Shown in pieces: positions 1 through 64,000 of a stretch of DNA of 64,000 nt. The notes under the pieces were generated by a model. It worked only from the letters and a program-made list of their open reading frames with translations, had not been told where the DNA came from and did no database searches. Origin of the DNA: an uncultured Eubacteriales bacterium (lineage in GTDB: Bacteria > Bacillota > Clostridia > Monoglobales > CAYZNM01); NCBI GenBank assembly GCA_964479875.1, contig CAYZNM010000013.1, forward strand, positions 21,573 to 85,572, written 5' to 3'. Numbering within the stretch: the stretch's first letter is position 1; each line of letters starts with the position of its first letter. Position numbers and translations under genes: made by a program.

Positions 1-20
1 CAGTGGATTAGGAGGAAGCT

Positions 21-1010
21 ATGCAAACACAAAGCGCGGCAGCTGTAAAGCCGCAACATAAATATAAGCGAGCCATAGAAATATCCTCGCGAGTGCTTAG
101 CGCACTGTTTAAGCTGTTCTTTTTCGTAGGTTTAGGCTTCGTGCTGCTGTACCCTGTGCTTTATCTTTTAAGCAACGCATTCAAGGCGAACATAGACGCA
201 GTAGACCCAACGGTAGTATGGATTCCCAAAAACTACACGCTCAACAACTTCATACTCGCGTGGAACACAATGGACGCGACAAAGGTTATCCTTGACACCT
301 TGAAAATGCTTGTGCCAAGCGTAATATTGCAAACATTCGTATGCTTCATGGTAGGCTACGGCTTTGCGCGGTTTAAGTTTAAGGAGAGAGAAATCCTTTT
401 CGTGTTACTTCTCTTTACGATAATCGTGCCTGTGCAGACATATGTAATTCCGCTTTATGTAAACTTCCGCTACTTCGACTTCCTAGGCATAGGCAGAATA
501 ATCGGCTGGTTTACAGGAGAACCGGCAACGGTTAACCTTCTAAGCTCGCCTACACCGTTTTGGATAATGTCCGCACTCGGCATGGGCATACGCTCGCCGC
601 TGTATATATTTATATCGCGGCAATTCTTCCGCGGAATGCCGAAGGAGCTTGAGGAAGCCGCACTAATCGACGGCTGCGGCCCAATGCAAGCGTTCGTGCG
701 CATAATGCTGCCAAACGCGAAATCGGTTATGCTCACGATATTCTTGTTCTCGGTAGTGTGGCACTGGAACGATTTCTACCTCACCTCGATGATATACCAA
801 AACAACTACCCAATATCCGTAGCAGTCACACTGCTAACGCAACGCCTTAACACAATAAAAGCCACAGAGGCTACAGCCAACCTTGAGCTTATGAAATCCG
901 CTGTGGTTGAAGCCTCCTGCTTTATAGCACTAATGCCGCTTCTGATTATCTACCTATTCACGCAGAAGCACTTTACAGAAAGTATCGAGAGAACAGGTAT
1001 TGTTGGTTAG
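21..1010 (+). CDS. Carbohydrate ABC transporter permease (MalG/AraQ-like inner-membrane subunit).
   Basis: Multi-TM protein with the EAA-type loop (EEAALIDGCGPMQAFVRIMLPNAKS) typical of binding-protein-dependent sugar permeases. GGAGGA RBS before the ATG at 21. Followed directly by a solute-binding lipoprotein gene. Confidence 0.8.
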   Translation: MQTQSAAAVKPQHKYKRAIEISSRVLSALFKLFFFVGLGFVLLYPVLYLLSNAFKANIDAVDPTVVWIPKNYTLNNFILAWNTMDATKVILDTLKMLVPSVILQTFVCFMVGYGFARFKFKEREILFVLLLFTIIVPVQTYVIPLYVNFRYFDFLGIGRIIGWFTGEPATVNLLSSPTPFWIMSALGMGIRSPLYIFISRQFFRGMPKELEEAALIDGCGPMQAFVRIMLPNAKSVMLTIFLFSVVWHWNDFYLTSMIYQNNYPISVAVTLLTQRLNTIKATEATANLELMKSAVVEASCFIALMPLLIIYLFTQKHFTESIERTGIVG

Positions 1011-1080
1011 TCAATATTTATTGAAAGGGGTGATTGCGGAAGTTATCACACGCAATGCTTACTATCAAAAAATAAATTAT

Positions 1081-2940
1081 ATGGAGGAAAGCATGTTTAA
1101 AACAAAAAAGGCAGCATTGATTTTAGCTATCGTACTCGTACTAAGCTTGATTGCAACAAGCTGCGGCGGCAACACAGGCTCTAGCGCAACACCTACGCCC
1201 TCGGCCGCAACAGGCACAGACAACACAGGCGACACAGCAACAACAGACACAGGTACAGACGACCAAACAGCAGAACCCAAGAAACTCGACAACTACGACA
1301 TCACATTCTTCCGTCCGGGTATGGACATGAACAACAAGGAAGACGGCTTCGTTAAAGCAATCGAAAAGTACGAAGCGGACACAGGCGGCAAGGTTAACGT
1401 TATAATCGTTGACTGGAGCGCATGGAAGAATAAGCTGCTGGCTATGTACGCTGCAGGCGAACCTATCGACGTATTATTCGGCGGTTCATTCTGCTTCGAG
1501 CAAATGTACTGGTACAACTACTTCCAACCACTAAACAGTTACATGGATTTATCCTCAAACCTGTACTCCCAAGAGAACATGAAAACATTCACTCGCGACG
1601 GCAACACATACATCGCGTCACTGCCTGAAAGCGAATCATATTGGCTGATGTACTACAACAAGTCCAAGCTTGAAGCTGAAGGCATCAAGACACCAGGCGA
1701 ATACTACGAAGAAGGCAACTGGACATACGACACATTCGCAGACGTTTGCAGACAGTTCGCACGTGATACATCCGGCGACGGCAACTTCGACCAATGGGGT
1801 ATCGTTACATGGCAAACAAGAATTATGCCGTACGCTAACGCTTCCTCCTTCGTAACTTTAAAGGACGGCAAGCTTGTCGAAAACCTCAACGACCCGAAAT
1901 TCCAAACAGGCGTACAACAATTAATCGACGCACAAACAAAAGAAGGCTGGTTCCGTCACGACTACGGCGAAAATGAATTCTTAAACCAACAATCAGTTAT
2001 CTGGTTAGAGCGTCCGTTCCAAAGCAGAAACCTTGAAGATAAGGCTGCTGCAGGGGAAATCGACTTCGAGTGGGGCGTTGTACCTGTATTCTACGGTCCT
2101 GACAACACAGAAAAGCTGAACCTGGTAGAAGCTGACGGCTTTGGTATCGGCACAGGCGCGAAGAATCCGGAAGCTGCTGCTGTATTCCTCGACACATGGG
2201 CGAAGCTCGGAGAAGAAAGACGCGAAGCAAACGAGCGTCCTCTCCGCGACGACTTAAAGCAATTAATCAGCGAAATGAGCAAGAACACAACATCACCGTT
2301 TATCTATGATGGTATCTTAGATGAAGGCGACTACATCATCAACCAAGTATATGGCGAGATGATTTCCACATCCAACATCACAGCTACAGCTGATAAATAT
2401 CGCTCCAAGATGCAAGAATCCCTCGACGCATTCGCTAAGGGCAGAGTTGAAGCGATTATCCGCGACTTCACATGGACAGGTCCGATTGACTTCGAGGACG
2501 GCACATACGATGCAATGAAGGCGTTCGACAACAAAGAGAACACCACAATCGAAATCGTTGAAGGCGACGAAGCTATCGACGGCAAATCCTTAAAGGTGAC
2601 AATGCCTGCGGCTGACGGCGAGTGGAACACGGCTATCTCCACAAACGGCGACGTTATCTCAATCCCAGGTTGGAGAACATACAAGCTGTCCTTCGACTAT
2701 AAGCTCTTAGGCGACCATGACGCAAGCGGCTACATCTTCGTTGCAGTTAAGAGCGGTTCAGCCGGCGACTTAACATGGCACACAATCCCGTATGCAAACA
2801 TCGGCGAAAAGCAAACCTTTGAAGTTACCTACGACGCGTTGACCACCAATGCGGAAGACTTAGTAGTATCCATCGGCGGACACAAGCCGAATGGCTCTAT
2901 CGTTATCGACAACTTCAACCTCGTTGAAGTGAAGAAATAA
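1081..2940 (+). CDS. Extracellular solute-binding lipoprotein of a sugar ABC transporter (family 1 SBP; candidate mannooligosaccharide-binding protein).
   Basis: Signal peptide plus lipobox (LIATSCGG) and a Thr/Asp/Gly-rich linker. Large SBP-type body with aromatic-rich sugar-binding segments. The ORF-track start at 1000 overlaps the permease; the ATG at 1081/1093 after GGAGGA is more plausible. Confidence 0.7.
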   Translation: MEESMFKTKKAALILAIVLVLSLIATSCGGNTGSSATPTPSAATGTDNTGDTATTDTGTDDQTAEPKKLDNYDITFFRPGMDMNNKEDGFVKAIEKYEADTGGKVNVIIVDWSAWKNKLLAMYAAGEPIDVLFGGSFCFEQMYWYNYFQPLNSYMDLSSNLYSQENMKTFTRDGNTYIASLPESESYWLMYYNKSKLEAEGIKTPGEYYEEGNWTYDTFADVCRQFARDTSGDGNFDQWGIVTWQTRIMPYANASSFVTLKDGKLVENLNDPKFQTGVQQLIDAQTKEGWFRHDYGENEFLNQQSVIWLERPFQSRNLEDKAAAGEIDFEWGVVPVFYGPDNTEKLNLVEADGFGIGTGAKNPEAAAVFLDTWAKLGEERREANERPLRDDLKQLISEMSKNTTSPFIYDGILDEGDYIINQVYGEMISTSNITATADKYRSKMQESLDAFAKGRVEAIIRDFTWTGPIDFEDGTYDAMKAFDNKENTTIEIVEGDEAIDGKSLKVTMPAADGEWNTAISTNGDVISIPGWRTYKLSFDYKLLGDHDASGYIFVAVKSGSAGDLTWHTIPYANIGEKQTFEVTYDALTTNAEDLVVSIGGHKPNGSIVIDNFNLVEVKK

Positions 2941-2960
2941 GAATAGCAATTAGCGGCAGG

Positions 2961-2984
2961 TGGGACGCTCACGCGGCGTCCCAT
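2961..2984 (+). terminator. Stem-loop (gggacgc ... gcgtccc) after the SBP gene; possible weak terminator or attenuator.
   Basis: 7-bp GC-rich inverted repeat with a 7-nt loop followed by a weak T-rich tract (attt). Confidence 0.35.
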
Positions 2985-3029
2985 TTGCATAATAAGACGT
3001 AGACTAATAAAAGACAATCGGAGAGTAAT

Positions 3030-4049
3030 ATGGAAAAGATTAAGATGTATACAGGCTCGCTGCCGAATATTCCGTGGGAAGATAGGCCATTAGGCTGCGA
3101 CAATGTTGTATGGAGATATTCGGGCAATCCTGTGATAAAGCGCAATCCTGTTAAGGGCGCGGCGCGTATTTTTAACAGCGCGGTATGCCCGTACGGCGAC
3201 GGTTTCGTAGGCGTGTTCCGCGCTGACCACACCAATACTATGCCGGGCTTGCACGTTGGCTACAGCAAAAATGGTATTGATTGGGAGTTTGAGGAAAAGA
3301 CAATTTCGTGGATTGGCGTTGAGGACGGAAAGGAATACAATTGCAGCTACTCCTACGACCCGCGCTTAGTTAAGATAGATGATTGGTACTACATTATGTG
3401 GTGCGCGAATTTCAGCGGCCCAACAATCGGCTTAGGCAAAACGCAGGACTTTAAAACCTTCTATCGCTACGACAACGCATTCCTTCCGTTTAACAGAAAC
3501 GGCGTGCTGTTCCCACGCAAAATCGGCGGCAACTATGTAATGCTGTCGCGTCCGTCGGATAATGGTCATACACCCTTCGGCGATATATTCATCAGCGAAT
3601 CGCCCGACCTCACATATTGGGGCAAGCACAAGAAGGTTATGAGCGTAAGCGGCGACTGGTGGCAAGCTACCAAAATCGGCGGCGGTGCGATTCCGATTGA
3701 AACGAATAAGGGCTGGCTGCTGTTCTATCATGGCGTAACTAATACGTGCAACGGCTTTGTGTATTCCTTCGGCGCGAGCTTGCTTGACAAAGACGAGCCG
3801 TCCAAGGTATTGCTGCGCACGAAGAATTACCTGCTGACACCCGAGCTTGAGTATGAAGTAAACGGCTTTGTGCCTAACGTTGCATTCCCCTGCTGCTGCT
3901 TAGCAGACGAAGATACAGGCAGAATCGCAATCTACTACGGAGCGGCGGACACATACACCGCAGTAGCCTTCACACAATTAGACGAGCTGTACGAGCATAT
4001 GCAAAACGACAATGCGCTGCAATACGGCGACGACATAATAATAAAATAA
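3030..4049 (+). CDS. GH130 family glycoside phosphorylase (beta-1,4-mannooligosaccharide / mannosylglucose phosphorylase-like).
   Basis: N-terminal 'VWRYSGNPV', 'NGIDWEF' and 'DPRLVKIDDWYYIMWCA' match conserved GH130 blocks. Size of 339 aa is typical. GGAGAG RBS. Confidence 0.75.
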   Translation: MEKIKMYTGSLPNIPWEDRPLGCDNVVWRYSGNPVIKRNPVKGAARIFNSAVCPYGDGFVGVFRADHTNTMPGLHVGYSKNGIDWEFEEKTISWIGVEDGKEYNCSYSYDPRLVKIDDWYYIMWCANFSGPTIGLGKTQDFKTFYRYDNAFLPFNRNGVLFPRKIGGNYVMLSRPSDNGHTPFGDIFISESPDLTYWGKHKKVMSVSGDWWQATKIGGGAIPIETNKGWLLFYHGVTNTCNGFVYSFGASLLDKDEPSKVLLRTKNYLLTPELEYEVNGFVPNVAFPCCCLADEDTGRIAIYYGAADTYTAVAFTQLDELYEHMQNDNALQYGDDIIIK

Positions 4050-4056
4050 ATCAAAC

Positions 4057-4086
4057 GGGCGGATAATATCCGCCCATACATTTTTA
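4057..4086 (+). terminator. Rho-independent terminator after the GH130 gene.
   Basis: Hairpin gggcggat-aat-atccgccc followed by a T-run (acattttta). Confidence 0.55.
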
Positions 4087-4099
4087 TTGGAGAGTCATT

Positions 4100-5491
4100 A
4101 TGACAAAATATTCCATTGAACAGGCTATGCTTACTAATGCAACTCGGCATGACGATTGCGCTTCGCTGCTGGGCGAGGACGACAGTGCTATTCTTTTTGC
4201 AATAACTGCTCCGGCGGACGGCTATTATGCATTCACGGTAAATGCGCGTATATCCAAAGGCTTTGCTGTGGAGAATCCGAAGCCGGGCGAAGTTACACAT
4301 AAGCTTAACCATTTGTACGTTGATGGCAAGCAGTATGCGGAGTTTGCAATAAACAGCGGCGAGCGCGAGAATGCAGTGGTGCGCCGCATATATTTATCCA
4401 AGGGTGAACATACGGCGGCGATTGTGAAATCGTGGGGATTTATCGATGTGTTCCACATTGAAATTGCCGAAGCTGCGCCTATGCCGTCGGATATATACAC
4501 GGTCGGCAGCGAGCTGCTAAATCCCAACGCAAGCGATAACGCAAAGCGTCTGTACGCTTTCCTGCGTGAAAACTACGGCAAAAAGATAATCACAGGGCAG
4601 CAGGTGTACGGGCTTGTGAGCAAGGAGATGGAAACGCTCAAAGCTACTACGGGCAAATTGCCATTGCTCGGCGGCTTCGACTTTATCGAGAACAGCCACA
4701 ATCTCACATACCACGACGCGCCGAGCGACTTCGTAGGCAACGCGATAAAATGGCACAACGCAGGTGGTATTACGACATTCTGCTGGCACTGGACTGCCCC
4801 TTGCGACACCTTCGAGGACGATGCGGAGAATCCGGTCAACGGCTCATTCTACACCAAGCATAGCAAGTTCGACATAGCTAAAACGCTGGATAATCCCGAT
4901 AGCGAAGCGTATCGTCTGCTGATAAAGGACATCGACTTAATTTCGGATAAGATTAAGCTTCTTGCGGATAACGGCGTGCCAATACTGTGGCGTCCGCTGC
5001 ATGAAGCAAGCGGCGCATGGTTCTGGTGGGGCGCACGCGGCGCGGACGCTTGCGTGAAGCTGTGGAAGTTAATATACGACAGAATGACCAACGTGCATAA
5101 GTTGAACAATCTTATTTGGGTGTGGAATGGGCAGGACGTGAATTGGTATCCCGGCGACGAATACTGCGACATCATCGGCGAAGACATATATCCCGGAAAG
5201 CAACAGGATACGCCGCAGTACGAGCGATTCATGCAAGCATACAACACAACGCAAAGCCGCAAGATTATCGCGCTGTCCGAAAACGGCTGCATACCTGACA
5301 TCGACATGCTTGTGCGCGACAACGTGATGTGGTCGTGGTTCTGCGTATGGGGCGGCATGTTCGTGTATAAACAAGACGAAAACGGCGAAACGGTTTACAG
5401 CGATGAGTACACAAAGAAGGATATTCTGCTAAAGGCGTACAATCACGAACGCGCATTAACCCTAGACAATGCGCCGCGCATTTTTAAATAA
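4100..5491 (+). CDS. GH26 endo-beta-1,4-mannanase.
   Basis: 'WRPLHEASGAWFWWG' is the GH26 acid/base-region signature (R-x-x-HE...W-x-WWG). 'IIALSENG' is the candidate nucleophile region. GGAGAG RBS. No obvious signal peptide, so it may be intracellular. Confidence 0.8.
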   Translation: MTKYSIEQAMLTNATRHDDCASLLGEDDSAILFAITAPADGYYAFTVNARISKGFAVENPKPGEVTHKLNHLYVDGKQYAEFAINSGERENAVVRRIYLSKGEHTAAIVKSWGFIDVFHIEIAEAAPMPSDIYTVGSELLNPNASDNAKRLYAFLRENYGKKIITGQQVYGLVSKEMETLKATTGKLPLLGGFDFIENSHNLTYHDAPSDFVGNAIKWHNAGGITTFCWHWTAPCDTFEDDAENPVNGSFYTKHSKFDIAKTLDNPDSEAYRLLIKDIDLISDKIKLLADNGVPILWRPLHEASGAWFWWGARGADACVKLWKLIYDRMTNVHKLNNLIWVWNGQDVNWYPGDEYCDIIGEDIYPGKQQDTPQYERFMQAYNTTQSRKIIALSENGCIPDIDMLVRDNVMWSWFCVWGGMFVYKQDENGETVYSDEYTKKDILLKAYNHERALTLDNAPRIFK

Positions 5492-5500
5492 GAGGTAACT

Positions 5501-8041
5501 ATGGCAAAATTATTGTTTAAAGACGGAATATATAATGGCTACACAATCGAGGGCAGCAGCGTTGTTGTGGACGCAACCACATTGAAGCTGCGCGTGGATA
5601 TTCGCAATGACGACACTATGCGGCTGTGGCTTGACAAGGGTAGCTTTGAGAAGCCTGCGTCATATGGCGTGGAGGACGAAAGCTTTGCGCACACAGGCTT
5701 TTCGGTGGAGGGTAACGCGGATTGCATTTGCGTGAACACTGCGACCGTCAGCCTTTGCATAAGCAAGAATCCGCTTGGGCTATGCTTTAAATCGGGCGGC
5801 AAGGAATTGTTCAAGCTGCACGACAGCGGACTGTCCATCGATTCCGACGGCGGAGCAGTTTCAATCCGCGCAGCCTTGGGCGAGAACGAGCATTTTTTCG
5901 GCTTAGGCGAGGACAATATGGCAGAGGGCGGCAATATGGACAGGCGTGGCAGCGTACGCGACCTAATCACAGGGCAGCGCATTAACAAAGGCAAAGTAAC
6001 CGCCGACATACCAATCCCCTTCTACATCAGCACAGGCAACGACGGACATGCCTACGGCATATTCGTAGATAACAGCTACCACGGCACATTCGACATGGGT
6101 AAGTCGAGCGACGAATACATCGACCTCACCTGCGACGGCGGCGAGTTAATCTTCTACTTCTTCAACGGCCCAACCTTCAAGGACGTTATAAATCAATACA
6201 CCTTGTTAACAGGCAGACCCTCACTATTCCCGCTGTGGGTGTACGGCTATATCCAAAGCAAGTGCGCCTTCCACGATTGGTACGAGATGGACGAGATAAT
6301 CAACACCTTGCGCGAGAAGGATATACCATTCGACGGCTTCGTAATCGACGCAGTGTGGTGCCATGTCAACGTTGACTTTAAGTGGGACGACAAGTATGAG
6401 TTTAAGAGCGAGGGCAAGATTCACTCATACTCCGCGGACGGCGTAAAGTTTATCCTATCAACCACAGGCCCTATGATTAAAAAAGAAGCCTGCAACTTCC
6501 AATCAGGCTTGGACGCAGGAATATTCGCAACCGACGGCAACGGCAACACAGTAACCGCAGGATACTACAACGGCGAGCTGATGGACTTCACCTCCCCCAA
6601 CATGAAGGAGTGGCTAAAGCCGCAGATTAAGCCGCACTACGACGCAGGCATACTCGGCTGGTGGCACGACTTAGTTGAGCCGGAGAATGAGCCGGAAAAC
6701 ACAGTATACCAAGTAGGCGAAAGAGCGCGTGTGCGCAACATTTTCGCAAACCTCGTGTCCGATGTTTACCTCGACATATTCAAGGACTTCGGCAACAAAC
6801 GCCGCCTATTCATGCTATCACGCTGCGGTTGGAGCGGCATTCAAAAGAAGTACACCGCGATATGGACAGGCGACGTTTACTGCGACTACGAAACCTTAGC
6901 GGCGCACGTAAGCGAAGCTGCCAACAGCGGCCTATCGGCGATAAGCAACTGGACGTGCGACACCAGCGGCTTCATCTCCCAAACCTACGACCCCGAAAGC
7001 CTAACCTACAATCACTTGTACAAAAATGATTGGGCGGCTCAGGGAATGCTGTACGAGCGTTGGCTGCAATTCACATGCTTTACGCCCATAACGCGCGTGC
7101 ACCATGTAGGCGACGCTGCCCCGTACCAATACGGCGAGCAGGTGGAGGCTACCGCGCGATACTATCTGCAACTGCGCTACAGGCTGCTGCCGTATATCTA
7201 CAGCTATGCGCATGAAGCGAGTGTTAGCGGATTGCCAATGCTGCGCGCGTTGGTACTGGAGTATCAGCATGACACTAAAATGTATGGAATAAAAGATGAA
7301 TACCTGTTCGGCAAGGAAATGCTTGTCGCACCTGTACTCACTGAAAACACAACAGCGCGCGAGGTTTACTTCCCCGAGGGCAAGTGGATTGACATGGACT
7401 ACGACTACGAATACAGCGGCAACACAACTGCCAACGTATACGCGCCCCAGAATCGCATACCTGTATTCATCAAGTCAGGCGCAATCATACCGATGATTGA
7501 AAAGGTGAAATACGTAGACGAACGCAGGTGGGACACTGTAATCTTCAAAATCTACAGCGACACAAAAGCGCCTTCCTCCTTCCGCCTATACGCCGACGAC
7601 GGCGACAGCTTCAACCACATCACCAAAAACGAATACACCATCACCGAGATAACCTCGACCGAAGCAAACAACGCAATCGACATAGCAATCACCCAAAGCA
7701 ACAAACGCTTCACCCCATCGACCTACAAGCTTGAAATCCGAATGAATTCGCGCCCAACGAATGTATTCGCGGACGACGAGCAGCTTACGCAAAAGCGCAG
7801 TCATCACGAGGTGAAGAAAAACGTAGGCTGGTTCTACAACAAAACCAGCGGAATGCTGTACATCACCATAAACGACAGCATCGAAAACAACATCGGCGTC
7901 AAGGTAGAACTGGACGGCTCAACTGTAACGCGCCCTGCCGCACCTGCAATCAAACTTGAGGGCGGCGCAATCGAGCAAGGCAGCGACTTAAAGCACAACG
8001 ACATAAAGTTGGCGACTGCCGAGTTCATCCCGTGTGAATAA
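5501..8041 (+). CDS. GH31 family glycoside hydrolase (alpha-glucosidase/alpha-galactosidase/alpha-xylosidase-like).
   Basis: 'GWWHDLVEPE' fits the GH31 nucleophile signature ([GF]-x-W-x-D-[ML]-x-E). The 846-aa size and 'WVYGYIQSK...FDGFVIDAVW' TIM-barrel region fit GH31. GAGG RBS 9 nt after the GH26 stop points to an operon. Confidence 0.7.
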   Translation: MAKLLFKDGIYNGYTIEGSSVVVDATTLKLRVDIRNDDTMRLWLDKGSFEKPASYGVEDESFAHTGFSVEGNADCICVNTATVSLCISKNPLGLCFKSGGKELFKLHDSGLSIDSDGGAVSIRAALGENEHFFGLGEDNMAEGGNMDRRGSVRDLITGQRINKGKVTADIPIPFYISTGNDGHAYGIFVDNSYHGTFDMGKSSDEYIDLTCDGGELIFYFFNGPTFKDVINQYTLLTGRPSLFPLWVYGYIQSKCAFHDWYEMDEIINTLREKDIPFDGFVIDAVWCHVNVDFKWDDKYEFKSEGKIHSYSADGVKFILSTTGPMIKKEACNFQSGLDAGIFATDGNGNTVTAGYYNGELMDFTSPNMKEWLKPQIKPHYDAGILGWWHDLVEPENEPENTVYQVGERARVRNIFANLVSDVYLDIFKDFGNKRRLFMLSRCGWSGIQKKYTAIWTGDVYCDYETLAAHVSEAANSGLSAISNWTCDTSGFISQTYDPESLTYNHLYKNDWAAQGMLYERWLQFTCFTPITRVHHVGDAAPYQYGEQVEATARYYLQLRYRLLPYIYSYAHEASVSGLPMLRALVLEYQHDTKMYGIKDEYLFGKEMLVAPVLTENTTAREVYFPEGKWIDMDYDYEYSGNTTANVYAPQNRIPVFIKSGAIIPMIEKVKYVDERRWDTVIFKIYSDTKAPSSFRLYADDGDSFNHITKNEYTITEITSTEANNAIDIAITQSNKRFTPSTYKLEIRMNSRPTNVFADDEQLTQKRSHHEVKKNVGWFYNKTSGMLYITINDSIENNIGVKVELDGSTVTRPAAPAIKLEGGAIEQGSDLKHNDIKLATAEFIPCE

Positions 8042-8042
8042 T

Positions 8043-8082
8043 AAAAAATACCACCACGCAAATCGCATGGTGGTATTTTTTA
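8043..8082. terminator. Bidirectional rho-independent terminator between the convergent GH31 and activase genes.
   Basis: A-run, hairpin ataccacca-(11 nt loop)-tggtggtat, then T-run. The flanking runs let it work in both orientations. Confidence 0.7.
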
Positions 8083-8955
8083 TTGCAGCTTCGCCGTGAT
8101 TCCATGGGCGGCGAATTGTGCGGCTGCTTGCGCATTTTCAGCTTTGGTGCGAGGGCTTATGTTTGCGTAGGCATAGGGTATGCCTAGTGCGCGATACTTT
8201 GCTTCGCCTAGGCGATGGTAGGGCAGTAGGTCGCATTCGCTTACGCCTAGCTGCTGCATTAGCTTGCACAAATCCGCGATGTCGTCGTCGCTGTCGTTGA
8301 ATCCTGGAATGAGCGGCACGCGCACGATTGCTTTGCCGACAGCGAGTAGCTTCGAGAGGTTTCTCGCGATTAACTCGAGGTCGCCGCCGATTTGTGCATA
8401 CTTCTCTGCCGAAGCTGTCTTTATGTCGAATAGGAATAAATCCGCATATGGCAGCACCTTCTCGAACGCGGAGTACGGCGCACTTCCGGCAGTATCCACC
8501 GCAGTATGCAAGCCGTTGGCTTTGCACTCACGCAAAAGCTCCTGCATAAAATCGGGCGACAACATAGGTTCGCCGCCGGATATTGTCACACCGCCGCCGC
8601 TTGCCTCATAGAAAGCTTTATCCTGCATTACAATAGGCACAATCTCGCTCACGCCCAACGCCCTCGCAGACAAGCGCATCGCTCCGCTTGCGCAATACTC
8701 TGCGCATTTTCCGCACAGCGTACACTTCGCGCCATCTGCTTTATCCGCCGACACTCGCGCGTCGCATACCTTAGTGCACAATCCGCAGTCGCTGCACATA
8801 TTTTCAAAATACATCAGCTGCGGGTTATTCGATAAAGCCTCGGGATTATGGCACCACGGGCAACGCAAATTGCACCCCTGCAAAAACACAGTCGTGCGAA
8901 TTCCAGGGCCATCGCTCACCGAAAACTTTTGTATGTCAAACACATAGGCTTGCAT
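8080..8955 (-). CDS. Glycyl-radical enzyme activating enzyme (radical SAM, with extra ferredoxin-like clusters).
   Basis: N-terminal 'GPGIRTTVFLQGCNLRCPWCHNPE' (CxxxCxxC radical-SAM motif plus the GRE-AE Gly-rich motif). Two additional CxxCxxCxxxC clusters (CSDCGLCTKVC, CTLCGKCAEYC). Its start overlaps the stop of the upstream glycyl-radical enzyme gene. Confidence 0.85.
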   Translation of the reverse strand: MQAYVFDIQKFSVSDGPGIRTTVFLQGCNLRCPWCHNPEALSNNPQLMYFENMCSDCGLCTKVCDARVSADKADGAKCTLCGKCAEYCASGAMRLSARALGVSEIVPIVMQDKAFYEASGGGVTISGGEPMLSPDFMQELLRECKANGLHTAVDTAGSAPYSAFEKVLPYADLFLFDIKTASAEKYAQIGGDLELIARNLSKLLAVGKAIVRVPLIPGFNDSDDDIADLCKLMQQLGVSECDLLPYHRLGEAKYRALGIPYAYANISPRTKAENAQAAAQFAAHGITAKLQ

Positions 8956-11093
8956 TACTCCTGCTCCGTTCGATTAAGTATATCCTTCTGCACCTCGTCC
9001 CACAGCGAGGTGTAAAACGCACTAAAGCCCGATACACGTACAACCAAGCTCCTGTACTTGTCGGGATTCACCATAGCGTCAGCCAAAATCTCACGCGACA
9101 CCGAATTAATTTGCATCTCCTGTCCACCCATGTTGAAATAGGTTTTGATTGCAAGGGCAAGCTTTCGCTTCTTCTCCGGACTTGAAAAGATTGAGGGGCT
9201 GAACTTTTGGTTTACAACTGTGCCGCACGTCACCTTTGTGTAATCAGGCTTTGTGAGGGATTGTATCGCCGAGGTGAAGCCGTTTTTGTCCATTCCGTAC
9301 ATCGGCGACGCGGCGTCGGACATAGCTTGCTTGGCTTTTCTGCCATCGGGGCTCGCCGCGCATTCCATGCCTGCCGTGATGTTGTTGATGTTGGAGGCGA
9401 TTGCGATATAGAATGGGCCGCCGTCGCGCGTCTTGAAGCGGTTGAATAGCTCTGCTATGTGGTCGACGTACCACACTGCGTATTGGTCTACGTAGTCGTT
9501 GTTGTTGCCATACTTGGGAGCGTTCAGGCATAGTGCGCGGATTTCGTCGTAGCCTGCGAAGTCTGCTTTTAGTGCGGCGACAAGCTGCTCCATCGTCACA
9601 AGCTTTTCGTCGTACACAAGCTTTTTAATCGCGGCAAGGCAATCTGCGACCGTCGCGATTCCCATGCAGCCTGCTCCGTGCGCAGACGGATATACCGCGC
9701 CGCCGCAGTTTATGTCAAGCCCACGCGCTATGCAATCGTCGAACAGCACCGAGAGGAAAGGAGTGGTGTAGTTGCTATGGTTTATGCCATCGTTCATATT
9801 GTTGAACATGGCGACGTATTCTTGGGAGGAATAATCAAGCTGCGCCTTGAACGCTTCCATGAAATCATCGAAGGTAGCAAAGCTAGAAGCAGGTGGTGTG
9901 GCAACGCCCATCGGCTTACCCGTCAGCATACACACACCTTCATTGAGCGCAAGCTCAATATACTTAGGCACATTGTAACGCCCATCGCTCCACGGCGGCT
10001 GCTTCCCCGGAATAAAATTCTCAATGCAGCCCACCATGCAATAATTGCGCGCGTCCTCGAGCGAATACCCACGCTCAAGCAGTGCAGGCACATTCACATC
10101 ATCATTCATCATAGCAGGATATCCAAGCCCCGAGCCTATTACATCAAGGCAAGCGTTGATGAATTCAAGCGACGTTTCCTTATGAATACGCGCAGACAAA
10201 TTAGGCCCCGGCACATTGCACTCGTGTACGGCTTTCAGCAGTGCATACGACAGCTCATTCGTAGCGTCGCCGCCCTCTGGAGTTACGCCGCCGATACATA
10301 TGTTCACAACATCATCATAGCCGCCGACCTCGCGTATACCCATAATCTTGTACAACGCATTAGCGCACAACTCCACGGCCTGATCGAACGTGATACGCCC
10401 TGCCGCCTTATCCGCTTCATAAAATGGGTACAAATACTGATCCATGCGCCCCAACGCCATAGCGAATCTACCCTCGTAGCAATACGCCACATGCGTAAAC
10501 CAAACAAGCTGCAACGCCTCGGCGAAAGTTTGCGGCTTGTCGAACGCAATATTCGCACACCGCTGCGCAATCTCCGCAAGCTGCCGCTTACGCTCATCAT
10601 CGGCAGTCATGCTTTTTGCACGCGCAAGCTCTGCATACTGGGTTATGTAAACCGAAAACGCATCCAGCGTCATATCCATCGCACGCAAAAATGTCACCCT
10701 AGCTTCATCGTCCCTATGCACCCGCATAGAATCCGCAATCTCGACGCGCAATCCGCTAATCCCCACTTCCAGCAGCTTATCATATCGCGGACAAGCGTGG
10801 TCGCCATTCAACCCAAAGTGCCTATACCCAAAGCTGTTGTTGTAATTGTTCGCAATCTCCAACAATCCTTCATCAACTTCAACGTTAATGAATCCGCGAA
10901 AGCAGCCCAAGATTAAATCGTTGTCATATATATGCTTCTTATGCTCGGTAAGCAGCCCATGAAAAGCGTGCGCACGCGCAATGCAATTCGGCTGTGTCAA
11001 CGCCTTTTGATAGCCGTGATACATATAAATGCCGCGCACGTCCTTGCCCTCAAGCCTGTTTGGAGTTAGCTCCGATTTAAGCCCGTTTAACAT
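8955..11093 (-). CDS. Glycyl-radical enzyme (PFL2/dehydratase-like family), 712 aa.
   Basis: C-terminal glycine-radical motif 'RVSGFSAFYTSL'. Active-site loop 'MVGCIENF' (Cys-x-Glu, as in glycerol/propanediol dehydratase, HypD and CutC-type eliminases rather than PFL). GAGGT RBS before the ATG at 11093. Confidence 0.85.
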   Translation of the reverse strand: MLNGLKSELTPNRLEGKDVRGIYMYHGYQKALTQPNCIARAHAFHGLLTEHKKHIYDNDLILGCFRGFINVEVDEGLLEIANNYNNSFGYRHFGLNGDHACPRYDKLLEVGISGLRVEIADSMRVHRDDEARVTFLRAMDMTLDAFSVYITQYAELARAKSMTADDERKRQLAEIAQRCANIAFDKPQTFAEALQLVWFTHVAYCYEGRFAMALGRMDQYLYPFYEADKAAGRITFDQAVELCANALYKIMGIREVGGYDDVVNICIGGVTPEGGDATNELSYALLKAVHECNVPGPNLSARIHKETSLEFINACLDVIGSGLGYPAMMNDDVNVPALLERGYSLEDARNYCMVGCIENFIPGKQPPWSDGRYNVPKYIELALNEGVCMLTGKPMGVATPPASSFATFDDFMEAFKAQLDYSSQEYVAMFNNMNDGINHSNYTTPFLSVLFDDCIARGLDINCGGAVYPSAHGAGCMGIATVADCLAAIKKLVYDEKLVTMEQLVAALKADFAGYDEIRALCLNAPKYGNNNDYVDQYAVWYVDHIAELFNRFKTRDGGPFYIAIASNINNITAGMECAASPDGRKAKQAMSDAASPMYGMDKNGFTSAIQSLTKPDYTKVTCGTVVNQKFSPSIFSSPEKKRKLALAIKTYFNMGGQEMQINSVSREILADAMVNPDKYRSLVVRVSGFSAFYTSLWDEVQKDILNRTEQE

Positions 11094-11130
11094 AAATTTA
11101 CCTCTCGAATTAACTTAATTTTATACATAC

Positions 11131-11159
11131 ATTATATTAAACCTAAGTGAAAAAGTCAA
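11131..11159 (-). promoter_or_regulatory. Near-consensus sigma-A promoter for the GRE-activase operon.
   Basis: On the minus strand: TTGACT-17 nt-TATAAT, about 35 nt upstream of the GRE start codon, in an AT-rich divergent intergenic region. Confidence 0.5.
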
Positions 11160-11223
11160 TTAAAATAAAGGATATTATCGTGCTAAACGCGAACTAAATA
11201 CCAAACAGATTTAAGGAGGCAGC

Positions 11224-12321
11224 ATGAAAGCAAAAGCAGCAGTTTTCCAAGGAACAAACAAACCATTTAGCATAAATGAATACGAAGTAACGCCGCCGCA
11301 AAGCGGCTATGCGCTGGTCGAATTAATCGCAAGCGGCGTATGCGGCACGGACATACACATTCACGGCGGCAAAATCGGGGTACAGCCGCCGATGATTATC
11401 GGACACGAATTCGTCGGCAAGGTGCGCGAGATTGCCCAAAGCGATGCAAACAGCAGCGGCATAGCCATAGGCGACAACGTTATCGTGAGCGTAGCACAGC
11501 CGTGCGGCCGCTGCGTATTGTGCGGCGAGGGTGACGACGCAAACTGCGTCAACATGGGGGTTACATACTTTAAATCCCCCGAGGAAGCTCCGCACTTTTT
11601 CGGCGGCTTCGCGGAATGCACATACGCGCCCGTGGGCAACATGATAAAGCTGCCGAGTGAGATTGAGCCTGTGTCGGCGAGCGTATTCGCTTGCGCTGCA
11701 CCTACTGCGCTGCACGCGTTTAGGCTTGCGGCGGAGGCTAATGTCAAGGTTGCCGCCGCCAATGTCGCGGTGGTGCAAGGGCTTGGATCTGTTGGATTGT
11801 TCGCAGTGATATACCTTGCGTCTATCGGCGTAAAAAACATCATAGCTATAACCACAGGCGGCAATCCCGAACGCGACGGCCTTGCGCTGGAGTTAGGTGC
11901 GACAAGCATACTAAGCCTTGGCAGCATGTCCGCCGATGAATGTATCGCCGCGGTGCGCTCCGCAAGCGGAGGATTGGGCGCGGACATAGTGTTTGAAGCG
12001 TCAGGCAATCCGCAAGCCTTCAATCAAGGCGTTGCAATGCTGCGCAACAGGGGCGCGTATCTAGTGCCGGGACAGTATTCCAACAGCGGCACAATCCCAT
12101 TTTCGCCGCAGCTTGTCACCTTCAACGCGCTGCACATCATAGGCTCGTCGCAATACTCGCTCACGGACGTGCAAGCATACATCGCATTTCTGCAAAAGAA
12201 TCCGCAAATACTTCCACAGCTTGCAAAAATGTACACCGCGTACCCGCTTGCTGAAATCAACCAAGCATTCGACCACGCAAAATCCGGCAAGAACATAAAA
12301 ACAATCATAACCGCCGAATAA
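11224..12321 (+). CDS. Zinc-dependent alcohol/polyol dehydrogenase (MDR superfamily; sorbitol/threonine dehydrogenase-like).
   Basis: 'GVCGTDIHIHGG' and 'GHEFVGKV' catalytic-Zn motifs. Structural Zn site 'CGRCVLCGEGDDANC'. Rossmann GxGxxG 'VQGLGSVG'. AAGGAGG RBS. Confidence 0.8.
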   Translation: MKAKAAVFQGTNKPFSINEYEVTPPQSGYALVELIASGVCGTDIHIHGGKIGVQPPMIIGHEFVGKVREIAQSDANSSGIAIGDNVIVSVAQPCGRCVLCGEGDDANCVNMGVTYFKSPEEAPHFFGGFAECTYAPVGNMIKLPSEIEPVSASVFACAAPTALHAFRLAAEANVKVAAANVAVVQGLGSVGLFAVIYLASIGVKNIIAITTGGNPERDGLALELGATSILSLGSMSADECIAAVRSASGGLGADIVFEASGNPQAFNQGVAMLRNRGAYLVPGQYSNSGTIPFSPQLVTFNALHIIGSSQYSLTDVQAYIAFLQKNPQILPQLAKMYTAYPLAEINQAFDHAKSGKNIKTIITAE

Positions 12322-12357
12322 AACAAAAGCCCATTCCTGTCAGGAATGGGCTTTTTA
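12322..12357. terminator. Bidirectional rho-independent terminator between the convergent dehydrogenase and chemoreceptor genes.
   Basis: A-rich run, perfect hairpin gcccattcctg/caggaatgggc, then TTTTT. Confidence 0.7.
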
Positions 12358-12359
12358 AA

Positions 12360-14615
12360 TTATAAATTAATAATATCGCTGTTTTTATAAGAACCGCCGT
12401 CGCTTAAAGTCAGTAGCGGAGTGGCTTGGGGCAGCTTTAGGTTCTGCTCCTTAGTCTTAAACTCCACGATTAGTCTTTCCAGCATGTAAGCTTCGGATGA
12501 AAGCGTTTCGCTTGCGGCCGCCGATTCTTCGCTTGTTGCGGAATTGGTTTGTACCACGCTTGAAATCTGCTCAATGCCTGCCGATACCAAGGCGATAGCT
12601 TCTGCTTGCTCCTTGCACGATTGCGATATTTCCGAAATTACAGACGCTGTGGAATTTACGTTGCCCACTACAGCATTTAGCTCATTCGCGGCAATTTCCG
12701 CTAGGCGCACGCCCTCTTTTATTGAAGCGACGGAATCGTTGATTAACATCGCGGTATTCTTTGAAGCTTCGGAGGATTTGCCTGCGAGGTTGCGCACTTC
12801 TCCTGCAACTACCGAGAAGCCTTTTCCTGCGTCGCCTGCGCGTGCGGCTTCAACCGAGGCGTTTAGCGCAAGTATGTTTGTTTGGAAGGCTATGTCTTGT
12901 ATTGTCTTGATAACCTTGTTGATTTGCTTGGATTTTTTGTTCATGGCGTTCATTGCTTCCATGAGCTGCTGCATGTATTGGTTGCTGTTGCTAATCGCCG
13001 TCGACGCCTCCTCTGCCATCTCTTGAGCGGCAGATGAGTTTTTCGCGGTTTCAGTCACTTGCGCTGTGATTTCTGTCATCGTTGCGTGAAGCTCTTCGAC
13101 TGCGCCTGCTTGTTCTGTCGTGCCGTGCGCTAGGGATTGCGCGTTTGTTGCAACCATGCGCGAACCTTGCGATACGCCTTTCGCCGACACATTTATGTTG
13201 GTGACAACATTGTTTAAGATTGAAACGATGTTATTGATTGAGCTTTGAATCTTGCCGAACTCGCCTTGATATTCAACAGAGGTTTTCACATCAAGGTTCT
13301 TGCCTGAAATTGAATCAAGCACGCGCGATATGTCCACGATAACCGACCGCAGTGATTTCACCATGCTGTTAAAGGTGTGCTCCAGCATACCTATTTCATC
13401 GTTGGTCTTAGGGTGCAGCTCGATGTCAAAGTCGCCCCTTTCAATGCTGCGCGCGGCCTTTAGAATCTTGCCTATCGGCTTTAGCATTCTGTTTGTCGCA
13501 AACAAAATGCTTGCAACAAGCAACAGCTCCAAAGCGAAAGCCGATATCATCAGAAATACAACAACGTTGTTGATTATCGCGTCAATGTCGTCTGTGGCTA
13601 ACGCAGAAAGAATCCACCAATTGCCTTCCGCAAGAGGTATCGGCGTGTAGAATCGGCTCACCTTTTTGCCGTTTTCACGCGTACTCTCGTATGAGAATGG
13701 TTTGCCTTTTTCTAAAAGAGAGGATAGCTCGTTGTATTCGTTCGGGAAAGCAAAGAATGTTTGCATATTCTTGCCGATGTCGTTTAAGTCTTCTGTGTCA
13801 TAGATGATCGTCTTTTCTTCATTGTACAGCGTCGTGTACATCGAAGGGTATCTGTCGTTTTGCTTTATCATATTAGAGAATGTGGATACGTCAATATCAA
13901 CGCATATCACCCCCATTATCTCGCCTTTATGTATGATAGGAGCGCTTGCTGTGATTATGTCAATTCCTTCGTACTCATATGTCTTTGTGAAAACAAGCTC
14001 TTGATGATCCTTGGCTATGGTGTAATATTCCTCGCTGCCGTATTCGGAGAAGTTGTAAAATTCCGGTGCGACAGTTTCGATAGTATCGTCGTCGGTAATG
14101 TATACCGCGTATCCGTCGACAAACTCGCTGAACTTGTAAGGTTCAAAATAAACTCCCGCACCTGCTATGTCAGGGTTCGCTTTTATGGCATCAACAATTG
14201 TAAAGAGCATGTATTTTTCCACATCAAGCTCAAGCTCGGAGATAGGCACATTGTAAATCATGCTCTTATCATTCTTTATCCCAGGCGCTTGCCACGAATT
14301 GTAGTCCTGCCCAAGCATGTTGCGTTTTTCTTCATCTTTATATTTATAATAATGATTGATATAAAGCTGCATATCAACAGCCAAAGTTTCCGCGCTCTTC
14401 AAGATATTGCTTGCGTAAATCGCATTTGCTTTTGATGTCATGGTGAATTCATCGTGTATCGACGAATTCATCGCGCCGCGAAACGTCATTATTACGCCTG
14501 TTATCAATATTCCCAGCACTATTACAACAACGGCAGATATTACAATTGCAATTTTTGCGGAGATACCGAGCTTTAGTTTATTTGCCATGATTTTGGCTCC
14601 TTTTCGACTTGGCAA
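12360..14615 (-). CDS. Methyl-accepting chemotaxis protein (TM - Cache-like sensor - TM - HAMP - MCP signalling domain).
   Basis: N-terminal TM helix, a periplasmic domain of about 300 aa, a second TM, and a HAMP segment ([31 protein letters not shown]). Conserved MCP signalling core '[37 protein letters not shown]'. Confidence 0.85.
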
Positions 14616-14745
14616 TTACTTCTATATATAGATTATAAATAAAAAAATAGAATTTGTCAACATGATTTATTCAAATATCATATGATTTATTGTATATTTT
14701 AACGATAGAACATAAAAAATATACACGTTCGTATACCTCTTTTGA

Positions 14746-14774
14746 GTTAAAAAAAGCCCTTTCGGGCTTTTTTC
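14746..14774 (-). terminator. Rho-independent terminator downstream of the GNAT gene (minus strand).
   Basis: aaagccc-tttc-gggcttt hairpin flanked by A-run and T-run. Confidence 0.6.
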
Positions 14775-14776
14775 TA

Positions 14777-15952
14777 TTAAACTCCATCGGGTCGGCTTGT
14801 AAATAGTGGCAGGGGGAACCAATTCATAAGCTGCACTGCTATCGCAGGAGGAAGCTCTGTCACCATTTGCGGAGGCAACGGCCCGCACATTAGGCGCAGG
14901 GCGGTGAAGCTGTCACAATCTACGTCGGGCTTGCATTCGGTAAGGCTGCATGTTGCAGAGCCGCCTTTTGCTAGGATTGAAAGCGTGCCGTAATTTTGTA
15001 TGCCGATGTTGGCTTGACCTTCCATCAGCGGTTGATAGGTTGATTTTACGCTTAACAGTCCGCTTATCACCGATACCCAATCCATGATTTTCCAGCTTCC
15101 GCAGCCGCTGATGTGCATACCTTCGCTTATCATGGATAAGCGGTTTATGTAGGATATGCACCACGGCGGCATGTCTATGCCGAAGTCGCCGCGTTCGTTC
15201 GCCCACGCTGCTAATGTCGCCTCGAAGATATCGTCGTTTTCGGCGTAGATTTCTTTTACGCCGTTCCATTTGTCCGCGACAAGGTATGCGACAGGGTCGC
15301 CGTTGCTGTCAAGTGCGGCGTACGGCTTGCTGTACCAGCTGCACAGTATGTCGTATAGTCTTTCGTCGTTGCGCAAATAGTATAGCGGATTGCGGCGCAG
15401 CAGCTTTTTTGTGTAGGCAAGCAGAGCTGCGTCGTCGCGTGCGATTTCTTTTATTGTGAGAGTGATTGCTTTTGCTGTTGCTGATATTTCCTTTACGTTG
15501 CTCTTGGTTACGTAAAAGCTGTAGCAAATTCCGGAGGGCTCATAGCCGTGGTATTGGTAGCGTTTGCGCATACCGCCTAGGTATGAGAGCTGCACGCCGT
15601 CGTTTTGGTAGTGGTCGTTTACAGCGTGCATGATGTTGCGCATGTGGCCTTTGCCTGTTTCACGCTTGTGCGTAGCGACGCCGCCGATTCCTTCGGCTTT
15701 TAGTGTGTGTCCGCCCATTTGTATTTCTACAGGGAAGCTGCCTATGGACGCGACGATTCTGTCGCCTGCGCGTACGATGTAGTGGTCGTCGGCGCATTGC
15801 TGCGTGTTGTGGTACAGCTTTGGCAGCAGATTGCGGAAATCGTGCGGCTCGCTGTCTTGGCTGAAAACTAAGTCCATCAGGTCAAACATTTTCGTTAAGT
15901 CGCTAATTTCAGGCTTGTCGAGAAAGTACAGGTTGTTGCCATTTTCTGTCAT
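14777..15952 (-). CDS. GNAT-family N-acetyltransferase with a C-terminal SCP2-like extension (Eis-like architecture).
   Basis: 391 aa. The central region 'HTLKAEGIGGVATHKRETGKGHMRNIM' resembles a GNAT acetyl-CoA binding block. Overall length and layout resemble Eis-type enzymes. Assignment by pattern only. Confidence 0.45.
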   Translation of the reverse strand: MTENGNNLYFLDKPEISDLTKMFDLMDLVFSQDSEPHDFRNLLPKLYHNTQQCADDHYIVRAGDRIVASIGSFPVEIQMGGHTLKAEGIGGVATHKRETGKGHMRNIMHAVNDHYQNDGVQLSYLGGMRKRYQYHGYEPSGICYSFYVTKSNVKEISATAKAITLTIKEIARDDAALLAYTKKLLRRNPLYYLRNDERLYDILCSWYSKPYAALDSNGDPVAYLVADKWNGVKEIYAENDDIFEATLAAWANERGDFGIDMPPWCISYINRLSMISEGMHISGCGSWKIMDWVSVISGLLSVKSTYQPLMEGQANIGIQNYGTLSILAKGGSATCSLTECKPDVDCDSFTALRLMCGPLPPQMVTELPPAIAVQLMNWFPLPLFTSRPDGV

Positions 15953-15984
15953 AGTAGCCTCCTTGGTAGAATTAAAGCATTTTG

Positions 15985-17622
15985 TTAAAGCATTTTATTG
16001 AACAGCGTCATGATGTTGCCGACGAGTTGTTCGTTTGTTTTGGAGTTGATTAGGCGGTTGATTATTGTTTCGGTTACGTCTGCGGCAGGCTGCGTGCCGA
16101 AGGCTTTGCGGATTGCGTAAACTACATCAAGCTCCTGCTTGCTAAGCAGCAATTCCTCGTGGCGTGTGCCGGAGCGGTATATGTCTATCGCAGGGAATAT
16201 GCGACGCTCCTGCAATCGGCGGTCGAGGTGGATTTCCATGTTGCCTGTGCCTTTTAAGTCCTCGAAGATTACGTCGTCCATTCGGCTGCCTGTTTCGATT
16301 AGGGCGGTCGCGATAACCGTAAGGCTGCCGCCGTTTTCTACGTTGCGCGCTCTGCCGAAGAATTTTTTCGGCTTAAATAGAGCGGTGGCGTCAAGACCGC
16401 CGGACAGCGTTTTGCCACTTGTCGCTACGACTAGATTGTATGCACGCGCAAGCCGCGTAATGCTGTCTAGCAGTATTACAACGTCGCGGTTATGCTCGAC
16501 AAGCCGCTGCGCTCTCTCGAACACCATCTCGGCGATATGCACGTGATGCGTCGGCTCTTGGTCGAATGTGGAGAAGGCAACCTCGCAGTCGATTCCGCGC
16601 TGCATGTCGGTAACTTCCTCGGGACGCTCGCCTATAAGCAAAGTAATGAGCTTTACGTCAGGGTGATTTATGCGAATGCTGCGCGCCATTTCCTTTAAAA
16701 TGGTGGTCTTGCCCGCCTTGGGCGGCGATACTATTAAGCCGCGCTGCCCTTTTCCTATTGGAGCGAATAGGTCGACAAGGCGCATTGAATAGGGGCTATC
16801 GGCGTGTTCGAGGTGTATGCGTTCGTTCGGATAAATAGGAGTGAGTGTATCGAAGGGCTTGCGGGAGAATACGGCGTCCGGCTTGTCGTCGTTTATTGTG
16901 GACACAAAGTAGAGGGCGTTGTAGCGTTCGCCTTCTTTTTCGCGGCGCGCCAGACCTTTGATGTAGTCGCCGTTTTTTAGGCGAAAGCGTTTAATCATCG
17001 CAGGAGGCATGAATATGTCGCCGGCGCTAAAGCCATAGTTTTCGCAGCGCAGGAAGCCGTAGCCCTCCTCGCATAGTTCGAGTACGCCTTCTACTTCCGA
17101 ACCGGTGGAGGTTCTTTTTAAGGGGAAGCGGTTGTCGTAATTGTTTCTGCGCTGATCGAATTGCTCGGGTTGCGCAGGGGCTTGAGGGGCGGCTTCTGTT
17201 GTGGGGGTTGGTGATACTGCCGCTACAGGCTGGGATTGCTCGGGTGTAGGCTCGGGTTGCACAAGTACAGGTTCGGGCTGTACAGGTGCATGTTCAGGCT
17301 TCGCAGGTTCGGGAGTGACTTCTTGCGGCGGCGCGACTTCTGCTTCTACTTGCTTCTTGGGTCTGCCGCGGCGCGGTTTTACCTCCTCCTGCTTTTCTTC
17401 CACTACTTTCTTTGGGCGGCCGGGCTTTCGCTTGGACTCCGCGCTTTGCGGAACAGCGATAGCTTGCGCAGGCTTTCCGTTTTGCTCATTCTCTAGCTGC
17501 TTGGCGAGGATTACCTCGATAAGCTTTTCTTTGTTGTGTGACGTGTAATGTTTAACCCCGATTTGTCCGCAGTAGGTATACAAGTCCCTGATTTTGGTTT
17601 TCTGCAATTCTTCCAGTGTCAT
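15985..17622 (-). CDS. rho: Transcription termination factor Rho, with an N-terminal low-complexity insertion.
   Basis: Walker A 'PPKAGKTTILKEMARSI', Rho RNA-binding and helicase blocks, conserved C-terminus. A Pro/Glu/Gln/Ala-rich insertion of about 110 aa carries two GRPKK AT-hook-like motifs. Confidence 0.9.
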   Translation of the reverse strand: MTLEELQKTKIRDLYTYCGQIGVKHYTSHNKEKLIEVILAKQLENEQNGKPAQAIAVPQSAESKRKPGRPKKVVEEKQEEVKPRRGRPKKQVEAEVAPPQEVTPEPAKPEHAPVQPEPVLVQPEPTPEQSQPVAAVSPTPTTEAAPQAPAQPEQFDQRRNNYDNRFPLKRTSTGSEVEGVLELCEEGYGFLRCENYGFSAGDIFMPPAMIKRFRLKNGDYIKGLARREKEGERYNALYFVSTINDDKPDAVFSRKPFDTLTPIYPNERIHLEHADSPYSMRLVDLFAPIGKGQRGLIVSPPKAGKTTILKEMARSIRINHPDVKLITLLIGERPEEVTDMQRGIDCEVAFSTFDQEPTHHVHIAEMVFERAQRLVEHNRDVVILLDSITRLARAYNLVVATSGKTLSGGLDATALFKPKKFFGRARNVENGGSLTVIATALIETGSRMDDVIFEDLKGTGNMEIHLDRRLQERRIFPAIDIYRSGTRHEELLLSKQELDVVYAIRKAFGTQPAADVTETIINRLINSKTNEQLVGNIMTLFNKML

Positions 17623-17656
17623 AATGTTCTCCTAGTTAATCCGATATATTGCTTTT

Positions 17657-19291
17657 TTATAATATTGCGCCTTTTGCGGCGGAGCTTACCATTTTTGCGT
17701 AGCGTTTTAGGTAGCCATTGATTTGTTTTTCCTTGGGTTTCCAATCCTTGCGGCGAGATTCAAATTCTGCGTCGGATACTCGCGCGTTGATTGTTTTATT
17801 CGGTATGTCGACTTCGATTATATCGCCGTCGCGCAGCAGTGCTATGTTGCCGCCGTGAGCAGCTTCAGGGGAGGCGTGACCGAAGCACGCGCCGTGAGTT
17901 GCACCGCTGAAGCGGCCGTCGGTGATAAGGCTTACGTCCTCGCCTAAGCCCATGCCGCATATCGCAGAGGTCGGCGCAAGCATTTCGCGCATTCCGGGGC
18001 CGCCGGAGGGGCCTTCATAGCGGATTACAACGCAGTCGCCTTTGTTGATTTCGCCGCCGAAAATTGCGGCTATGCACTCTTCCTCGCTGTCGAAGCAGCG
18101 TGCGATTAGCTCACGCTTTAGCATGTGTTTGGATACGCCTGCGGTTTTTACAACTGCGCCCTCGAGTGCGATATTGCCGAATACGATGGATATGCCTCCT
18201 GTGGGGGAGTGCGGATTTGTAACTTCGCGGATTACGTCGTGGTCGCGCACAGGGCGTTTTGCGATTGCGTCAAATAGCATTCCGTCTACTGTCAGCGTGT
18301 TGTTTAAGAGATTCAGCTTGTTTATCTCGTTCATGCACGCGTATACGCCGCCTGCCGCGTATAGGTCTTGCATGTGGTGCTTGCCTGTGGGGGCGATTCG
18401 GCAGAGGTTGGGGGTTTTCGACGATATTTCGTTGAATAAAGGCAGGGGCAGCTCTACGCCTGCTTCGGCGGCGATTGCAGGAAGGTGCAGCACTGAATTG
18501 GAGGAGCAGCCTAGAGCCATGTCTATTGTTATGGCGTTTAACAGTGCTTCGCGTGTGATAATTTGGCGCGCAGTGATTTTGTTTTCGACTAGCTTCATTA
18601 TCGCAAAGCCCGTTTCTTTGGCTAGGCGTACGCGCTCGCTGTATACTGCGGGAATTGTGCCGTTTCCGGGGAGGGCGATTCCCAGTGCTTCGGTTAGGCA
18701 GTTCATTGAATTTGCCGTGTACATGCCGGAGCATGAGCCGCATGTGGGGCAGGCGTTGTTTTCGATTTCCTTCACTTGGTCGTCGGTTACGCTGCCTTGC
18801 TTGTATTTGCCTATAACCTCGTAGGCTGTGTTAAAGTCCATCGTGCCGCTTCCGGGATTTATCGCAAGCATTGGGCCGCCGCTTACGATTATCGCAGGAA
18901 TGTTAAGGCGTGCCGCTGCCATAATCATGCCCGGAACTACCTTGTCGCAGTTTGGGATAAGTACAATCGCGTCAAGCGCGTGAGCCTTAACCATGCACTC
19001 GATCGAGTCGCAGATAAGCTCGCGCGTGCATAGGGAGTATTTCATGCCTTCGTGTCCCATCGCTATTCCGTCGCATACTGCTATTGTGGGGAATTGCAGC
19101 GGAGTGCCTCCGGCGATGCGCACACCTGTCGCCGCCGCTTCGGCAATGGTGTCAAGGTGAATATGCCCCGGAACGATTTCATTTTTGCTGTTGACTATGC
19201 CGATTATGGGGCGGTCGAGCTCTGCATCAGTTAATCCGCTTGCTTTAAAAAGCGTGCGCTGGGGTACGTTTTCTATTTTGTTGTATTTCAT
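17657..19291 (-). CDS. ilvD: Dihydroxy-acid dehydratase.
   Basis: '[27 protein letters not shown]' and the C-terminal '[24 protein letters not shown]' are classic IlvD/EDD blocks. 544 aa. Confidence 0.9.
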
Positions 19292-19302
19292 TTGTTTTCT
19301 CC

Positions 19303-19926
19303 TTAGATTATAACTTTTGTATTTAACATTAGTAATGGGTTGTTGTCGTATAGGTAGATAGCAAAGATTGAGTTTTCGACTAACGGCTGGATTTGCTGAT
19401 TAAAGAATATGCCGCAGACTGCCAATATCAGGAACACGATTATTACACCGTTGACTAATCCGAACGCTAATCCCAGAAGCTTGTTTACAAGTGACAGCAC
19501 GGGAAGCTTGAACAATACATCAAGCACGCCTGACAGCATGAGCATGGTTATATAAACAAGCCCGAAGGTGAGTATATTACCTATTATACCCATAATGACT
19601 GCCGTTATTTGCTGCGCTATCTCTGTTTTTGCGGAGGTTATGGCGTTGTTGACGACAGGCTCGATTGATTTTGCGATAATAGCAGGGAATGCTTTGTTGC
19701 CTGACAATTCGACTTCTTGCGTACCCATTGCGTTTGTGACGTATTCGTGTACGGCCTCTGGCATCTGCGTCGTGTAAAGATACTCTGTCATGTATCCCGA
19801 TAAAAATATCACGGCGACGATTGCAATGATGAAGGCGAAAAAGCCGAAAAATGATTTGATAAATCCGCGTCTAAGCCCTGCCGCTGCGTTTAGCAGCAAA
19901 AATATTATGATTAAAATGTCCAGCAT
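19303..19926 (-). CDS. CvpA-family membrane protein.
   Basis: Four predicted TM helices. The N-terminal '[29 protein letters not shown]' matches the CvpA pattern. Confidence 0.55.
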
Positions 19927-19931
19927 ATAGT

Positions 19932-20984
19932 TTATTTGCTCTGCCCTGTCTTAAAGTAGATTCCGTTGGGTGTGACGGCGATTATGCCGTTTTTGAGTGC
20001 ATAGGCGGCTTGTGTGTCTGCTACTTCATAAATATCGGTGACGTTGCAATATTTTTCCATCACTACGACCATTTCATTTTCGGTGAGGGCGATTAGCTTG
20101 TCGTTGATTGTGACTGTTTTTGCTGTGCCTACGCTTTCATGCTCGCCGATCTTGTCGCCTTTGTAGGATAGCGCGACTGCTTTTGAATTGTTTCTGCTGC
20201 CTTCGAGAAGCAGTACGGCGAAGCTGCTGTCGTAGTCGTAGGCGACTATGTTGCTGCCTCCGTAGTCGTAGTCCCACTCGATGTCGCCGTTATTCTTTAA
20301 GTAAAGTGTTGACGCTTCTCCTATCGCTAAAACATTTTTATTTATGCAAGCTACTTTTAAGATGACACTTGCTGTGGTTATCTCCTTGATTTGCTCAGCT
20401 TTTTCAATGTCGATGAGGATTAATTTGTTGACGCGTGTGTCGTTTTTGTTTGCAATTGATGAAACAACCATGATTCCGGCGGATAGGCTTACGTCGCAGT
20501 CTATGACGTAGTCCTCACTTAAGTACCACTCGAACAGCATTTCGCCTACGGTGTCATAGACGTTAACCTTGCCGATGTAGCCTAGTTTTTTGGTTATTAC
20601 CGTGATTATTCCTTCGTTGTTTATGTTTGCGGCTACGATCGCTTCGTCTAGTTCAAGTTCGGTCATTAGTGCGTCTTTTTTGTAGGAGGAAAGGCGTTTG
20701 CCATTTTTGTCGTACATTAGAAGGTAGTTGTTGTTGACCTTCAATCGCGGATTTAGGTAGCGGCAGTATAAGGTGTACAATAGCTCGCCGCTGACGCTTT
20801 GTGCCGTCACTCTGCCGTTGCCAAGTGAATACAGCGTGCCGCCCGAAAGCTGCGACGTGTAGCTGCCATACTCATAAGCAAGCAGCTTCTTGTCGCTTGC
20901 AATAGGCTCTTCCCAAAACTTAAAATTGAAGCCGCTTAATGAAATATATGCCAGCATTATGATTGCTATAAGCGACATTGCCAA
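19932..20984 (-). CDS. Hypothetical membrane-anchored extracellular protein.
   Basis: N-terminal signal-anchor. Repetitive Y/D/G-rich body suggestive of beta-propeller/beta-sandwich repeats. No recognisable catalytic motif. Confidence 0.3.
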   Translation of the reverse strand: MAMSLIAIIMLAYISLSGFNFKFWEEPIASDKKLLAYEYGSYTSQLSGGTLYSLGNGRVTAQSVSGELLYTLYCRYLNPRLKVNNNYLLMYDKNGKRLSSYKKDALMTELELDEAIVAANINNEGIITVITKKLGYIGKVNVYDTVGEMLFEWYLSEDYVIDCDVSLSAGIMVVSSIANKNDTRVNKLILIDIEKAEQIKEITTASVILKVACINKNVLAIGEASTLYLKNNGDIEWDYDYGGSNIVAYDYDSSFAVLLLEGSRNNSKAVALSYKGDKIGEHESVGTAKTVTINDKLIALTENEMVVVMEKYCNVTDIYEVADTQAAYALKNGIIAVTPNGIYFKTGQSK

Positions 20985-21038
20985 AAAAAGTACGGTTGTT
21001 TTTTTTATAGTGCCACCTCCTTTGCGATTATTGTTTTG

Positions 21039-21587
21039 CTAAAAATCTTTTAAGTCTTTTTTCAGGATCGAGTAAACACATTCGTCATAATAGACGCCGT
21101 TAATTAACCTGACTTCTCTCATTCGTCCATCGCATATCATGCCTATGCGCTCTGCTAAGGCTACGCTTTTTGTGTTTTCGGCATTTATAAAGGCGGCAAT
21201 GCGATTTACTTCAAAATGTTTAAAAGAATAATTTACCACTTGTTTTACAGATTCGGAAGCGAAACCATATCCGCAATATTCGGGCATGAAGGCATAGCCT
21301 AACTCCCATTCCATCGTTTCGCGCCAATTGCACGTAATATGCACTTCGCCGATTTTTATGCTTTCATGTGAAACTATCCATTTTATCGCGCCATCTATTG
21401 GCAGCAAATTAGCTCGTTCGATGTATCGCTTGCATTTGTTTATAATTTCTTCGCGGGATGGCTTGTTTGTTGAGTTGAATTTGTAGGATTCATTTCGCTG
21501 TTCGAGTTTTATTAGAAACTCAATATCTTCTTCAAGTATAGGATTTAAGCGAAGTCTTTCGGTTGTAATTGCATGATTATTAGTCAT
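21039..21587 (-). CDS. GNAT-family N-acetyltransferase (RimJ/RimL-like).
   Basis: 182 aa. 'GYAFMPEYCGYGFASESVKQVVNYSF' acetyl-CoA-binding block typical of the RimL/YdaF subgroup. Confidence 0.65.
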   Translation of the reverse strand: MTNNHAITTERLRLNPILEEDIEFLIKLEQRNESYKFNSTNKPSREEIINKCKRYIERANLLPIDGAIKWIVSHESIKIGEVHITCNWRETMEWELGYAFMPEYCGYGFASESVKQVVNYSFKHFEVNRIAAFINAENTKSVALAERIGMICDGRMREVRLINGVYYDECVYSILKKDLKDF

Positions 21588-22323
21588 AGTGAACTTTCGT
21601 TAGGGCTAGGCCTTGGGGCGGCAGGGTGATTCCGGCTTTGCGACGGTCGCAGCCTTGGATTATGGTGGGGATGTCGCGTGGGTCGATTTTGCCTATGCCG
21701 CAGTATAGGAGCGTGCCGCTGATTATGCGTACCATGTTGTAGAGGTAGGCGTTGGCATTGATTGTGAAGGAGATTATGTTTGCGGAGGCGTCGTGCGATA
21801 TGTCGAGGGAGTTTACTGTGCGTACGGTGGTTTTGTGACTGCTGCCTGTTGCCATGAATGCGGCGAAGTCGTGGGTGCCGATTATGTGCGACGCTGCGAG
21901 GTGTATTGCGTCTGGGTCGACTTTTTTGGGGAAGTGGCAGCAGTAGCGTGAGTTTACCGGCAGGAGTATCGGGTTTAGGTCGGTGGTGTATGTGTAGGTT
22001 TTGCTTTTTGCGCTGTAGCGTGCGTGGAAGTCGTGCGGCATATATTGTGCGCGTAGGGCGCGAATGTCGGGAGGGAGCTTTGTGTTTAGGGCGATTGGCA
22101 GCTTTTCGGCAGGAATGCTGGTGTCGGCGAAATAGCTTACGCAAAATTCGTGCGCGTGTACGCCTGCGTCGGTGCGGCTACAGCCGATTAAATCCGTGGG
22201 CTGCATGAATGCGGATATTGCTTTGGTGAGCGTACCCTCAACGGTACGCAGGCCGATTTGCCGCTGCCAACCGTGATAGTCTGTGCCGTCGAATGCGATT
22301 GTGAGTTTTATTTTGATTTGCAT
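21580..22323 (-). CDS. truA: tRNA pseudouridine(38-40) synthase.
   Basis: 'IAFDGTDYHGWQRQ' N-terminus and the catalytic Asp block 'GCSRTDAGVHA'. Sits at the end of the ecfA1-ecfA2-ecfT operon as in Bacillota. Confidence 0.85.
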   Translation of the reverse strand: MQIKIKLTIAFDGTDYHGWQRQIGLRTVEGTLTKAISAFMQPTDLIGCSRTDAGVHAHEFCVSYFADTSIPAEKLPIALNTKLPPDIRALRAQYMPHDFHARYSAKSKTYTYTTDLNPILLPVNSRYCCHFPKKVDPDAIHLAASHIIGTHDFAAFMATGSSHKTTVRTVNSLDISHDASANIISFTINANAYLYNMVRIISGTLLYCGIGKIDPRDIPTIIQGCDRRKAGITLPPQGLALTKVHYD

Positions 22324-22343
22324 TTAAATTCCCTTAATAAAAA

Positions 22344-23144
22344 TTAAACTAAAAATTGCAATAATAACACGGCGGAAAAATAAAATGCGAAAATTGCGTA
22401 CGCGACATAGTCGCGCGCGGACATTTTCAGCACCTTCATCTTGGTGCGGTTGATGTCACCGCGATAGCAGCGCGTTTCCATCGCTACAGCTAAATCTTCA
22501 GCGCGGCGAATGCTGCTTACGAAAAGTGGCACTAGCAATGGGACTACGGCTTTTATGCGCTTCATTATGCTGCCTGTTTCAAAGTCTGCGCCGCGCGCGG
22601 ACTGGGCTTTCATCAGCTTTTCGGTTTCCTCAAGCAAGGTCGGGATAAATCGCAGGGCGATTGTCATCATCATGGCGATTGCGTGCGCAGGGAAGCCTAT
22701 GCGTTTGAGTGGCGACATGAGCGATTCCATAGCATCGGTGAGCATGATTGGCGTAGTGGTGAGGGTTAGCAGCGTCGTCGCGGTGATTAGGAAGAATATT
22801 CGCAGAATCATCAAGATTGTGAAATTTACGCCTTCCCATGTGACAGTTAGGAAATAAAAGCTGAAAATAGGCTCGCCTGGAGTGAGGAATAAATTTAGCA
22901 GGGCAGTGATTGATATGAAGATGAGTATCGGCTTGTAGCTTTTGATTATCAGCCGCAGAGGAACGTTGGACAGCATTACGGCCGCGACGTTGAAGGCGGC
23001 AATCATTACAAGCCCCCACACGCTCGTGAATGCGAAAACGCAGACCATATAAAGTACGCACAGAACAAGCTTTGTGCGTGGGTCGAGGGAGTGCAGCGTG
23101 GATTTTATTGGGTAATACTGCCCGATTGTCAGATTTTTCAGCAT
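22344..23144 (-). CDS. ecfT: Energy-coupling factor transporter transmembrane component.
   Basis: CbiQ-family membrane protein immediately downstream of two ECF ATPase genes. Confidence 0.8.
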   Translation of the reverse strand: MLKNLTIGQYYPIKSTLHSLDPRTKLVLCVLYMVCVFAFTSVWGLVMIAAFNVAAVMLSNVPLRLIIKSYKPILIFISITALLNLFLTPGEPIFSFYFLTVTWEGVNFTILMILRIFFLITATTLLTLTTTPIMLTDAMESLMSPLKRIGFPAHAIAMMMTIALRFIPTLLEETEKLMKAQSARGADFETGSIMKRIKAVVPLLVPLFVSSIRRAEDLAVAMETRCYRGDINRTKMKVLKMSARDYVAYAIFAFYFSAVLLLQFLV

Positions 23145-23987
23145 TTATTTTACTGCTCCGATTTTTTGTTTTATCAAGGCTTCTGCTTCCTCCAGCGTGA
23201 CTACTGTTTTGCCCAGAACCTTTTGCATAAGGGTAGTTATTTCAGGGGGGGTTAGCTTAACCTGCGCTAATGCTTCTGCTTGCGCGAATACTTCGGCGGG
23301 AGTGCCTTGCAGGTGGATTTTGCCTTTGTTGAGGACGTAGACGTATTTTGTGCAGGAGGCAATTTCTTCCATAGAGTGAGAGATTAGCACGCAGGCTATG
23401 CCTGTTTTGCGCTGCATTTCTACGATTTCGTGCAGGATTTCGGTGCGGCCGCGCGGGTCTAGGCCTGCCGTGGGTTCGTCAAGCACGAGGCATTGCGGCT
23501 TCATGGCGAGCACTCCTGCTATTGCGACGCGACGCTTTTGTCCGCCTGATAGCATGAAGGGGGATTTTTCCAATAGGTCGGGACTTACGCCTGTGATTGC
23601 GATTGCTTCGTGGACGCGCTGCATTGCTTCTTGCATTGATAAGCCTTGTTGCAGCGGCGCGTAGGCTATGTCGAGGCGTACATTTTCCTCGAATAGCTGA
23701 TATTCGGGGTATTGGAAAACAAGACCAATCTTGCGCCGAATTTCGCGTTTATCCGTCTTTTTATCGGTGGTGTCAGCTCCGTCGACATAGACTTTGCCTG
23801 TATCGGGCAGCATAAGCCCGTTGAGCATTTGCACAAGCGTGGACTTGCCGCTGCCTGTATGTCCGATTATTCCGACGAAGTCGCCTTTGTTTATGCTAAG
23901 GCTGATACCTTCCAACGCCGTTTTCTCGAATGGAGTGCCTTTGGAGTAGGTGTAGCCTACGTTTTCTAGTTTGATTAATTCAGTCAT
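23145..23987 (-). CDS. ecfA2: Energy-coupling factor transporter ATPase (A2 subunit).
   Basis: Walker A 'GHTGSGKST', signature 'LSGGQKRRV', Walker B 'LVLDEPTAGLD'. Confidence 0.85.
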   Translation of the reverse strand: MTELIKLENVGYTYSKGTPFEKTALEGISLSINKGDFVGIIGHTGSGKSTLVQMLNGLMLPDTGKVYVDGADTTDKKTDKREIRRKIGLVFQYPEYQLFEENVRLDIAYAPLQQGLSMQEAMQRVHEAIAITGVSPDLLEKSPFMLSGGQKRRVAIAGVLAMKPQCLVLDEPTAGLDPRGRTEILHEIVEMQRKTGIACVLISHSMEEIASCTKYVYVLNKGKIHLQGTPAEVFAQAEALAQVKLTPPEITTLMQKVLGKTVVTLEEAEALIKQKIGAVK

Positions 23988-24309
23988 GTAATTTGTTCGG
24001 CATTTTTATTAGCCCTGCTTCCGTCAATCTTTGGATAGATTCGTTTATAGAATTTTCTAATTCTTCTTTGCAGTCATAATAAATTGCAAGTTGAATTGCG
24101 ACTGTCAATACATTCTTTATTTCGTCTGCCATTTTTTGTTTGCTTGGCTCGCCGTGCTTTAAGACTTTTATTCCGCTGCCTTCAAAGTGACAGACTTCGC
24201 TTGCAACCTCCCCGCATTCTTCGGCTAAACGAGTTGCAATTTGATAGGGAGAGTTGCCGTCGGGATATTTGATGTTGAGTGCATTCGCGAGAAGAAATAA
24301 GCTTTTCAT
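23980..24309 (-). CDS. MazG-like nucleotide pyrophosphohydrolase-domain protein (small, all-alpha) inserted between ecfA1 and ecfA2.
   Basis: 'LAEECGEVASEV ... ADEIKNVLTVAIQLA' fits the MazG/YpjD E-E-x-x-E ... E-x-x-D metal-binding pattern. Overlaps the ecfA2 start by 8 nt. Confidence 0.5.
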   Translation of the reverse strand: MKSLFLLANALNIKYPDGNSPYQIATRLAEECGEVASEVCHFEGSGIKVLKHGEPSKQKMADEIKNVLTVAIQLAIYYDCKEELENSINESIQRLTEAGLIKMPNKLHD

Positions 24310-24332
24310 TTTATACCCACAAATTATAAATC

Positions 24333-25187
24333 CTAATTTTTTATTAGACGCGATAATTCTTTCTCAACTTCGTCTGAGGTTAGACAATCGCGCACGTTTA
24401 TGCCGCTTTTGCGCAAATTATGCAGCAGCATGAGGGAATGCGGCACGCCTAAGCCTATGCCGTGCAGTAAATCCACATCACTAAGTGCAACGCGCGGCGT
24501 GTCTTTTAAGATAAGTCTGCCCTTGTCCATGACGATTACGCTGTCGGCTTCAAAGATTTCGTTGACGTTGTGGGTTATTAGGATTATGCCTATGCCTTTT
24601 TCTTTGTTGAGCTTGCGCAGCGTGGATAGGACTTCGCGGCGACCCATTGGGTCTAGCATTGCGGTCGGCTCGTCTAAGACGATATATTTGGGCTGCATTG
24701 CAAGTATTCCGGCGATTGCGATACGCTGCTTTTGTCCGCCGCTTAACATTTGCGGCGCGTGATTGCGATACTCTAGCATACCTACGGCGGATAGCGCAAA
24801 TTCCACGCGTTCACGAATTAGCGTGGGCGGCAAGCCTAAATTCTCGGGCGCAAATGCTATGTCGTCTTCGACAATTGTCGCCACGATTTGATTGTCCGGA
24901 TTCTGGAAAACAACGCCAATGCGCTGTTTTACATCATAGCTGTAGTGAGAATACTTGTCGAAGTTGCTTTTATGCTCACTGATGTCAGGAATTATCTCAT
25001 CTATGAATACATCTCCGCTAGTCGGAAAATGCGTCAGGTTGAAAATTTTGGCAAGCGTAGACTTTCCGCTTCCGTTATGACCCAGTATGCCGATGAACTC
25101 GGCGTCATTTATGGTGAAGGAAACGTCGTTGAGTACATACGGCGAATCCTCGGTGTATCTAAAACTTACGTTGTCGAATTTAATCAT
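24333..25187 (-). CDS. ecfA1: Energy-coupling factor transporter ATPase (A1 subunit).
   Basis: Walker A 'GHNGSGKST', signature 'LSGGQKQRI', Walker B 'IVLDEPTAMLD'. The ORF track extends to 25298, but that basic 37-aa extension is not ABC-like. The internal Met (MIKFDNVSF) abuts the upstream gene's stop and is the likelier start. Confidence 0.8.
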   Translation of the reverse strand: MIKFDNVSFRYTEDSPYVLNDVSFTINDAEFIGILGHNGSGKSTLAKIFNLTHFPTSGDVFIDEIIPDISEHKSNFDKYSHYSYDVKQRIGVVFQNPDNQIVATIVEDDIAFAPENLGLPPTLIRERVEFALSAVGMLEYRNHAPQMLSGGQKQRIAIAGILAMQPKYIVLDEPTAMLDPMGRREVLSTLRKLNKEKGIGIILITHNVNEIFEADSVIVMDKGRLILKDTPRVALSDVDLLHGIGLGVPHSLMLLHNLRKSGINVRDCLTSDEVEKELSRLIKN

Positions 25188-26026
25188 GATTTTGTGATGT
25201 ACGCGGAAATTCCGCAGGGTAGGTTGAAGCCGGATTGCCCAATCGGTATGCCGATTTCGCTTACCGCGACTTTTAGCTCGGGGAAGGCTTTTTTGCAAAG
25301 TAGGGTGAGCAGCTCCACACTTAACACGGTGGAGTAGCAGTTGATTAGCACAAATACAGGCTCTTCACTTAATATTGTAGCACACTCGCGCAGGAATGTA
25401 AATAGGTGCTCGTCAATTTTCCAAATTTCTCCATTTGGACCTCTTCCGTATGAGGGCGGGTCCATGATGATGGCGTCGTATTTGTTGCCGCGGCGCGATT
25501 CGCGCTGCACGAATTTTAGGCAGTCGTCGACGATGTAGCGAATGTTGGTGATTCCGTTGATGTTTGCGTTATGGCGTGCGTGGGCGACTATGCCTTTTGC
25601 GCTGTCGACGTGGCATACGCTTGCGCCGGCGTGGGCTGCGTAGACGGAGGCAGCGCCTGTGTAGGCGAATAGGTTGAGCAGCTTAACGTCGTGGGACGCC
25701 GATACTTTTTCGCGGATGAATCGCCAGTTGTATAATTGCTCGGGAAATAATCCCATGTGCTTGAAGCCCATTGGCTTTACCATGAAGCGTAGGCCGTCGC
25801 TTTCAAGCTCGAAGTCGCTTATATGCGTGCGAAAATCCCAATTGCCGCCGCCTTTGTCGCTGCGGACATAGCGCGCGGCGGGTTTATGCCACAGCGGATT
25901 ATCGCCGCGTTCCCACATTGCGACAGGCTCGGGGCGAATGAGAACATGCTTGCCCCATTGCTCCAGCCGCTCGCCGCCGCCTGCATCTATTAGCTTGTAC
26001 CCCTTTATTCCCTCCGCTGTCAGCAT
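25184..26026 (-). CDS. Class I SAM-dependent (rRNA) methyltransferase (RlmI/YwbD-like).
   Basis: 'LNLFAYTGAASVYAAHAGA' SAM-binding motif I and 'IIMDPPSYGRG' motif IV (DPP[FY]). Confidence 0.65.
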   Translation of the reverse strand: MLTAEGIKGYKLIDAGGGERLEQWGKHVLIRPEPVAMWERGDNPLWHKPAARYVRSDKGGGNWDFRTHISDFELESDGLRFMVKPMGFKHMGLFPEQLYNWRFIREKVSASHDVKLLNLFAYTGAASVYAAHAGASVCHVDSAKGIVAHARHNANINGITNIRYIVDDCLKFVQRESRRGNKYDAIIMDPPSYGRGPNGEIWKIDEHLFTFLRECATILSEEPVFVLINCYSTVLSVELLTLLCKKAFPELKVAVSEIGIPIGQSGFNLPCGISAYITKS

Positions 26027-26853
26027 GATTGCAGGAAGCTGTGGGAGAGGTGCACAGGTAAGCCTAGCTTGATTGTGTATGCTTTTTCCTCGGGCGACAT
26101 TTCTTTTGTGATTTCGTCAGATAAGGTGATGAGATGATTGATGTAGCGCGCTGCGAAGTCTGTGGCCTTTACGATGTCCGCGCCTTTTGCCATGCAGCCG
26201 ATTAACGCGGAGGTGAAGATGTCGCCTGTGCCGTGGAGGTATACGTCTACTTTAGTGAATGGTATGAATTCGCTTACGCTGTCGCTGCTCACTACGATGA
26301 AGGTGTCGCCATCGATGTCTACGCCTGTGATTAGCGCAGTTTTTGCGCCCAGGGTGTTAAGCTCTTTGCCCCACTGCATAGCTTCGTCGCGGCTTTTCGG
26401 GAATGCGCTTTTGCCTAAGAGGAACATTGCTTCGGTAACATTCGGCGTGGTTATGTCTGCACGCGCAACTAGGCGGCGCATTGCGACAACCATGCTTTCA
26501 TCCATCGTCACGTATATTTTGCCGTTTTCGCCGAAGGCAGGGTCTACTACCACTGTTGCGTCGAAGTTGTCTACGGCTGTGAGGATTATGTCAACTTGGC
26601 TGCTTCCGCCTAGGAAGCCGCTGTAGATGTAGTCGAACTGTATACTTTCATTTTTCCAGTGCGCGATTGTGTCATGCATGAACTTAGTGAGGTCGACAAT
26701 TGCAAAGCCTTGGAATACGCCTGTTATCGTGGATAGCACAGCAGTCGGCAGTGGGTGTACAAGTGCGCCCATTCCGGACAGCACAGGCATTGCAGCTGTC
26801 AGCGACGCAACGCCTACTCCTGATAAATCGTGTGCAGCTAAAACCTTCTTCAT
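26020..26853 (-). CDS. Pyridoxal/pyridoxamine kinase family protein (PdxK/PdxY-like, ribokinase fold).
   Basis: 'HPLPTAVLST' (compare PdxY 'WPLNTVQFS') and C-terminal 'GTGDIFTSALIGCMAKG' anion-hole motif. Confidence 0.6.
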   Translation of the reverse strand: MKKVLAAHDLSGVGVASLTAAMPVLSGMGALVHPLPTAVLSTITGVFQGFAIVDLTKFMHDTIAHWKNESIQFDYIYSGFLGGSSQVDIILTAVDNFDATVVVDPAFGENGKIYVTMDESMVVAMRRLVARADITTPNVTEAMFLLGKSAFPKSRDEAMQWGKELNTLGAKTALITGVDIDGDTFIVVSSDSVSEFIPFTKVDVYLHGTGDIFTSALIGCMAKGADIVKATDFAARYINHLITLSDEITKEMSPEEKAYTIKLGLPVHLSHSFLQSC

Positions 26854-26873
26854 CTATATCTCCTTTGTGCAGA

Positions 26874-27674
26874 TTATTTTGTGAGCTTGCGAAGTCTTAC
26901 AACGCGCTTGGGGCATACCTCTAAGCATTTGCGGCAGTTGGTGCATTTTTCGGGGTCTACGGTCGCAAGGTTGTTGGCGATTGTGATTGCTTCAGCTTCG
27001 CAGGATTTCGCGCACAGGCGGCAACCTATGCAACCGATTGCGCATTGATTCTTCACAACGCCGCCCTTTTCTGTGTTGGCGCAGCCTACGTATACTTTGG
27101 ACGCGTGCGGAAGCATTGCGATAACCTTTTTGGGGCAGGATTTTACGCACGCACCGCAGCCTGTGCATTTGGATTCGTCTATCACTGCGACGCCGCTTTC
27201 CATTACGATTGCGTCGAATTTGCAAGCGGAAACGCATGTGCCGTAGCCTAGGCAGCCGCTGGCGCAAGCTTTGGGGCCGCCGCCTAGCCTTGACGCGGAC
27301 ACGCAATCATGCTCGCCGTCGTAGAAGTATTTGTTTATCGCTTGCTTGTCTGTGCCTACGCAGCGTACGCGCGCAGTCATGCGCACGGCTTTTTCTGCCG
27401 CGACGCCCATTATCTTGCTGATTTGGTCGACGCATTCTTGTCCGCCTGCGCTGCATAGCGTTAGCGCAGCCTTGCCTTCTACTACCGCGTTTGCATACGC
27501 GGAGCAGCCTGCGTATCCGCAGCCGCCGCAGTTTGCCGAGGGCAATGCTTCCATTATAAGCGGCACGCGCTCGTCAACTTTAACCTCAAATATTTTTCCG
27601 CATACGGCGAGCGCAAGCCCAAGCAGCAAGCCCATTCCGCCTAGCGAAATTGTAGCGTACAATATATTATTCAT
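26874..27674 (-). CDS. rnfB: Rnf electron-transport complex subunit B.
   Basis: N-terminal TM anchor, 'CGGCGYAGC' cluster, and multiple CxxCxxCxxxCP 4Fe-4S ferredoxin motifs. Confidence 0.85.
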   Translation of the reverse strand: MNNILYATISLGGMGLLLGLALAVCGKIFEVKVDERVPLIMEALPSANCGGCGYAGCSAYANAVVEGKAALTLCSAGGQECVDQISKIMGVAAEKAVRMTARVRCVGTDKQAINKYFYDGEHDCVSASRLGGGPKACASGCLGYGTCVSACKFDAIVMESGVAVIDESKCTGCGACVKSCPKKVIAMLPHASKVYVGCANTEKGGVVKNQCAIGCIGCRLCAKSCEAEAITIANNLATVDPEKCTNCRKCLEVCPKRVVRLRKLTK

Positions 27675-27713
27675 AATTATTACCTCTAAATTAGCGCGTA
27701 ATGCGCAGTCGCG

Positions 27714-28292
27714 TTAAATTTTTATTCCCGAGAAGCCCATGAACGCAATCGCAATAAGTCCGGCGGATATAAGCGCAATCGGGAAGCCTTGCAGGGGCTT
27801 CGGCACATCGGCAAGTATCAAGCGTTCGCGTACGCCTGCCATGAGTACCATCGCAAGCGTGAAGCCGATTCCGGCTGTTGCGCCGTAGGATACTGCTTCG
27901 GCGAAGTTGTAGCCTTTGTCTATGTTGAGCAGTGTTACGCCTAATACGGCGCAGTTCGTGGTGATAAGCGGAAGGTATATGCCTAATGCTTGATACAAGC
28001 CTTGGCTGTATCGTTGCAGGAACATTTCTACCACCTGCACCAGCGACGCGATTACCAATATAAATGCAATCGTCTGCAAATAATCAAGCTCAAACGGCAC
28101 AAGTATAAGGCTGTTCACAAGCCACGTAATCGCCGACGCAAGCGACATAACGAATATAACTGCCATGCCCATGCCGAGCGCAGTGTCAAGCTTCTTCGAC
28201 ACGCCCAAGAAAGGGCATATGCCTAAGAACTTCACTACTACAAAGTTTTCAACTAAAATCGCGGTCAACGCGATGTATATGATGTTGTTCAT
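27714..28292 (-). CDS. rnfA: Rnf complex subunit A.
   Basis: '[21 protein letters not shown]' is the RnfA/NqrE signature. 6-TM, 192 aa. Confidence 0.85.
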
Positions 28293-28936
28293 GCTTTTTT
28301 CCTCATGGTAACAGCGTTAATCACGCCGATGATTATGCCCAGTACGATAAAGCTTCCGGCAGGCAGTATGAATATCAGCGCAGGCATGAAGCCCTCTCCG
28401 AACAAGGATATGCCCAGAATGCTTCCGTTGCCGAGAATCTCGCGCACTGCCGCTATTATGATAAGCGCGGCCGTGAAGCCTAGCCCCATCGTAAGTCCGT
28501 CCAACGCGGACAGCCCTACGCCGTTTTTGCTTGCAAAGCTTTCCGCGCGCGCAAGGATTATGCAGTTAACCACGATAAGCGGAATGAATATGCCAAGCGA
28601 TTTGGATATTTCCGGGAAATAAGCTTTTAGCAGAATGTCAATCATGGTAACAAAGCCTGCTATGATTATGATGTAAGCCGCGATGCGAATTTTCGCAGGG
28701 ATAAATTTGCGCAGCAGCGATATTACCATGTTGGAGCAGATTAGCACTATGCTGGCAGATAAGCCCATGCCGATTGCGTTTATGACGGAGGTCGTGGTCG
28801 CAAGCGTGGGGCACATGCCTAGAAGCTGCACGTATACGGGATTTTGCTTGATGAGCCCGTTTTGCAGCATTGATTTTATTGTGGGTGTTTTGGTCATTTT
28901 TACCTCTATTGTGTTAGTTTGTATCAAAATCAACAA
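28289..28936 (-). CDS. rnfE: Rnf complex subunit E.
   Basis: '[18 protein letters not shown]' RnfE/NqrD signature. Start overlaps the rnfA stop. Confidence 0.85.
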
Positions 28937-29111
28937 AGTCCTCTTCGGCTAATTCCTCACTCCGGTTGATTGCTTCTATTTCATCAGGGAGCGGGTCATC
29001 TTCGGGGTACATTCCCATCAAAATACAAAACAACTCATTGAATTTCGATTCATCGATTTGTTCTATCATCTGTTGAAGCATTTGTTTTGTAACTTCCATC
29101 TTCATATTCAT
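28914..29111 (-). CDS. Small acidic hypothetical protein (65 aa) embedded between rnfG and rnfE.
   Basis: The ORF overlaps the rnfG stop by 4 nt and the rnfE start by 23 nt, which fits translational coupling. Highly acidic C-terminus ([12 protein letters not shown]). No known family recognised. Confidence 0.35.
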   Translation of the reverse strand: MNMKMEVTKQMLQQMIEQIDESKFNELFCILMGMYPEDDPLPDEIEAINRSEELAEEDFVDFDTN

Positions 29112-29647
29112 TTTCCTTGTGCGATTTGAATCGCATTCGCTACGCCTTCGCGTACGGCGTTGGACGTAATTGTCGCGCCGGAGATTGCTTCGACTTCGGT
29201 CGCGGGGTTTGTTACGCCTTTCTTTATCACAAGGTCGCTACCCTTGCCTACGAATTGCGTGAGGAAGGATTCGTTTTCGGCGTTGGAGCCTAGACCTGGG
29301 GTTTCGCTCATTTCAAGTATGGTTAAGCCTACGACTTTGTAGTCGCCGTCTAGGCCTACCATCAGCACGACGTCGCCGCCGTAGCCTTTGCCTGCGGCTG
29401 TTACGGCGTAGTATTTGTCGCCGGAGTTGGTTGTGATAACGCGTACGCCTTGCTTATTTTCGTCTTGTTCAACCGAGAGAATTTCGCGTCCTGGGATTGG
29501 CACTACCTTTTCTACAGCTGCTTCCTCTGCTTTTAATTGGTTTTCGGCGATTTTATCTTTGGTCAGCATGTTTGTCAGCGACAACATGAGCGCGATAACT
29601 AAGCTAATCAAGCATAGCTTTAACGCGATAACAGCAAAATTACCCAT
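29108..29647 (-). CDS. rnfG: Rnf complex subunit G (FMN-binding).
   Basis: N-terminal TM and the FMN-attachment region 'AISGATITSNAV' (S/T-G-A-T flavinylation motif). Confidence 0.8.
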   Translation of the reverse strand: MGNFAVIALKLCLISLVIALMLSLTNMLTKDKIAENQLKAEEAAVEKVVPIPGREILSVEQDENKQGVRVITTNSGDKYYAVTAAGKGYGGDVVLMVGLDGDYKVVGLTILEMSETPGLGSNAENESFLTQFVGKGSDLVIKKGVTNPATEVEAISGATITSNAVREGVANAIQIAQGK

Positions 29648-30635
29648 TCGCAGTCACCGCCTTTTTGCCTTTTGTGCCGAAACGTCGCGGCTTGATGTAT
29701 TTGTCAATCAGCGGCGTTACAATATTCATCAGCAATATGGAATATGACACGCCCTCAGGATAACCGCCGAGTAGTCGTATGAACACAGTTATGCAGCCTG
29801 CGCCTATTCCGAAAATAATCATTCCTTTGCGCGTAACAGGCGTGGTCGTGTAGTCTGTAGCCATGAAAAATGCACCGAGGAATAAGCCGCCTGTGAGTGT
29901 ATGCTCAAGCCATTCGCCGGTGAAAAATCCATCCGCGCCGAATATGAAACCAAGCAACGCCACTGTGCCAATCATGGCTACAGGCGTATGTAATGTAATT
30001 ACTCGCCTAAACAACAGATATGCCGCGCCGATTAATATCGCGAGCTTGGACGTTTCGCCGATACAGCCGCCGATATTTCCGATGAATAAATCGAGATACT
30101 TAGGCATATCGCCCTCGGCTAAGCCTTTCATAATCGCAAGCGGAGTTGCTGATGAAACCGCATCGTTTACAAAAAGCGACAGCTTTGGGAAAGCAGCGAC
30201 GAATCCGCCTGTAACAAACGCAGGCCAGCAGGCTGTTAAAAACGCGCGCCCTGCCAACGCAGGATTCACGATGTTCTGCCCTAATCCGCCGAAGCACATC
30301 TTTACAATTACAATCATAAACAACGCGCCTACAACAGGCACCCATAACGGCACTGTCACAGGCAGGTTAAATGCAAGCAGCATTCCCGAAACGATCGCCG
30401 AGCCGTCCTTAACTGTAGTAGGCTGCTTTGTCGCAACGCACCATAGCATTTCAAACAAAACGCTCGCGGCAACTGTTACCGCTGTAACAACAGCAGCGCG
30501 GTACCCGAAAAAGTACACGCCCGCGACAAGCATGGGCAGCATTGCGATAACCACGTCAAACATGACAAAGCTTGTGTTGCTCCGCGCACGTATATGAGGT
30601 GGCTGTGATACTGTCAATAATTCGCTCATCTTCAT
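29640..30635 (-). CDS. rnfD: Rnf complex subunit D.
   Basis: Polytopic membrane protein with the 'FFMATDYTTTPVT' FMN-binding threonine motif of RnfD/NqrB. Confidence 0.85.
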   Translation of the reverse strand: MKMSELLTVSQPPHIRARSNTSFVMFDVVIAMLPMLVAGVYFFGYRAAVVTAVTVAASVLFEMLWCVATKQPTTVKDGSAIVSGMLLAFNLPVTVPLWVPVVGALFMIVIVKMCFGGLGQNIVNPALAGRAFLTACWPAFVTGGFVAAFPKLSLFVNDAVSSATPLAIMKGLAEGDMPKYLDLFIGNIGGCIGETSKLAILIGAAYLLFRRVITLHTPVAMIGTVALLGFIFGADGFFTGEWLEHTLTGGLFLGAFFMATDYTTTPVTRKGMIIFGIGAGCITVFIRLLGGYPEGVSYSILLMNIVTPLIDKYIKPRRFGTKGKKAVTANG

Positions 30636-30763
30636 TTTCCTTTTTAATATTTTTCATCTTGCATTATATCACGAAGATTGCGAAAATGCAATATTAATTT
30701 ATGGATTTTGCATGTTGCACAAATTAGAGCGTGTGCAGAGCGCGGAACGCATAAATGCGTTCC

Positions 30764-32065
30764 CTACAGTTTGAGGCTGAACCAAAATACGCTGCCTGCA
30801 CCTTCGCGCGATTTCACGCCGTAGCCGCCGTTGTGCAGCTCTATCACCTTTTTTACGATGGAGAGGCCTAAGCCTGTGCCTGTGATTGCGCGCTTGTGCT
30901 TTTTGTCAACCTTGTAGTATCTGTCCCATATATATGGAAGGTTTTCTGGGGCTATGCCCTCGCCGTTGTCGACTACTTCTATTTTTACTGAACCTAAGTC
31001 GATTGTTTGGATTACTGTGATGTGTTTGTCGTTCACTGAATAGTTGATTGCGTTTATTAGGAGGTTGTAGAAGGCTTGGGTGATTTTTACTTCGTCGGCG
31101 ATTATTGTTACGTCGCGGTCGTGGTCGAATGCGATTGTGTAGTTGTCTTTTTTTGCAAGCGCGGCTATTCGTTCGGTGGTGGCTTTTAGGGTTTGGGTTA
31201 GGTTGAAGGGGGCGGCGTTTAGCTGCTGTATGCCTGATTCGAGCTTGGATATGTCGAGTACGTCGTTGACTAGGGTGGACAGGCGTTTGGCTTCGTCCAT
31301 GATGATTTGGGTTTGTTCGGGTGAAATTTCGTCGGGGAAGTCGTGCATAACTTCGGCGTAGCTGTAGATTAGGCTTAGGGGGGTGCGCAGGTCGTGGGAG
31401 ATGTTTGCAAGTAGCTCGCGGCGTAGGCTTTCGGTTTTTGATAGCTCTGCTGCCGCGGTGTTTAGTGTGTCGGATAGCTCGCGTATTTCGAGAAAACCCC
31501 TGCCGCGGAAGTTTGCGTCATAGTTTCCTCTTGCAAGATTTTTTGCGGCTTTGTTGAGCGATTCTATCGGCGCGGAGATGTTGCGTGCGATGAGCAGCGC
31601 AAGCACTATCGACAGCAGCAGCACTGTGCCTGTGATGAAGAAAAGCTGATAGCGCAGCGTGTTGACAGTTGCGTCGAGGGGGGAGATTATCGCGTTGAAG
31701 GTGATGGATATATTTTTGCCGTTGGTTAGGGTGAAGGTGTGCGTTTGAGTTACTATTTCAAGCTTGCGCCTGTTTGGGTCGCGTTCGGGGCGCATGGGTT
31801 TGAATGTTTCGCCGTCTTCAAAGGTGATGAATATGTCGCTGCTTGCTGCGACTTCATTTAAAATGTAGGCTAAGTCGGCGGAGTTTATGTTTTGTTCGAC
31901 GTAGTTTATTACGCGCTGTAATTCCTGTTTACGAATGTATTTGTATGTGTCGCCTAGGAAAACTGTTTGCGCAAGCCAAAGCACTGCGAGCAGAAGTGCG
32001 CAGAACGCTAGGACATACGCGAATATTTTCCATTTTATGCGGAGGTTGTTTGTGTTGAGTTTCAT
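30764..32065 (-). CDS. Sensor histidine kinase (TM sensor - HisKA - HATPase_c).
   Basis: H-box 'LANISHDLRTPLS', N-box and G-boxes ('VVDNGEGI', 'GTGLGLSIV'). The ORF track starts at 32173; the Met at MKLNTNN directly precedes the TM helix and is the likelier start. No response regulator is adjacent. Confidence 0.8.
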   Translation of the reverse strand: MKLNTNNLRIKWKIFAYVLAFCALLLAVLWLAQTVFLGDTYKYIRKQELQRVINYVEQNINSADLAYILNEVAASSDIFITFEDGETFKPMRPERDPNRRKLEIVTQTHTFTLTNGKNISITFNAIISPLDATVNTLRYQLFFITGTVLLLSIVLALLIARNISAPIESLNKAAKNLARGNYDANFRGRGFLEIRELSDTLNTAAAELSKTESLRRELLANISHDLRTPLSLIYSYAEVMHDFPDEISPEQTQIIMDEAKRLSTLVNDVLDISKLESGIQQLNAAPFNLTQTLKATTERIAALAKKDNYTIAFDHDRDVTIIADEVKITQAFYNLLINAINYSVNDKHITVIQTIDLGSVKIEVVDNGEGIAPENLPYIWDRYYKVDKKHKRAITGTGLGLSIVKKVIELHNGGYGVKSREGAGSVFWFSLKL

Positions 32066-32301
32066 TCTGCACCTTGGGTTTTTGTTTATTTTATCATGGT
32101 GGTGTGATATTAATTTGTGCTTTATCTGAATTATAGGTGAAGATTGTGGTATAGTCAAATGCGTTTCAATCAATTATCACAGAAGTACGACGAACGCCGA
32201 TAGAATCAAGGAAACGCATTTGACTAGCAGTTCGTTTTAGAGTTATGTAACTATAGTTGAAATATTATGTATGATTTGGTATACTGCTTTAAAGGGGTGA
32301 T

Positions 32302-33324
32302 TTGATGAGAAAGGTAAAGCTTGGCAGCACGGGGATTATGGCGACGCATGTGTCGCTTGGATTGCTGCCGTTGCAGCGCGTCGATATGGACGAGGCCGCG
32401 CGTATACTTGAGCGTGCGTATGGGGCAGGGATTAACTTTTACGATACCGCGCGCGGATATTCCGATAGTGAGGAAAAGTTGGGGAACGCATTGTCGAGCG
32501 TGCGAGATAAAATTTACATCGCTACAAAGTCAGGCGCACAATCGGGCGAGGGCTTGCGCAGGGAATTGGAAACTAGCTTGTCCAATTTGAAGACGGATTA
32601 TGTTGATGTTTTGCAGCTGCACAATCCGGCGTTCTGCCCGATTCCGGGAGGTGTTGACGGGATATATGACGCGGCACTGCAAGCTAAAGCGGAAGGCTTA
32701 GTTCGACATATAGGAATAACCAATCACAGGAAGCATGTCGCGGACGAAGCGGTGGCAAGCGGATTGTACGAGCTGTTGCAATTTCCGCTGTCGTATTTGT
32801 CAAGCGAGAGCGAGCTTGAGCTTGCGCGGAATTGCGCTGCTGCGGATATGGGGTTTGTGGCGATGAAGCCGCTTGCAGGCGGCGTGCTTACAAATGCTAA
32901 GGCTGTGTATAGCTTTTTTGAAACCGTGCCGCATGTTGTGCCGATTTACGGCGTGCAGCGCATGGAGGAGCTTGAGGAGTTTTTGGGATTTGTCGACAAT
33001 CCTCCTGCGCTTGCGGAGGTGCGTGAGGTTATGGAGAAGGATATTGCAGAGCTTCGCGGAAGCTTTTGCCGCAACTGCGGCTATTGCTTGCCTTGCCCGG
33101 AGGGGATTCGCGTCGACCACGTGTGCCGCTCATACTATAACCTGCGCAGGCTGCCGCAGCAGAATCTGCTCACGCCTGAGTGGAGGCAGATGATGGAGGA
33201 TACAAAGAAGTGTAAAAAGTGCGGCGCGTGCAGTAAACGCTGCCCGTATGAGCTTGACCCTCCGTCGCGCTTTGAGTTTATGTACGACGATTATATGAAG
33301 CATTACGAAAAGACAGGGGGATAA
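32302..33324 (+). CDS. Aldo/keto reductase fused to a C-terminal Fe-S cluster-binding segment.
   Basis: AKR TIM-barrel blocks (YDTARGY, 'IGITNH'). C-terminal Cys cluster 'CRNCGYCLPCP ... CKKCGACSKRCP'. Confidence 0.7.
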   Translation: MMRKVKLGSTGIMATHVSLGLLPLQRVDMDEAARILERAYGAGINFYDTARGYSDSEEKLGNALSSVRDKIYIATKSGAQSGEGLRRELETSLSNLKTDYVDVLQLHNPAFCPIPGGVDGIYDAALQAKAEGLVRHIGITNHRKHVADEAVASGLYELLQFPLSYLSSESELELARNCAAADMGFVAMKPLAGGVLTNAKAVYSFFETVPHVVPIYGVQRMEELEEFLGFVDNPPALAEVREVMEKDIAELRGSFCRNCGYCLPCPEGIRVDHVCRSYYNLRRLPQQNLLTPEWRQMMEDTKKCKKCGACSKRCPYELDPPSRFEFMYDDYMKHYEKTGG

Positions 33325-33359
33325 TATAGACAGGCTTGCGCTGGCAAGCCTGTCGTTTT

Positions 33360-34898
33360 TTAGTATGGATTAGCCGCGTCCATGTCCCATGCGGTGATGT
33401 TCGCGATTGTGCTGTTTTCGGCGAAAATCGATATGCCGCAGCCTAGCTGCGTTGGGTATGCACGGCGGCAGATTGCTTGACGCTCGTTTGCGTATACTTC
33501 GATTACGGATTTGTCTATGAAAATATTTAGGGTAAGGGTTTCGTTCGGCGATAGCTCGAATGGGGCGGACTCTACGGCGGGGCGGCCTATGCTGCCGCAT
33601 TTGGTTGTGTCCATGGCGAGTTGCTTTGCCGTGGGGTCGTAGTAGACTTCGGCGTATTCGTCGCCGTCAGGAGATACGCGCAGACGTGCGCCAATTTTGC
33701 CCGATACGTTTTCGGCGGTGAGTGTAATTTCGCAGGATTCGCCGTTTGTGCCGCGCAAGCTATATCCGGCTTCATCTAGGGTAACTCTTCCTATGTTATT
33801 ATCGTTGTAGCGCAGGGTGCGCATTTCGTCGGCAGGAGCCATTCGCAGAGTATTTGTTGCGGCGTCAAGCCATAGCAGGCGCGGCATTCCGTATACTCCG
33901 CTCCAGCCGCGCTCGTCTTCGGCAGGGGGATTGTCTAGCAGCCATGCCCACATTATGTGCCTGTTGCTTGGGTCGAGGATTGCTTCGGGAGCGAAGTAGG
34001 TGTTGTCTGTCCATGTCATTCTGCCGTGAGTTTCGGGGGTGAAGATGTCGCGGGATTTGTCGTAGTCGCCGATGTAGTATTGGCAGCCTTTGTTGTGTGC
34101 TATGAAAAGTTGCAGGTATTTGTCGCTTAGTTTGCCGCCTTGCTTTGATAGCGGGAGGGGCAGGAAGCTGGGGCACATGTCGTCCTCGGATTCGTCCGTC
34201 CACTTATTGCTTGCGTCGCGCTCGTAGAATCGGTGCAGGAATTTCCAAGACTTTAGGTCGTCCGACTCGAACAGGTCTACCCAATCGCCGCGATATTTCG
34301 CAGGGGAATCCTCTTGCCGCCCGTATCTTTCAAGTGCAAGCAGGTTGCCTGCCTGCATGTAGTATTTGCCGTCCTTTTTCCAGATGTTGCTTGGGTCGGC
34401 ACAAGATATAGGCTCGCCGTCTGCCATTGCTGTGCCGTAGCCTTCGCACTTGATTGCGAACTCCGGCATTATTTCCCAATTCTCGTACATTGGGTCGCTG
34501 CTTTTGGCAATGCGGATTCCGCCGTCGCTGCTTTCGTCCGAGATGAAGTCCCAGAATGAGATGTATGCCGTGCCGTCGTCGTCAACGAATGCGCCGCCGC
34601 TGAAACAGCCGCGTGCGTTTTCACCCGGAGTGATACAATCAGGGTGATGTCGCCAATGCACTAAATCCGCCGACGAGATATGCCCCCAACAGAATCCGCG
34701 CTGCATGTGATTGTACAAATACATCAGGTGGTAGCGTCCGTTTGCGTAGAATCCGCCATTTGGGTCGCCGGGCATACCCATGCCTTCGGGTATCGCAAAG
34801 TGATACATCGGACGGTAGGGGTCTGCAAGCAGTTTTTCGCGGTAGTCCTTTACAGTTGCTGCAAGCTCGATTAACTTTTCCATTCTTCCTCCGTGCAT
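33360..34898 (-). CDS. GH32-family glycoside hydrolase (beta-fructofuranosidase/levanase-like).
   Basis: 'YHF...PGDPNG...GRYHLMYLY' (NDPNG block with the nucleophile Asp), 'WGHISSADLVHWRH' (GH32 WGHA.S.DLVHW block), 'FSGGAFVDD'. The WMNDPNG motif is divergent (MPGDPNG). Confidence 0.65.
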   Translation of the reverse strand: MHGGRMEKLIELAATVKDYREKLLADPYRPMYHFAIPEGMGMPGDPNGGFYANGRYHLMYLYNHMQRGFCWGHISSADLVHWRHHPDCITPGENARGCFSGGAFVDDDGTAYISFWDFISDESSDGGIRIAKSSDPMYENWEIMPEFAIKCEGYGTAMADGEPISCADPSNIWKKDGKYYMQAGNLLALERYGRQEDSPAKYRGDWVDLFESDDLKSWKFLHRFYERDASNKWTDESEDDMCPSFLPLPLSKQGGKLSDKYLQLFIAHNKGCQYYIGDYDKSRDIFTPETHGRMTWTDNTYFAPEAILDPSNRHIMWAWLLDNPPAEDERGWSGVYGMPRLLWLDAATNTLRMAPADEMRTLRYNDNNIGRVTLDEAGYSLRGTNGESCEITLTAENVSGKIGARLRVSPDGDEYAEVYYDPTAKQLAMDTTKCGSIGRPAVESAPFELSPNETLTLNIFIDKSVIEVYANERQAICRRAYPTQLGCGISIFAENSTIANITAWDMDAANPY

Positions 34899-34902
34899 AT
34901 AT

Positions 34903-36378
34903 TTATTCGGATGATTCGGATTTTTTCTCCCAGATTCGGCTTTCTTGCAGTATGTCGATGATGTCCTTGTCGAGTGCGCCTTCCTCCGACATTTTGTAGA
35001 GTATTGATAAGGCTTTTTCGGGCGGCATTGGTTGCTTGTAGGGTCTGTCGTCGGCTGTTAGGGCGTCGAATACGTCGATTACGGCGAGTAGGCGCATTTC
35101 TATGTCAAGGTCGCTTCCGCCGATTTTGTTGGGGTAGCCTTTGCCGTCTACGCGTTCGTGGTGGCTTTCTGCCCAGCGTGTCACCTTGGAGTAGTGCTTG
35201 CTGAATTTTATTTTGCGCAGGAGTTTGCCCGTGAGGATTACATGGCTTTCTATGACTTTGCGCTCTTCGGGGGTGAGTGTGCCGCGGACGATTAGTAGGT
35301 TGTATAGCTCATCTTGAGTGAGCCACGGCTTTTCGGTTGCGTCGGTGTCGATGTATTTCTTTTCGCCTAGTTGCTTTATGCGTTCAATTGTTTCGGGTGG
35401 ATTGAAGCCGGCGGAATTTGCCGTTTTGATTAGAGCGAGGGCTTCGGCGGCTTCGGCCACGATTGCGTCGCATTCGGCGGCGGATATTGCGCCTTCGTGC
35501 ATACGGAGTTTTGCGATGAGGGTTATTTTCTCGAACCTGTACTCAATGTCCTTTAGCTTGCTGTCAAGGCGCGTCGCCTTGTCCATGATTTCGAGGGGGG
35601 TTGCGATTTTGCCTGCGTCGTGCAGGTAGGCTGCCATGACAAGCTGCTCCATGTCGCTATCGGAAATAGGCGGGTCTTGGTCATTGTGTGCCGCGCGTTC
35701 GTTTATATCCTGCGCAAGCAGCTTGGTATATTTTGCGACATTGCGTGTGTGGTTCGCGTTATAAGGGGAACGTTCGTCGATTGCGGCAGCTAACAGCTCG
35801 ATTACCGAATTGAGCAAGTCTTTAATCTCGCGTGTGTACTCGAGGTTTGTTATTGCAATCGCAGCTTGTGAAGCCAGCGACTGTACGACTTTGTGCAGCT
35901 CCTTGTCGAACTCTATGACATTGCCGTCGCCGTCCTGCGCGTTCATTAATTGCAGCACTCCGTTAAGCTCGTCTTGATTATTTTGCAGCGGCACGACTAA
36001 CATCGAGGTCGTCTTATATCCAGTCATCGCGTCATACCTTCGCGGACCTGAAAAGTCGAACTCCTTACAGTTATACACATCGGCAATATTTACAAGATGG
36101 TTATGTATCGCAGTGTACGCACAAACATTCTCCTCCTTCAACTCAACAGGTGGCAATCCGATAGGCTCGCCAAGCCCGCCGAGGTATGTGTTCAGGGTGT
36201 TGTTGCGCATTATAACAAAATTCAACTTATCCCCGTCGTACATATACAGCGTACCTGCGTCGCAGCCTGTAATTGCCATAGCTGAGGATAGGATTAAGTC
36301 GAACAGCTTCTTATGGTCGCGCTGAGCGGCCATTTGAATGCCTATATCAATAATACTGTTTAAACCTGAATTTGTCAT
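34903..36378 (-). CDS. GAF domain-containing HD-GYP phosphodiesterase (cyclic-di-nucleotide signalling).
   Basis: N-terminal GAF-like region. HD motif 'AAYLHDAGKIATP' and 'HHERVDGKGYP' (HD-GYP signature), then 'IDVFDALTADDRPYK'. Unusually long insert between the HD and GYP segments. Confidence 0.75.
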   Translation of the reverse strand: MTNSGLNSIIDIGIQMAAQRDHKKLFDLILSSAMAITGCDAGTLYMYDGDKLNFVIMRNNTLNTYLGGLGEPIGLPPVELKEENVCAYTAIHNHLVNIADVYNCKEFDFSGPRRYDAMTGYKTTSMLVVPLQNNQDELNGVLQLMNAQDGDGNVIEFDKELHKVVQSLASQAAIAITNLEYTREIKDLLNSVIELLAAAIDERSPYNANHTRNVAKYTKLLAQDINERAAHNDQDPPISDSDMEQLVMAAYLHDAGKIATPLEIMDKATRLDSKLKDIEYRFEKITLIAKLRMHEGAISAAECDAIVAEAAEALALIKTANSAGFNPPETIERIKQLGEKKYIDTDATEKPWLTQDELYNLLIVRGTLTPEERKVIESHVILTGKLLRKIKFSKHYSKVTRWAESHHERVDGKGYPNKIGGSDLDIEMRLLAVIDVFDALTADDRPYKQPMPPEKALSILYKMSEEGALDKDIIDILQESRIWEKKSESSE

Positions 36379-37208
36379 AGTGTGAACTCTTCTCCTTCCC
36401 TACCAAGCGCAAATTTTATGGGTAGGTTTGATGTGGCTTTGTCTATGTCGTGTTGGCGATTGTCGAGTGCGTTGTCGTCGGCGTTTGGGTCGTGGTGGAT
36501 AAAAAGCATTTGTTTGACTGATGCGGCTTTTACAATTGAAACGCCGCACTCCCATGTGGAGTGTCCCCAGCCTTGCTTGCTGAATTTGCCGCCCCTGTTG
36601 AAGCTTGCCTCGTCATACGTTGCGTCGAACAGCATTAAGTCAGAGCCGCGCGCAAATTCCACAAGCGCGCTATCCGGCACTAATTCCGCCTCGTAGTCAA
36701 AGCAGCACACCACGCTTTTGCCAAAGCAGGAGAGCTTGTACAACGTGCATTCATTCGGGTGAATGCTGCGCATTGTCGACACAATCACATCACCAATGCA
36801 AAAGCTTTCGCCCACGACAATATCGCGGTACGCTATCTTCGCGCCGAAATGCTCAATCCCAATCGGAAAATACGGCGCGGACATAAGCCGCGACAGCTGC
36901 TCCCTTATGCTGAGTCCACCCCTACTCTCGCCGTAAATCGTCGCGGTGACGCTTGGATTAAACAGGTGCTGGCACAGCGTAGTGCCGTACACATGGTCGT
37001 AGTGCATATGCGTAAGCAGCAGGTGAAAGTCGCACGGCGCAGGCAAATACTGCCGCAGCCGCATAATGCCCGTGCCGCCGTCCACCACTATATTCTGCTC
37101 GCCTATCTGAATTAACACACAAGTTGTGTTGCCGCCGTATTTTATAAATTCAGAGCCGGACACAGGTATCGACCCGCGTACGCCCAGCAGTTTTACAGTG
37201 AATTCCAT
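36375..37208 (-). CDS. MBL-fold metallo-hydrolase.
   Basis: 'LLLTHMHYDHVYG' (HxHxDH) metal-binding motif. Overlaps the HD-GYP gene start by 4 nt. Confidence 0.7.
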   Translation of the reverse strand: MEFTVKLLGVRGSIPVSGSEFIKYGGNTTCVLIQIGEQNIVVDGGTGIMRLRQYLPAPCDFHLLLTHMHYDHVYGTTLCQHLFNPSVTATIYGESRGGLSIREQLSRLMSAPYFPIGIEHFGAKIAYRDIVVGESFCIGDVIVSTMRSIHPNECTLYKLSCFGKSVVCCFDYEAELVPDSALVEFARGSDLMLFDATYDEASFNRGGKFSKQGWGHSTWECGVSIVKAASVKQMLFIHHDPNADDNALDNRQHDIDKATSNLPIKFALGREGEEFTL

Positions 37209-37209
37209 A

Positions 37210-38481
37210 TCATTTTTTCCTGTCCGTTACCCAATTTTCCTTTACGGATTGCTTGTTGCGTGCAATTGCCAACGCTTCGGAAGGCACATCGTCTGTGATA
37301 GTGGAGCCTGCCGCAGTGAATGAGTTTTCGCCCACGACAACAGGTGCTACTAAGTTTGAATTGCTGCCTACGAATGCGCCGTCTTTTATTATAGTGCGGC
37401 TTTTAGCTATGCCGTTGTAGTTTGCCGTGATTGCTCCGCAGCCGAAGTTTACCTTTTTGCCCATGTCCGTGTCGCCTACATACGCAAGGTGCGGCACTTT
37501 ACTTCCGTCGCCGACTACAGAGTTTTTCACCTCAACAAAGTCGCCTATCTTCACGTTGTCGCCGATAACGCTTCCAGGACGAATGTACGCGAACGGGCCT
37601 ACGCTAACCTTGTTGCCGACCGTAGAGCTTAAGATTACGGCGTTGCTGATATGGCAATCCTCGCCGATAACCGAATCGGTTATCTCCACATTCGAGCCAA
37701 TCGTCGTACCCGAGCCTATCTTAACCGCGCCGCGCAAAATGCATCCTGGCAGCAGCGTCACGTCCTTGCCGAACGACACATTGCCCTCGATGAAAACCGA
37801 ATCTGGGTCATACATCGTAACTCCTGCTATCATGTGCAGGTTGTTAATGCGCTCACGCATAATCCTGCTAGCGTTCATCAAATCAAGCTTGGTGCGCACT
37901 TGAATAAGCTCACTCTCATCCGCAACAGAGTAATATCCTATTTTATTGCGCATCGTGCGCATAAGCTCAATGCACTCACTTAACATCAATTCACCCGCCG
38001 CATTATGCACAGACACGCAGCCTAAGCTTGCAAGCAGCGCAGGCACGCGGCATATTATCGCGCCGCGGAATGCTATGTCGCGGCGATTCGCATGTTCCGT
38101 TTTCGCCAAGATGGTGAGGTCATTGCCCTCCTGCATATGCTTCGCGTATGCGTTTTGTATAGTATCGGCGCGTACAAGCGGAATATTCGCGCTAAGGATA
38201 ATCACGTTGGACGCTCCGTCCATATGCGGCATACATAGTTGCACGGCGTGCGCTGTACCCAACTGCTTTTCCTGCACGACATAGTTGATTCCGCTGTGCG
38301 TACACTCGCGCATAGCGTCAATGTTGCCGCTGTTGCCTACGACAACAAGCCGACCTTGTATATTGTGCGCGGCGTTTACGACGTGCATAAACATAGGTGC
38401 GGTGCATATATTGTGCAGGGACGCACTGACCCTGCTGTTGAACCCAGTGGAGCTTCCTCCGGCTAATATGATTGTGAGCAT
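37210..38481 (-). CDS. GlmU-like bifunctional protein (sugar-1-phosphate nucleotidyltransferase fold plus left-handed beta-helix acetyltransferase) with a degenerate nucleotidyltransferase motif.
   Basis: N-terminal 'ILAGGSSTGFNSR' replaces the canonical L-A-G-G-x-G-T-R motif. C-terminal half is full of hexapeptide repeats. 423 aa. Confidence 0.55.
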   Translation of the reverse strand: MLTIILAGGSSTGFNSRVSASLHNICTAPMFMHVVNAAHNIQGRLVVVGNSGNIDAMRECTHSGINYVVQEKQLGTAHAVQLCMPHMDGASNVIILSANIPLVRADTIQNAYAKHMQEGNDLTILAKTEHANRRDIAFRGAIICRVPALLASLGCVSVHNAAGELMLSECIELMRTMRNKIGYYSVADESELIQVRTKLDLMNASRIMRERINNLHMIAGVTMYDPDSVFIEGNVSFGKDVTLLPGCILRGAVKIGSGTTIGSNVEITDSVIGEDCHISNAVILSSTVGNKVSVGPFAYIRPGSVIGDNVKIGDFVEVKNSVVGDGSKVPHLAYVGDTDMGKKVNFGCGAITANYNGIAKSRTIIKDGAFVGSNSNLVAPVVVGENSFTAAGSTITDDVPSEALAIARNKQSVKENWVTDRKK

Positions 38482-38499
38482 AAATTGCTACCTCCCATT

Positions 38500-39297
38500 T
38501 TAAATCGACAATTCGTTTCGTGCCGTGAATAGGTATTGCTGCGCTATCCCTTGGTAGGGTGCAAAGTGCGCGGCGGCGTAGGCTTCGCACTCTTTCTTTG
38601 GTACATTGTATAATTCTTCCATCATGCGGTAAATCCATACGTCTTTCGGGAAAACTTCTTGGCGTGCGTATGAGTAAAGCATTATGCAGTCGGCTACTTT
38701 TTCGCCTATGCCGTGGTATTGTGTGAGCAGCTTCCGTAAGGTGGGTGTATCTATTTCGCTGTAGCTTTCTAGGTCGATGTTATTGTGTACTGTGCGTCGT
38801 GCGGCTTCCAGTATATATTTTGCCCTGAATCCTGCTTTTATCACGTCAAGGTCAGGCAAAGTCAGCTCCGCGATTTGTTCGGGTGTGGGGAATGCGTAAA
38901 GGTCGCCGTCGATTCGGTCGCCGAAGTTTAGGCATAAGCTTTCGACTATCTTAGTTATGCGCGGTATGTTGTTACAGGCGGAGATTATGAAGCTGATTAG
39001 CGTTTCCCACTTATTTTGGTTAAGTATATGTAGCCCGTTGCAGTATTCGATTGCGCGCTCCATTATCGGGTCGTGACTTAGATATGCCGCCGCGTTTTTG
39101 TACAGCTCCTCGTTGTGCAGGTCGAGATAGCGCGAAAAATAAGGGACATCGCCGTCTATGCAGACGCATTCTCCCTTCTTATATACGTATGCGGCTTTAT
39201 CTGCCGATATGCAGAGGTAGCCGTCGCCTATTCTTCTAAAGCGGAACACCTGCCCGCATTCCATTGTATGTTTTAAATTTATGTCAGATTTTATCAT
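38500..39297 (-). CDS. ogg: 8-oxoguanine DNA glycosylase / AP lyase (Ogg-type, HhH-GPD superfamily).
   Basis: OGG_N-like start 'ECGQVFRF'. Helix-hairpin-helix 'LRKLLTQYHGIGEKVADCI' followed by the catalytic Asp region. Confidence 0.7.
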   Translation of the reverse strand: MIKSDINLKHTMECGQVFRFRRIGDGYLCISADKAAYVYKKGECVCIDGDVPYFSRYLDLHNEELYKNAAAYLSHDPIMERAIEYCNGLHILNQNKWETLISFIISACNNIPRITKIVESLCLNFGDRIDGDLYAFPTPEQIAELTLPDLDVIKAGFRAKYILEAARRTVHNNIDLESYSEIDTPTLRKLLTQYHGIGEKVADCIMLYSYARQEVFPKDVWIYRMMEELYNVPKKECEAYAAAHFAPYQGIAQQYLFTARNELSI

Positions 39298-39343
39298 TTG
39301 TTCCCTTCGCGTTCACTTAATAAATGTAATATACGGATTATGC

Positions 39344-40054
39344 TCATTTGGCGAAGTTGAAATCATTAAGTATTCCGAAAAGCTCATCAAGAGAGCTTAT
39401 GGTATGGTTTTGGCTAAATTCCTTAACGGTATCGCTTCTGTTAATCAATACCGAAACTGCTCGAATATTGTTAGCTCCTAAAATATCTTTTTCTTCATCT
39501 CCGACATATATCATTTCATTTGGCGATATATAGAAATACTCTACTATTTTCAAAAATCCCGATTTATTAGGTTTTCTATAACCTACATCTACTGAAGTTA
39601 AAGTTAAATCAATATATTCTGAAAGCATTTTAAAGTCTTTCAATGAAAATTCGTTATCCATACCATAGGCAACATCGGTCAAAACTGCAATTTTTATCCC
39701 CATGTTTTTAAGTACTTTTAGTGTTTCGATTGTTTCGGGAAATGGGTAAGCATTTACCTGAAAGAAAGAGTAAAAAGCAGATTTAATGGCGTGTATGTTT
39801 GCACTCGAACAGTTCCATGCTGTAATAATTTCATTGAAAATAGTATTAGAAACGACTTCAATCTCTCGATAATTTATTCTTGTGTTGTATTTTGTAAGAA
39901 TTTCTATAGCATTACCTATCATACAATCCGATAAAACCATATTGCAATCAGTGGCTATTTTACAAAGTGCATGGCGGTATAATGAAGCCCAATTTAATGG
40001 AGTATCATATTTTATTAAAGTATGTCCAACATCAAACGCTACGACTTTTATCAT
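39344..40054 (-). CDS. HAD-superfamily hydrolase.
   Basis: Motif I 'VAFDVGHTL' (DxG/D), 'KIAVLTD' and 'YVGDEEKDI' motif IV. Markedly AT-rich compared with neighbours. Confidence 0.7.
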   Translation of the reverse strand: MIKVVAFDVGHTLIKYDTPLNWASLYRHALCKIATDCNMVLSDCMIGNAIEILTKYNTRINYREIEVVSNTIFNEIITAWNCSSANIHAIKSAFYSFFQVNAYPFPETIETLKVLKNMGIKIAVLTDVAYGMDNEFSLKDFKMLSEYIDLTLTSVDVGYRKPNKSGFLKIVEYFYISPNEMIYVGDEEKDILGANNIRAVSVLINRSDTVKEFSQNHTISSLDELFGILNDFNFAK

Positions 40055-40140
40055 CTTTTTTTACCTCCTATTATATAAATTATCTGTAGCCTTCAATCAA
40101 CCTTACTCGCAAAGCGGGTTGGAGGTCGTTTTAAATTCTC

Positions 40141-40169
40141 TTGCATATTCAAGGCAATGCTGATATAAT
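40141..40169 (+). promoter_or_regulatory. Candidate sigma-A promoter for ychF.
   Basis: TTGCAT-17 nt-TATAAT about 60 nt upstream of the ychF ATG. Confidence 0.35.
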
Positions 40170-40226
40170 TATAGCATAATTAATTTGGATAAGTAAAGTA
40201 AAAATAATTAGAAATGAGATTGCATA

Positions 40227-41312
40227 ATGAAGCTTGGACTTATAGGCTTGCCTAACGTGGGCAAGAGCACTTTGTTTAACGCAATAACAAAAGCAGGCGC
40301 AGGAGCTGCGAATTATCCCTTCTGCACAATTGAGCCGAATGTCGGCATTACGCCTGTGCCTGATAAGCGATTGGACACGCTTGCGGAGATGTATAAGCCG
40401 CAGAAGCTTACTCCTGCTGTGCTGGAGTGCGTCGACATCGCAGGGCTTGTGAAGGGCGCAAGCAAGGGCGAGGGCTTGGGCAACAAATTCCTGTCGCACA
40501 TTCGCGAGGTGGACGCATGTATGCACATCGTGCGCTGCTTCGAGGACAGCGAGATTGTGAATGTGAATGACACCGTTGACCCATTGCGCGATATTGGAAT
40601 AATCAATTTTGAGTTAATGCTTGCAGACCTTGAGCACGTGGACAAGCAGCTTAATAAAAAAACAAAAACTCCCGATAAGGAGTTGGAACAAAAGGCGTTT
40701 GCGAAAATACGCGCTTGCCTTGAAAATGAGCAAATGGCAAAATCCGCCGACTTAACTCCTGAAGAGCTTGACGCCGTGAAGGGCAAAGGCTTGCTCACGC
40801 TAAAGCCGCAGGTGGTTGTCGCGAATATGTCGCTTGAAGAATTGGCAGACTACAAAAATAACAAGCATTTTATCGCGCTTAAACAATATGCCGATAAAGA
40901 AGGCTACACTATAATTCCTGTAAACGCAAAGGTCGAGGAGGATATCGCGGACTTTACGCCGCAGGAGCAAGTGGAATACCTGAACGAGCTTGGCATAAAC
41001 GTAGAAGCCGCAGGGCTTGACACTGTGATACAGGCAGGCTATGCCGTGCTTGGCCTCATAAGCTTCCTCACCGCAGGCGAAAAGGAAGTGCGCGCATGGA
41101 CTATCACCAACGGAAGCACTGCCAGAACTGCCGCAGGTAAAATTCACTCCGACATGGAGCGCGGCTTTATCCGCGCCGAAATTGTAGCATACGACGAGCT
41201 AATCGCCCTAGGCGGAATGCAAGCTGCCAAGGATAAAGGCAGAGTGCGCAGCGAAGGTAAAGAGTATATAATGCAGGACGGCGATGTTGTTCTGTTCAGA
41301 TTTAATGTTTAA
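40227..41312 (+). CDS. ychF: Ribosome-binding ATPase YchF (Obg-family GTPase-like).
   Basis: 'GLIGLPNVGKSTLFNAIT' P-loop, 'YPFCTIEPNVG', C-terminal TGS domain. 361 aa. Confidence 0.9.
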   Translation: MKLGLIGLPNVGKSTLFNAITKAGAGAANYPFCTIEPNVGITPVPDKRLDTLAEMYKPQKLTPAVLECVDIAGLVKGASKGEGLGNKFLSHIREVDACMHIVRCFEDSEIVNVNDTVDPLRDIGIINFELMLADLEHVDKQLNKKTKTPDKELEQKAFAKIRACLENEQMAKSADLTPEELDAVKGKGLLTLKPQVVVANMSLEELADYKNNKHFIALKQYADKEGYTIIPVNAKVEEDIADFTPQEQVEYLNELGINVEAAGLDTVIQAGYAVLGLISFLTAGEKEVRAWTITNGSTARTAAGKIHSDMERGFIRAEIVAYDELIALGGMQAAKDKGRVRSEGKEYIMQDGDVVLFRFNV

Positions 41313-41339
41313 TTTATTTTTAGGAGGTTTCAAGCTTCA

Positions 41340-42029
41340 ATGACAGCCATAAAAAAAGAAGTGGTCGAAGCAAACAAAAAGCTCCCGAAAGCCAACCTTG
41401 TTAAATTCACATGGGGCAACGCAAGCTTTTACGACAGGTCGACAGGTAAAATCTACATCAAGCCATCAGGCGTGGAATACGACGACCTTACCATAAACGA
41501 CATAATCGTGCTAAACATAGACGGCGAGCTAATCGAGGGCAACCTGCGTCCGTCGAGTGATACACCTACACATTTGGAGCTTTACCGTGCATTTGATGAT
41601 GTTAACGCAATCGTGCATACGCATTCGCCGTGGGCGACAGCGTTCGCACAAAGCGGCGAGCCTATCCCTGCATTCGGCACAACGCACGCCGATTATTTCG
41701 ACGGCTTAATCCCAATCACGCGGCAGCTTGCAATGCGCGACACAGTAGAAAACTATGAGGCAAACACAGGCAAGGTTATCGTCGACACGATGAACGGCGG
41801 CGGACATAAGCCGCTGGAAATTCCCGCGTGCTTAGTCTACAGTCACGGCCCGTTCGTGTGGAGCGACACGCTCTCGGGCGCAGTGCATAACGCAATCGTC
41901 CTAGAAGACGTGGCGTGTATCGCCTACCACACACTAATGCTCAACCGAAAAACTCCCGCAATCCCCAACTTCCTAGTCGAAAAGCACTTCAAGAGAAAGC
42001 ACGGACCTTCAGCCTACTACGGGAACTAA
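41340..42029 (+). CDS. araD: L-ribulose-5-phosphate 4-epimerase (class II aldolase family).
   Basis: Near-collinear match to the E. coli AraD pattern: 'FTWGNAS...IKPSGVEYDDLT...RPSSDTPTHLELYR...VHTHSPWATAFAQ...AFGTTHADYF...HGPFVW...KHFKRKHGPSAYYG'. Confidence 0.8.
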   Translation: MTAIKKEVVEANKKLPKANLVKFTWGNASFYDRSTGKIYIKPSGVEYDDLTINDIIVLNIDGELIEGNLRPSSDTPTHLELYRAFDDVNAIVHTHSPWATAFAQSGEPIPAFGTTHADYFDGLIPITRQLAMRDTVENYEANTGKVIVDTMNGGGHKPLEIPACLVYSHGPFVWSDTLSGAVHNAIVLEDVACIAYHTLMLNRKTPAIPNFLVEKHFKRKHGPSAYYGN

Positions 42030-42032
42030 TAT

Positions 42033-42722
42033 ATGGAAAAGATACTTGTTGTTGATGATGATTTGAACATATGCGAGCTGCTTCGCCTTTGTCTAAGCAA
42101 GGCAGGATATGAGGTGAGCATGGCGCACAACGGCGTTCGCGCAATCGAAGCGTTGCAGTATTTTTCGCCGGATTTGGTAATTCTTGACATAATGATGCCG
42201 GGTAAAGATGGGTTGTCCGTGGCAAAAAGCATTCGTCTTGTTTCGCAGGATATAGCCATAATGATGTTGACTGCCAAAGGCGAGGTCGAGGACAAGGTAA
42301 CAGCTTTCACTTACGGCGCGGACGACTACATGGTAAAGCCTTTTGACACAAAAGAGCTGGTCGCACGCGTAAAGGCATTGCTTCGCCGCGCTCAAACCAA
42401 GAAAGAACCGAAAACTACATTAGAATTCGACAACCTCATCATCGACATAGCTAACTACTCAATCACAGCGGCAGGTGTAAAAACCGAGCTTCCCCCAAAA
42501 GAAATCGAACTGTTATTCCACTTAGCGTCAAATCCCAACACCGTCTACACTCGCGACCAACTTTTAGATGAGGTATGGGGCTACGAATACTTCGGCGACT
42601 CGCGCACGGTCGACGTACACATCAAACGCCTCCGCGACAAGCTAGACAACCTAAGCAGCGAATGGCAAATTAAAACAGTGTGGGGCGTAGGCTACAAGTT
42701 TGAGCTGACGCCTAAGCTATAA
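42033..42722 (+). CDS. OmpR-family response regulator (receiver + winged-helix DNA-binding).
   Basis: 'ILVVDDD', phospho-acceptor 'LVILDIMMPGKDG', 'KPFDTKEL', C-terminal 'TVWGVGYKF'. Confidence 0.85.
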   Translation: MEKILVVDDDLNICELLRLCLSKAGYEVSMAHNGVRAIEALQYFSPDLVILDIMMPGKDGLSVAKSIRLVSQDIAIMMLTAKGEVEDKVTAFTYGADDYMVKPFDTKELVARVKALLRRAQTKKEPKTTLEFDNLIIDIANYSITAAGVKTELPPKEIELLFHLASNPNTVYTRDQLLDEVWGYEYFGDSRTVDVHIKRLRDKLDNLSSEWQIKTVWGVGYKFELTPKL

Positions 42723-42736
42723 AAGGAGATGTTATC

Positions 42737-43612
42737 ATGCTGCCTTCCCTTTTGCTTATATACTACGGCGACTGCCGCGATATGATTGACTTTTACTCAA
42801 CCATTTTCGACAATATCGAAAAGAAAATTCAAACATACTCCGAAATGCCTTTGTTTGAATCATATGGTATCAAAGAGCAGGAGCTTGACATGGTTTGGCA
42901 AGCGTCGCTAAAAATCCATTATGGAAATAACGCTGTCAGCCTAAAGCTGTCGGACTCAATGCTAACTGCAATGCGCAGCCCCATTACCTATCAAGGTCAA
43001 GCATACAATCCTCTAATTTGCATAGAGCACAACGACGAACAATACGTACGCGATTTATTTGCCAATCTGTATTGCGGCGAACATAGTTTTGATGAAATTC
43101 AAAAAGGCATTCATAGCGATAAGTACGGAATACGATGGGTTTACAAAAAGAGCGATAATTGCAGCATATATTATTGCTTTGAATTCAACGGAGATTGCAT
43201 TGATGTAGTAGAGTATATTAAAGATACATTCATAGTAAATTCAAGGGAATTGATAACTTATGCGGATTCGCCGCATGTTGATAAAATAAAGTTGTCTGCT
43301 CCGAATAAAATTTACAGTGCTGTACTGTCTTTTGAGCACGGCGGTTGCTGCTATGCGTTAAAGTTTTCCGACAACTTAGATTCTGCCATCCACGGCTTTA
43401 ATGGTTATAGTCCCGATGCTAAGTTGTCCTATCAAATTATATTGGCAGTAGAAGACGATGACGCAGAGCAGTTAATCCAATCCTTTGGCAGATTAAGTGT
43501 CGGCGCGAAATTAAACAAGCCAATCGCGCGCAATGCAGACGGAAGTGTCAATGGCAGTTTGATAGACAGGTACGGCTTAGTGTGGGAACTTATGACCTGC
43601 AATAATTCTTAA
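42737..43612 (+). CDS. Hypothetical protein with tandem VOC/PhnB-like (glyoxalase/bleomycin-resistance fold) halves.
   Basis: 'LLIYYGDCRDMIDFYSTIF ... DKYGIRWVY' and again 'YALKFSDNLDSAIHGFNG ... DRYGLVWELM' resemble the PhnB pattern (L-x-F-x-G-x-[AC]-EEA-x-x-FY ... DKFG-x-SWQI) twice. Sits 15 nt after the response regulator. Confidence 0.4.
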   Translation: MLPSLLLIYYGDCRDMIDFYSTIFDNIEKKIQTYSEMPLFESYGIKEQELDMVWQASLKIHYGNNAVSLKLSDSMLTAMRSPITYQGQAYNPLICIEHNDEQYVRDLFANLYCGEHSFDEIQKGIHSDKYGIRWVYKKSDNCSIYYCFEFNGDCIDVVEYIKDTFIVNSRELITYADSPHVDKIKLSAPNKIYSAVLSFEHGGCCYALKFSDNLDSAIHGFNGYSPDAKLSYQIILAVEDDDAEQLIQSFGRLSVGAKLNKPIARNADGSVNGSLIDRYGLVWELMTCNNS

Positions 43613-43671
43613 TTACAACAGCAGTTGAGTGAAGTTGTGCAGGTATAGTGAAACAACTTTAAAACAATCTG

Positions 43672-43746
43672 CTAGTCAATCACGTTTCTTTGATTATATC
43701 TGCATTCGTCGTAGTTCTGATGTATCGGATTGAAACGTGATTGACT
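43672..43746. repeat. Perfect 16-bp inverted repeat (TAGTCAATCACGTTTC / GAAACGTGATTGACTA) separated by 43 nt.
   Basis: Read directly from the sequence in the intergenic region upstream of the DUF378 gene. Arms at 43672-43687 and 43731-43746. Confidence 0.8.
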
Positions 43747-43839
43747 ATATAGCATATTTGAAAAAATTACATGTTTATAAATCTCCTTAAAAGCAATAAT
43801 ATGAACAAGAAACATATTTTTTATTAAGGAGATGAAATA

Positions 43840-44052
43840 ATGGATAGAACCGCATTGGTATTAATTATCATCGGCGCTCTCAATTGGGGCTCCATCGGTA
43901 TATTCGGCGTGGATTTAGTTGCCGCTATTTTCGGCGGTCAGCTTGCAGTTGTAAGCAGAATCATATATACCCTCGTCGGCTTAGGCGGACTTTGGGCTAT
44001 AACCCTCCTCTTTAGAAGCAAAGAAGAAATTCACTCATCTGACAGAATATAA
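43840..44052 (+). CDS. DUF378-family small membrane protein.
   Basis: 'ALVLIIIGALNWGSIGIFGVDLVAAIFGG' is essentially the DUF378 consensus (ALNWGLIG...DLVA.IFG). Two TM helices, 70 aa. GGAG RBS. Confidence 0.75.
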   Translation: MDRTALVLIIIGALNWGSIGIFGVDLVAAIFGGQLAVVSRIIYTLVGLGGLWAITLLFRSKEEIHSSDRI

Positions 44053-44084
44053 TTTTGTCTAACAATTACATCGCAGCTTAGAAT

Positions 44085-44108
44085 GCCCACCGCACGGTGG
44101 GTTTTTTG
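44085..44108 (+). terminator. Rho-independent terminator after the DUF378 gene.
   Basis: gcccaccg-ca-cggtgggt hairpin followed by TTTTTT. Confidence 0.65.
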
Positions 44109-44169
44109 TTGCATATTTATGTGCGGTATGTTAGAATTAAGATGTAACCTATATTAAGGAGGGATTAGC

Positions 44170-45777
44170 ATGATAGGGTTTATTTATCAGTTGAGTGACA
44201 ACCTTTGGTATATTGTTGGGATTGTGTTGCTCATCATTTTATTTGGCGCATTTTTATCCGTGTCTTACTTGAAGGCTCCGCCGGATATTGCATACATAAT
44301 TTCCGGCTTGCGTAAGGGCAAGGATAATACAAGTGGGGCGCGTATTGTTGTGGGACGCGCGACGATTCGCATACCGTTTTTTGAGCGTGTGGATAAGCTG
44401 CCGCTTAATCTTATGCAGGTGGATATTAAGACTAACTCGGCTGTACCTACGGCGGAGTATATCAATGTGTTTATCGATGGCGTTGCTAATATAAAGGTGG
44501 CGTCGGATAGGTCGTCTATATTGCGTGCGGCGGAGAATTTTCTGGGGCGAAAGCAGGCGGAGGTCGCGGTGGTTGCGCAGCAGGTGCTTGAAGGAAATAT
44601 GCGCGAAATCGTGGGACAGATGAAGCTGAATGAGCTTGTGCAGAACCGCGATTTGTTCGCAAGCAAGGTGCTGCAAAATGCCGCTGAAGATATGCGCCGA
44701 ATGGGACTTGAAATTGTCAACCTCACGGTGCAAAACTTCACTGACAAAGAAGGTATAATTCAAGACTTAGGTATAGACAACATTGCAAGAATTCGCAAGG
44801 ATGCCGCTATTGCAAAGGCTAACGCCGAGAAGGATATTGCAGTTGCGCAAGCTACCGCGCAGGAGGAAAGCAATCGCGCGGTTGCACTCGCTTCCATCAA
44901 CATTGCCGAGCAGAATAAGGAAGTCGAGCTGAAGAAGTCCGAATACAAGCGTCAACAGGACATCAAGAAGGCCGAAGCCGACGCGGCTTACGCAATTCAA
45001 GAACAAGAGCAGCGTCGCAGCATAGAAACCGCAAGCGTTAACGCCGACATCGCGCGCCGCGAAAAAGAAATCGAGCTGCAAGATAAGGAAATCTCCTTAA
45101 CCGAACGTACACTCGACGCGCAGATTAAAAAGCAAGCCGACGCGCAAAAATATGCAATTGAACAGAAAGCGCAAGCTGATAAATATCGCCGCGAGCAGGA
45201 AGCTGTCGCGCACAGAATAGAACTGGAGCAGGAAGCCGAAGCAGGAAAGTTTGCAATAGAGCAAAAGGCAATTGCCGATAAATATCAACTCGAGCAGCAA
45301 GCAATGGCGCGCAGAATTGAGCTGGAGCAGGAAGCCGAGGCCGAAAGATTCGCAACCGAGCAGAAAGCGCAAGCCGAAAAGTTCCGCATGGAGCAGGAAG
45401 CCGAAGCAAACAGGCTCACAGCTGCAGCAAGCCGCTATGCCGACGAGCAAGCTGCCGCAGGTATCCAAGCCAAGGGTCAAGCCGAAGCCGACGCAATCCT
45501 AGCAAAAGCCGAAGCGATGAAGGCTATGGGAGAAGCGTCCGTGCTCGAAATGTACTTGCAGACGCTGCCTGAAATGGTGAAAAACGCCGCAGCTCCGCTT
45601 GCGCAGACCGAGAAAATTATTATGTACGGCGAGGGCAACTCCGCGAAATTGGTCAAGGACGTAATGCAGTCGTCGCAGCAAATATTCGACGGATTGAGCG
45701 AGTCCACAGGCATAAACGTGAAGGAAATGCTGGAATCCTTCTTGAACAAGCAGCCTCCCGCTCCGCCTAAAAAATAA
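44170..45777 (+). CDS. Flotillin-like protein (SPFH/band-7 domain plus long coiled coil; FloT/YuaG-like).
   Basis: N-terminal TM, SPFH domain, then a periodic EA/EQ-rich repeat region (KYAIEQKAQADKYRREQEA... repeated) as in flotillins. 535 aa. AGGAGG RBS. Confidence 0.8.
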   Translation: MIGFIYQLSDNLWYIVGIVLLIILFGAFLSVSYLKAPPDIAYIISGLRKGKDNTSGARIVVGRATIRIPFFERVDKLPLNLMQVDIKTNSAVPTAEYINVFIDGVANIKVASDRSSILRAAENFLGRKQAEVAVVAQQVLEGNMREIVGQMKLNELVQNRDLFASKVLQNAAEDMRRMGLEIVNLTVQNFTDKEGIIQDLGIDNIARIRKDAAIAKANAEKDIAVAQATAQEESNRAVALASINIAEQNKEVELKKSEYKRQQDIKKAEADAAYAIQEQEQRRSIETASVNADIARREKEIELQDKEISLTERTLDAQIKKQADAQKYAIEQKAQADKYRREQEAVAHRIELEQEAEAGKFAIEQKAIADKYQLEQQAMARRIELEQEAEAERFATEQKAQAEKFRMEQEAEANRLTAAASRYADEQAAAGIQAKGQAEADAILAKAEAMKAMGEASVLEMYLQTLPEMVKNAAAPLAQTEKIIMYGEGNSAKLVKDVMQSSQQIFDGLSESTGINVKEMLESFLNKQPPAPPKK

Positions 45778-45798
45778 CAAAATTACAAGGAGGTTATC

Positions 45799-46323
45799 AT
45801 GAACATCAAAGGTACAAAAACCGAAGCAAACATCAAGGAAGCATTCGCCGGCGAATCAATGGCACGCAACCGCTACAACTATTGGGCAGATCAAGCGCGT
45901 CAAACAAGTCACGACTTGGAAGCCGACCTCTTCGACAAAATGGCTGCAAACGAAAAGGAGCACGCGAAAATTTGGTTCAAGCTGCTCAACAACGGATTGG
46001 GCGATACCGAGATAAACCTCCTTTCCGCGGCTCACGGCGAGCATTTCGAGTGGAAAAACATGTATCCCGAATTTGCGAAAGTCGCGCGCGACGAAGGCTT
46101 GGATAGTATCGCGCAAATGTTCGAGCGCGTAGCGGCAATCGAAAAAGACCACGAAGCACGCTTCCTAAAAGAATACAACGCACACACAAAGCCTAACGCA
46201 ACTCAATCAAGCGAACAGCCCGAAATGAAATATCGATGTATGTTTTGCGGAGCTTTAGCCAATGATTATCTTGATGTGTGTTATGTTTGCGAAGCTATTG
46301 GAGCGTTTGAACCAAACGAGTAA
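45799..46323 (+). CDS. Rubrerythrin (diiron ferritin-like domain plus C-terminal rubredoxin-like domain).
   Basis: ExxH diiron motifs ('ANEKEHAKIW', 'AIEKDHEARF'). C-terminal 'CMFCG ... CYVCE' rubredoxin-like Cys4. Confidence 0.85.
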   Translation: MNIKGTKTEANIKEAFAGESMARNRYNYWADQARQTSHDLEADLFDKMAANEKEHAKIWFKLLNNGLGDTEINLLSAAHGEHFEWKNMYPEFAKVARDEGLDSIAQMFERVAAIEKDHEARFLKEYNAHTKPNATQSSEQPEMKYRCMFCGALANDYLDVCYVCEAIGAFEPNE

Positions 46324-46380
46324 CACGCCGCAGCAAAAATGCCCCTGTGCATACGCATAGGGGCGTCAAAGGAGAACAGT

Positions 46381-47004
46381 ATGAATAACTTAAACATCAA
46401 GCAAATAGAAGTAGGCAAAAACAGCACAAACTGCTACATTTTGTCGTTAGGCGAGGATTGCGTCATCATAGACGCAGGCGGCGACAGCGACGTAATTATG
46501 AACTATATCGCAGAGGAATGCCTGAAGCCGCACTGCGTTGTACTAACGCACGGTCACTTCGACCACTTCATGGGGGCGAAGCAAGTCGCCGACGCCTACT
46601 CCATTCCGATAATCTGCCATGAAGCCGAGTTCAACATCTTGCAGGACGCAAACAACAACGGCTCCAACCTCGTACTGCGCAAAAACCTCACGCTCATTCC
46701 GGATAAAACAGTTGCCGACGGCGATATAATCACCGCAGGTGGATTGTCGCTCAAATGTATGCACACGCCCGGACATACCATAGGCGGCATGTGCTTACTG
46801 CACGAGGGCTTCGCATTCACAGGCGACACACTTTTCTTTGAATCCATCGGGCGCACAGACCTACCCACCGGCGACTACGACACAATCGTGCAATCCATCA
46901 AAAAGCTGTACACCCTAGACGAAGGCACAATCTGCTACCCAGGACACGGTCCGCGCACCACAATCGCATACGAAAAGGAAAACAACGCGTATGTGCAAAG
47001 CTAA
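46381..47004 (+). CDS. MBL-fold metallo-hydrolase (glyoxalase-II-like).
   Basis: 'VVLTHGHFDHFMG' HxHxDH motif plus later His/Asp ligands. Start moved to the MNNLNIKQ Met with an AAGGAG RBS (ORF-track start at 46339). Confidence 0.7.
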   Translation: MNNLNIKQIEVGKNSTNCYILSLGEDCVIIDAGGDSDVIMNYIAEECLKPHCVVLTHGHFDHFMGAKQVADAYSIPIICHEAEFNILQDANNNGSNLVLRKNLTLIPDKTVADGDIITAGGLSLKCMHTPGHTIGGMCLLHEGFAFTGDTLFFESIGRTDLPTGDYDTIVQSIKKLYTLDEGTICYPGHGPRTTIAYEKENNAYVQS

Positions 47005-48091
47005 CGCGTGGGGCAAGCTGACAGGCGTACGCCCAACTAAGCTGTACATGGATTATGTAAACCGATACGGCGCAGCAGACGCATCAGAATTATTCATGCG
47101 CGACTACGCCGTATCGCAAGCAAAAACAAAACAGCTTGCCGAAATCGCGCAGCAGGAAAAGCAAATAATTGCCGAGGTAGGCGAAAATTCTGCCGCGGTT
47201 TATGTAAATATACCTTTCTGCCCATCGCGCTGCCTTTATTGTTCGTTTGTGACTTGCATTAAGCAAACGCCTAAGATTATGGACGATTATGTTGCCGCTG
47301 TGATGCGCGAAATTGAGCGGCGGCAGTTTCCTGCGGCGAAGATTGCGTCTGTGTACATCGGCGGCGGCACGCCTATTTCAATCGGCGCGGCGCGATTGAG
47401 TGCGATTATTTCAGCATTGAAGCAGCGGTATGAAATTGCGCCCGACGTTGAATTTACTGTAGAAGCAGGGCGACCCGATTGCATTGACGGCGAAATATTG
47501 GACATGCTGCAATCCCACGGCGTAACGCGAATCTGCATTAATCCGCAAACGCTTAATGATTCCACGCTGGAATTAATCGGGCGCAAGCATTCGGCGGAGG
47601 ATTTTTTCGCAGCATATGCTATGTCACGCGGCAGATTCCGCATAAACTGCGACATAATCGTAGGGCTTCCCAACGAGAGCATGGACGACTTTACTGCAAC
47701 TTTAGACGGAGTACTGTCGTGCGAACCGCAGGGGATTACCGTGCATACATTATGCGTAAAACGCGGCTCGCGCTTGAATGAATATATCGGCGACTACGAC
47801 CTATCGACCGGGAACACTCGCGAAATGACCGACTACGCCTATCGCAAGCTATCGACAAGCGGCTACCCTCCCTACTACCTCTATCGTCAAAAGAAAACGC
47901 TCGGCAACCTCGAAAACATCGGCTACAGCAAGCCCTCGCACCATTGTCTGTACAACATCATCAGCATTGCCGAAAGCCACAGCATTTACGCCTACGGCGC
48001 AGGCGCAGTGACAAAAATTGTCGCGGACAATATCACGCGCGAGTGGAACAACAAAGAACCGATGGCATACATCAGGGAGCAGCTCACTTGA
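46991..48091 (+). CDS. Radical SAM protein of the coproporphyrinogen-III oxidase-like (HemN/HemW/HemZ) family.
   Basis: 'VNIPFCPSRCLYCSF' CxxxCxxC motif and 'VYIGGGTP' SAM-binding block. About 70-aa N-terminal extension before the radical-SAM core. Confidence 0.65.
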   Translation: MCKANAWGKLTGVRPTKLYMDYVNRYGAADASELFMRDYAVSQAKTKQLAEIAQQEKQIIAEVGENSAAVYVNIPFCPSRCLYCSFVTCIKQTPKIMDDYVAAVMREIERRQFPAAKIASVYIGGGTPISIGAARLSAIISALKQRYEIAPDVEFTVEAGRPDCIDGEILDMLQSHGVTRICINPQTLNDSTLELIGRKHSAEDFFAAYAMSRGRFRINCDIIVGLPNESMDDFTATLDGVLSCEPQGITVHTLCVKRGSRLNEYIGDYDLSTGNTREMTDYAYRKLSTSGYPPYYLYRQKKTLGNLENIGYSKPSHHCLYNIISIAESHSIYAYGAGAVTKIVADNITREWNNKEPMAYIREQLT

Positions 48092-48482
48092 ACACGACAA
48101 AGCGGCTGAAAATATAGTTCAGCACCACCACGATAAAGTTGGACACAACCTTCACAAGAAGGTCGTTTATTCCGAAATTCGTGACAAATACATACAAAAT
48201 CACTGTGTCGATGATTAAGGTCGCAACGCGAATGGTGAAAAAACGCACAAGTTGTTTTGTGGCGTGAACCTTGCTCTCCGATTTGTTGCGGAACACGAAT
48301 TGCTTGTTTGTGACAAATGCGAAGAACACCGATATGATGAAGGCGGGAATGTTGCTGTCGACGACGTTCCAGCCTAAAAAGCGCGTGCAAAAGCTGTAGA
48401 CGCCGAAGTTTATCACGGTCGTGACGCCGCCGAACAGCATGTAGTAGATGTAGCTTTGATATTTATGGAATAATTGTTTCAT
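48084..48482 (-). CDS. GtrA-family membrane protein.
   Basis: 132 aa, 4 TM. 'FGGVTTVINFGVY...' GtrA-like N-terminus. Last gene of the minus-strand operon. Confidence 0.65.
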   Translation of the reverse strand: MKQLFHKYQSYIYYMLFGGVTTVINFGVYSFCTRFLGWNVVDSNIPAFIISVFFAFVTNKQFVFRNKSESKVHATKQLVRFFTIRVATLIIDTVILYVFVTNFGINDLLVKVVSNFIVVVLNYIFSRFVVFK

Positions 48483-48485
48483 ACT

Positions 48486-49145
48486 TTACCTACGTTCCAA
48501 GTTGTACTTTTTTAGGACGCGACGGATTATGCGCGCGAAGGGTGCGCCTGCGGTTAGCAGCAATGTGACATTTGTCGCGGCGTGCGCTATGTCCATCGGC
48601 AGTGACGCTGCCAATGCCGCGATATACGCAGGAAGCCCAAGCTCCTCGCCGGAGATTACATACCACTGCAAATTCATTATCGCACCGAAAACCATTGCCG
48701 ATACCGCTCCGTATATCGCGAGTACATACTTATTTTTGTTCGGGATAACTCCCGCACCCAGACCCATTAAGCCCCAGCCGATTATCTGGAACAGCGTCCA
48801 CATGCCCTGACCTAGTGTGATGTTGGAAGTCACTGCTGATATTATGCCCACGAGCATACCTGCTCCGCCGCCCATTGCCCAGCCGCTGATTATTACGATG
48901 AATGACGACGGAGTGATGTTCGGCAGTGCAGCGAAGGCTATGCGCGAAACTGCGGCGGTCGCAGATAATACGGCGAGCAGCACCATGTATTCGATCGCCG
49001 CGCCGCGCTCATACTTGTACACACACGCGGCTATCGCAAGCAAAGAGGCGCACATCGCTGAATACGCGTACTGCCGCGATATAGCCAACGCAATCACTCC
49101 TGCCGCGCAAGCAATCGCAATCAAAGCCAATGCAATCTTACGCAT
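48486..49145 (-). CDS. Putative ECF-transporter substrate-specific (S) component of unknown specificity.
   Basis: About 6-TM small hydrophobic protein immediately downstream of the fused ECF ATPase and T component. The ORF-track start (49268) adds a basic non-membrane extension; MRKIALALIA abuts the ATPase stop. Confidence 0.45.
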   Translation of the reverse strand: MRKIALALIAIACAAGVIALAISRQYAYSAMCASLLAIAACVYKYERGAAIEYMVLLAVLSATAAVSRIAFAALPNITPSSFIVIISGWAMGGGAGMLVGIISAVTSNITLGQGMWTLFQIIGWGLMGLGAGVIPNKNKYVLAIYGAVSAMVFGAIMNLQWYVISGEELGLPAYIAALAASLPMDIAHAATNVTLLLTAGAPFARIIRRVLKKYNLERR

Positions 49146-49146
49146 A

Positions 49147-50667
49147 CTACAATCCCTCGATGGTGCGCAGATTGCACGCTTGCGCGGCTTGCGCGAATGT
49201 GAGCGCGTTGCCGCCGATTGCTTTGTGCAGCTGCGTTGTGTAGAATATGTTGTCGGCGAAGAAATCAAGCGGTGGGGCTTCGTGCGCGATTTGTCCGTCG
49301 AAAACTAGGGCGCAGCGGTCGGCGGCTTGTGCCGCGAAATCCAGGTCGTGGGTTGTGATTATTGTTGTGATTTGCAGTTCGTGAAGCAGTCGCAGCAGCG
49401 TTTGCTTTGTGTTGTCGTCCATGCCTTTGGTTGGCTCGTCGAGAAGCAGCAGCTGCGGCTTTTCAAGCAATGCGGCGGCAATCGCGACACGCTGACGCTC
49501 GCCGCCGCTTAGGTCGTATGGGTGCGCATTTAGCAAATGCGACAGGTTGAATTGCTCGATGATTTTATGCTTTTGCTCACATTCTATCAGCTCATCTCCC
49601 ACTTTTTCGTGGCGAAAGTATGCGTTGATATTTTGTGGAATGTATGCCGCTTTAAGCTTGGGTGATTTACCCGAGGTAGGCTTGATGATTCCTGCGATAA
49701 TCTTCAGCAGCGTAGTTTTGCCGCTACCGTTGCCACCGATTATGCACAAGCATTCGCCGCTGTAAATCGTGAGGTTCAGGCGATTTAGTACAGGTGCGCT
49801 GTCTTTGTTGTAGATTTGTATTATGTCAACTAGCTTAAATAGTACATCGCGCTTTTGTGGAATTTCAGCTATAACCTTCGCGGCAGGCAGACTTTCCGCA
49901 AGCGCACGGCTCTCCTTCACAGAAAGCGGCGGATTATCACCGTCGGTCGCGGCAAAATATAGCTTTTGCAGCGGTGGAATATGCGCGTATGCTTGCTTAT
50001 CCCTTTTCTGCCAAATATCGCGCAGCACAGCCTTAGGGCTGCCACTGTAGCGCATTGTCGTATTCAGCACGAACATTTTGTCCGCATAGGGCAGTATGTT
50101 CTCAATATTATGCTCCGCAATCAGCACAGTTATGCCGCACTCGCGGTTGAGCCGCAGCACTAGGTCGAGCAAATCCCGCGCGTTAATCGGGTCTAGCATA
50201 GACAGCGGTTCGTCAAGCAGAAGCAGCTTCGGCTGCGTCATCAAAGCCGACGCAAGCGTCACAAGCTGCTTCTGTCCTCCCGATAAAGTTTCGCAGTCTG
50301 CGTCGAGCAATCGTTCGATTCCAAGAAAGCTCGCGGTTTCCGCAAGCCGCTTCCGCATTATAGCATTGGGCAAGCCGTGATTTTCCATAGGGAAAACAAG
50401 TTCCTGCCGCACAGTGCTTCGCACAATCTGCGTGTTAGGGTTCTGTGATACAATTGCAATCTCACTGTCGTCGCAGCCGATGTATATCTCTCCCGATACA
50501 GTGCCGTTAGGGCGCAGCGCTTTCTTTAGCAAATGCAGCAGCGTAGACTTTCCGCTGCCCGAAATTCCGCACAACGCGCCAATCTCGTGCCGCGCAAGCG
50601 ATAGTGTGACGTTGGATAGTATCGGCGTATTCTCATATGAAAAATGTAGGCTGTTAATCTTTAACAT
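49147..50667 (-). CDS. Fused tandem ECF-type ABC ATPase (EcfA1-EcfA2 duplication in one polypeptide).
   Basis: Two complete nucleotide-binding domains: Walker A 'GISGSGKST' and 'GGNGSGKTT', signatures 'LSGGQKQLV' and 'LSGGERQRV', Walker B 'LLLDEPLSMLD' and 'LLLDEPTKGMD'. Confidence 0.8.
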   Translation of the reverse strand: MLKINSLHFSYENTPILSNVTLSLARHEIGALCGISGSGKSTLLHLLKKALRPNGTVSGEIYIGCDDSEIAIVSQNPNTQIVRSTVRQELVFPMENHGLPNAIMRKRLAETASFLGIERLLDADCETLSGGQKQLVTLASALMTQPKLLLLDEPLSMLDPINARDLLDLVLRLNRECGITVLIAEHNIENILPYADKMFVLNTTMRYSGSPKAVLRDIWQKRDKQAYAHIPPLQKLYFAATDGDNPPLSVKESRALAESLPAAKVIAEIPQKRDVLFKLVDIIQIYNKDSAPVLNRLNLTIYSGECLCIIGGNGSGKTTLLKIIAGIIKPTSGKSPKLKAAYIPQNINAYFRHEKVGDELIECEQKHKIIEQFNLSHLLNAHPYDLSGGERQRVAIAAALLEKPQLLLLDEPTKGMDDNTKQTLLRLLHELQITTIITTHDLDFAAQAADRCALVFDGQIAHEAPPLDFFADNIFYTTQLHKAIGGNALTFAQAAQACNLRTIEGL

Positions 50668-51475
50668 TAATTTGCACGTCCATTATAATAGGAAGCAATG
50701 TGTAAAACGCAATCAAAGGCAGCGCGGCAGCTTGTGCAACAAATATCGCAGTCACCACAACTGAGCACAGCGTTAAAAACGCAGCGTCGCTTGCCTTAAA
50801 CTCCTGCCGTGCATACGCGGTGCGCGACACGGTGTCGTACCCCTTCACCTTGATGCTTTGCGCAAGCTGCATACCTTCCTCGAGCGACCAAGTAAGCAGT
50901 GTCTTGATTGTATCGGATGCTTGCGCGAGGGGATTCGCGGACTTTGCGCGCAAACCCTGCACCTCCGCTATCTCCTTGATGCGCTTGCCGTACAAAAACA
51001 TCAGCCGCACCGACATATCAACGGTCAGCGCAAGCTTGGGCATAACCTTCGCAAACAGCAGCATAACCCTGTCGCCTGTTACTACAGCGTTGTAAAACTG
51101 AAACAGCGTGTAGCTGTTGAATATCAGCAGCGCAAAAACCACGCCTAGGATAATCGCTTCGACCGTGATGGGGTTGTCCATGAAGTAGAACAATATCCCC
51201 CTGCCGCGATGGTTGAACAGCGGCGTAAGTATCGCATACGCAATCATCGCCGCGGCGACAAATTTGTACGAACTCATGCGCAATCTCGCATAAGCCGCCG
51301 CGCAAATCAGCAACATCACTGCCAACAGCAAGCTTTCAACAAGCTCGCGCCGCGTAAACACAATTGCAAACAGTGCGGTAAAATAAACAAAAAGCGACAG
51401 CGGATGTACATTATAAAAGCGCGACAATGCAAGCCGCGCTAATCTATCTTTGTAGGCTTTTCCAAAAATCGCCAT
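50654..51475 (-). CDS. ECF-transporter T component (CbiQ family).
   Basis: Polytopic membrane protein with the CbiQ-like C-terminal region, overlapping the ATPase gene start. Confidence 0.65.
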   Translation of the reverse strand: MAIFGKAYKDRLARLALSRFYNVHPLSLFVYFTALFAIVFTRRELVESLLLAVMLLICAAAYARLRMSSYKFVAAAMIAYAILTPLFNHRGRGILFYFMDNPITVEAIILGVVFALLIFNSYTLFQFYNAVVTGDRVMLLFAKVMPKLALTVDMSVRLMFLYGKRIKEIAEVQGLRAKSANPLAQASDTIKTLLTWSLEEGMQLAQSIKVKGYDTVSRTAYARQEFKASDAAFLTLCSVVVTAIFVAQAAALPLIAFYTLLPIIMDVQINVKD

Positions 51476-52170
51476 TCTACAATATCACCTGCTGCTAGGT
51501 CGCACTTTCCTGCGCTCACCTTGGGTATTTCGCCGTTGACGTAGTATTGCCAGCCGCTTTCCGCGCCGTTGTCGCCTTCATAAAGGTTGTCGATTCCCTT
51601 TATGTATACGTTGCTGCCTACGCCGCCGAATTCCATTTGAATTTTGTTGGCGCGAGTTATGTCTTTGAGGAGGGAGAATACGGTCATTTCGTCGGAGTAT
51701 TCGGCTTGGGTCTGGGCCAGGATTGTGCTATCAAAGCCTTCGATTGTGATTGAAACAGTTGCGGCAGCCGGAGTTTGCTCCGGTTCTGCTGTAGTTTCTT
51801 GTGTTTGCTCCGGCTCTTTGGTTTTATCATCAGATTTAGCCACTGTCGTCACGGTAGAGTTTAATGTGGTGGACAGTGTTGTGGTTACAGTCGAATCAAG
51901 TGTTGTTGCGATTTGCTTGGTCGGTTCAGGCGAAGGCTCGGGGGTTGCTTCCTCAGTTGCTTCAGGCTCTTCCGTAGGCTCTTCGGATTGTTCCGGCTCT
52001 ATTTTCTTTATGGTGGCAGGAGAGGGCGGCTCGGTCGGTTCAGGCTCGGGCTGCTCCGCATATGTTTCGACCGCAGCAGGAGGAACGTCCTCCTGCGCAG
52101 TCGGAGTTATCGTAATCGTGCAGGCCGACAGCAGCAATACCGCAGCCAGTATCATCATTATAAGCTTCAT
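51439..52170 (-). CDS. Secreted lipoprotein with a C-terminal DUF4430 (transcobalamin beta-domain-like) domain.
   Basis: Lipobox 'LLSACT'. Pro/Glu/Thr-rich linker. The C-terminal ~90 aa 'VSITIEGFDSTILAQT...GAESGWQYYVNGEIPKVSAGKCDLAAGDIVEWRF' resembles the DUF4430 pattern (GWMY.VNG ... L.DGD.IEWRY). Confidence 0.6.
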   Translation of the reverse strand: MKLIMMILAAVLLLSACTITITPTAQEDVPPAAVETYAEQPEPEPTEPPSPATIKKIEPEQSEEPTEEPEATEEATPEPSPEPTKQIATTLDSTVTTTLSTTLNSTVTTVAKSDDKTKEPEQTQETTAEPEQTPAAATVSITIEGFDSTILAQTQAEYSDEMTVFSLLKDITRANKIQMEFGGVGSNVYIKGIDNLYEGDNGAESGWQYYVNGEIPKVSAGKCDLAAGDIVEWRFLEKPTKID

Positions 52171-53561
52171 CTATTCGCAGCGTCCCTCATTTCTTGTTCA
52201 GCGAAAAATTCGATTATCGCCGTAATTACTATGTCGCGGCGCATGTAGTCGTTTACATCGAAGTTGTGGCGTTTCTTGAACGATTCCATGAATGCGCTGC
52301 CGAAGTTTGCTTCCAGGTTTTCCATATAAATGTTCGCACTTAGCGAAATGTTGTCAAGGTTAAGCTCCATTATGCTTTTAGTGACTTGCTTTTTGTATTC
52401 GTTTTCGCCGCCCTCGGATAGGGTGATGTGGTAAAAGTTGAGGTGCTTGCATAGGTCGTAGTAGCCTGTGCCCTCGAATATGTCCATGTAGCGGAGCAGC
52501 ATTAGCACGTAGTCGGTCATGCGCACGTATTCGTTCGGGTATAGCTTGCCCTCGCTGCCTAAGGCTACGCCTTTTTGCCTTGCTGTTTTGATTGCGTTCA
52601 ATGTTGTGGGTAACGCTTTGCCGATGTCGAAATACTGCGGATAGTAGCGTTCGCCGCTTAGGTATGCGTAGTAGTCACATAATGCCATGAGTGCTTGCTC
52701 GTTGGAATAATCGTCCGCCGCGGAATTGTCCATGTAGCCGAAGCCGCCGCCCTCTGCCTTAAATGTCAGCAGATTGTCAAGCAAGCTCGCGTCTTTAACG
52801 AATCTCTCGTCGCTCGCGGAATCAACTCCAAGCGCAGACAGTGCGGAAATCACGGTCGCGGCAGTGTTGGAGTTTTCGCTGCCCCACGACATAAATCCGC
52901 CGCCAGAAGTTTGCGTCTGCGACAATAGCTCCACACACTTGTCCGCGATCGCGGAGGCTTTCGCGTACAGCGGATGGCTTTCGATTGCGCAGTACGGTGC
53001 AAGCGCGATTAGCACAAGCGATGTCGCGTCAGGGTCGAAATCCTCGCCTGTGAAGGAGAATCCGCCGCCTTCAAGCTGCCCTTCGGCGATTGCGTCGATG
53101 TACTTCTCTGCGCTGTTGCTTGCGTCATAGGGGAACGCGTAGTTCACCTCGGTCAACGCGCGCAGTGCGTAAGCGTAGGAAATAGGCGACAGCATTAAGC
53201 TTGAATCTGCGTTGGCGATTACGCTGTATAGGTTAATCTTGCCGCTCTCGGTCTTGATGTTTGCGCAGTCCACGCCAAGGCTGCTAAGGCACATTGCAAG
53301 CTTTGCATAATCCGTAACAGAGGTGCGTTTTCCTGTTTGCGCAGCTTTGTCCAAATAGTAGTCGATGTGCTTCTGCTTGTCGAATTCAACCCCTGCCTTC
53401 ACAAGTGAAATCACAGCCCACTCCGACAATATCTCGGAATCCTGCATAGTCGCGTAAAGCTGTTCAATCTCCTGTGAAATATCCTCGCGCGGCGATTCGG
53501 CATACACTGTAAAGCTGCACGCAAGCACAACCAACGCAATCAAGCATGTCTTTATTTTCAT
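52167..53561 (-). CDS. Secreted alpha/alpha-toroid protein (prenyltransferase/squalene-oxidase repeat-like).
   Basis: Signal peptide (MKIKTCLIALVVLACSFTVYA). Repeated helical hairpins with 'GGGF' motifs (EGGGFSFTG, SGGGFMSWG, EGGGFGYMD) typical of terpenoid-cyclase-like alpha6/alpha6 toroids. ORF-track start at 53624. Confidence 0.5.
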   Translation of the reverse strand: MKIKTCLIALVVLACSFTVYAESPREDISQEIEQLYATMQDSEILSEWAVISLVKAGVEFDKQKHIDYYLDKAAQTGKRTSVTDYAKLAMCLSSLGVDCANIKTESGKINLYSVIANADSSLMLSPISYAYALRALTEVNYAFPYDASNSAEKYIDAIAEGQLEGGGFSFTGEDFDPDATSLVLIALAPYCAIESHPLYAKASAIADKCVELLSQTQTSGGGFMSWGSENSNTAATVISALSALGVDSASDERFVKDASLLDNLLTFKAEGGGFGYMDNSAADDYSNEQALMALCDYYAYLSGERYYPQYFDIGKALPTTLNAIKTARQKGVALGSEGKLYPNEYVRMTDYVLMLLRYMDIFEGTGYYDLCKHLNFYHITLSEGGENEYKKQVTKSIMELNLDNISLSANIYMENLEANFGSAFMESFKKRHNFDVNDYMRRDIVITAIIEFFAEQEMRDAANR

Positions 53562-53592
53562 TATTTTTCCTTCCATCAATAAGGCTTTGAGG

Positions 53593-54852
53593 TTATTTTT
53601 TCCTCTTGCGCCTTTTATATGCACTGCGCAGAATCGCGCGAATGATAAAGTATAAAGCTATCAAAATCACACAGACGCCGCCTGTGAGCAGCAAGCCTGT
53701 CGATACCCATTTTTCGCCCAGCATGTCGATTAGCTTTGCTTGATACAGCGATATGTAATCGAGCTGCACATTGTCTGCGGCGGCAAGCGGCACTGCCGCA
53801 ATAAGCTTGCCGTTGACGTAGTAGCGCGCTTCGGCGTAAATCTCGCCCTTTGTAACAGGGGCGGTCAGCGGCTCGACTTCGATTTCCGTTTCTACCTTGT
53901 CGCCGCTGCCTAACAGGCAGTTGACGTTATCGGTCGACAGCAGCAGCACATGCCCCTTATTCTTACCATGGGTAACAGGTACTTCGCGTACAATTTCGTC
54001 CAGTCGCATAAGCGACACGTTGCCGTAATCAGTTTCCACGTAGTCGTAGAGCTGCTGCGCCATTGCGTAGCTTTGCTTGATTCCGTCAACTATGTCCGCA
54101 TTCGCGATAATCGCCGTGACAAATGCGCCGTCCTTCTTCCAGAACACGGCCATGGTTTCGCCGTTTACAGGGCAAAAGCCGCCGATGAATCGCTCGTCGA
54201 TAAGCCTGTCGTCGTGGAAAACTTCGATAAAGTGGTTGTTGGAGTAGATGTATCGCGCAGGACCTATGTTTGTCGCGGGATATGACACTCTCCCGGTCGA
54301 CAATATCGATTGCAGATGAGGATTGCGCATTGCCTCATTAAATAATATGTTCAGGTCAGCTAGGGTTGTGTATCCCTGTGACGCAGGTATTCCTGCCGGA
54401 TTGGTGAAGTTGGAGTTGCTCATGCCAAGCTCCGCCGCTTTTTTATTCATAAGACGCGCGAATTGCTCGAGGCTGCCGCTTATCTCGTACGCAAGCGCGT
54501 ACGCCGCGTCGACAGCGTTGCCGACCAGCATTCCGTTAAGGCACATCTCGGCCGTGACAACCTCGCCCACCTTCAAGCGCATGTTGCGGTAGCTGTTGAA
54601 ATACGCGACACGCATGTCCTCGGTAAAGACAATGTTTCGGCTCATGCCTATATTTTCGACGGCGACAAGCGCAGTCATCAGCATTGCGTAATCCTGCCCC
54701 ACGATACGCATGTCCGCGTTTTGCGAAAATATAACCGAGCCGCCGTCCGCCGAAAGCAACACTGCCGCATTAGGGGTAAAAGTCGGCGCGGCAAAACAAA
54801 CCTGCACCGTAAGCACAATCGCAAGCAGCAACAGCACTAGCTTAAATCTCAT
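53593..54852 (-). CDS. PBP5/DacA-like D,D-carboxypeptidase homologue lacking the catalytic SxxK Ser and Lys (predicted pseudo-enzyme), C-terminally membrane-anchored.
   Basis: Signal peptide. 'SQNADMRIVGQDYAMLMT' aligns to DacA 'EQNADVRRDPASLTKMMT' with Ser to Asp and Lys to Met. C-terminal TM plus RKRKK stop-transfer. Confidence 0.55.
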   Translation of the reverse strand: MRFKLVLLLLAIVLTVQVCFAAPTFTPNAAVLLSADGGSVIFSQNADMRIVGQDYAMLMTALVAVENIGMSRNIVFTEDMRVAYFNSYRNMRLKVGEVVTAEMCLNGMLVGNAVDAAYALAYEISGSLEQFARLMNKKAAELGMSNSNFTNPAGIPASQGYTTLADLNILFNEAMRNPHLQSILSTGRVSYPATNIGPARYIYSNNHFIEVFHDDRLIDERFIGGFCPVNGETMAVFWKKDGAFVTAIIANADIVDGIKQSYAMAQQLYDYVETDYGNVSLMRLDEIVREVPVTHGKNKGHVLLLSTDNVNCLLGSGDKVETEIEVEPLTAPVTKGEIYAEARYYVNGKLIAAVPLAAADNVQLDYISLYQAKLIDMLGEKWVSTGLLLTGGVCVILIALYFIIRAILRSAYKRRKRKK

Positions 54853-55475
54853 ACAAAACTTTCTGTTATAACATTAATAGCGTCGTCCTTGACAATAAGC
54901 TGGCCGCGCTCGCTTAGCTGCCCAAGCTTAATAAGACTGTTATCCTGCTTCATCGCAAATTCATGCAGCAGATTGTCTATGTCCTCGCCATTGAGCGGAC
55001 TTTTAAGTTCCAGCGACAAATAGTAAGTATTTTCCAGCATATACAACGCGCTCAACCCAATGAATCGGTTCTTGATAACATTGCACGCGTCAATCAAATC
55101 GTCAAGCTGCGTAAACTCGTACACGATGGGGTTGTGGAACACGCGCGTGGTTTTAAGCCGCGCGCGAATCTCATTCTTGCGAATGCGCGACTTCACAATG
55201 CGCTCAAACCGCGCCTCATCCTCATCAAGCTTGGTGATTATCATAACAAAGCCCTCGCTGCGTGCAGGCATAGCCTCCACGATAAGCTGTGAGCCGTCGA
55301 TAAAAAAGTTCGCCTCCGTTTCAGCCTTGCGAATCATGCTCCAAAACAGCTCCTGCGTTTCGGGCGAATTATATGAAATTGCGTTCAAATCTATATCCCA
55401 CTCACGCAGGTCGTCCATTGTAAGAGTAACTTTAATTTTGTTTGGGGAAATGCGCTCTATCTTAATAATAATCAC
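54849..55475 (-). CDS. mecA: MecA-family adaptor protein (ClpC adaptor).
   Basis: 'IERISPNKIKVTLTMDDLRE...ELFWSMIRKAETE...FIDGSQLIVEAMP...NTYYLSLEL...ERGQLIVKD' is collinear with the B. subtilis MecA pattern (IERINEHTVKF...ELFWEVMDE...YYLYVDF...EYGKLIISE). Confidence 0.75.
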   Translation of the reverse strand: MIIIKIERISPNKIKVTLTMDDLREWDIDLNAISYNSPETQELFWSMIRKAETEANFFIDGSQLIVEAMPARSEGFVMIITKLDEDEARFERIVKSRIRKNEIRARLKTTRVFHNPIVYEFTQLDDLIDACNVIKNRFIGLSALYMLENTYYLSLELKSPLNGEDIDNLLHEFAMKQDNSLIKLGQLSERGQLIVKDDAINVITESFV

Positions 55476-55572
55476 CTCTTTGGCAAATCAGTTACATATA
55501 TTATAACTTTTATTAGCCGCATTGTCAAGGCTATATGCGACTTCGGCACTAATTCCCAACAACGACGCTGTT

Positions 55573-57351
55573 TCATTCCACGTACCATTTAGCTTGTGCG
55601 CGGTACATTTTCGCGTACAGGCCGTCGTGCGAAATTAGCTCGGCGTGGCTTCCGTCCTCGACAATTCTGCCCTTGTCGAACACAAGCACGCGGTCAACCA
55701 CGCTTGTGATACCTAGTCTGTGAGAGATGAGGATTGTCGTTTTGTCGCCTGTTAGCTGCGTGAAGTTGCGGTAGATTCCGGCTTCGGCGATTGGGTCTAG
55801 TGCGGCGGTGGGTTCGTCTAAGATGTACACGCGTGCGCTTTTGCGATAGAGTGCCCGAGTTATCGCAACCTTTTGCCACTGTCCGCCCGACAGATTGTTG
55901 CCTTCGTCCGAGAATATGCCAATCATTTCATCTAGCGAATTTTCCTGCCCCTTTATCACTTCGTCGGCGCCTGTGCGATGCGCAAGTTCCAGTATTTCAC
56001 TGCTTTCTCCGGCGCGCGTCGGGTCTGAAATGGTGATGTTGTTGCGTAGGGTGTCTTGATATTGGCAAAAGCTTTGGAATATAACCGAGAGTGATTTGCG
56101 AACCCTTGAGAGGTTTTGCGTTATCTCTGCGCCATTTATTTTTGCGCTGCCGCTTTCGGGCGCATACAATCCGCATAGGAGGTTTACGAAGGTTGATTTG
56201 CCACTGCCGTTTGCGCCTACTATCGCAACCTTTTCGCCCTGCCGAATTTTTATTGAAAGTCCGTCTAATGCTTTAAATTCGCTGTGCGGATAGGTGAAGC
56301 TTACGTTGGCAAACTCAATTTCCGCATTTGCGTAACCTACTTGTGCGTCGTCCAAAACTTCCTTTTCGGTTTCCAATAATTCGAAGAAGTCCTCGATGTA
56401 TTTTGCGTCGGAAAATATGCTGACTGCGTTGATTAGCAGCGTCGTCGTGATGGATTGCAGCTGCCCTGCCGCTGTGACAACTAGCATAAACGCGCCTAGC
56501 CCCTTGGTCGGATTCTGAAATATCTCCCACGCGGCCATCAATATAACTGCCAGATAAACACCATTGCGCAGCAAATCGGCAATGCCGTTGTACAACACAT
56601 GCTTGCGCGTTATTTTATTCTTCTCATTGATAAATATCTCGCCCAAAGCGAACCACTTCGCTTTAAGATACTGATAAAGCCCGAAGAATCGTATCTCCTT
56701 CATGGCTTGATTGGAGCGGCAGGTGTCGGAAAGCTGAAGCGTCAATCGCCCTTCCTTCATCCATTTGGTGCGTCCGCGATATGTTTCGTCCTTTTGCAGC
56801 ATGGACAAAATTACCGACGGAATGCAGGTGACAATCAGCACGGCGACAATCCATATGCTGACCTCCGACAGGATAAATGTTATGCTTGCGAACGAGATTA
56901 TTCCGGCAATCCAACCGAATATGAGCGATACGCTGCCTGCTGTTTTTTCGCCTGCGTAGGTTTTTACGAAGTCTACTCGTTCGCGGAAATCGCCGTGGTT
57001 TTCTATATATTTGTACGGCACGCTTGATAGTAGGTGCAGCATTTGCTCCTTCAAATATCTCTTAATCCGCGCGGAATCCTCGCCGGCATAATAGTTTTGC
57101 GCAAGGGTGAAGAGCGTTTGCAGCGTGTACAGCACGGCTAGTATGCCGAAGGATAGTATAACTGCATTGAGAGTTTCGGGGTTATCGAACAAGGCTTGCA
57201 CGCCGTTTGTAAACGCCGCAAGCCTAAGCGATATGAACATAGGCAGAAATGCGGCGGCGAATCCGAGAATGCTTACGATAAATGACATCGGGCTTTTGAT
57301 TCGCACGCTAAGAGCGACTGCGCGCATAAAATATTTGAATTTACTCATCAC
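55573..57351 (-). CDS. ABC exporter, fused permease/ATPase (type I exporter, half-transporter).
   Basis: Six N-terminal TM helices. NBD with Walker A 'GANGSGKST', signature 'LSGGQWQKV', Walker B 'YILDEPTAALD'. Confidence 0.85.
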   Translation of the reverse strand: MMSKFKYFMRAVALSVRIKSPMSFIVSILGFAAAFLPMFISLRLAAFTNGVQALFDNPETLNAVILSFGILAVLYTLQTLFTLAQNYYAGEDSARIKRYLKEQMLHLLSSVPYKYIENHGDFRERVDFVKTYAGEKTAGSVSLIFGWIAGIISFASITFILSEVSIWIVAVLIVTCIPSVILSMLQKDETYRGRTKWMKEGRLTLQLSDTCRSNQAMKEIRFFGLYQYLKAKWFALGEIFINEKNKITRKHVLYNGIADLLRNGVYLAVILMAAWEIFQNPTKGLGAFMLVVTAAGQLQSITTTLLINAVSIFSDAKYIEDFFELLETEKEVLDDAQVGYANAEIEFANVSFTYPHSEFKALDGLSIKIRQGEKVAIVGANGSGKSTFVNLLCGLYAPESGSAKINGAEITQNLSRVRKSLSVIFQSFCQYQDTLRNNITISDPTRAGESSEILELAHRTGADEVIKGQENSLDEMIGIFSDEGNNLSGGQWQKVAITRALYRKSARVYILDEPTAALDPIAEAGIYRNFTQLTGDKTTILISHRLGITSVVDRVLVFDKGRIVEDGSHAELISHDGLYAKMYRAQAKWYVE

Positions 57352-59167
57352 CTGCCACCTCCGCGTCTTTTTGATACCACTGGGCTTGCTCGTTGAAAAA
57401 TTGAGCGTATAAGCCGTTTTTCGCCATCAGCTCGTCGTGGGTGCCGATTTCGGCAACCTTGCCGCTGTCGAGCAGGATAATCCTGTCGGCAAGCCGCGCA
57501 AAGCCTACGCGGTGGCTGATTAATATTGCGGTACGTCCTTCGATTTTCTCCTTGATGTTGGTGAATTGTTCGAGTTCGGATATGGGGTCGAGCATTGACG
57601 CAGGCTCGTCGAAAATTAAAATGTCCTTGTCGCTCATGTGTGCGCGGGATACAGCGAGTTTTTGCTTCTCACCTCCCGAAAACTCTGCTCCTGTTTCTTC
57701 AATCCATTTGTATATGAAGGTGTCCTTGCCTTTTTCGAGGCGTGATACAAAGCTTGACGCTCCGCCTTTTGTCAGGGCGGCGTTTATCTTTTCATCATCT
57801 GCCACGTGGTCGATGTCGCCGAAGCCGATGTTTTCGCCGATTGGCGAGTGGAATAGGTAGTAGTCTTGGAAAAACGCACCTATTTTGTTTTTGAGGAAGC
57901 CATGCTCCAGTTTTTCGTAGTCGTCGCCGTTGAAGAATAGCTTGCCCGAAAGCGGCTTGTATAGTTGCAGCAGCAGCTTGATGAGCGTGGATTTGCCGCT
58001 GCCGTTTACGCCTACTAATGCGATTGTTTCGCCTTTTTTGATTGACAGCGACACATTGTCAAGTGCAAGCTTGTCACTCTTGTAGGAGTAGGATAGATTT
58101 TTTGTTTCAAATACAATGTCTGATTCCGCGGCCGCCTTTGATTTAGCTTGCGACTGCGTCGGCGCAGGTTTGCGTAAGCCGAATATGCGATACTGCCGCT
58201 CCAACGCGTACATGCCGTGGTCGGTTAGCATTAGCGTGCGCGCTATGCCTGACACCGATGTGAAAATGTTCATGCAGAACGTGTATATCACAAGCAGCAC
58301 TGCCGCCGTCATACTTCCGTTTGCCACAGCGAACAGCGAATAAATCGTCATAGCAGCAAGGAATATGTAAAAGCCAAAGCCGCTGATGAATGTTCGTATT
58401 TCCACAGCGAGATTGTTTTCCACCTCGTAGTTGTATATCGCGGAATATGCTTCCTTCCAATTCTTGATAAGCCGCTCCTTCGACTCGAAAATACGCAGCT
58501 CCTTCGCGTATTCCTGCGAATAGGGCATGTCCTCGTAATGGCCTGCAAGCCGATCCTTGTCGCGAATTTTGTGCCAATTATACCGCAGCTTTTCTACAAA
58601 CACGAGGTTCAGCCAAATAATGCCAATCACATATACAAGCGAAATTACAAATATCAGCTTAGACAAAGTGAACGCGACCGTGAGCAATGACACAAGCCCC
58701 ACGAATTTGCCGAGCAACGTGCAGCAGCCGCTGATTACATCGGTAAGCGAGCCCTCGCGCATTACGCAAGCGTAGTATTCGTCGTTGGTGTCCTTTTTGA
58801 GCAGCTCCTCCATCGAGAAAGTTTGTACGCTGTCCATCAACAATTCCGACATACCGAAGTAATATTTGTTGTACATGACCGAGTAAAGGAACTCGACGTT
58901 GAAGCGATTGGAAAGTCCGATTAACGCTGTGATGATTCCGAACATTACAATCGTCGGCAGTATGTCGTCGAAGCTTCCGCTGCCTGTTGAGATAAAGCTG
59001 TTCAGCGCGGTGATGATTGCTTTGTTGTACGCAAGTGCAATCGCAGGCAGCACCGATATTGCCGACACTAGCAAGCACCACGTAAGCAGCACAACCTTGT
59101 CGACCTTCCACGCAAGCGAAAACGCCCAGACCATTGCTTTGAGCTTGTGCCCTTTGGTTTGATTCAT
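57341..59167 (-). CDS. ABC exporter, fused permease/ATPase (partner half-transporter).
   Basis: TMD plus NBD with 'GVNGSGKST', 'FSGGEKQKL', 'LIFDEPASMLD'. Its stop overlaps the downstream partner's start by 11 nt, which fits a heterodimer. Confidence 0.85.
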   Translation of the reverse strand: MNQTKGHKLKAMVWAFSLAWKVDKVVLLTWCLLVSAISVLPAIALAYNKAIITALNSFISTGSGSFDDILPTIVMFGIITALIGLSNRFNVEFLYSVMYNKYYFGMSELLMDSVQTFSMEELLKKDTNDEYYACVMREGSLTDVISGCCTLLGKFVGLVSLLTVAFTLSKLIFVISLVYVIGIIWLNLVFVEKLRYNWHKIRDKDRLAGHYEDMPYSQEYAKELRIFESKERLIKNWKEAYSAIYNYEVENNLAVEIRTFISGFGFYIFLAAMTIYSLFAVANGSMTAAVLLVIYTFCMNIFTSVSGIARTLMLTDHGMYALERQYRIFGLRKPAPTQSQAKSKAAAESDIVFETKNLSYSYKSDKLALDNVSLSIKKGETIALVGVNGSGKSTLIKLLLQLYKPLSGKLFFNGDDYEKLEHGFLKNKIGAFFQDYYLFHSPIGENIGFGDIDHVADDEKINAALTKGGASSFVSRLEKGKDTFIYKWIEETGAEFSGGEKQKLAVSRAHMSDKDILIFDEPASMLDPISELEQFTNIKEKIEGRTAILISHRVGFARLADRIILLDSGKVAEIGTHDELMAKNGLYAQFFNEQAQWYQKDAEVAGDE

Positions 59168-59236
59168 TTGGCTACATCCTCCAATTTTTATTTATAGTAT
59201 GAAAAATTCCATTGATTTTTGCCTCGTTGTTTTGTA

Positions 59237-59308
59237 GGGGCGCGCATTGCGCGTCCGCGGATAACCCACAAAATCGCGGTAAAACCACGGACGCGCAAAG
59301 CGCGCCCC
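59237..59308. repeat. GC-rich 24-bp imperfect inverted repeat with a 24-nt spacer in an otherwise AT-rich divergent intergenic region.
   Basis: GGGGCGCGCATTGCGCGTCCGCGG (59237-59260) and CCACGGACGCGCAAAGCGCGCCCC (59285-59308) match as reverse complements at 22 of 24 positions. The spacer contains a nested CCGCGG...CGCGG repeat. Confidence 0.75.
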
Positions 59309-59476
59309 GACATGTTTTCGAATATTATGGGTTTATGAAATGAACGTGGATGTTTTATGATTCCGGTTGATATTTTATGTAAAGCGTGCTATAATTTTTG
59401 TGTAGCAAGTGATTTATCAAGATGAAAATTCGGGAGTTGCATTAAATATATTTTTGTTTAAAATTCGGAGGGAATT

Positions 59477-59698
59477 ATGAGGAACAACAGGATTAACAAT
59501 TATGTTGCAGCAGGAATGCTGCTGTTTGCAATAAGCCAATTGGCGACGCGGCTTATTCCTATGCCTGATGGCGCGATTGAATTTGCGAGGGGCGCAGCAA
59601 GCGGCGGATCGCTATTGTTGTTTGCGTTGGGATTTATGCCGAAGCTTCATGCGAAGCTGCGCGGATTTAAGAAGTCATTGGTGTCACGTGCAAAGTGA
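59477..59698 (+). CDS. Small hypothetical membrane protein (73 aa).
   Basis: Two hydrophobic helices. GGAGGG RBS. No family recognised. Confidence 0.3.
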   Translation: MRNNRINNYVAAGMLLFAISQLATRLIPMPDGAIEFARGAASGGSLLLFALGFMPKLHAKLRGFKKSLVSRAK

Positions 59699-59700
59699 CA

Positions 59701-60660
59701 TTACGCAATTGCGAACCCTTGCGACAGTACAGGTTTGTCGGCGACAATCATTTGCCGCAGCCATGACTTGTACTCGCCGTAGGGGTTATTTTCTTTTTGT
59801 GGGTACAGTTTGTCTATGAAGGCATAGACGCATACGCGCCTATACTTTAGCATGAATTGGGAAATTTCGCTCCATCGTGGGTCGAGGGAGAAATGCTGTG
59901 TGTATCCGCGTACGAATTCCGCGAAGAATTGGCGTGCGAAAATGTCGCGGGCGTGTTGGTCGCCGTATGGTATCGTGGAGATGAAGGAATGAAGCGTGAC
60001 TGCGATATCGTAGGCATACCATCCGCATATGCAGTCGTCGAAGTCGAAGATTGTGATGTTTGTGCCGTCGGCGAAAAAGTTGCGGTGGTGTATGTCCGCG
60101 TGGATTACGCCGTAGGTGCTGCTGCTTTTGGGCAGCGCGGCTAATTGTTGCAATAGCGATTGCCGCTGCGCGAAAACTTCCGCGTCGTGTGCGATTGAAT
60201 ATTCGGGTGAAAAGAATATGTCGCTGTCCCATTGGAACGCGGCTTCCTCCTGCATAGTTAGCGTGTAGTGCGAGGATAGCGCGTGCATTTTCCCCATTGC
60301 CGCGCCTACGTTCGCGAACAAATCGTCGTTCCACTGCGAGTTATCTTGTTGATTCGCCAATCCGCCGCGTGCTTTCTCGAATGCTGCAACAATTACACGA
60401 CCTCCGTCTAATTCCGCACATTCGCACACATTGCCGCACAAGCTTGGGATAACGCGCGCAACCTCACTCATGCCATCGGCAAGATAGTGCAGCCAACGCA
60501 GCTCAAACTGCACATGCGCAAGCTTCTCCGCCGAATAATCCGATACGCGCAATATCGCGCCGCCCTCAAGCTCATACATACGATTCGTCGAATTACCAAT
60601 CAACTCTGCATTAATCAAGCCCCTGCCATACAGCTTTCTAGATATGTTGTTTACGTACAT
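59701..60660 (-). CDS. Phosphotransferase-family protein (APH / choline-kinase-like protein kinase fold).
   Basis: 'VIHADIHHRNFFADGTNITIFDFDD' is the Brenner HxDxxxxN catalytic loop plus the D[FY]D/DFG-equivalent motif of the aminoglycoside/homoserine kinase family. Confidence 0.7.
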   Translation of the reverse strand: MYVNNISRKLYGRGLINAELIGNSTNRMYELEGGAILRVSDYSAEKLAHVQFELRWLHYLADGMSEVARVIPSLCGNVCECAELDGGRVIVAAFEKARGGLANQQDNSQWNDDLFANVGAAMGKMHALSSHYTLTMQEEAAFQWDSDIFFSPEYSIAHDAEVFAQRQSLLQQLAALPKSSSTYGVIHADIHHRNFFADGTNITIFDFDDCICGWYAYDIAVTLHSFISTIPYGDQHARDIFARQFFAEFVRGYTQHFSLDPRWSEISQFMLKYRRVCVYAFIDKLYPQKENNPYGEYKSWLRQMIVADKPVLSQGFAIA

Positions 60661-60711
60661 ACATTCCTCATCAAAAAACGGGCGGATATGGAATCCGCCC
60701 TTGATTATATA

Positions 60712-63489
60712 TTACTTCGTTTGCTCTTCGATTGCGTTTATAGTTTCCTCAAGCGATTGCATAGCCTTGCCGAAGCCTTCCCAATCGCCGCTTTGTGACG
60801 CGTCCTTGACCATGGTGAAGTTTGAGATTGCTTGCTCCAGCATTTGCAGCAGTGCCGCGTCTATGATTGGCTGCTCGGTTTCGTCTGTGCCTACATTGGG
60901 TGCGCTCGGAATCGCCACCGCGCCTTTGCCGAACAGGTCGGTCAACGCTTCGGTCAGCGTAGGCCTGGACACAACCTTATCGCCGTAGGCTACGATTATG
61001 CGCTTTAATTCAGGCAGCGCACGCTCGTCCGCGCCGCTGGAAATATACATCGGCTCAACATACAGCAGCGAATCCTTTATAGGAATAACCAAAAGGTTGC
61101 CGCGTACAACCGATGAGCCGCCTTGGCTCCACAGCGTCATTTCCTGGGAAATACTCGGGTCGGTGTCGATGCGGTTCTCGATTTGATATGTGCCGTAGAC
61201 GTTTTCGCCTTCGGGGAAGCGATAGTTCACAAGCTGACCGTAATTATCTGCGCCGCAGCGTACCGCAAGCCACGCCACCATGTTATCCTTGTTCACGAGG
61301 GTGTACGGCATCATCAGCACCAGCTCGGCTTCGTCCGCGCCGTCGATTCCAAGCTTCATCATGTTGTAGTAAGGCGCAACGTTCACCTGTCCATTAGTTT
61401 CGTACTTCTCGCGCGAAACTGCCCACATGCCGCGCTTTTGGTAGAAGTCCTCGACGTCGACGATGTTGTATTTGAGAAGCATGTTGCTTTGCATTGTGAA
61501 GAGGGCTTCGGGATAGCGCATGTGCTTGCGTAAGTCCTCGGGGAAGCTTTCCTTCTCGAACAGGGTCGGGTAGATGTTGGCGTATACTTGCGCTACTTTG
61601 TCGGTTTCGTCGATGATGTAGAACTTGACTGTGCCGTCGTATGCGTCTACCACTGCTTTTACGCTGTTGCGGATATAGTTGATGTTGCTGTATGATTGCG
61701 CGTAGGGGTATGCGTCCGACACTGTGTAGCAGTCGATAACCCACTTTAGTTTGCCGCTGTCGTCGATTACGATTGCGGCATCGTAGTCAGGGTTTAGGAA
61801 TGGCGCGATTTTTTCAACGCGCTCGACTGCGTTGCGGTTTAATAGCAGCTTGCTGTCTTGCTGAATTTGGTCGCTGATTAAGAGGTTTAGGTCGCTGAAG
61901 CGTATCGCGTAGATTAGGCGATTGAGCAGCGTCATGGGTAGACCGCTGCTGCCGCTGTAGCTGTATGCGGCTTCGATTTCATCAAGCTCCTGCCCTTTTG
62001 TGCCGACTATTACGTAGTCGTCGGTGGATTCGCCGTAGTAAATGCGCGGCTGTGTGATTGTTGGTGCGCCTTGGACTGATGATGGGGGAATGTCGCGAAT
62101 GATGTATTGCGGCTGCCCTTGGCTTGTGATTTGGTTGAGGGGGTTCATCACGACGCCCATTCCGTGGGTGTACTTCATCTTTAGGTTGATGTAGTTTTTC
62201 GCGGAAACGTCAAGGCGTTCCTTGTTCATCTCGCGTGCGGATAATGCGACTGCGGTCTTTTCACCGTTGATGTCGTAAATCATGATGTCCATGTCGTTGA
62301 AGGAGTAATAGTTGCGGATAGACTGGACTTGGTTGCTGATTTTAAGCGTCTGCGGGAAGTCGATTATGCGAATGTTGTTGACAGTTTCCGCGTTGTCGAT
62401 TAAATCCTGTTGCGTGAGGTCGTAGGAGATGTTGAGGTTTTTCGTCACCATTTTGTCGAGGTTGAAAGCAGCGCGAGTGTTAGCGATGTTGTACTCGAGG
62501 TAGGGAGCTTCCACCGCGATTTCGTTGGGCGACACTATAAATGTCTGCACAGCTCCTGCGATTACGCCAACTATAACCAACGCCGCAGGGTATAGCGCAA
62601 CAACAATTACCGCCGGAATCAGCTTCTTGCGGAACAAGAAGAATATGCAAAGCAGCACCACGCCCAACAGGAAGTACGGCGCGATTCGGTAGAAGGTGAG
62701 CCACACATTTACATCTGTGTAGCCGCCGCCTTGGAATTGCCCTGTGCGCTTAAATAGAATGCTTTCGGCTGTGAATTTGTACTCGACTGCTTTCAGCGCG
62801 AAAAAGCCGATGATGAGCGTGATTGTGTGGAACACCATGCCGCGCTCCTGCAAAATTGTGCGGAAGGAGAAAAATTCAAGCGAGCGTGCGCCTATCAAGT
62901 ACAGCACAACTGTGATTACGATGAGGAAGAACACAAGCCCTGTCAGCGACTGCACAAGCGTCGTGTAAAAAGGACGCTGGAAAAAGTAGTAGCCTAAATC
63001 CTGTGCGAACAGTGGGTCGGTTACGTCGAATGCGACGCTGTTGAGCGCAGGCAGCACCTTGTCGACTATGCCCGAATACAGAATGTTGCCCACGATATAG
63101 GAGAACACAATAGCAATCGGGACTGTCAGCTTTTTGCTCTTTAAGAGGGAGATATTCGCCCCTCTGCGGGACAAGTACCCCTTGATGAATATCAGGTTGA
63201 TGAAAAACAGCACAAAGCATAGCGCGTACGCGGCAATGCGCGTTATCCACTCCACGCCTATGTTTTTCATAAATATTGACGTAAACTGCTCGCCGATTTC
63301 GGCGTACTGCTGGTACTCGATGTACAAGCCCACGCCTATCACCGCTGCGATTATTAGCAGCGCGACTACACCGATTGCGACCGCAAGCTTCGTCGGAAAC
63401 TTGAAGTCGCGCGCGTCAAAGTTAAAGTTGAAGCCTTGTTCTTCGTTCATGTGATGTCCTTTCGTTTGGTTGATTGGTATTACGCTCAT
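60712..63489 (-). CDS. UPF0182-family large membrane protein.
   Basis: 925 aa. Seven N-terminal TM helices followed by a large soluble region. Architecture and length typical of UPF0182. The internal Met (MNEEQGF) is a possible alternative start. Confidence 0.7.
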   Translation of the reverse strand: MSVIPINQTKGHHMNEEQGFNFNFDARDFKFPTKLAVAIGVVALLIIAAVIGVGLYIEYQQYAEIGEQFTSIFMKNIGVEWITRIAAYALCFVLFFINLIFIKGYLSRRGANISLLKSKKLTVPIAIVFSYIVGNILYSGIVDKVLPALNSVAFDVTDPLFAQDLGYYFFQRPFYTTLVQSLTGLVFFLIVITVVLYLIGARSLEFFSFRTILQERGMVFHTITLIIGFFALKAVEYKFTAESILFKRTGQFQGGGYTDVNVWLTFYRIAPYFLLGVVLLCIFFLFRKKLIPAVIVVALYPAALVIVGVIAGAVQTFIVSPNEIAVEAPYLEYNIANTRAAFNLDKMVTKNLNISYDLTQQDLIDNAETVNNIRIIDFPQTLKISNQVQSIRNYYSFNDMDIMIYDINGEKTAVALSAREMNKERLDVSAKNYINLKMKYTHGMGVVMNPLNQITSQGQPQYIIRDIPPSSVQGAPTITQPRIYYGESTDDYVIVGTKGQELDEIEAAYSYSGSSGLPMTLLNRLIYAIRFSDLNLLISDQIQQDSKLLLNRNAVERVEKIAPFLNPDYDAAIVIDDSGKLKWVIDCYTVSDAYPYAQSYSNINYIRNSVKAVVDAYDGTVKFYIIDETDKVAQVYANIYPTLFEKESFPEDLRKHMRYPEALFTMQSNMLLKYNIVDVEDFYQKRGMWAVSREKYETNGQVNVAPYYNMMKLGIDGADEAELVLMMPYTLVNKDNMVAWLAVRCGADNYGQLVNYRFPEGENVYGTYQIENRIDTDPSISQEMTLWSQGGSSVVRGNLLVIPIKDSLLYVEPMYISSGADERALPELKRIIVAYGDKVVSRPTLTEALTDLFGKGAVAIPSAPNVGTDETEQPIIDAALLQMLEQAISNFTMVKDASQSGDWEGFGKAMQSLEETINAIEEQTK

Positions 63490-63663
63490 TTGGTGTGGCC
63501 GTATGAGCCTTTCTTTCAGCTAATTTTTCCAGCATTTCATTCGCACCTAAATTAATTTCATTGATTATTTCACTTGGCGTCATTTTTATATGTCTACTTG
63601 AATTATTATCTCGAATACGTCGAATATCGTCCATATCAAATCTGTCGCTGACAAAAACATCAT

Positions 63664-64000
63664 TACTCATCATCATAATCCCCTTCTATAAATATTGTCG
63701 GGGAGTAAATTAAAACATCGTGGTAACCCTCCAAAGTTGTTATAACCTTAACCCCTTGCATGGTCTTGTGGTTTACAATATGCTTGAAATTCCATGAAAC
63801 GATAACATCACATTCGGAAATTATAGCAGCCGCAATGTGAGTGCAGTCATCAAAGCTCTTTTGCCTTAATATACCAAAATTAATAAACTTCTCCGCTAAT
63901 TTAATCGTGTTTTCGTCTGCAAATGTAACTTCGTATTCAATTTGATTTAGAACCTGTATTCATAAGCGACGAAGCAAGACGCAGAGATGTGCAACAATCA
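63664..64000 (-). CDS. PIN-domain protein, C-terminal part only (N-terminus lies beyond the window edge).
   Basis: Minus-strand translation of 63664-64000 reads '...FADENTIKLAEKFINFGILRQKSFDDCTHIAAAIISECDVIVSWNFKHI...', a PIN-like D...T/S...D-x-H-[IL]-A pattern. Stop (TAA) at 63664-63666. Confidence 0.4.

Follow-up and report, generated by a model that had tools for sequence, protein, structure and literature searches.

In an uncultured Eubacteriales bacterium, a 419-residue PBP5 homologue that has lost its catalytic motifs is, on the reading that we favour with moderate confidence, a non-catalytic envelope pseudo-PBP that is co-expressed with MecA and maintained as a paralogue of the LMW PBPs, rather than a ligand receptor of the transporter encoded downstream. 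The gene, here termed pseudo-PBP5, has an ATG start and lies in a 64,000-nt stretch (the window) of contig CAYZNM010000013.1. Its product matches Pfam Peptidase_S11 over residues 22-184 (E 2e-22, 80.3 bits against a cut-off of 27.6) and PBP5_C (PF07943) over residues 278-363 (E 2e-8, 34.7 bits against a cut-off of 21.2), and 35 solved S11 structures are matched by sequence, the best being P. aeruginosa PBP5 (4k91, E 3e-18). Identity to the solved structures is only about 20%, and nothing in the searched databases exceeds 38%. The AF2 model has a pLDDT of 92.3 and is matched by Foldseek to 4k91 (E 8e-25, TM 0.80). Profiles, structure matches and the confident model thus confirm the PBP5-like homologue that a sequence-only reading of this DNA had proposed, and give it the two domains of the PBP5/S11 family.

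The same reading had described a signal peptide and a C-terminal membrane anchor, and both are borne out by hydropathy and by helices in the model. The protein has two hydrophobic segments only (residues 1-27 and approximately 381-412), and a putative signal-peptide cleavage site can be deduced from the sequence. The alternative starts V6 and L8 were ruled out, as they would cost the signal peptide its positively charged n-region. In the PBP5_C domain, VLLLS (302-306) and APV..G are invariant among the orthologues described below, and so are R200, N206 and DDR (214-216) ahead of it. MecA is cytoplasmic whereas the PBP5-fold domain is predicted to be extracytoplasmic, and direct contact between the two could be made only through the transmembrane helix and the 14-residue tail, which resembles the ordinary positive-inside tails of active homologues.

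Two-domain fold, signal peptide and C-terminal anchor are shared with the PBP5/DacA-type LMW PBPs (MEROPS S11; E. coli PBP5 and PBP6, P. aeruginosa PBP5 4K91 and B. subtilis DacB 3MFD), but where these have SxxK, SxN and KTG, pseudo-PBP5 has DYAM, NAV and a deletion or GFC. The claimed change of SxxK to DxxM is seen directly in the HMMER alignment to 4k91, in which ‘qDYAMlmta’ of the query faces ‘aSLTKlmta’ of the target, with the nucleophile Ser replaced by D54 and the general-base Lys by M57; in the AF2 model helix 55-67 has D54 at its N-terminus, where PBP5 has its nucleophile. At the SxN site the ‘SGN’ of 4k91 faces N112-A-V114, and at the KTG site, G224-G225-F226-C227, three residues are deleted and both Lys and Thr are gone, and all three motifs are therefore lost. 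Regex scans found no SxxK in the catalytic domain, which removes the possibility that an intact motif had been overlooked there, and the protein as a whole lacks any [KHR][TS]G match; elsewhere SxxK occurs twice only, as SGDK in the beta-sandwich domain (316) and as SAYK in the cytoplasmic tail (410).

The loss is not a matter of chance, because approximately 33 of 45 family-conserved columns (each at least 80% conserved among 114 active relatives) are kept, those lost being concentrated where SxxK, SxN and KTG would be. Some of the family's substrate-side residues are still present, for example R200, which we tentatively take to be the equivalent of PBP5 Arg198, as well as T162, T163 and D166; their retention is compatible with residual stem-peptide binding, of which the protein may be capable. 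Because nucleophile, general base, SxN and the Lys and Thr of KTG are all lost, pseudo-PBP5, judging by these replacements, cannot use the family mechanism, either for D,D-carboxypeptidase activity or for acyl-enzyme formation with beta-lactams.

Table 1 Features of the window around pseudo-PBP5, with positions counted from its first nucleotide.
Feature	Position	Strand	Evidence
Promoter, sigma-70 type, TTGACA-17-TATAAT, 12/12 (putative)	55500..55528	-	Top promoter-like site in 47500-60000
mecA, ClpC adaptor protein homologue, 208 aa	54849..55475	-	Pfam MecA E 1.6e-37, full length; NCBIfam MecA models
Pseudo-PBP5, S11-family homologue without SxxK, SxN and KTG	53593..54852	-	Profile, structure and alignment matches; motif scan
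Signal peptide, residues ~1-22, MRFK + hydrophobic core + CFA/AP	54787..54852	-	Hydropathy; helix 2-16 in model
D54-Y-A-M57, SxxK position	54682..54693	-	Alignments; codons read; N-terminus of helix 55-67 in model
N112-A-V114, SxN position	54511..54519	-	Alignments
G224-G225-F226-C227, KTG position	54172..54183	-	Alignments; regex scan
PBP5_C beta-sandwich domain, residues 278-363	53764..54021	-	Pfam PF07943; strands 276-358 in model
C-terminal transmembrane anchor (~381-405) and short polybasic cytoplasmic tail (406-419)	53596..53712	-	Hydropathy; long helix 366-418 in model
Toroid (alpha/alpha-barrel, prenyltransferase-like) protein, probably a lipoprotein	52167..53561	-	Weak Pfam Prenyltrans/SQHop_cyclase; start and RBS read
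DUF4430 protein, lipobox LSAC	51439..52170	-	Pfam PF14478 E 1e-16
ECF T component (putative)	50654-51475	-	Position; CbiQ genes at same place in L094 and L096
Duplicated ECF ATPase	49147-50667	-	Pfam
ECF S component	48486-49268	-	Pfam
GtrA-family membrane protein	48084-48482	-	Pfam

An exhaustive representative search found two close relatives only, P0036 and P0037, which are 37-38% identical to pseudo-PBP5 over the full length and come from uncultured Eubacteriales/Clostridia MAGs (contigs CAYPOE010000041.1 and GCA_964635795.1). At 50% identity the family has no more than three clusters in a set of 1.84 billion representatives. A single-protein scan of GTDB species genomes found no relative, and among the loci from an alignment-based scan one (L013) was a true orthologue locus and 79 were generic S11 loci. 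Relatives from a word-indexed search (at most 32% identity, active or partly active) were rejected as orthologues and have an unrelated ribF-dac context. P0036 and P0037 share the topology of the window protein, from which P0036 differs in an acidic N-terminal extension, and are motif-dead too, with DGAT and GFAQ at the SxxK position. The former active-site residues differ across the three orthologues (D/D/G, M/T/Q, N/N/G and V/N/A), and among them there is no invariant alternative polar residue at the old active centre. This variation disfavours a conserved D-Ala-D-Ala or beta-lactam pocket, and the suggestion that the protein recognises such a ligand is weakened.

The gene is nevertheless maintained, judging by an open frame in three lineages and dN below dS. 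Full-length ORFs 25-38% identical to one another are present in all three, as are signal peptide, anchor and PBP5_C; dN is 0.66-1.0 against a dS of 1.7 to >2.4 or undefined, a saturated dS that makes dN/dS a qualitative sign of constraint only. The non-synonymous rate is about 1.8 times that of mecA.

Both relatives lie directly 3' of mecA on the same strand, with gaps of 65 nt (L010) and approximately 77 nt (L013/L009), and the mecA genes preceding the dead PBP in L010 and L013 are orthologues with 54-58% identity. The dead PBP is followed by a convergent protease gene in L013 and by comM-like and degV genes in L010, there are no ECF or toroid genes downstream of either orthologue, and the outer flanks on both sides differ in all three genomes. 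Across these loci, the conserved context of pseudo-PBP5 is a two-gene unit in which mecA is followed by the pseudo-PBP. The adjacency rests on three species-level lineages and could persist merely through dependence of the dead-PBP gene on the mecA promoter. Distant mecA orthologues (40-50% identity) have a decarboxylase-like gene next, not an S11 gene, and the one locus obtained in a metagenome scan with a MecA alignment carries a more distant mecA and no S11 gene.

In the window, the mecA stop and the pseudo-PBP5 ATG overlap by 4 nt (ATGA), by which the two genes are predicted to be translationally coupled here, and the transcription unit containing pseudo-PBP5 likely starts at the candidate promoter ahead of mecA (55528-55500). 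At its other end, 31 nt separate pseudo-PBP5 from the ATG of the toroid gene (53561) on the same strand, and a consensus scan found no convincing terminator or internal promoter between them. Co-transcription with the toroid, DUF4430 and ECF genes is therefore probable in this genome, and the earlier claim to that effect holds as regards contiguity, strand and spacing, but the unit begins at mecA. Toroid homologues are frequently fused to DUF4430, SLH or dockerin. The remaining downstream genes (ECF T, ATPase, S and GtrA) run from 48084..51475 on the same strand; the ECF T component has no Pfam match here, and we infer its identity from position and from the CbiQ genes in L094 and L096. No riboswitch or other RNA by which the operon could be linked to a ligand was found in the whole window at Rfam gathering thresholds.

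Loss of the nucleophile extends beyond this small family. Ser is absent in 36 of the 150 nearest representatives, and in a neighbour-joining (NJ) tree the window protein and its two orthologues fall inside a group of approximately 20 members, 19 of them Ser-less, although the tree is rough and long-branch attraction among fast-evolving dead sequences is possible. On these two counts, Ser-less S11 paralogues recur and are retained as a class in Clostridia, and the larger group is apparently undescribed so far. Paralogues such as P0039, P0040, P0042 and P0044 resemble pseudo-PBP5 in having S11 and PBP5_C domains, a C-terminal anchor and Ser replaced by G, N, D or E, but Lys is kept in most of them and SxN often. 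Their genes either adjoin that of an M50 protease or immediately precede cdaA-ybbR; none adjoins mecA. These free-standing paralogues group with the window protein in the rough NJ tree, whereas P0038 and P0041, which are tandem active-plus-dead S11 fusions, do not. A Rosetta-stone reading of the two fusions was rejected: they group with active enzymes, and the window protein is barely nearer to the dead domain of P0038 (124 bits) than to the active one (112 bits). Their dead second domains look like an independent duplication that is uninformative on the partner of pseudo-PBP5. The paper library searched held nothing directly relevant on pseudo-enzyme or Ser-less S11 proteins, on mecA-PBP linkage or on DUF4430 with ECF.

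The sequence-only reading had proposed recruitment of the dead PBP to the toroid/DUF4430/ECF uptake system, where it would serve as a binding or scaffolding subunit and might recognise a D-Ala-D-Ala-like or beta-lactam-like ligand. The likely co-transcription across 31 nt speaks for this, as does the prediction that the dead PBP, toroid and DUF4430 proteins are all on the outer membrane face. However, the orthologues adjoin mecA without ECF or toroid genes, and no toroid, DUF4430, ecfT, ecfS or gtrA relatives were found in the 92 loci searched, 80 of which are S11 matches. The toroid-DUF4430-CbiQ-ABC operons found elsewhere (L094 and L096) have the toroid gene first, behind its own intergenic region, and contain no S11 or mecA gene. 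The variable residues of the old active site are also unlike a conserved ligand pocket. Since mecA is the only conserved neighbour of pseudo-PBP5, the uptake operon, which is of the vitamin type, is probably a chance neighbour, and we regard recruitment to the uptake system as distinctly unlikely, although a lineage-specific link may exist here, the 31-nt gap being as tight as is usual between operon partners. The synteny itself could be taken further, with mecA and pseudo-PBP forming a trans-envelope module in which the pseudo-PBP senses peptidoglycan or stem-peptide status and its transmembrane helix and tail influence MecA/ClpCP proteolysis, or in which the pseudo-PBP is a MecA/ClpCP substrate that sets its own level. 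Apart from this pair no synteny survives in the three lineages, whose flanks are otherwise scrambled, the two genes appear translationally coupled here, and ClpCP is known to control peptidoglycan synthesis through MurA degradation (PMC8959180). Against this, MecA and the pseudo-PBP occupy different compartments, the tail is generic as well as short, neither more distant mecA genes nor other Ser-less S11 proteins show the pairing, and the adjacency may be inherited rather than selected; such a module seems to us unlikely. The fullest version is a long shot: an unrecognised trans-envelope device whose ectodomain monitors the state of peptidoglycan or stem peptides, or else binds an active PBP, and whose anchor couples this to MecA/ClpCP proteolysis, as one of a broad Ser-less S11 class with other members beside cdaA or site-2-protease genes.

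Decay of a former dac gene into a functionless pseudogene would fit the loss of every catalytic motif, the faster non-synonymous evolution relative to mecA and the tiny size of the family, but it is very improbable given intact full-length frames in three lineages despite their divergence and saturated dS, the conserved structural positions still held, the high-confidence fold prediction, the presence of signal peptide, PBP5_C and anchor, and a gene that appears strongly promoted and translationally coupled. We give scarcely any credence to continued enzymatic activity, on the cell wall or on some other substrate, by way of a different chemistry or of a different nucleophile such as Asp54 or Cys227. 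At the nucleophile site two of the three orthologues have Asp, as do several other Ser-less relatives, and the fold and some substrate-side residues are kept, yet the third orthologue has Gly there, no alternative polar residue is invariant and the loss of Lys, SxN and KTG has left the protein without its oxyanion and proton-relay machinery.

In the favoured reading, a non-catalytic envelope protein co-expressed with MecA, pseudo-PBP5 would be exported by its signal peptide and tethered to the outer membrane face by its C-terminal helix, keeping the two-domain PBP5 fold while catalysis is gone. A strong housekeeping-type promoter would drive the mecA and pseudo-PBP unit, which would happen to precede a self-contained toroid/DUF4430/ECF operon, with probable read-through. 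The protein would then be a structural or regulatory envelope factor acting by protein-protein or peptidoglycan contacts of the conserved fold, through surfaces outside the old catalytic centre, PBP5_C domain included. The model for this is provided by cell-wall hydrolase homologues that are dead themselves and serve active enzymes as regulators or scaffolds, such as the degenerate-LytM proteins EnvC and NlpD, SpoIIQ and the amidase-like CwlM; dead homologues of this kind have repeatedly proved to be regulators of active enzymes, as with EnvC/NlpD and CwlM. These homologues share with pseudo-PBP5 a retained hydrolase fold, the loss of catalytic residues and a maintained gene, but folds and families are unrelated and the likeness is one of analogy only. 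It is on this model that we infer a scaffold or regulator role, and any functional link to MecA, beyond a transcriptional one, is likewise hypothetical. No PBP5/S11 counterpart of the regulatory dead hydrolases was described in the paper library searched.

For annotation, the gene at 53593..54852 should be regarded neither as a carboxypeptidase nor as part of the ECF/toroid transporter. Nucleophile-less S11 proteins are no one-off: roughly one in four of the 150 nearest representatives in the database is of this kind, and at least one small lineage keeps one at mecA. Such Ser-less proteins are mis-annotated as D,D-carboxypeptidases, and if in Clostridia they have a regulatory or scaffolding part in the trimming of peptidoglycan, penicillin-labelling surveys would not see them.

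The window protein, here called pseudo-PBP5, belongs to the S11 (PBP5/DacA) peptidase family: residues 22-184 match Pfam Peptidase_S11 (E 2e-22) and residues 278-363 match PBP5_C (E 2e-8), both over the curated cut-offs. The NCBIfam equivalogs DacA, DacC, DacD, PBP3 and PBP4 match only below threshold, hence it is a divergent S11 member with no named enzyme as its orthologue. Its sequence matches 35 solved S11 structures, led by Pseudomonas aeruginosa PBP5 (4k91, E 3e-18). AlphaFold2, given an alignment of 40 sequences, yields a confident model (mean pLDDT 92.3, pTM 0.80), and in a Foldseek search of the PDB the model's top match is again P. aeruginosa PBP5 (E 8e-25, TM 0.80 on the target), with Escherichia coli PBP6 and PBP5 and Haemophilus influenzae PBP5 also leading. 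Hydropathy gives exactly two hydrophobic segments, a signal peptide (residues 1-27) and a C-terminal anchor (about 381-412) followed by a polybasic tail, which predicts the topology of a Gram-positive low-molecular-weight PBP. The sequence-only reading of a PBP5 homologue with signal peptide and C-terminal anchor is thus borne out by Pfam and hydropathy.

That reading had also proposed that SxxK is changed to DxxM and had suggested a multiple alignment with S11 peptidases, in which we find SxxK, SxN and KTG all lost. In the HMMER alignment, 'qDYAMlmta' faces 'aSLTKlmta' of 4k91, confirming the change, and N112-A-V114 faces 'SGN'; the register at both motifs is unchanged in multiple alignments with 12 and with 149 relatives. 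In both of these, the KTG strand is cut down to G224-G225-F226-C227, with a three-residue deletion. D54 stands at the N-terminus of helix 55-67 in the model, the nucleophile's place in PBP5. The possibility that an intact SxxK lies elsewhere falls away, because a regex scan finds none in the penicillin-binding domain and no [KHR][TS]G anywhere in the protein; the sole SxxK matches, SGDK at 316 (beta-sandwich domain) and SAYK at 410 (cytoplasmic tail), are outside that domain. In 114 active relatives, 45 alignment columns show conservation of 80% or more; pseudo-PBP5 keeps about 33 of these (among them T60, E66, G96, E97, A116, A117, A121, G126, F131, M135, N136, A139, L142, G143, F149, N151, G154, T162, T163, D166, T194, R200, N206, G224, A331, P332, G336 and L356), and its departures concentrate at SxxK, SxN and KTG. 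The loss is selective. With three motifs lost and fold, export signal and anchor kept, the alignments show that the family's acyl-enzyme chemistry would be closed to pseudo-PBP5, supporting its reading as a catalytically dead pseudo-enzyme.

An exhaustive search of 1.84 billion representatives returns two closer proteins only, P0036 (38%, 262 bits) and P0037 (37%, 223 bits). Each has lost the motifs at the positions where pseudo-PBP5 has, with differing residues: DGAT and GFAQ at SxxK, NAN and GNA at SxN, and no KTG Lys in either. A word-indexed search gives relatives at ≤32% identity only, with SxxK kept and an unrelated ribF-dac context. In the closest of these SxxK-bearing proteins (P0002, P0019 and relatives, loci L001-L008), N-A-G replaces K-T-G within a conserved gene string of ireB, aldo-keto-reductase, ribF and dac; these dac proteins may form a second atypical S11 subgroup.

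A decaying relic is an unlikely explanation of the window gene. Identity among the three orthologues is only 25-38%, but in each the frame is open over its full length and keeps signal peptide, PBP5_C domain and anchor; at such divergence, a frame of 1.26 kb under neutral drift would be expected to close. Nei-Gojobori estimates among them are dN 0.66-1.02 and dS 1.7-2.4; as dS is saturated, the true dN/dS is probably lower than the resulting 0.27-0.46. Non-synonymous evolution is about 1.8 times faster than in mecA. By these comparisons the gene is maintained.

Features of the window and of the two orthologue loci
Sequence	Feature	Coordinates	Strand	Remarks
Window	ABC sugar-uptake system and GH130, GH26, GH31 genes	21-8041		beside glycyl-radical enzyme genes
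Window	glycyl-radical enzyme and radical-SAM activase	8080-11093	-	enzyme PFL-like, 712 aa
Window	terminator-like hairpin	48075-48059		weak; past GtrA-family gene
Window	GtrA-family membrane protein gene	48084-48482	-	3-nt gap after ECF S-component gene; last in gene string
Window	toroid and DUF4430 protein genes	51439-53561	-	lipobox-like signal peptides
Window	pseudo-PBP5 gene	53593..54852	-	ORF, 419 aa
Window	mecA	54849-55475	-	full-length MecA homologue, Pfam E 1.6e-37
Window	promoter TTGACA-17-TATAAT	55528-55500	-	sigma-70 consensus 12/12, 17-nt spacer, just upstream of mecA
Window	two overlapping half-size ABC exporter genes	55573-59167	-	TMD-NBD, 592 + 608 aa
L010 (GCA_964635795.1; P0037)	mecA	1961-2605
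L010	dead PBP	2671-4080
L010	ComM/YifB-type gene	4064-5653		then degV
L013/L009 (uncultured Eubacteriales MAG; P0036)	mecA	1497-2117
L013/L009	dead PBP	about 2195-3664		then convergent protease-like gene

For both P0036 and P0037, mecA lies directly upstream of the dead PBP gene, and the encoded MecA is 54-58% identical to that of the window. When the eight window operon proteins were compared by tblastn with 92 loci (80 retrieved through S11 matches), MecA matched at the three mecA-dead PBP loci only (L010, L013, L009), and relatives of toroid, DUF4430, ecfT, ecfS and gtrA were found at none. In the P0037 genome the downstream ComM/YifB-type gene, encoding a Mg-chelatase-like ATPase that includes a Lon_C domain, overlaps the dead-PBP gene by 17 nt, so that the pair heads a longer same-strand string there too, with unrelated genes. 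Downstream of more distant mecA genes (40-50% identity) comes an Orn/Lys/Arg-decarboxylase-like gene, beside an rnf operon; L093, L098 and L099 share this context, mecA being divergent from rnfCDGEAB. The mecA of Acetivibrio thermocellum is near mreBCD. None of these distant mecA loci has an S11 neighbour. Toroid homologues are widespread as surface proteins, and fusions to DUF4430, SLH, dockerin or LPXTG domains are frequent among them; in the two operons examined (L094, L096; toroid-DUF4430-CbiQ-ABC/ECF-S) toroid is the first gene after its own intergenic region, and neither holds an S11 or mecA gene. Taken together, these gene contexts indicate that mecA and pseudo-PBP5 are the conserved unit, in a narrow lineage, and that the ECF/toroid adjacency is specific to the window genome.

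Within the window, no promoter-like site in 47500-60000 scores better in the consensus scan than the one before mecA, and the mecA stop codon overlaps the pseudo-PBP5 ATG (ATGA). Only 31 nt separate the pseudo-PBP5 stop from the toroid gene (likely start ATG at 53561, ribosome-binding site GGAAGG), and tightly spaced genes for DUF4430, ECF T component, duplicated ECF ATPase, ECF S component and GtrA-family protein follow. As the interval from the pseudo-PBP5 gene to the toroid gene shows no strong promoter or terminator by consensus scan, read-through from the mecA promoter is likely in this genome. The proposed co-transcription with uptake genes therefore stands as a prediction; membership of the PBP in the uptake system finds no support in comparative genomics. 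As side observations, the toroid (…VVLAC-S) and DUF4430 (…LLSAC-T) proteins are probably lipoproteins given their signal peptides, and together resemble transcobalamin's two halves; an RNA family scan finds no cobalamin riboswitch in the window. The L094 operon lacks the GtrA-family gene, and the ABC exporter pair, likewise on the minus strand, directly precedes the mecA promoter. Elsewhere in the window, the sugar-use genes look like those of a mannan- or oligosaccharide-degrading anaerobe.

Pseudo-PBP5 would most likely be a non-catalytic envelope factor, by analogy with catalytically dead LytM and amidase homologues, which serve as regulators of, or scaffolds for, active cell-wall enzymes. 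The suggested D-Ala-D-Ala or beta-lactam receptor is weakened: the three orthologues differ in their residues at the former catalytic centre, making a conserved pocket for such ligands unlikely, and the invariant residues lie outside it, e.g. DDR 214-216, R200, N206 and VLLLS 302-306 (PBP5_C). Some stem-peptide binding may persist, given the retained R200 and the retained positions T162, T163 and D166. mecA is the conserved neighbour of pseudo-PBP5, and the link may be functional or purely transcriptional. ClpCP controls peptidoglycan synthesis via MurA turnover, according to one report (PMC8959180). A direct link between the two proteins is disfavoured: MecA is cytoplasmic and the sole cytoplasmic part of pseudo-PBP5 is a short generic tail.

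The envelope factor proposed here has wider company. Among the 150 S11 representatives nearest to pseudo-PBP5 (P0036-P0184), 36 have no nucleophile Ser, a count to be read with the caution that a search with a dead query puts other dead proteins at the top. Its place is taken by G (13), A (8), D (6), E (3), N (2) or others, and 12 of the 36 also lack the Lys. In a rough neighbour-joining tree, where long-branch attraction may affect the grouping, the window trio falls in a group of about 20, of which 19 are Ser-less; most of the 36 cluster together, with further losses scattered elsewhere. Within the Ser-less group, P0039 (L011) adjoins an M50 site-2-protease gene and P0042 (L012) is directly upstream of cdaA-ybbR, overlapping. 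P0038 (916 aa) and P0041 (874 aa) are tandem fusions of two S11+PBP5_C units, active then dead: SxxK is intact in the first (ASITK, ASLTK) and the Ser is gone from the second (ADLTA, ADTAK); an anchor at the C-terminus and a long tail rich in Pro and Ala come after them. The literature searched holds no description of Ser-less S11 proteins or of a mecA-S11 pair. Pseudo-PBP5 is best read as a non-catalytic S11 paralogue from an apparently undescribed Ser-less class; the clostridial pseudo-PBPs in it look like an unstudied group, and the main value of the finding is as a pointer to that class and as an annotation correction.
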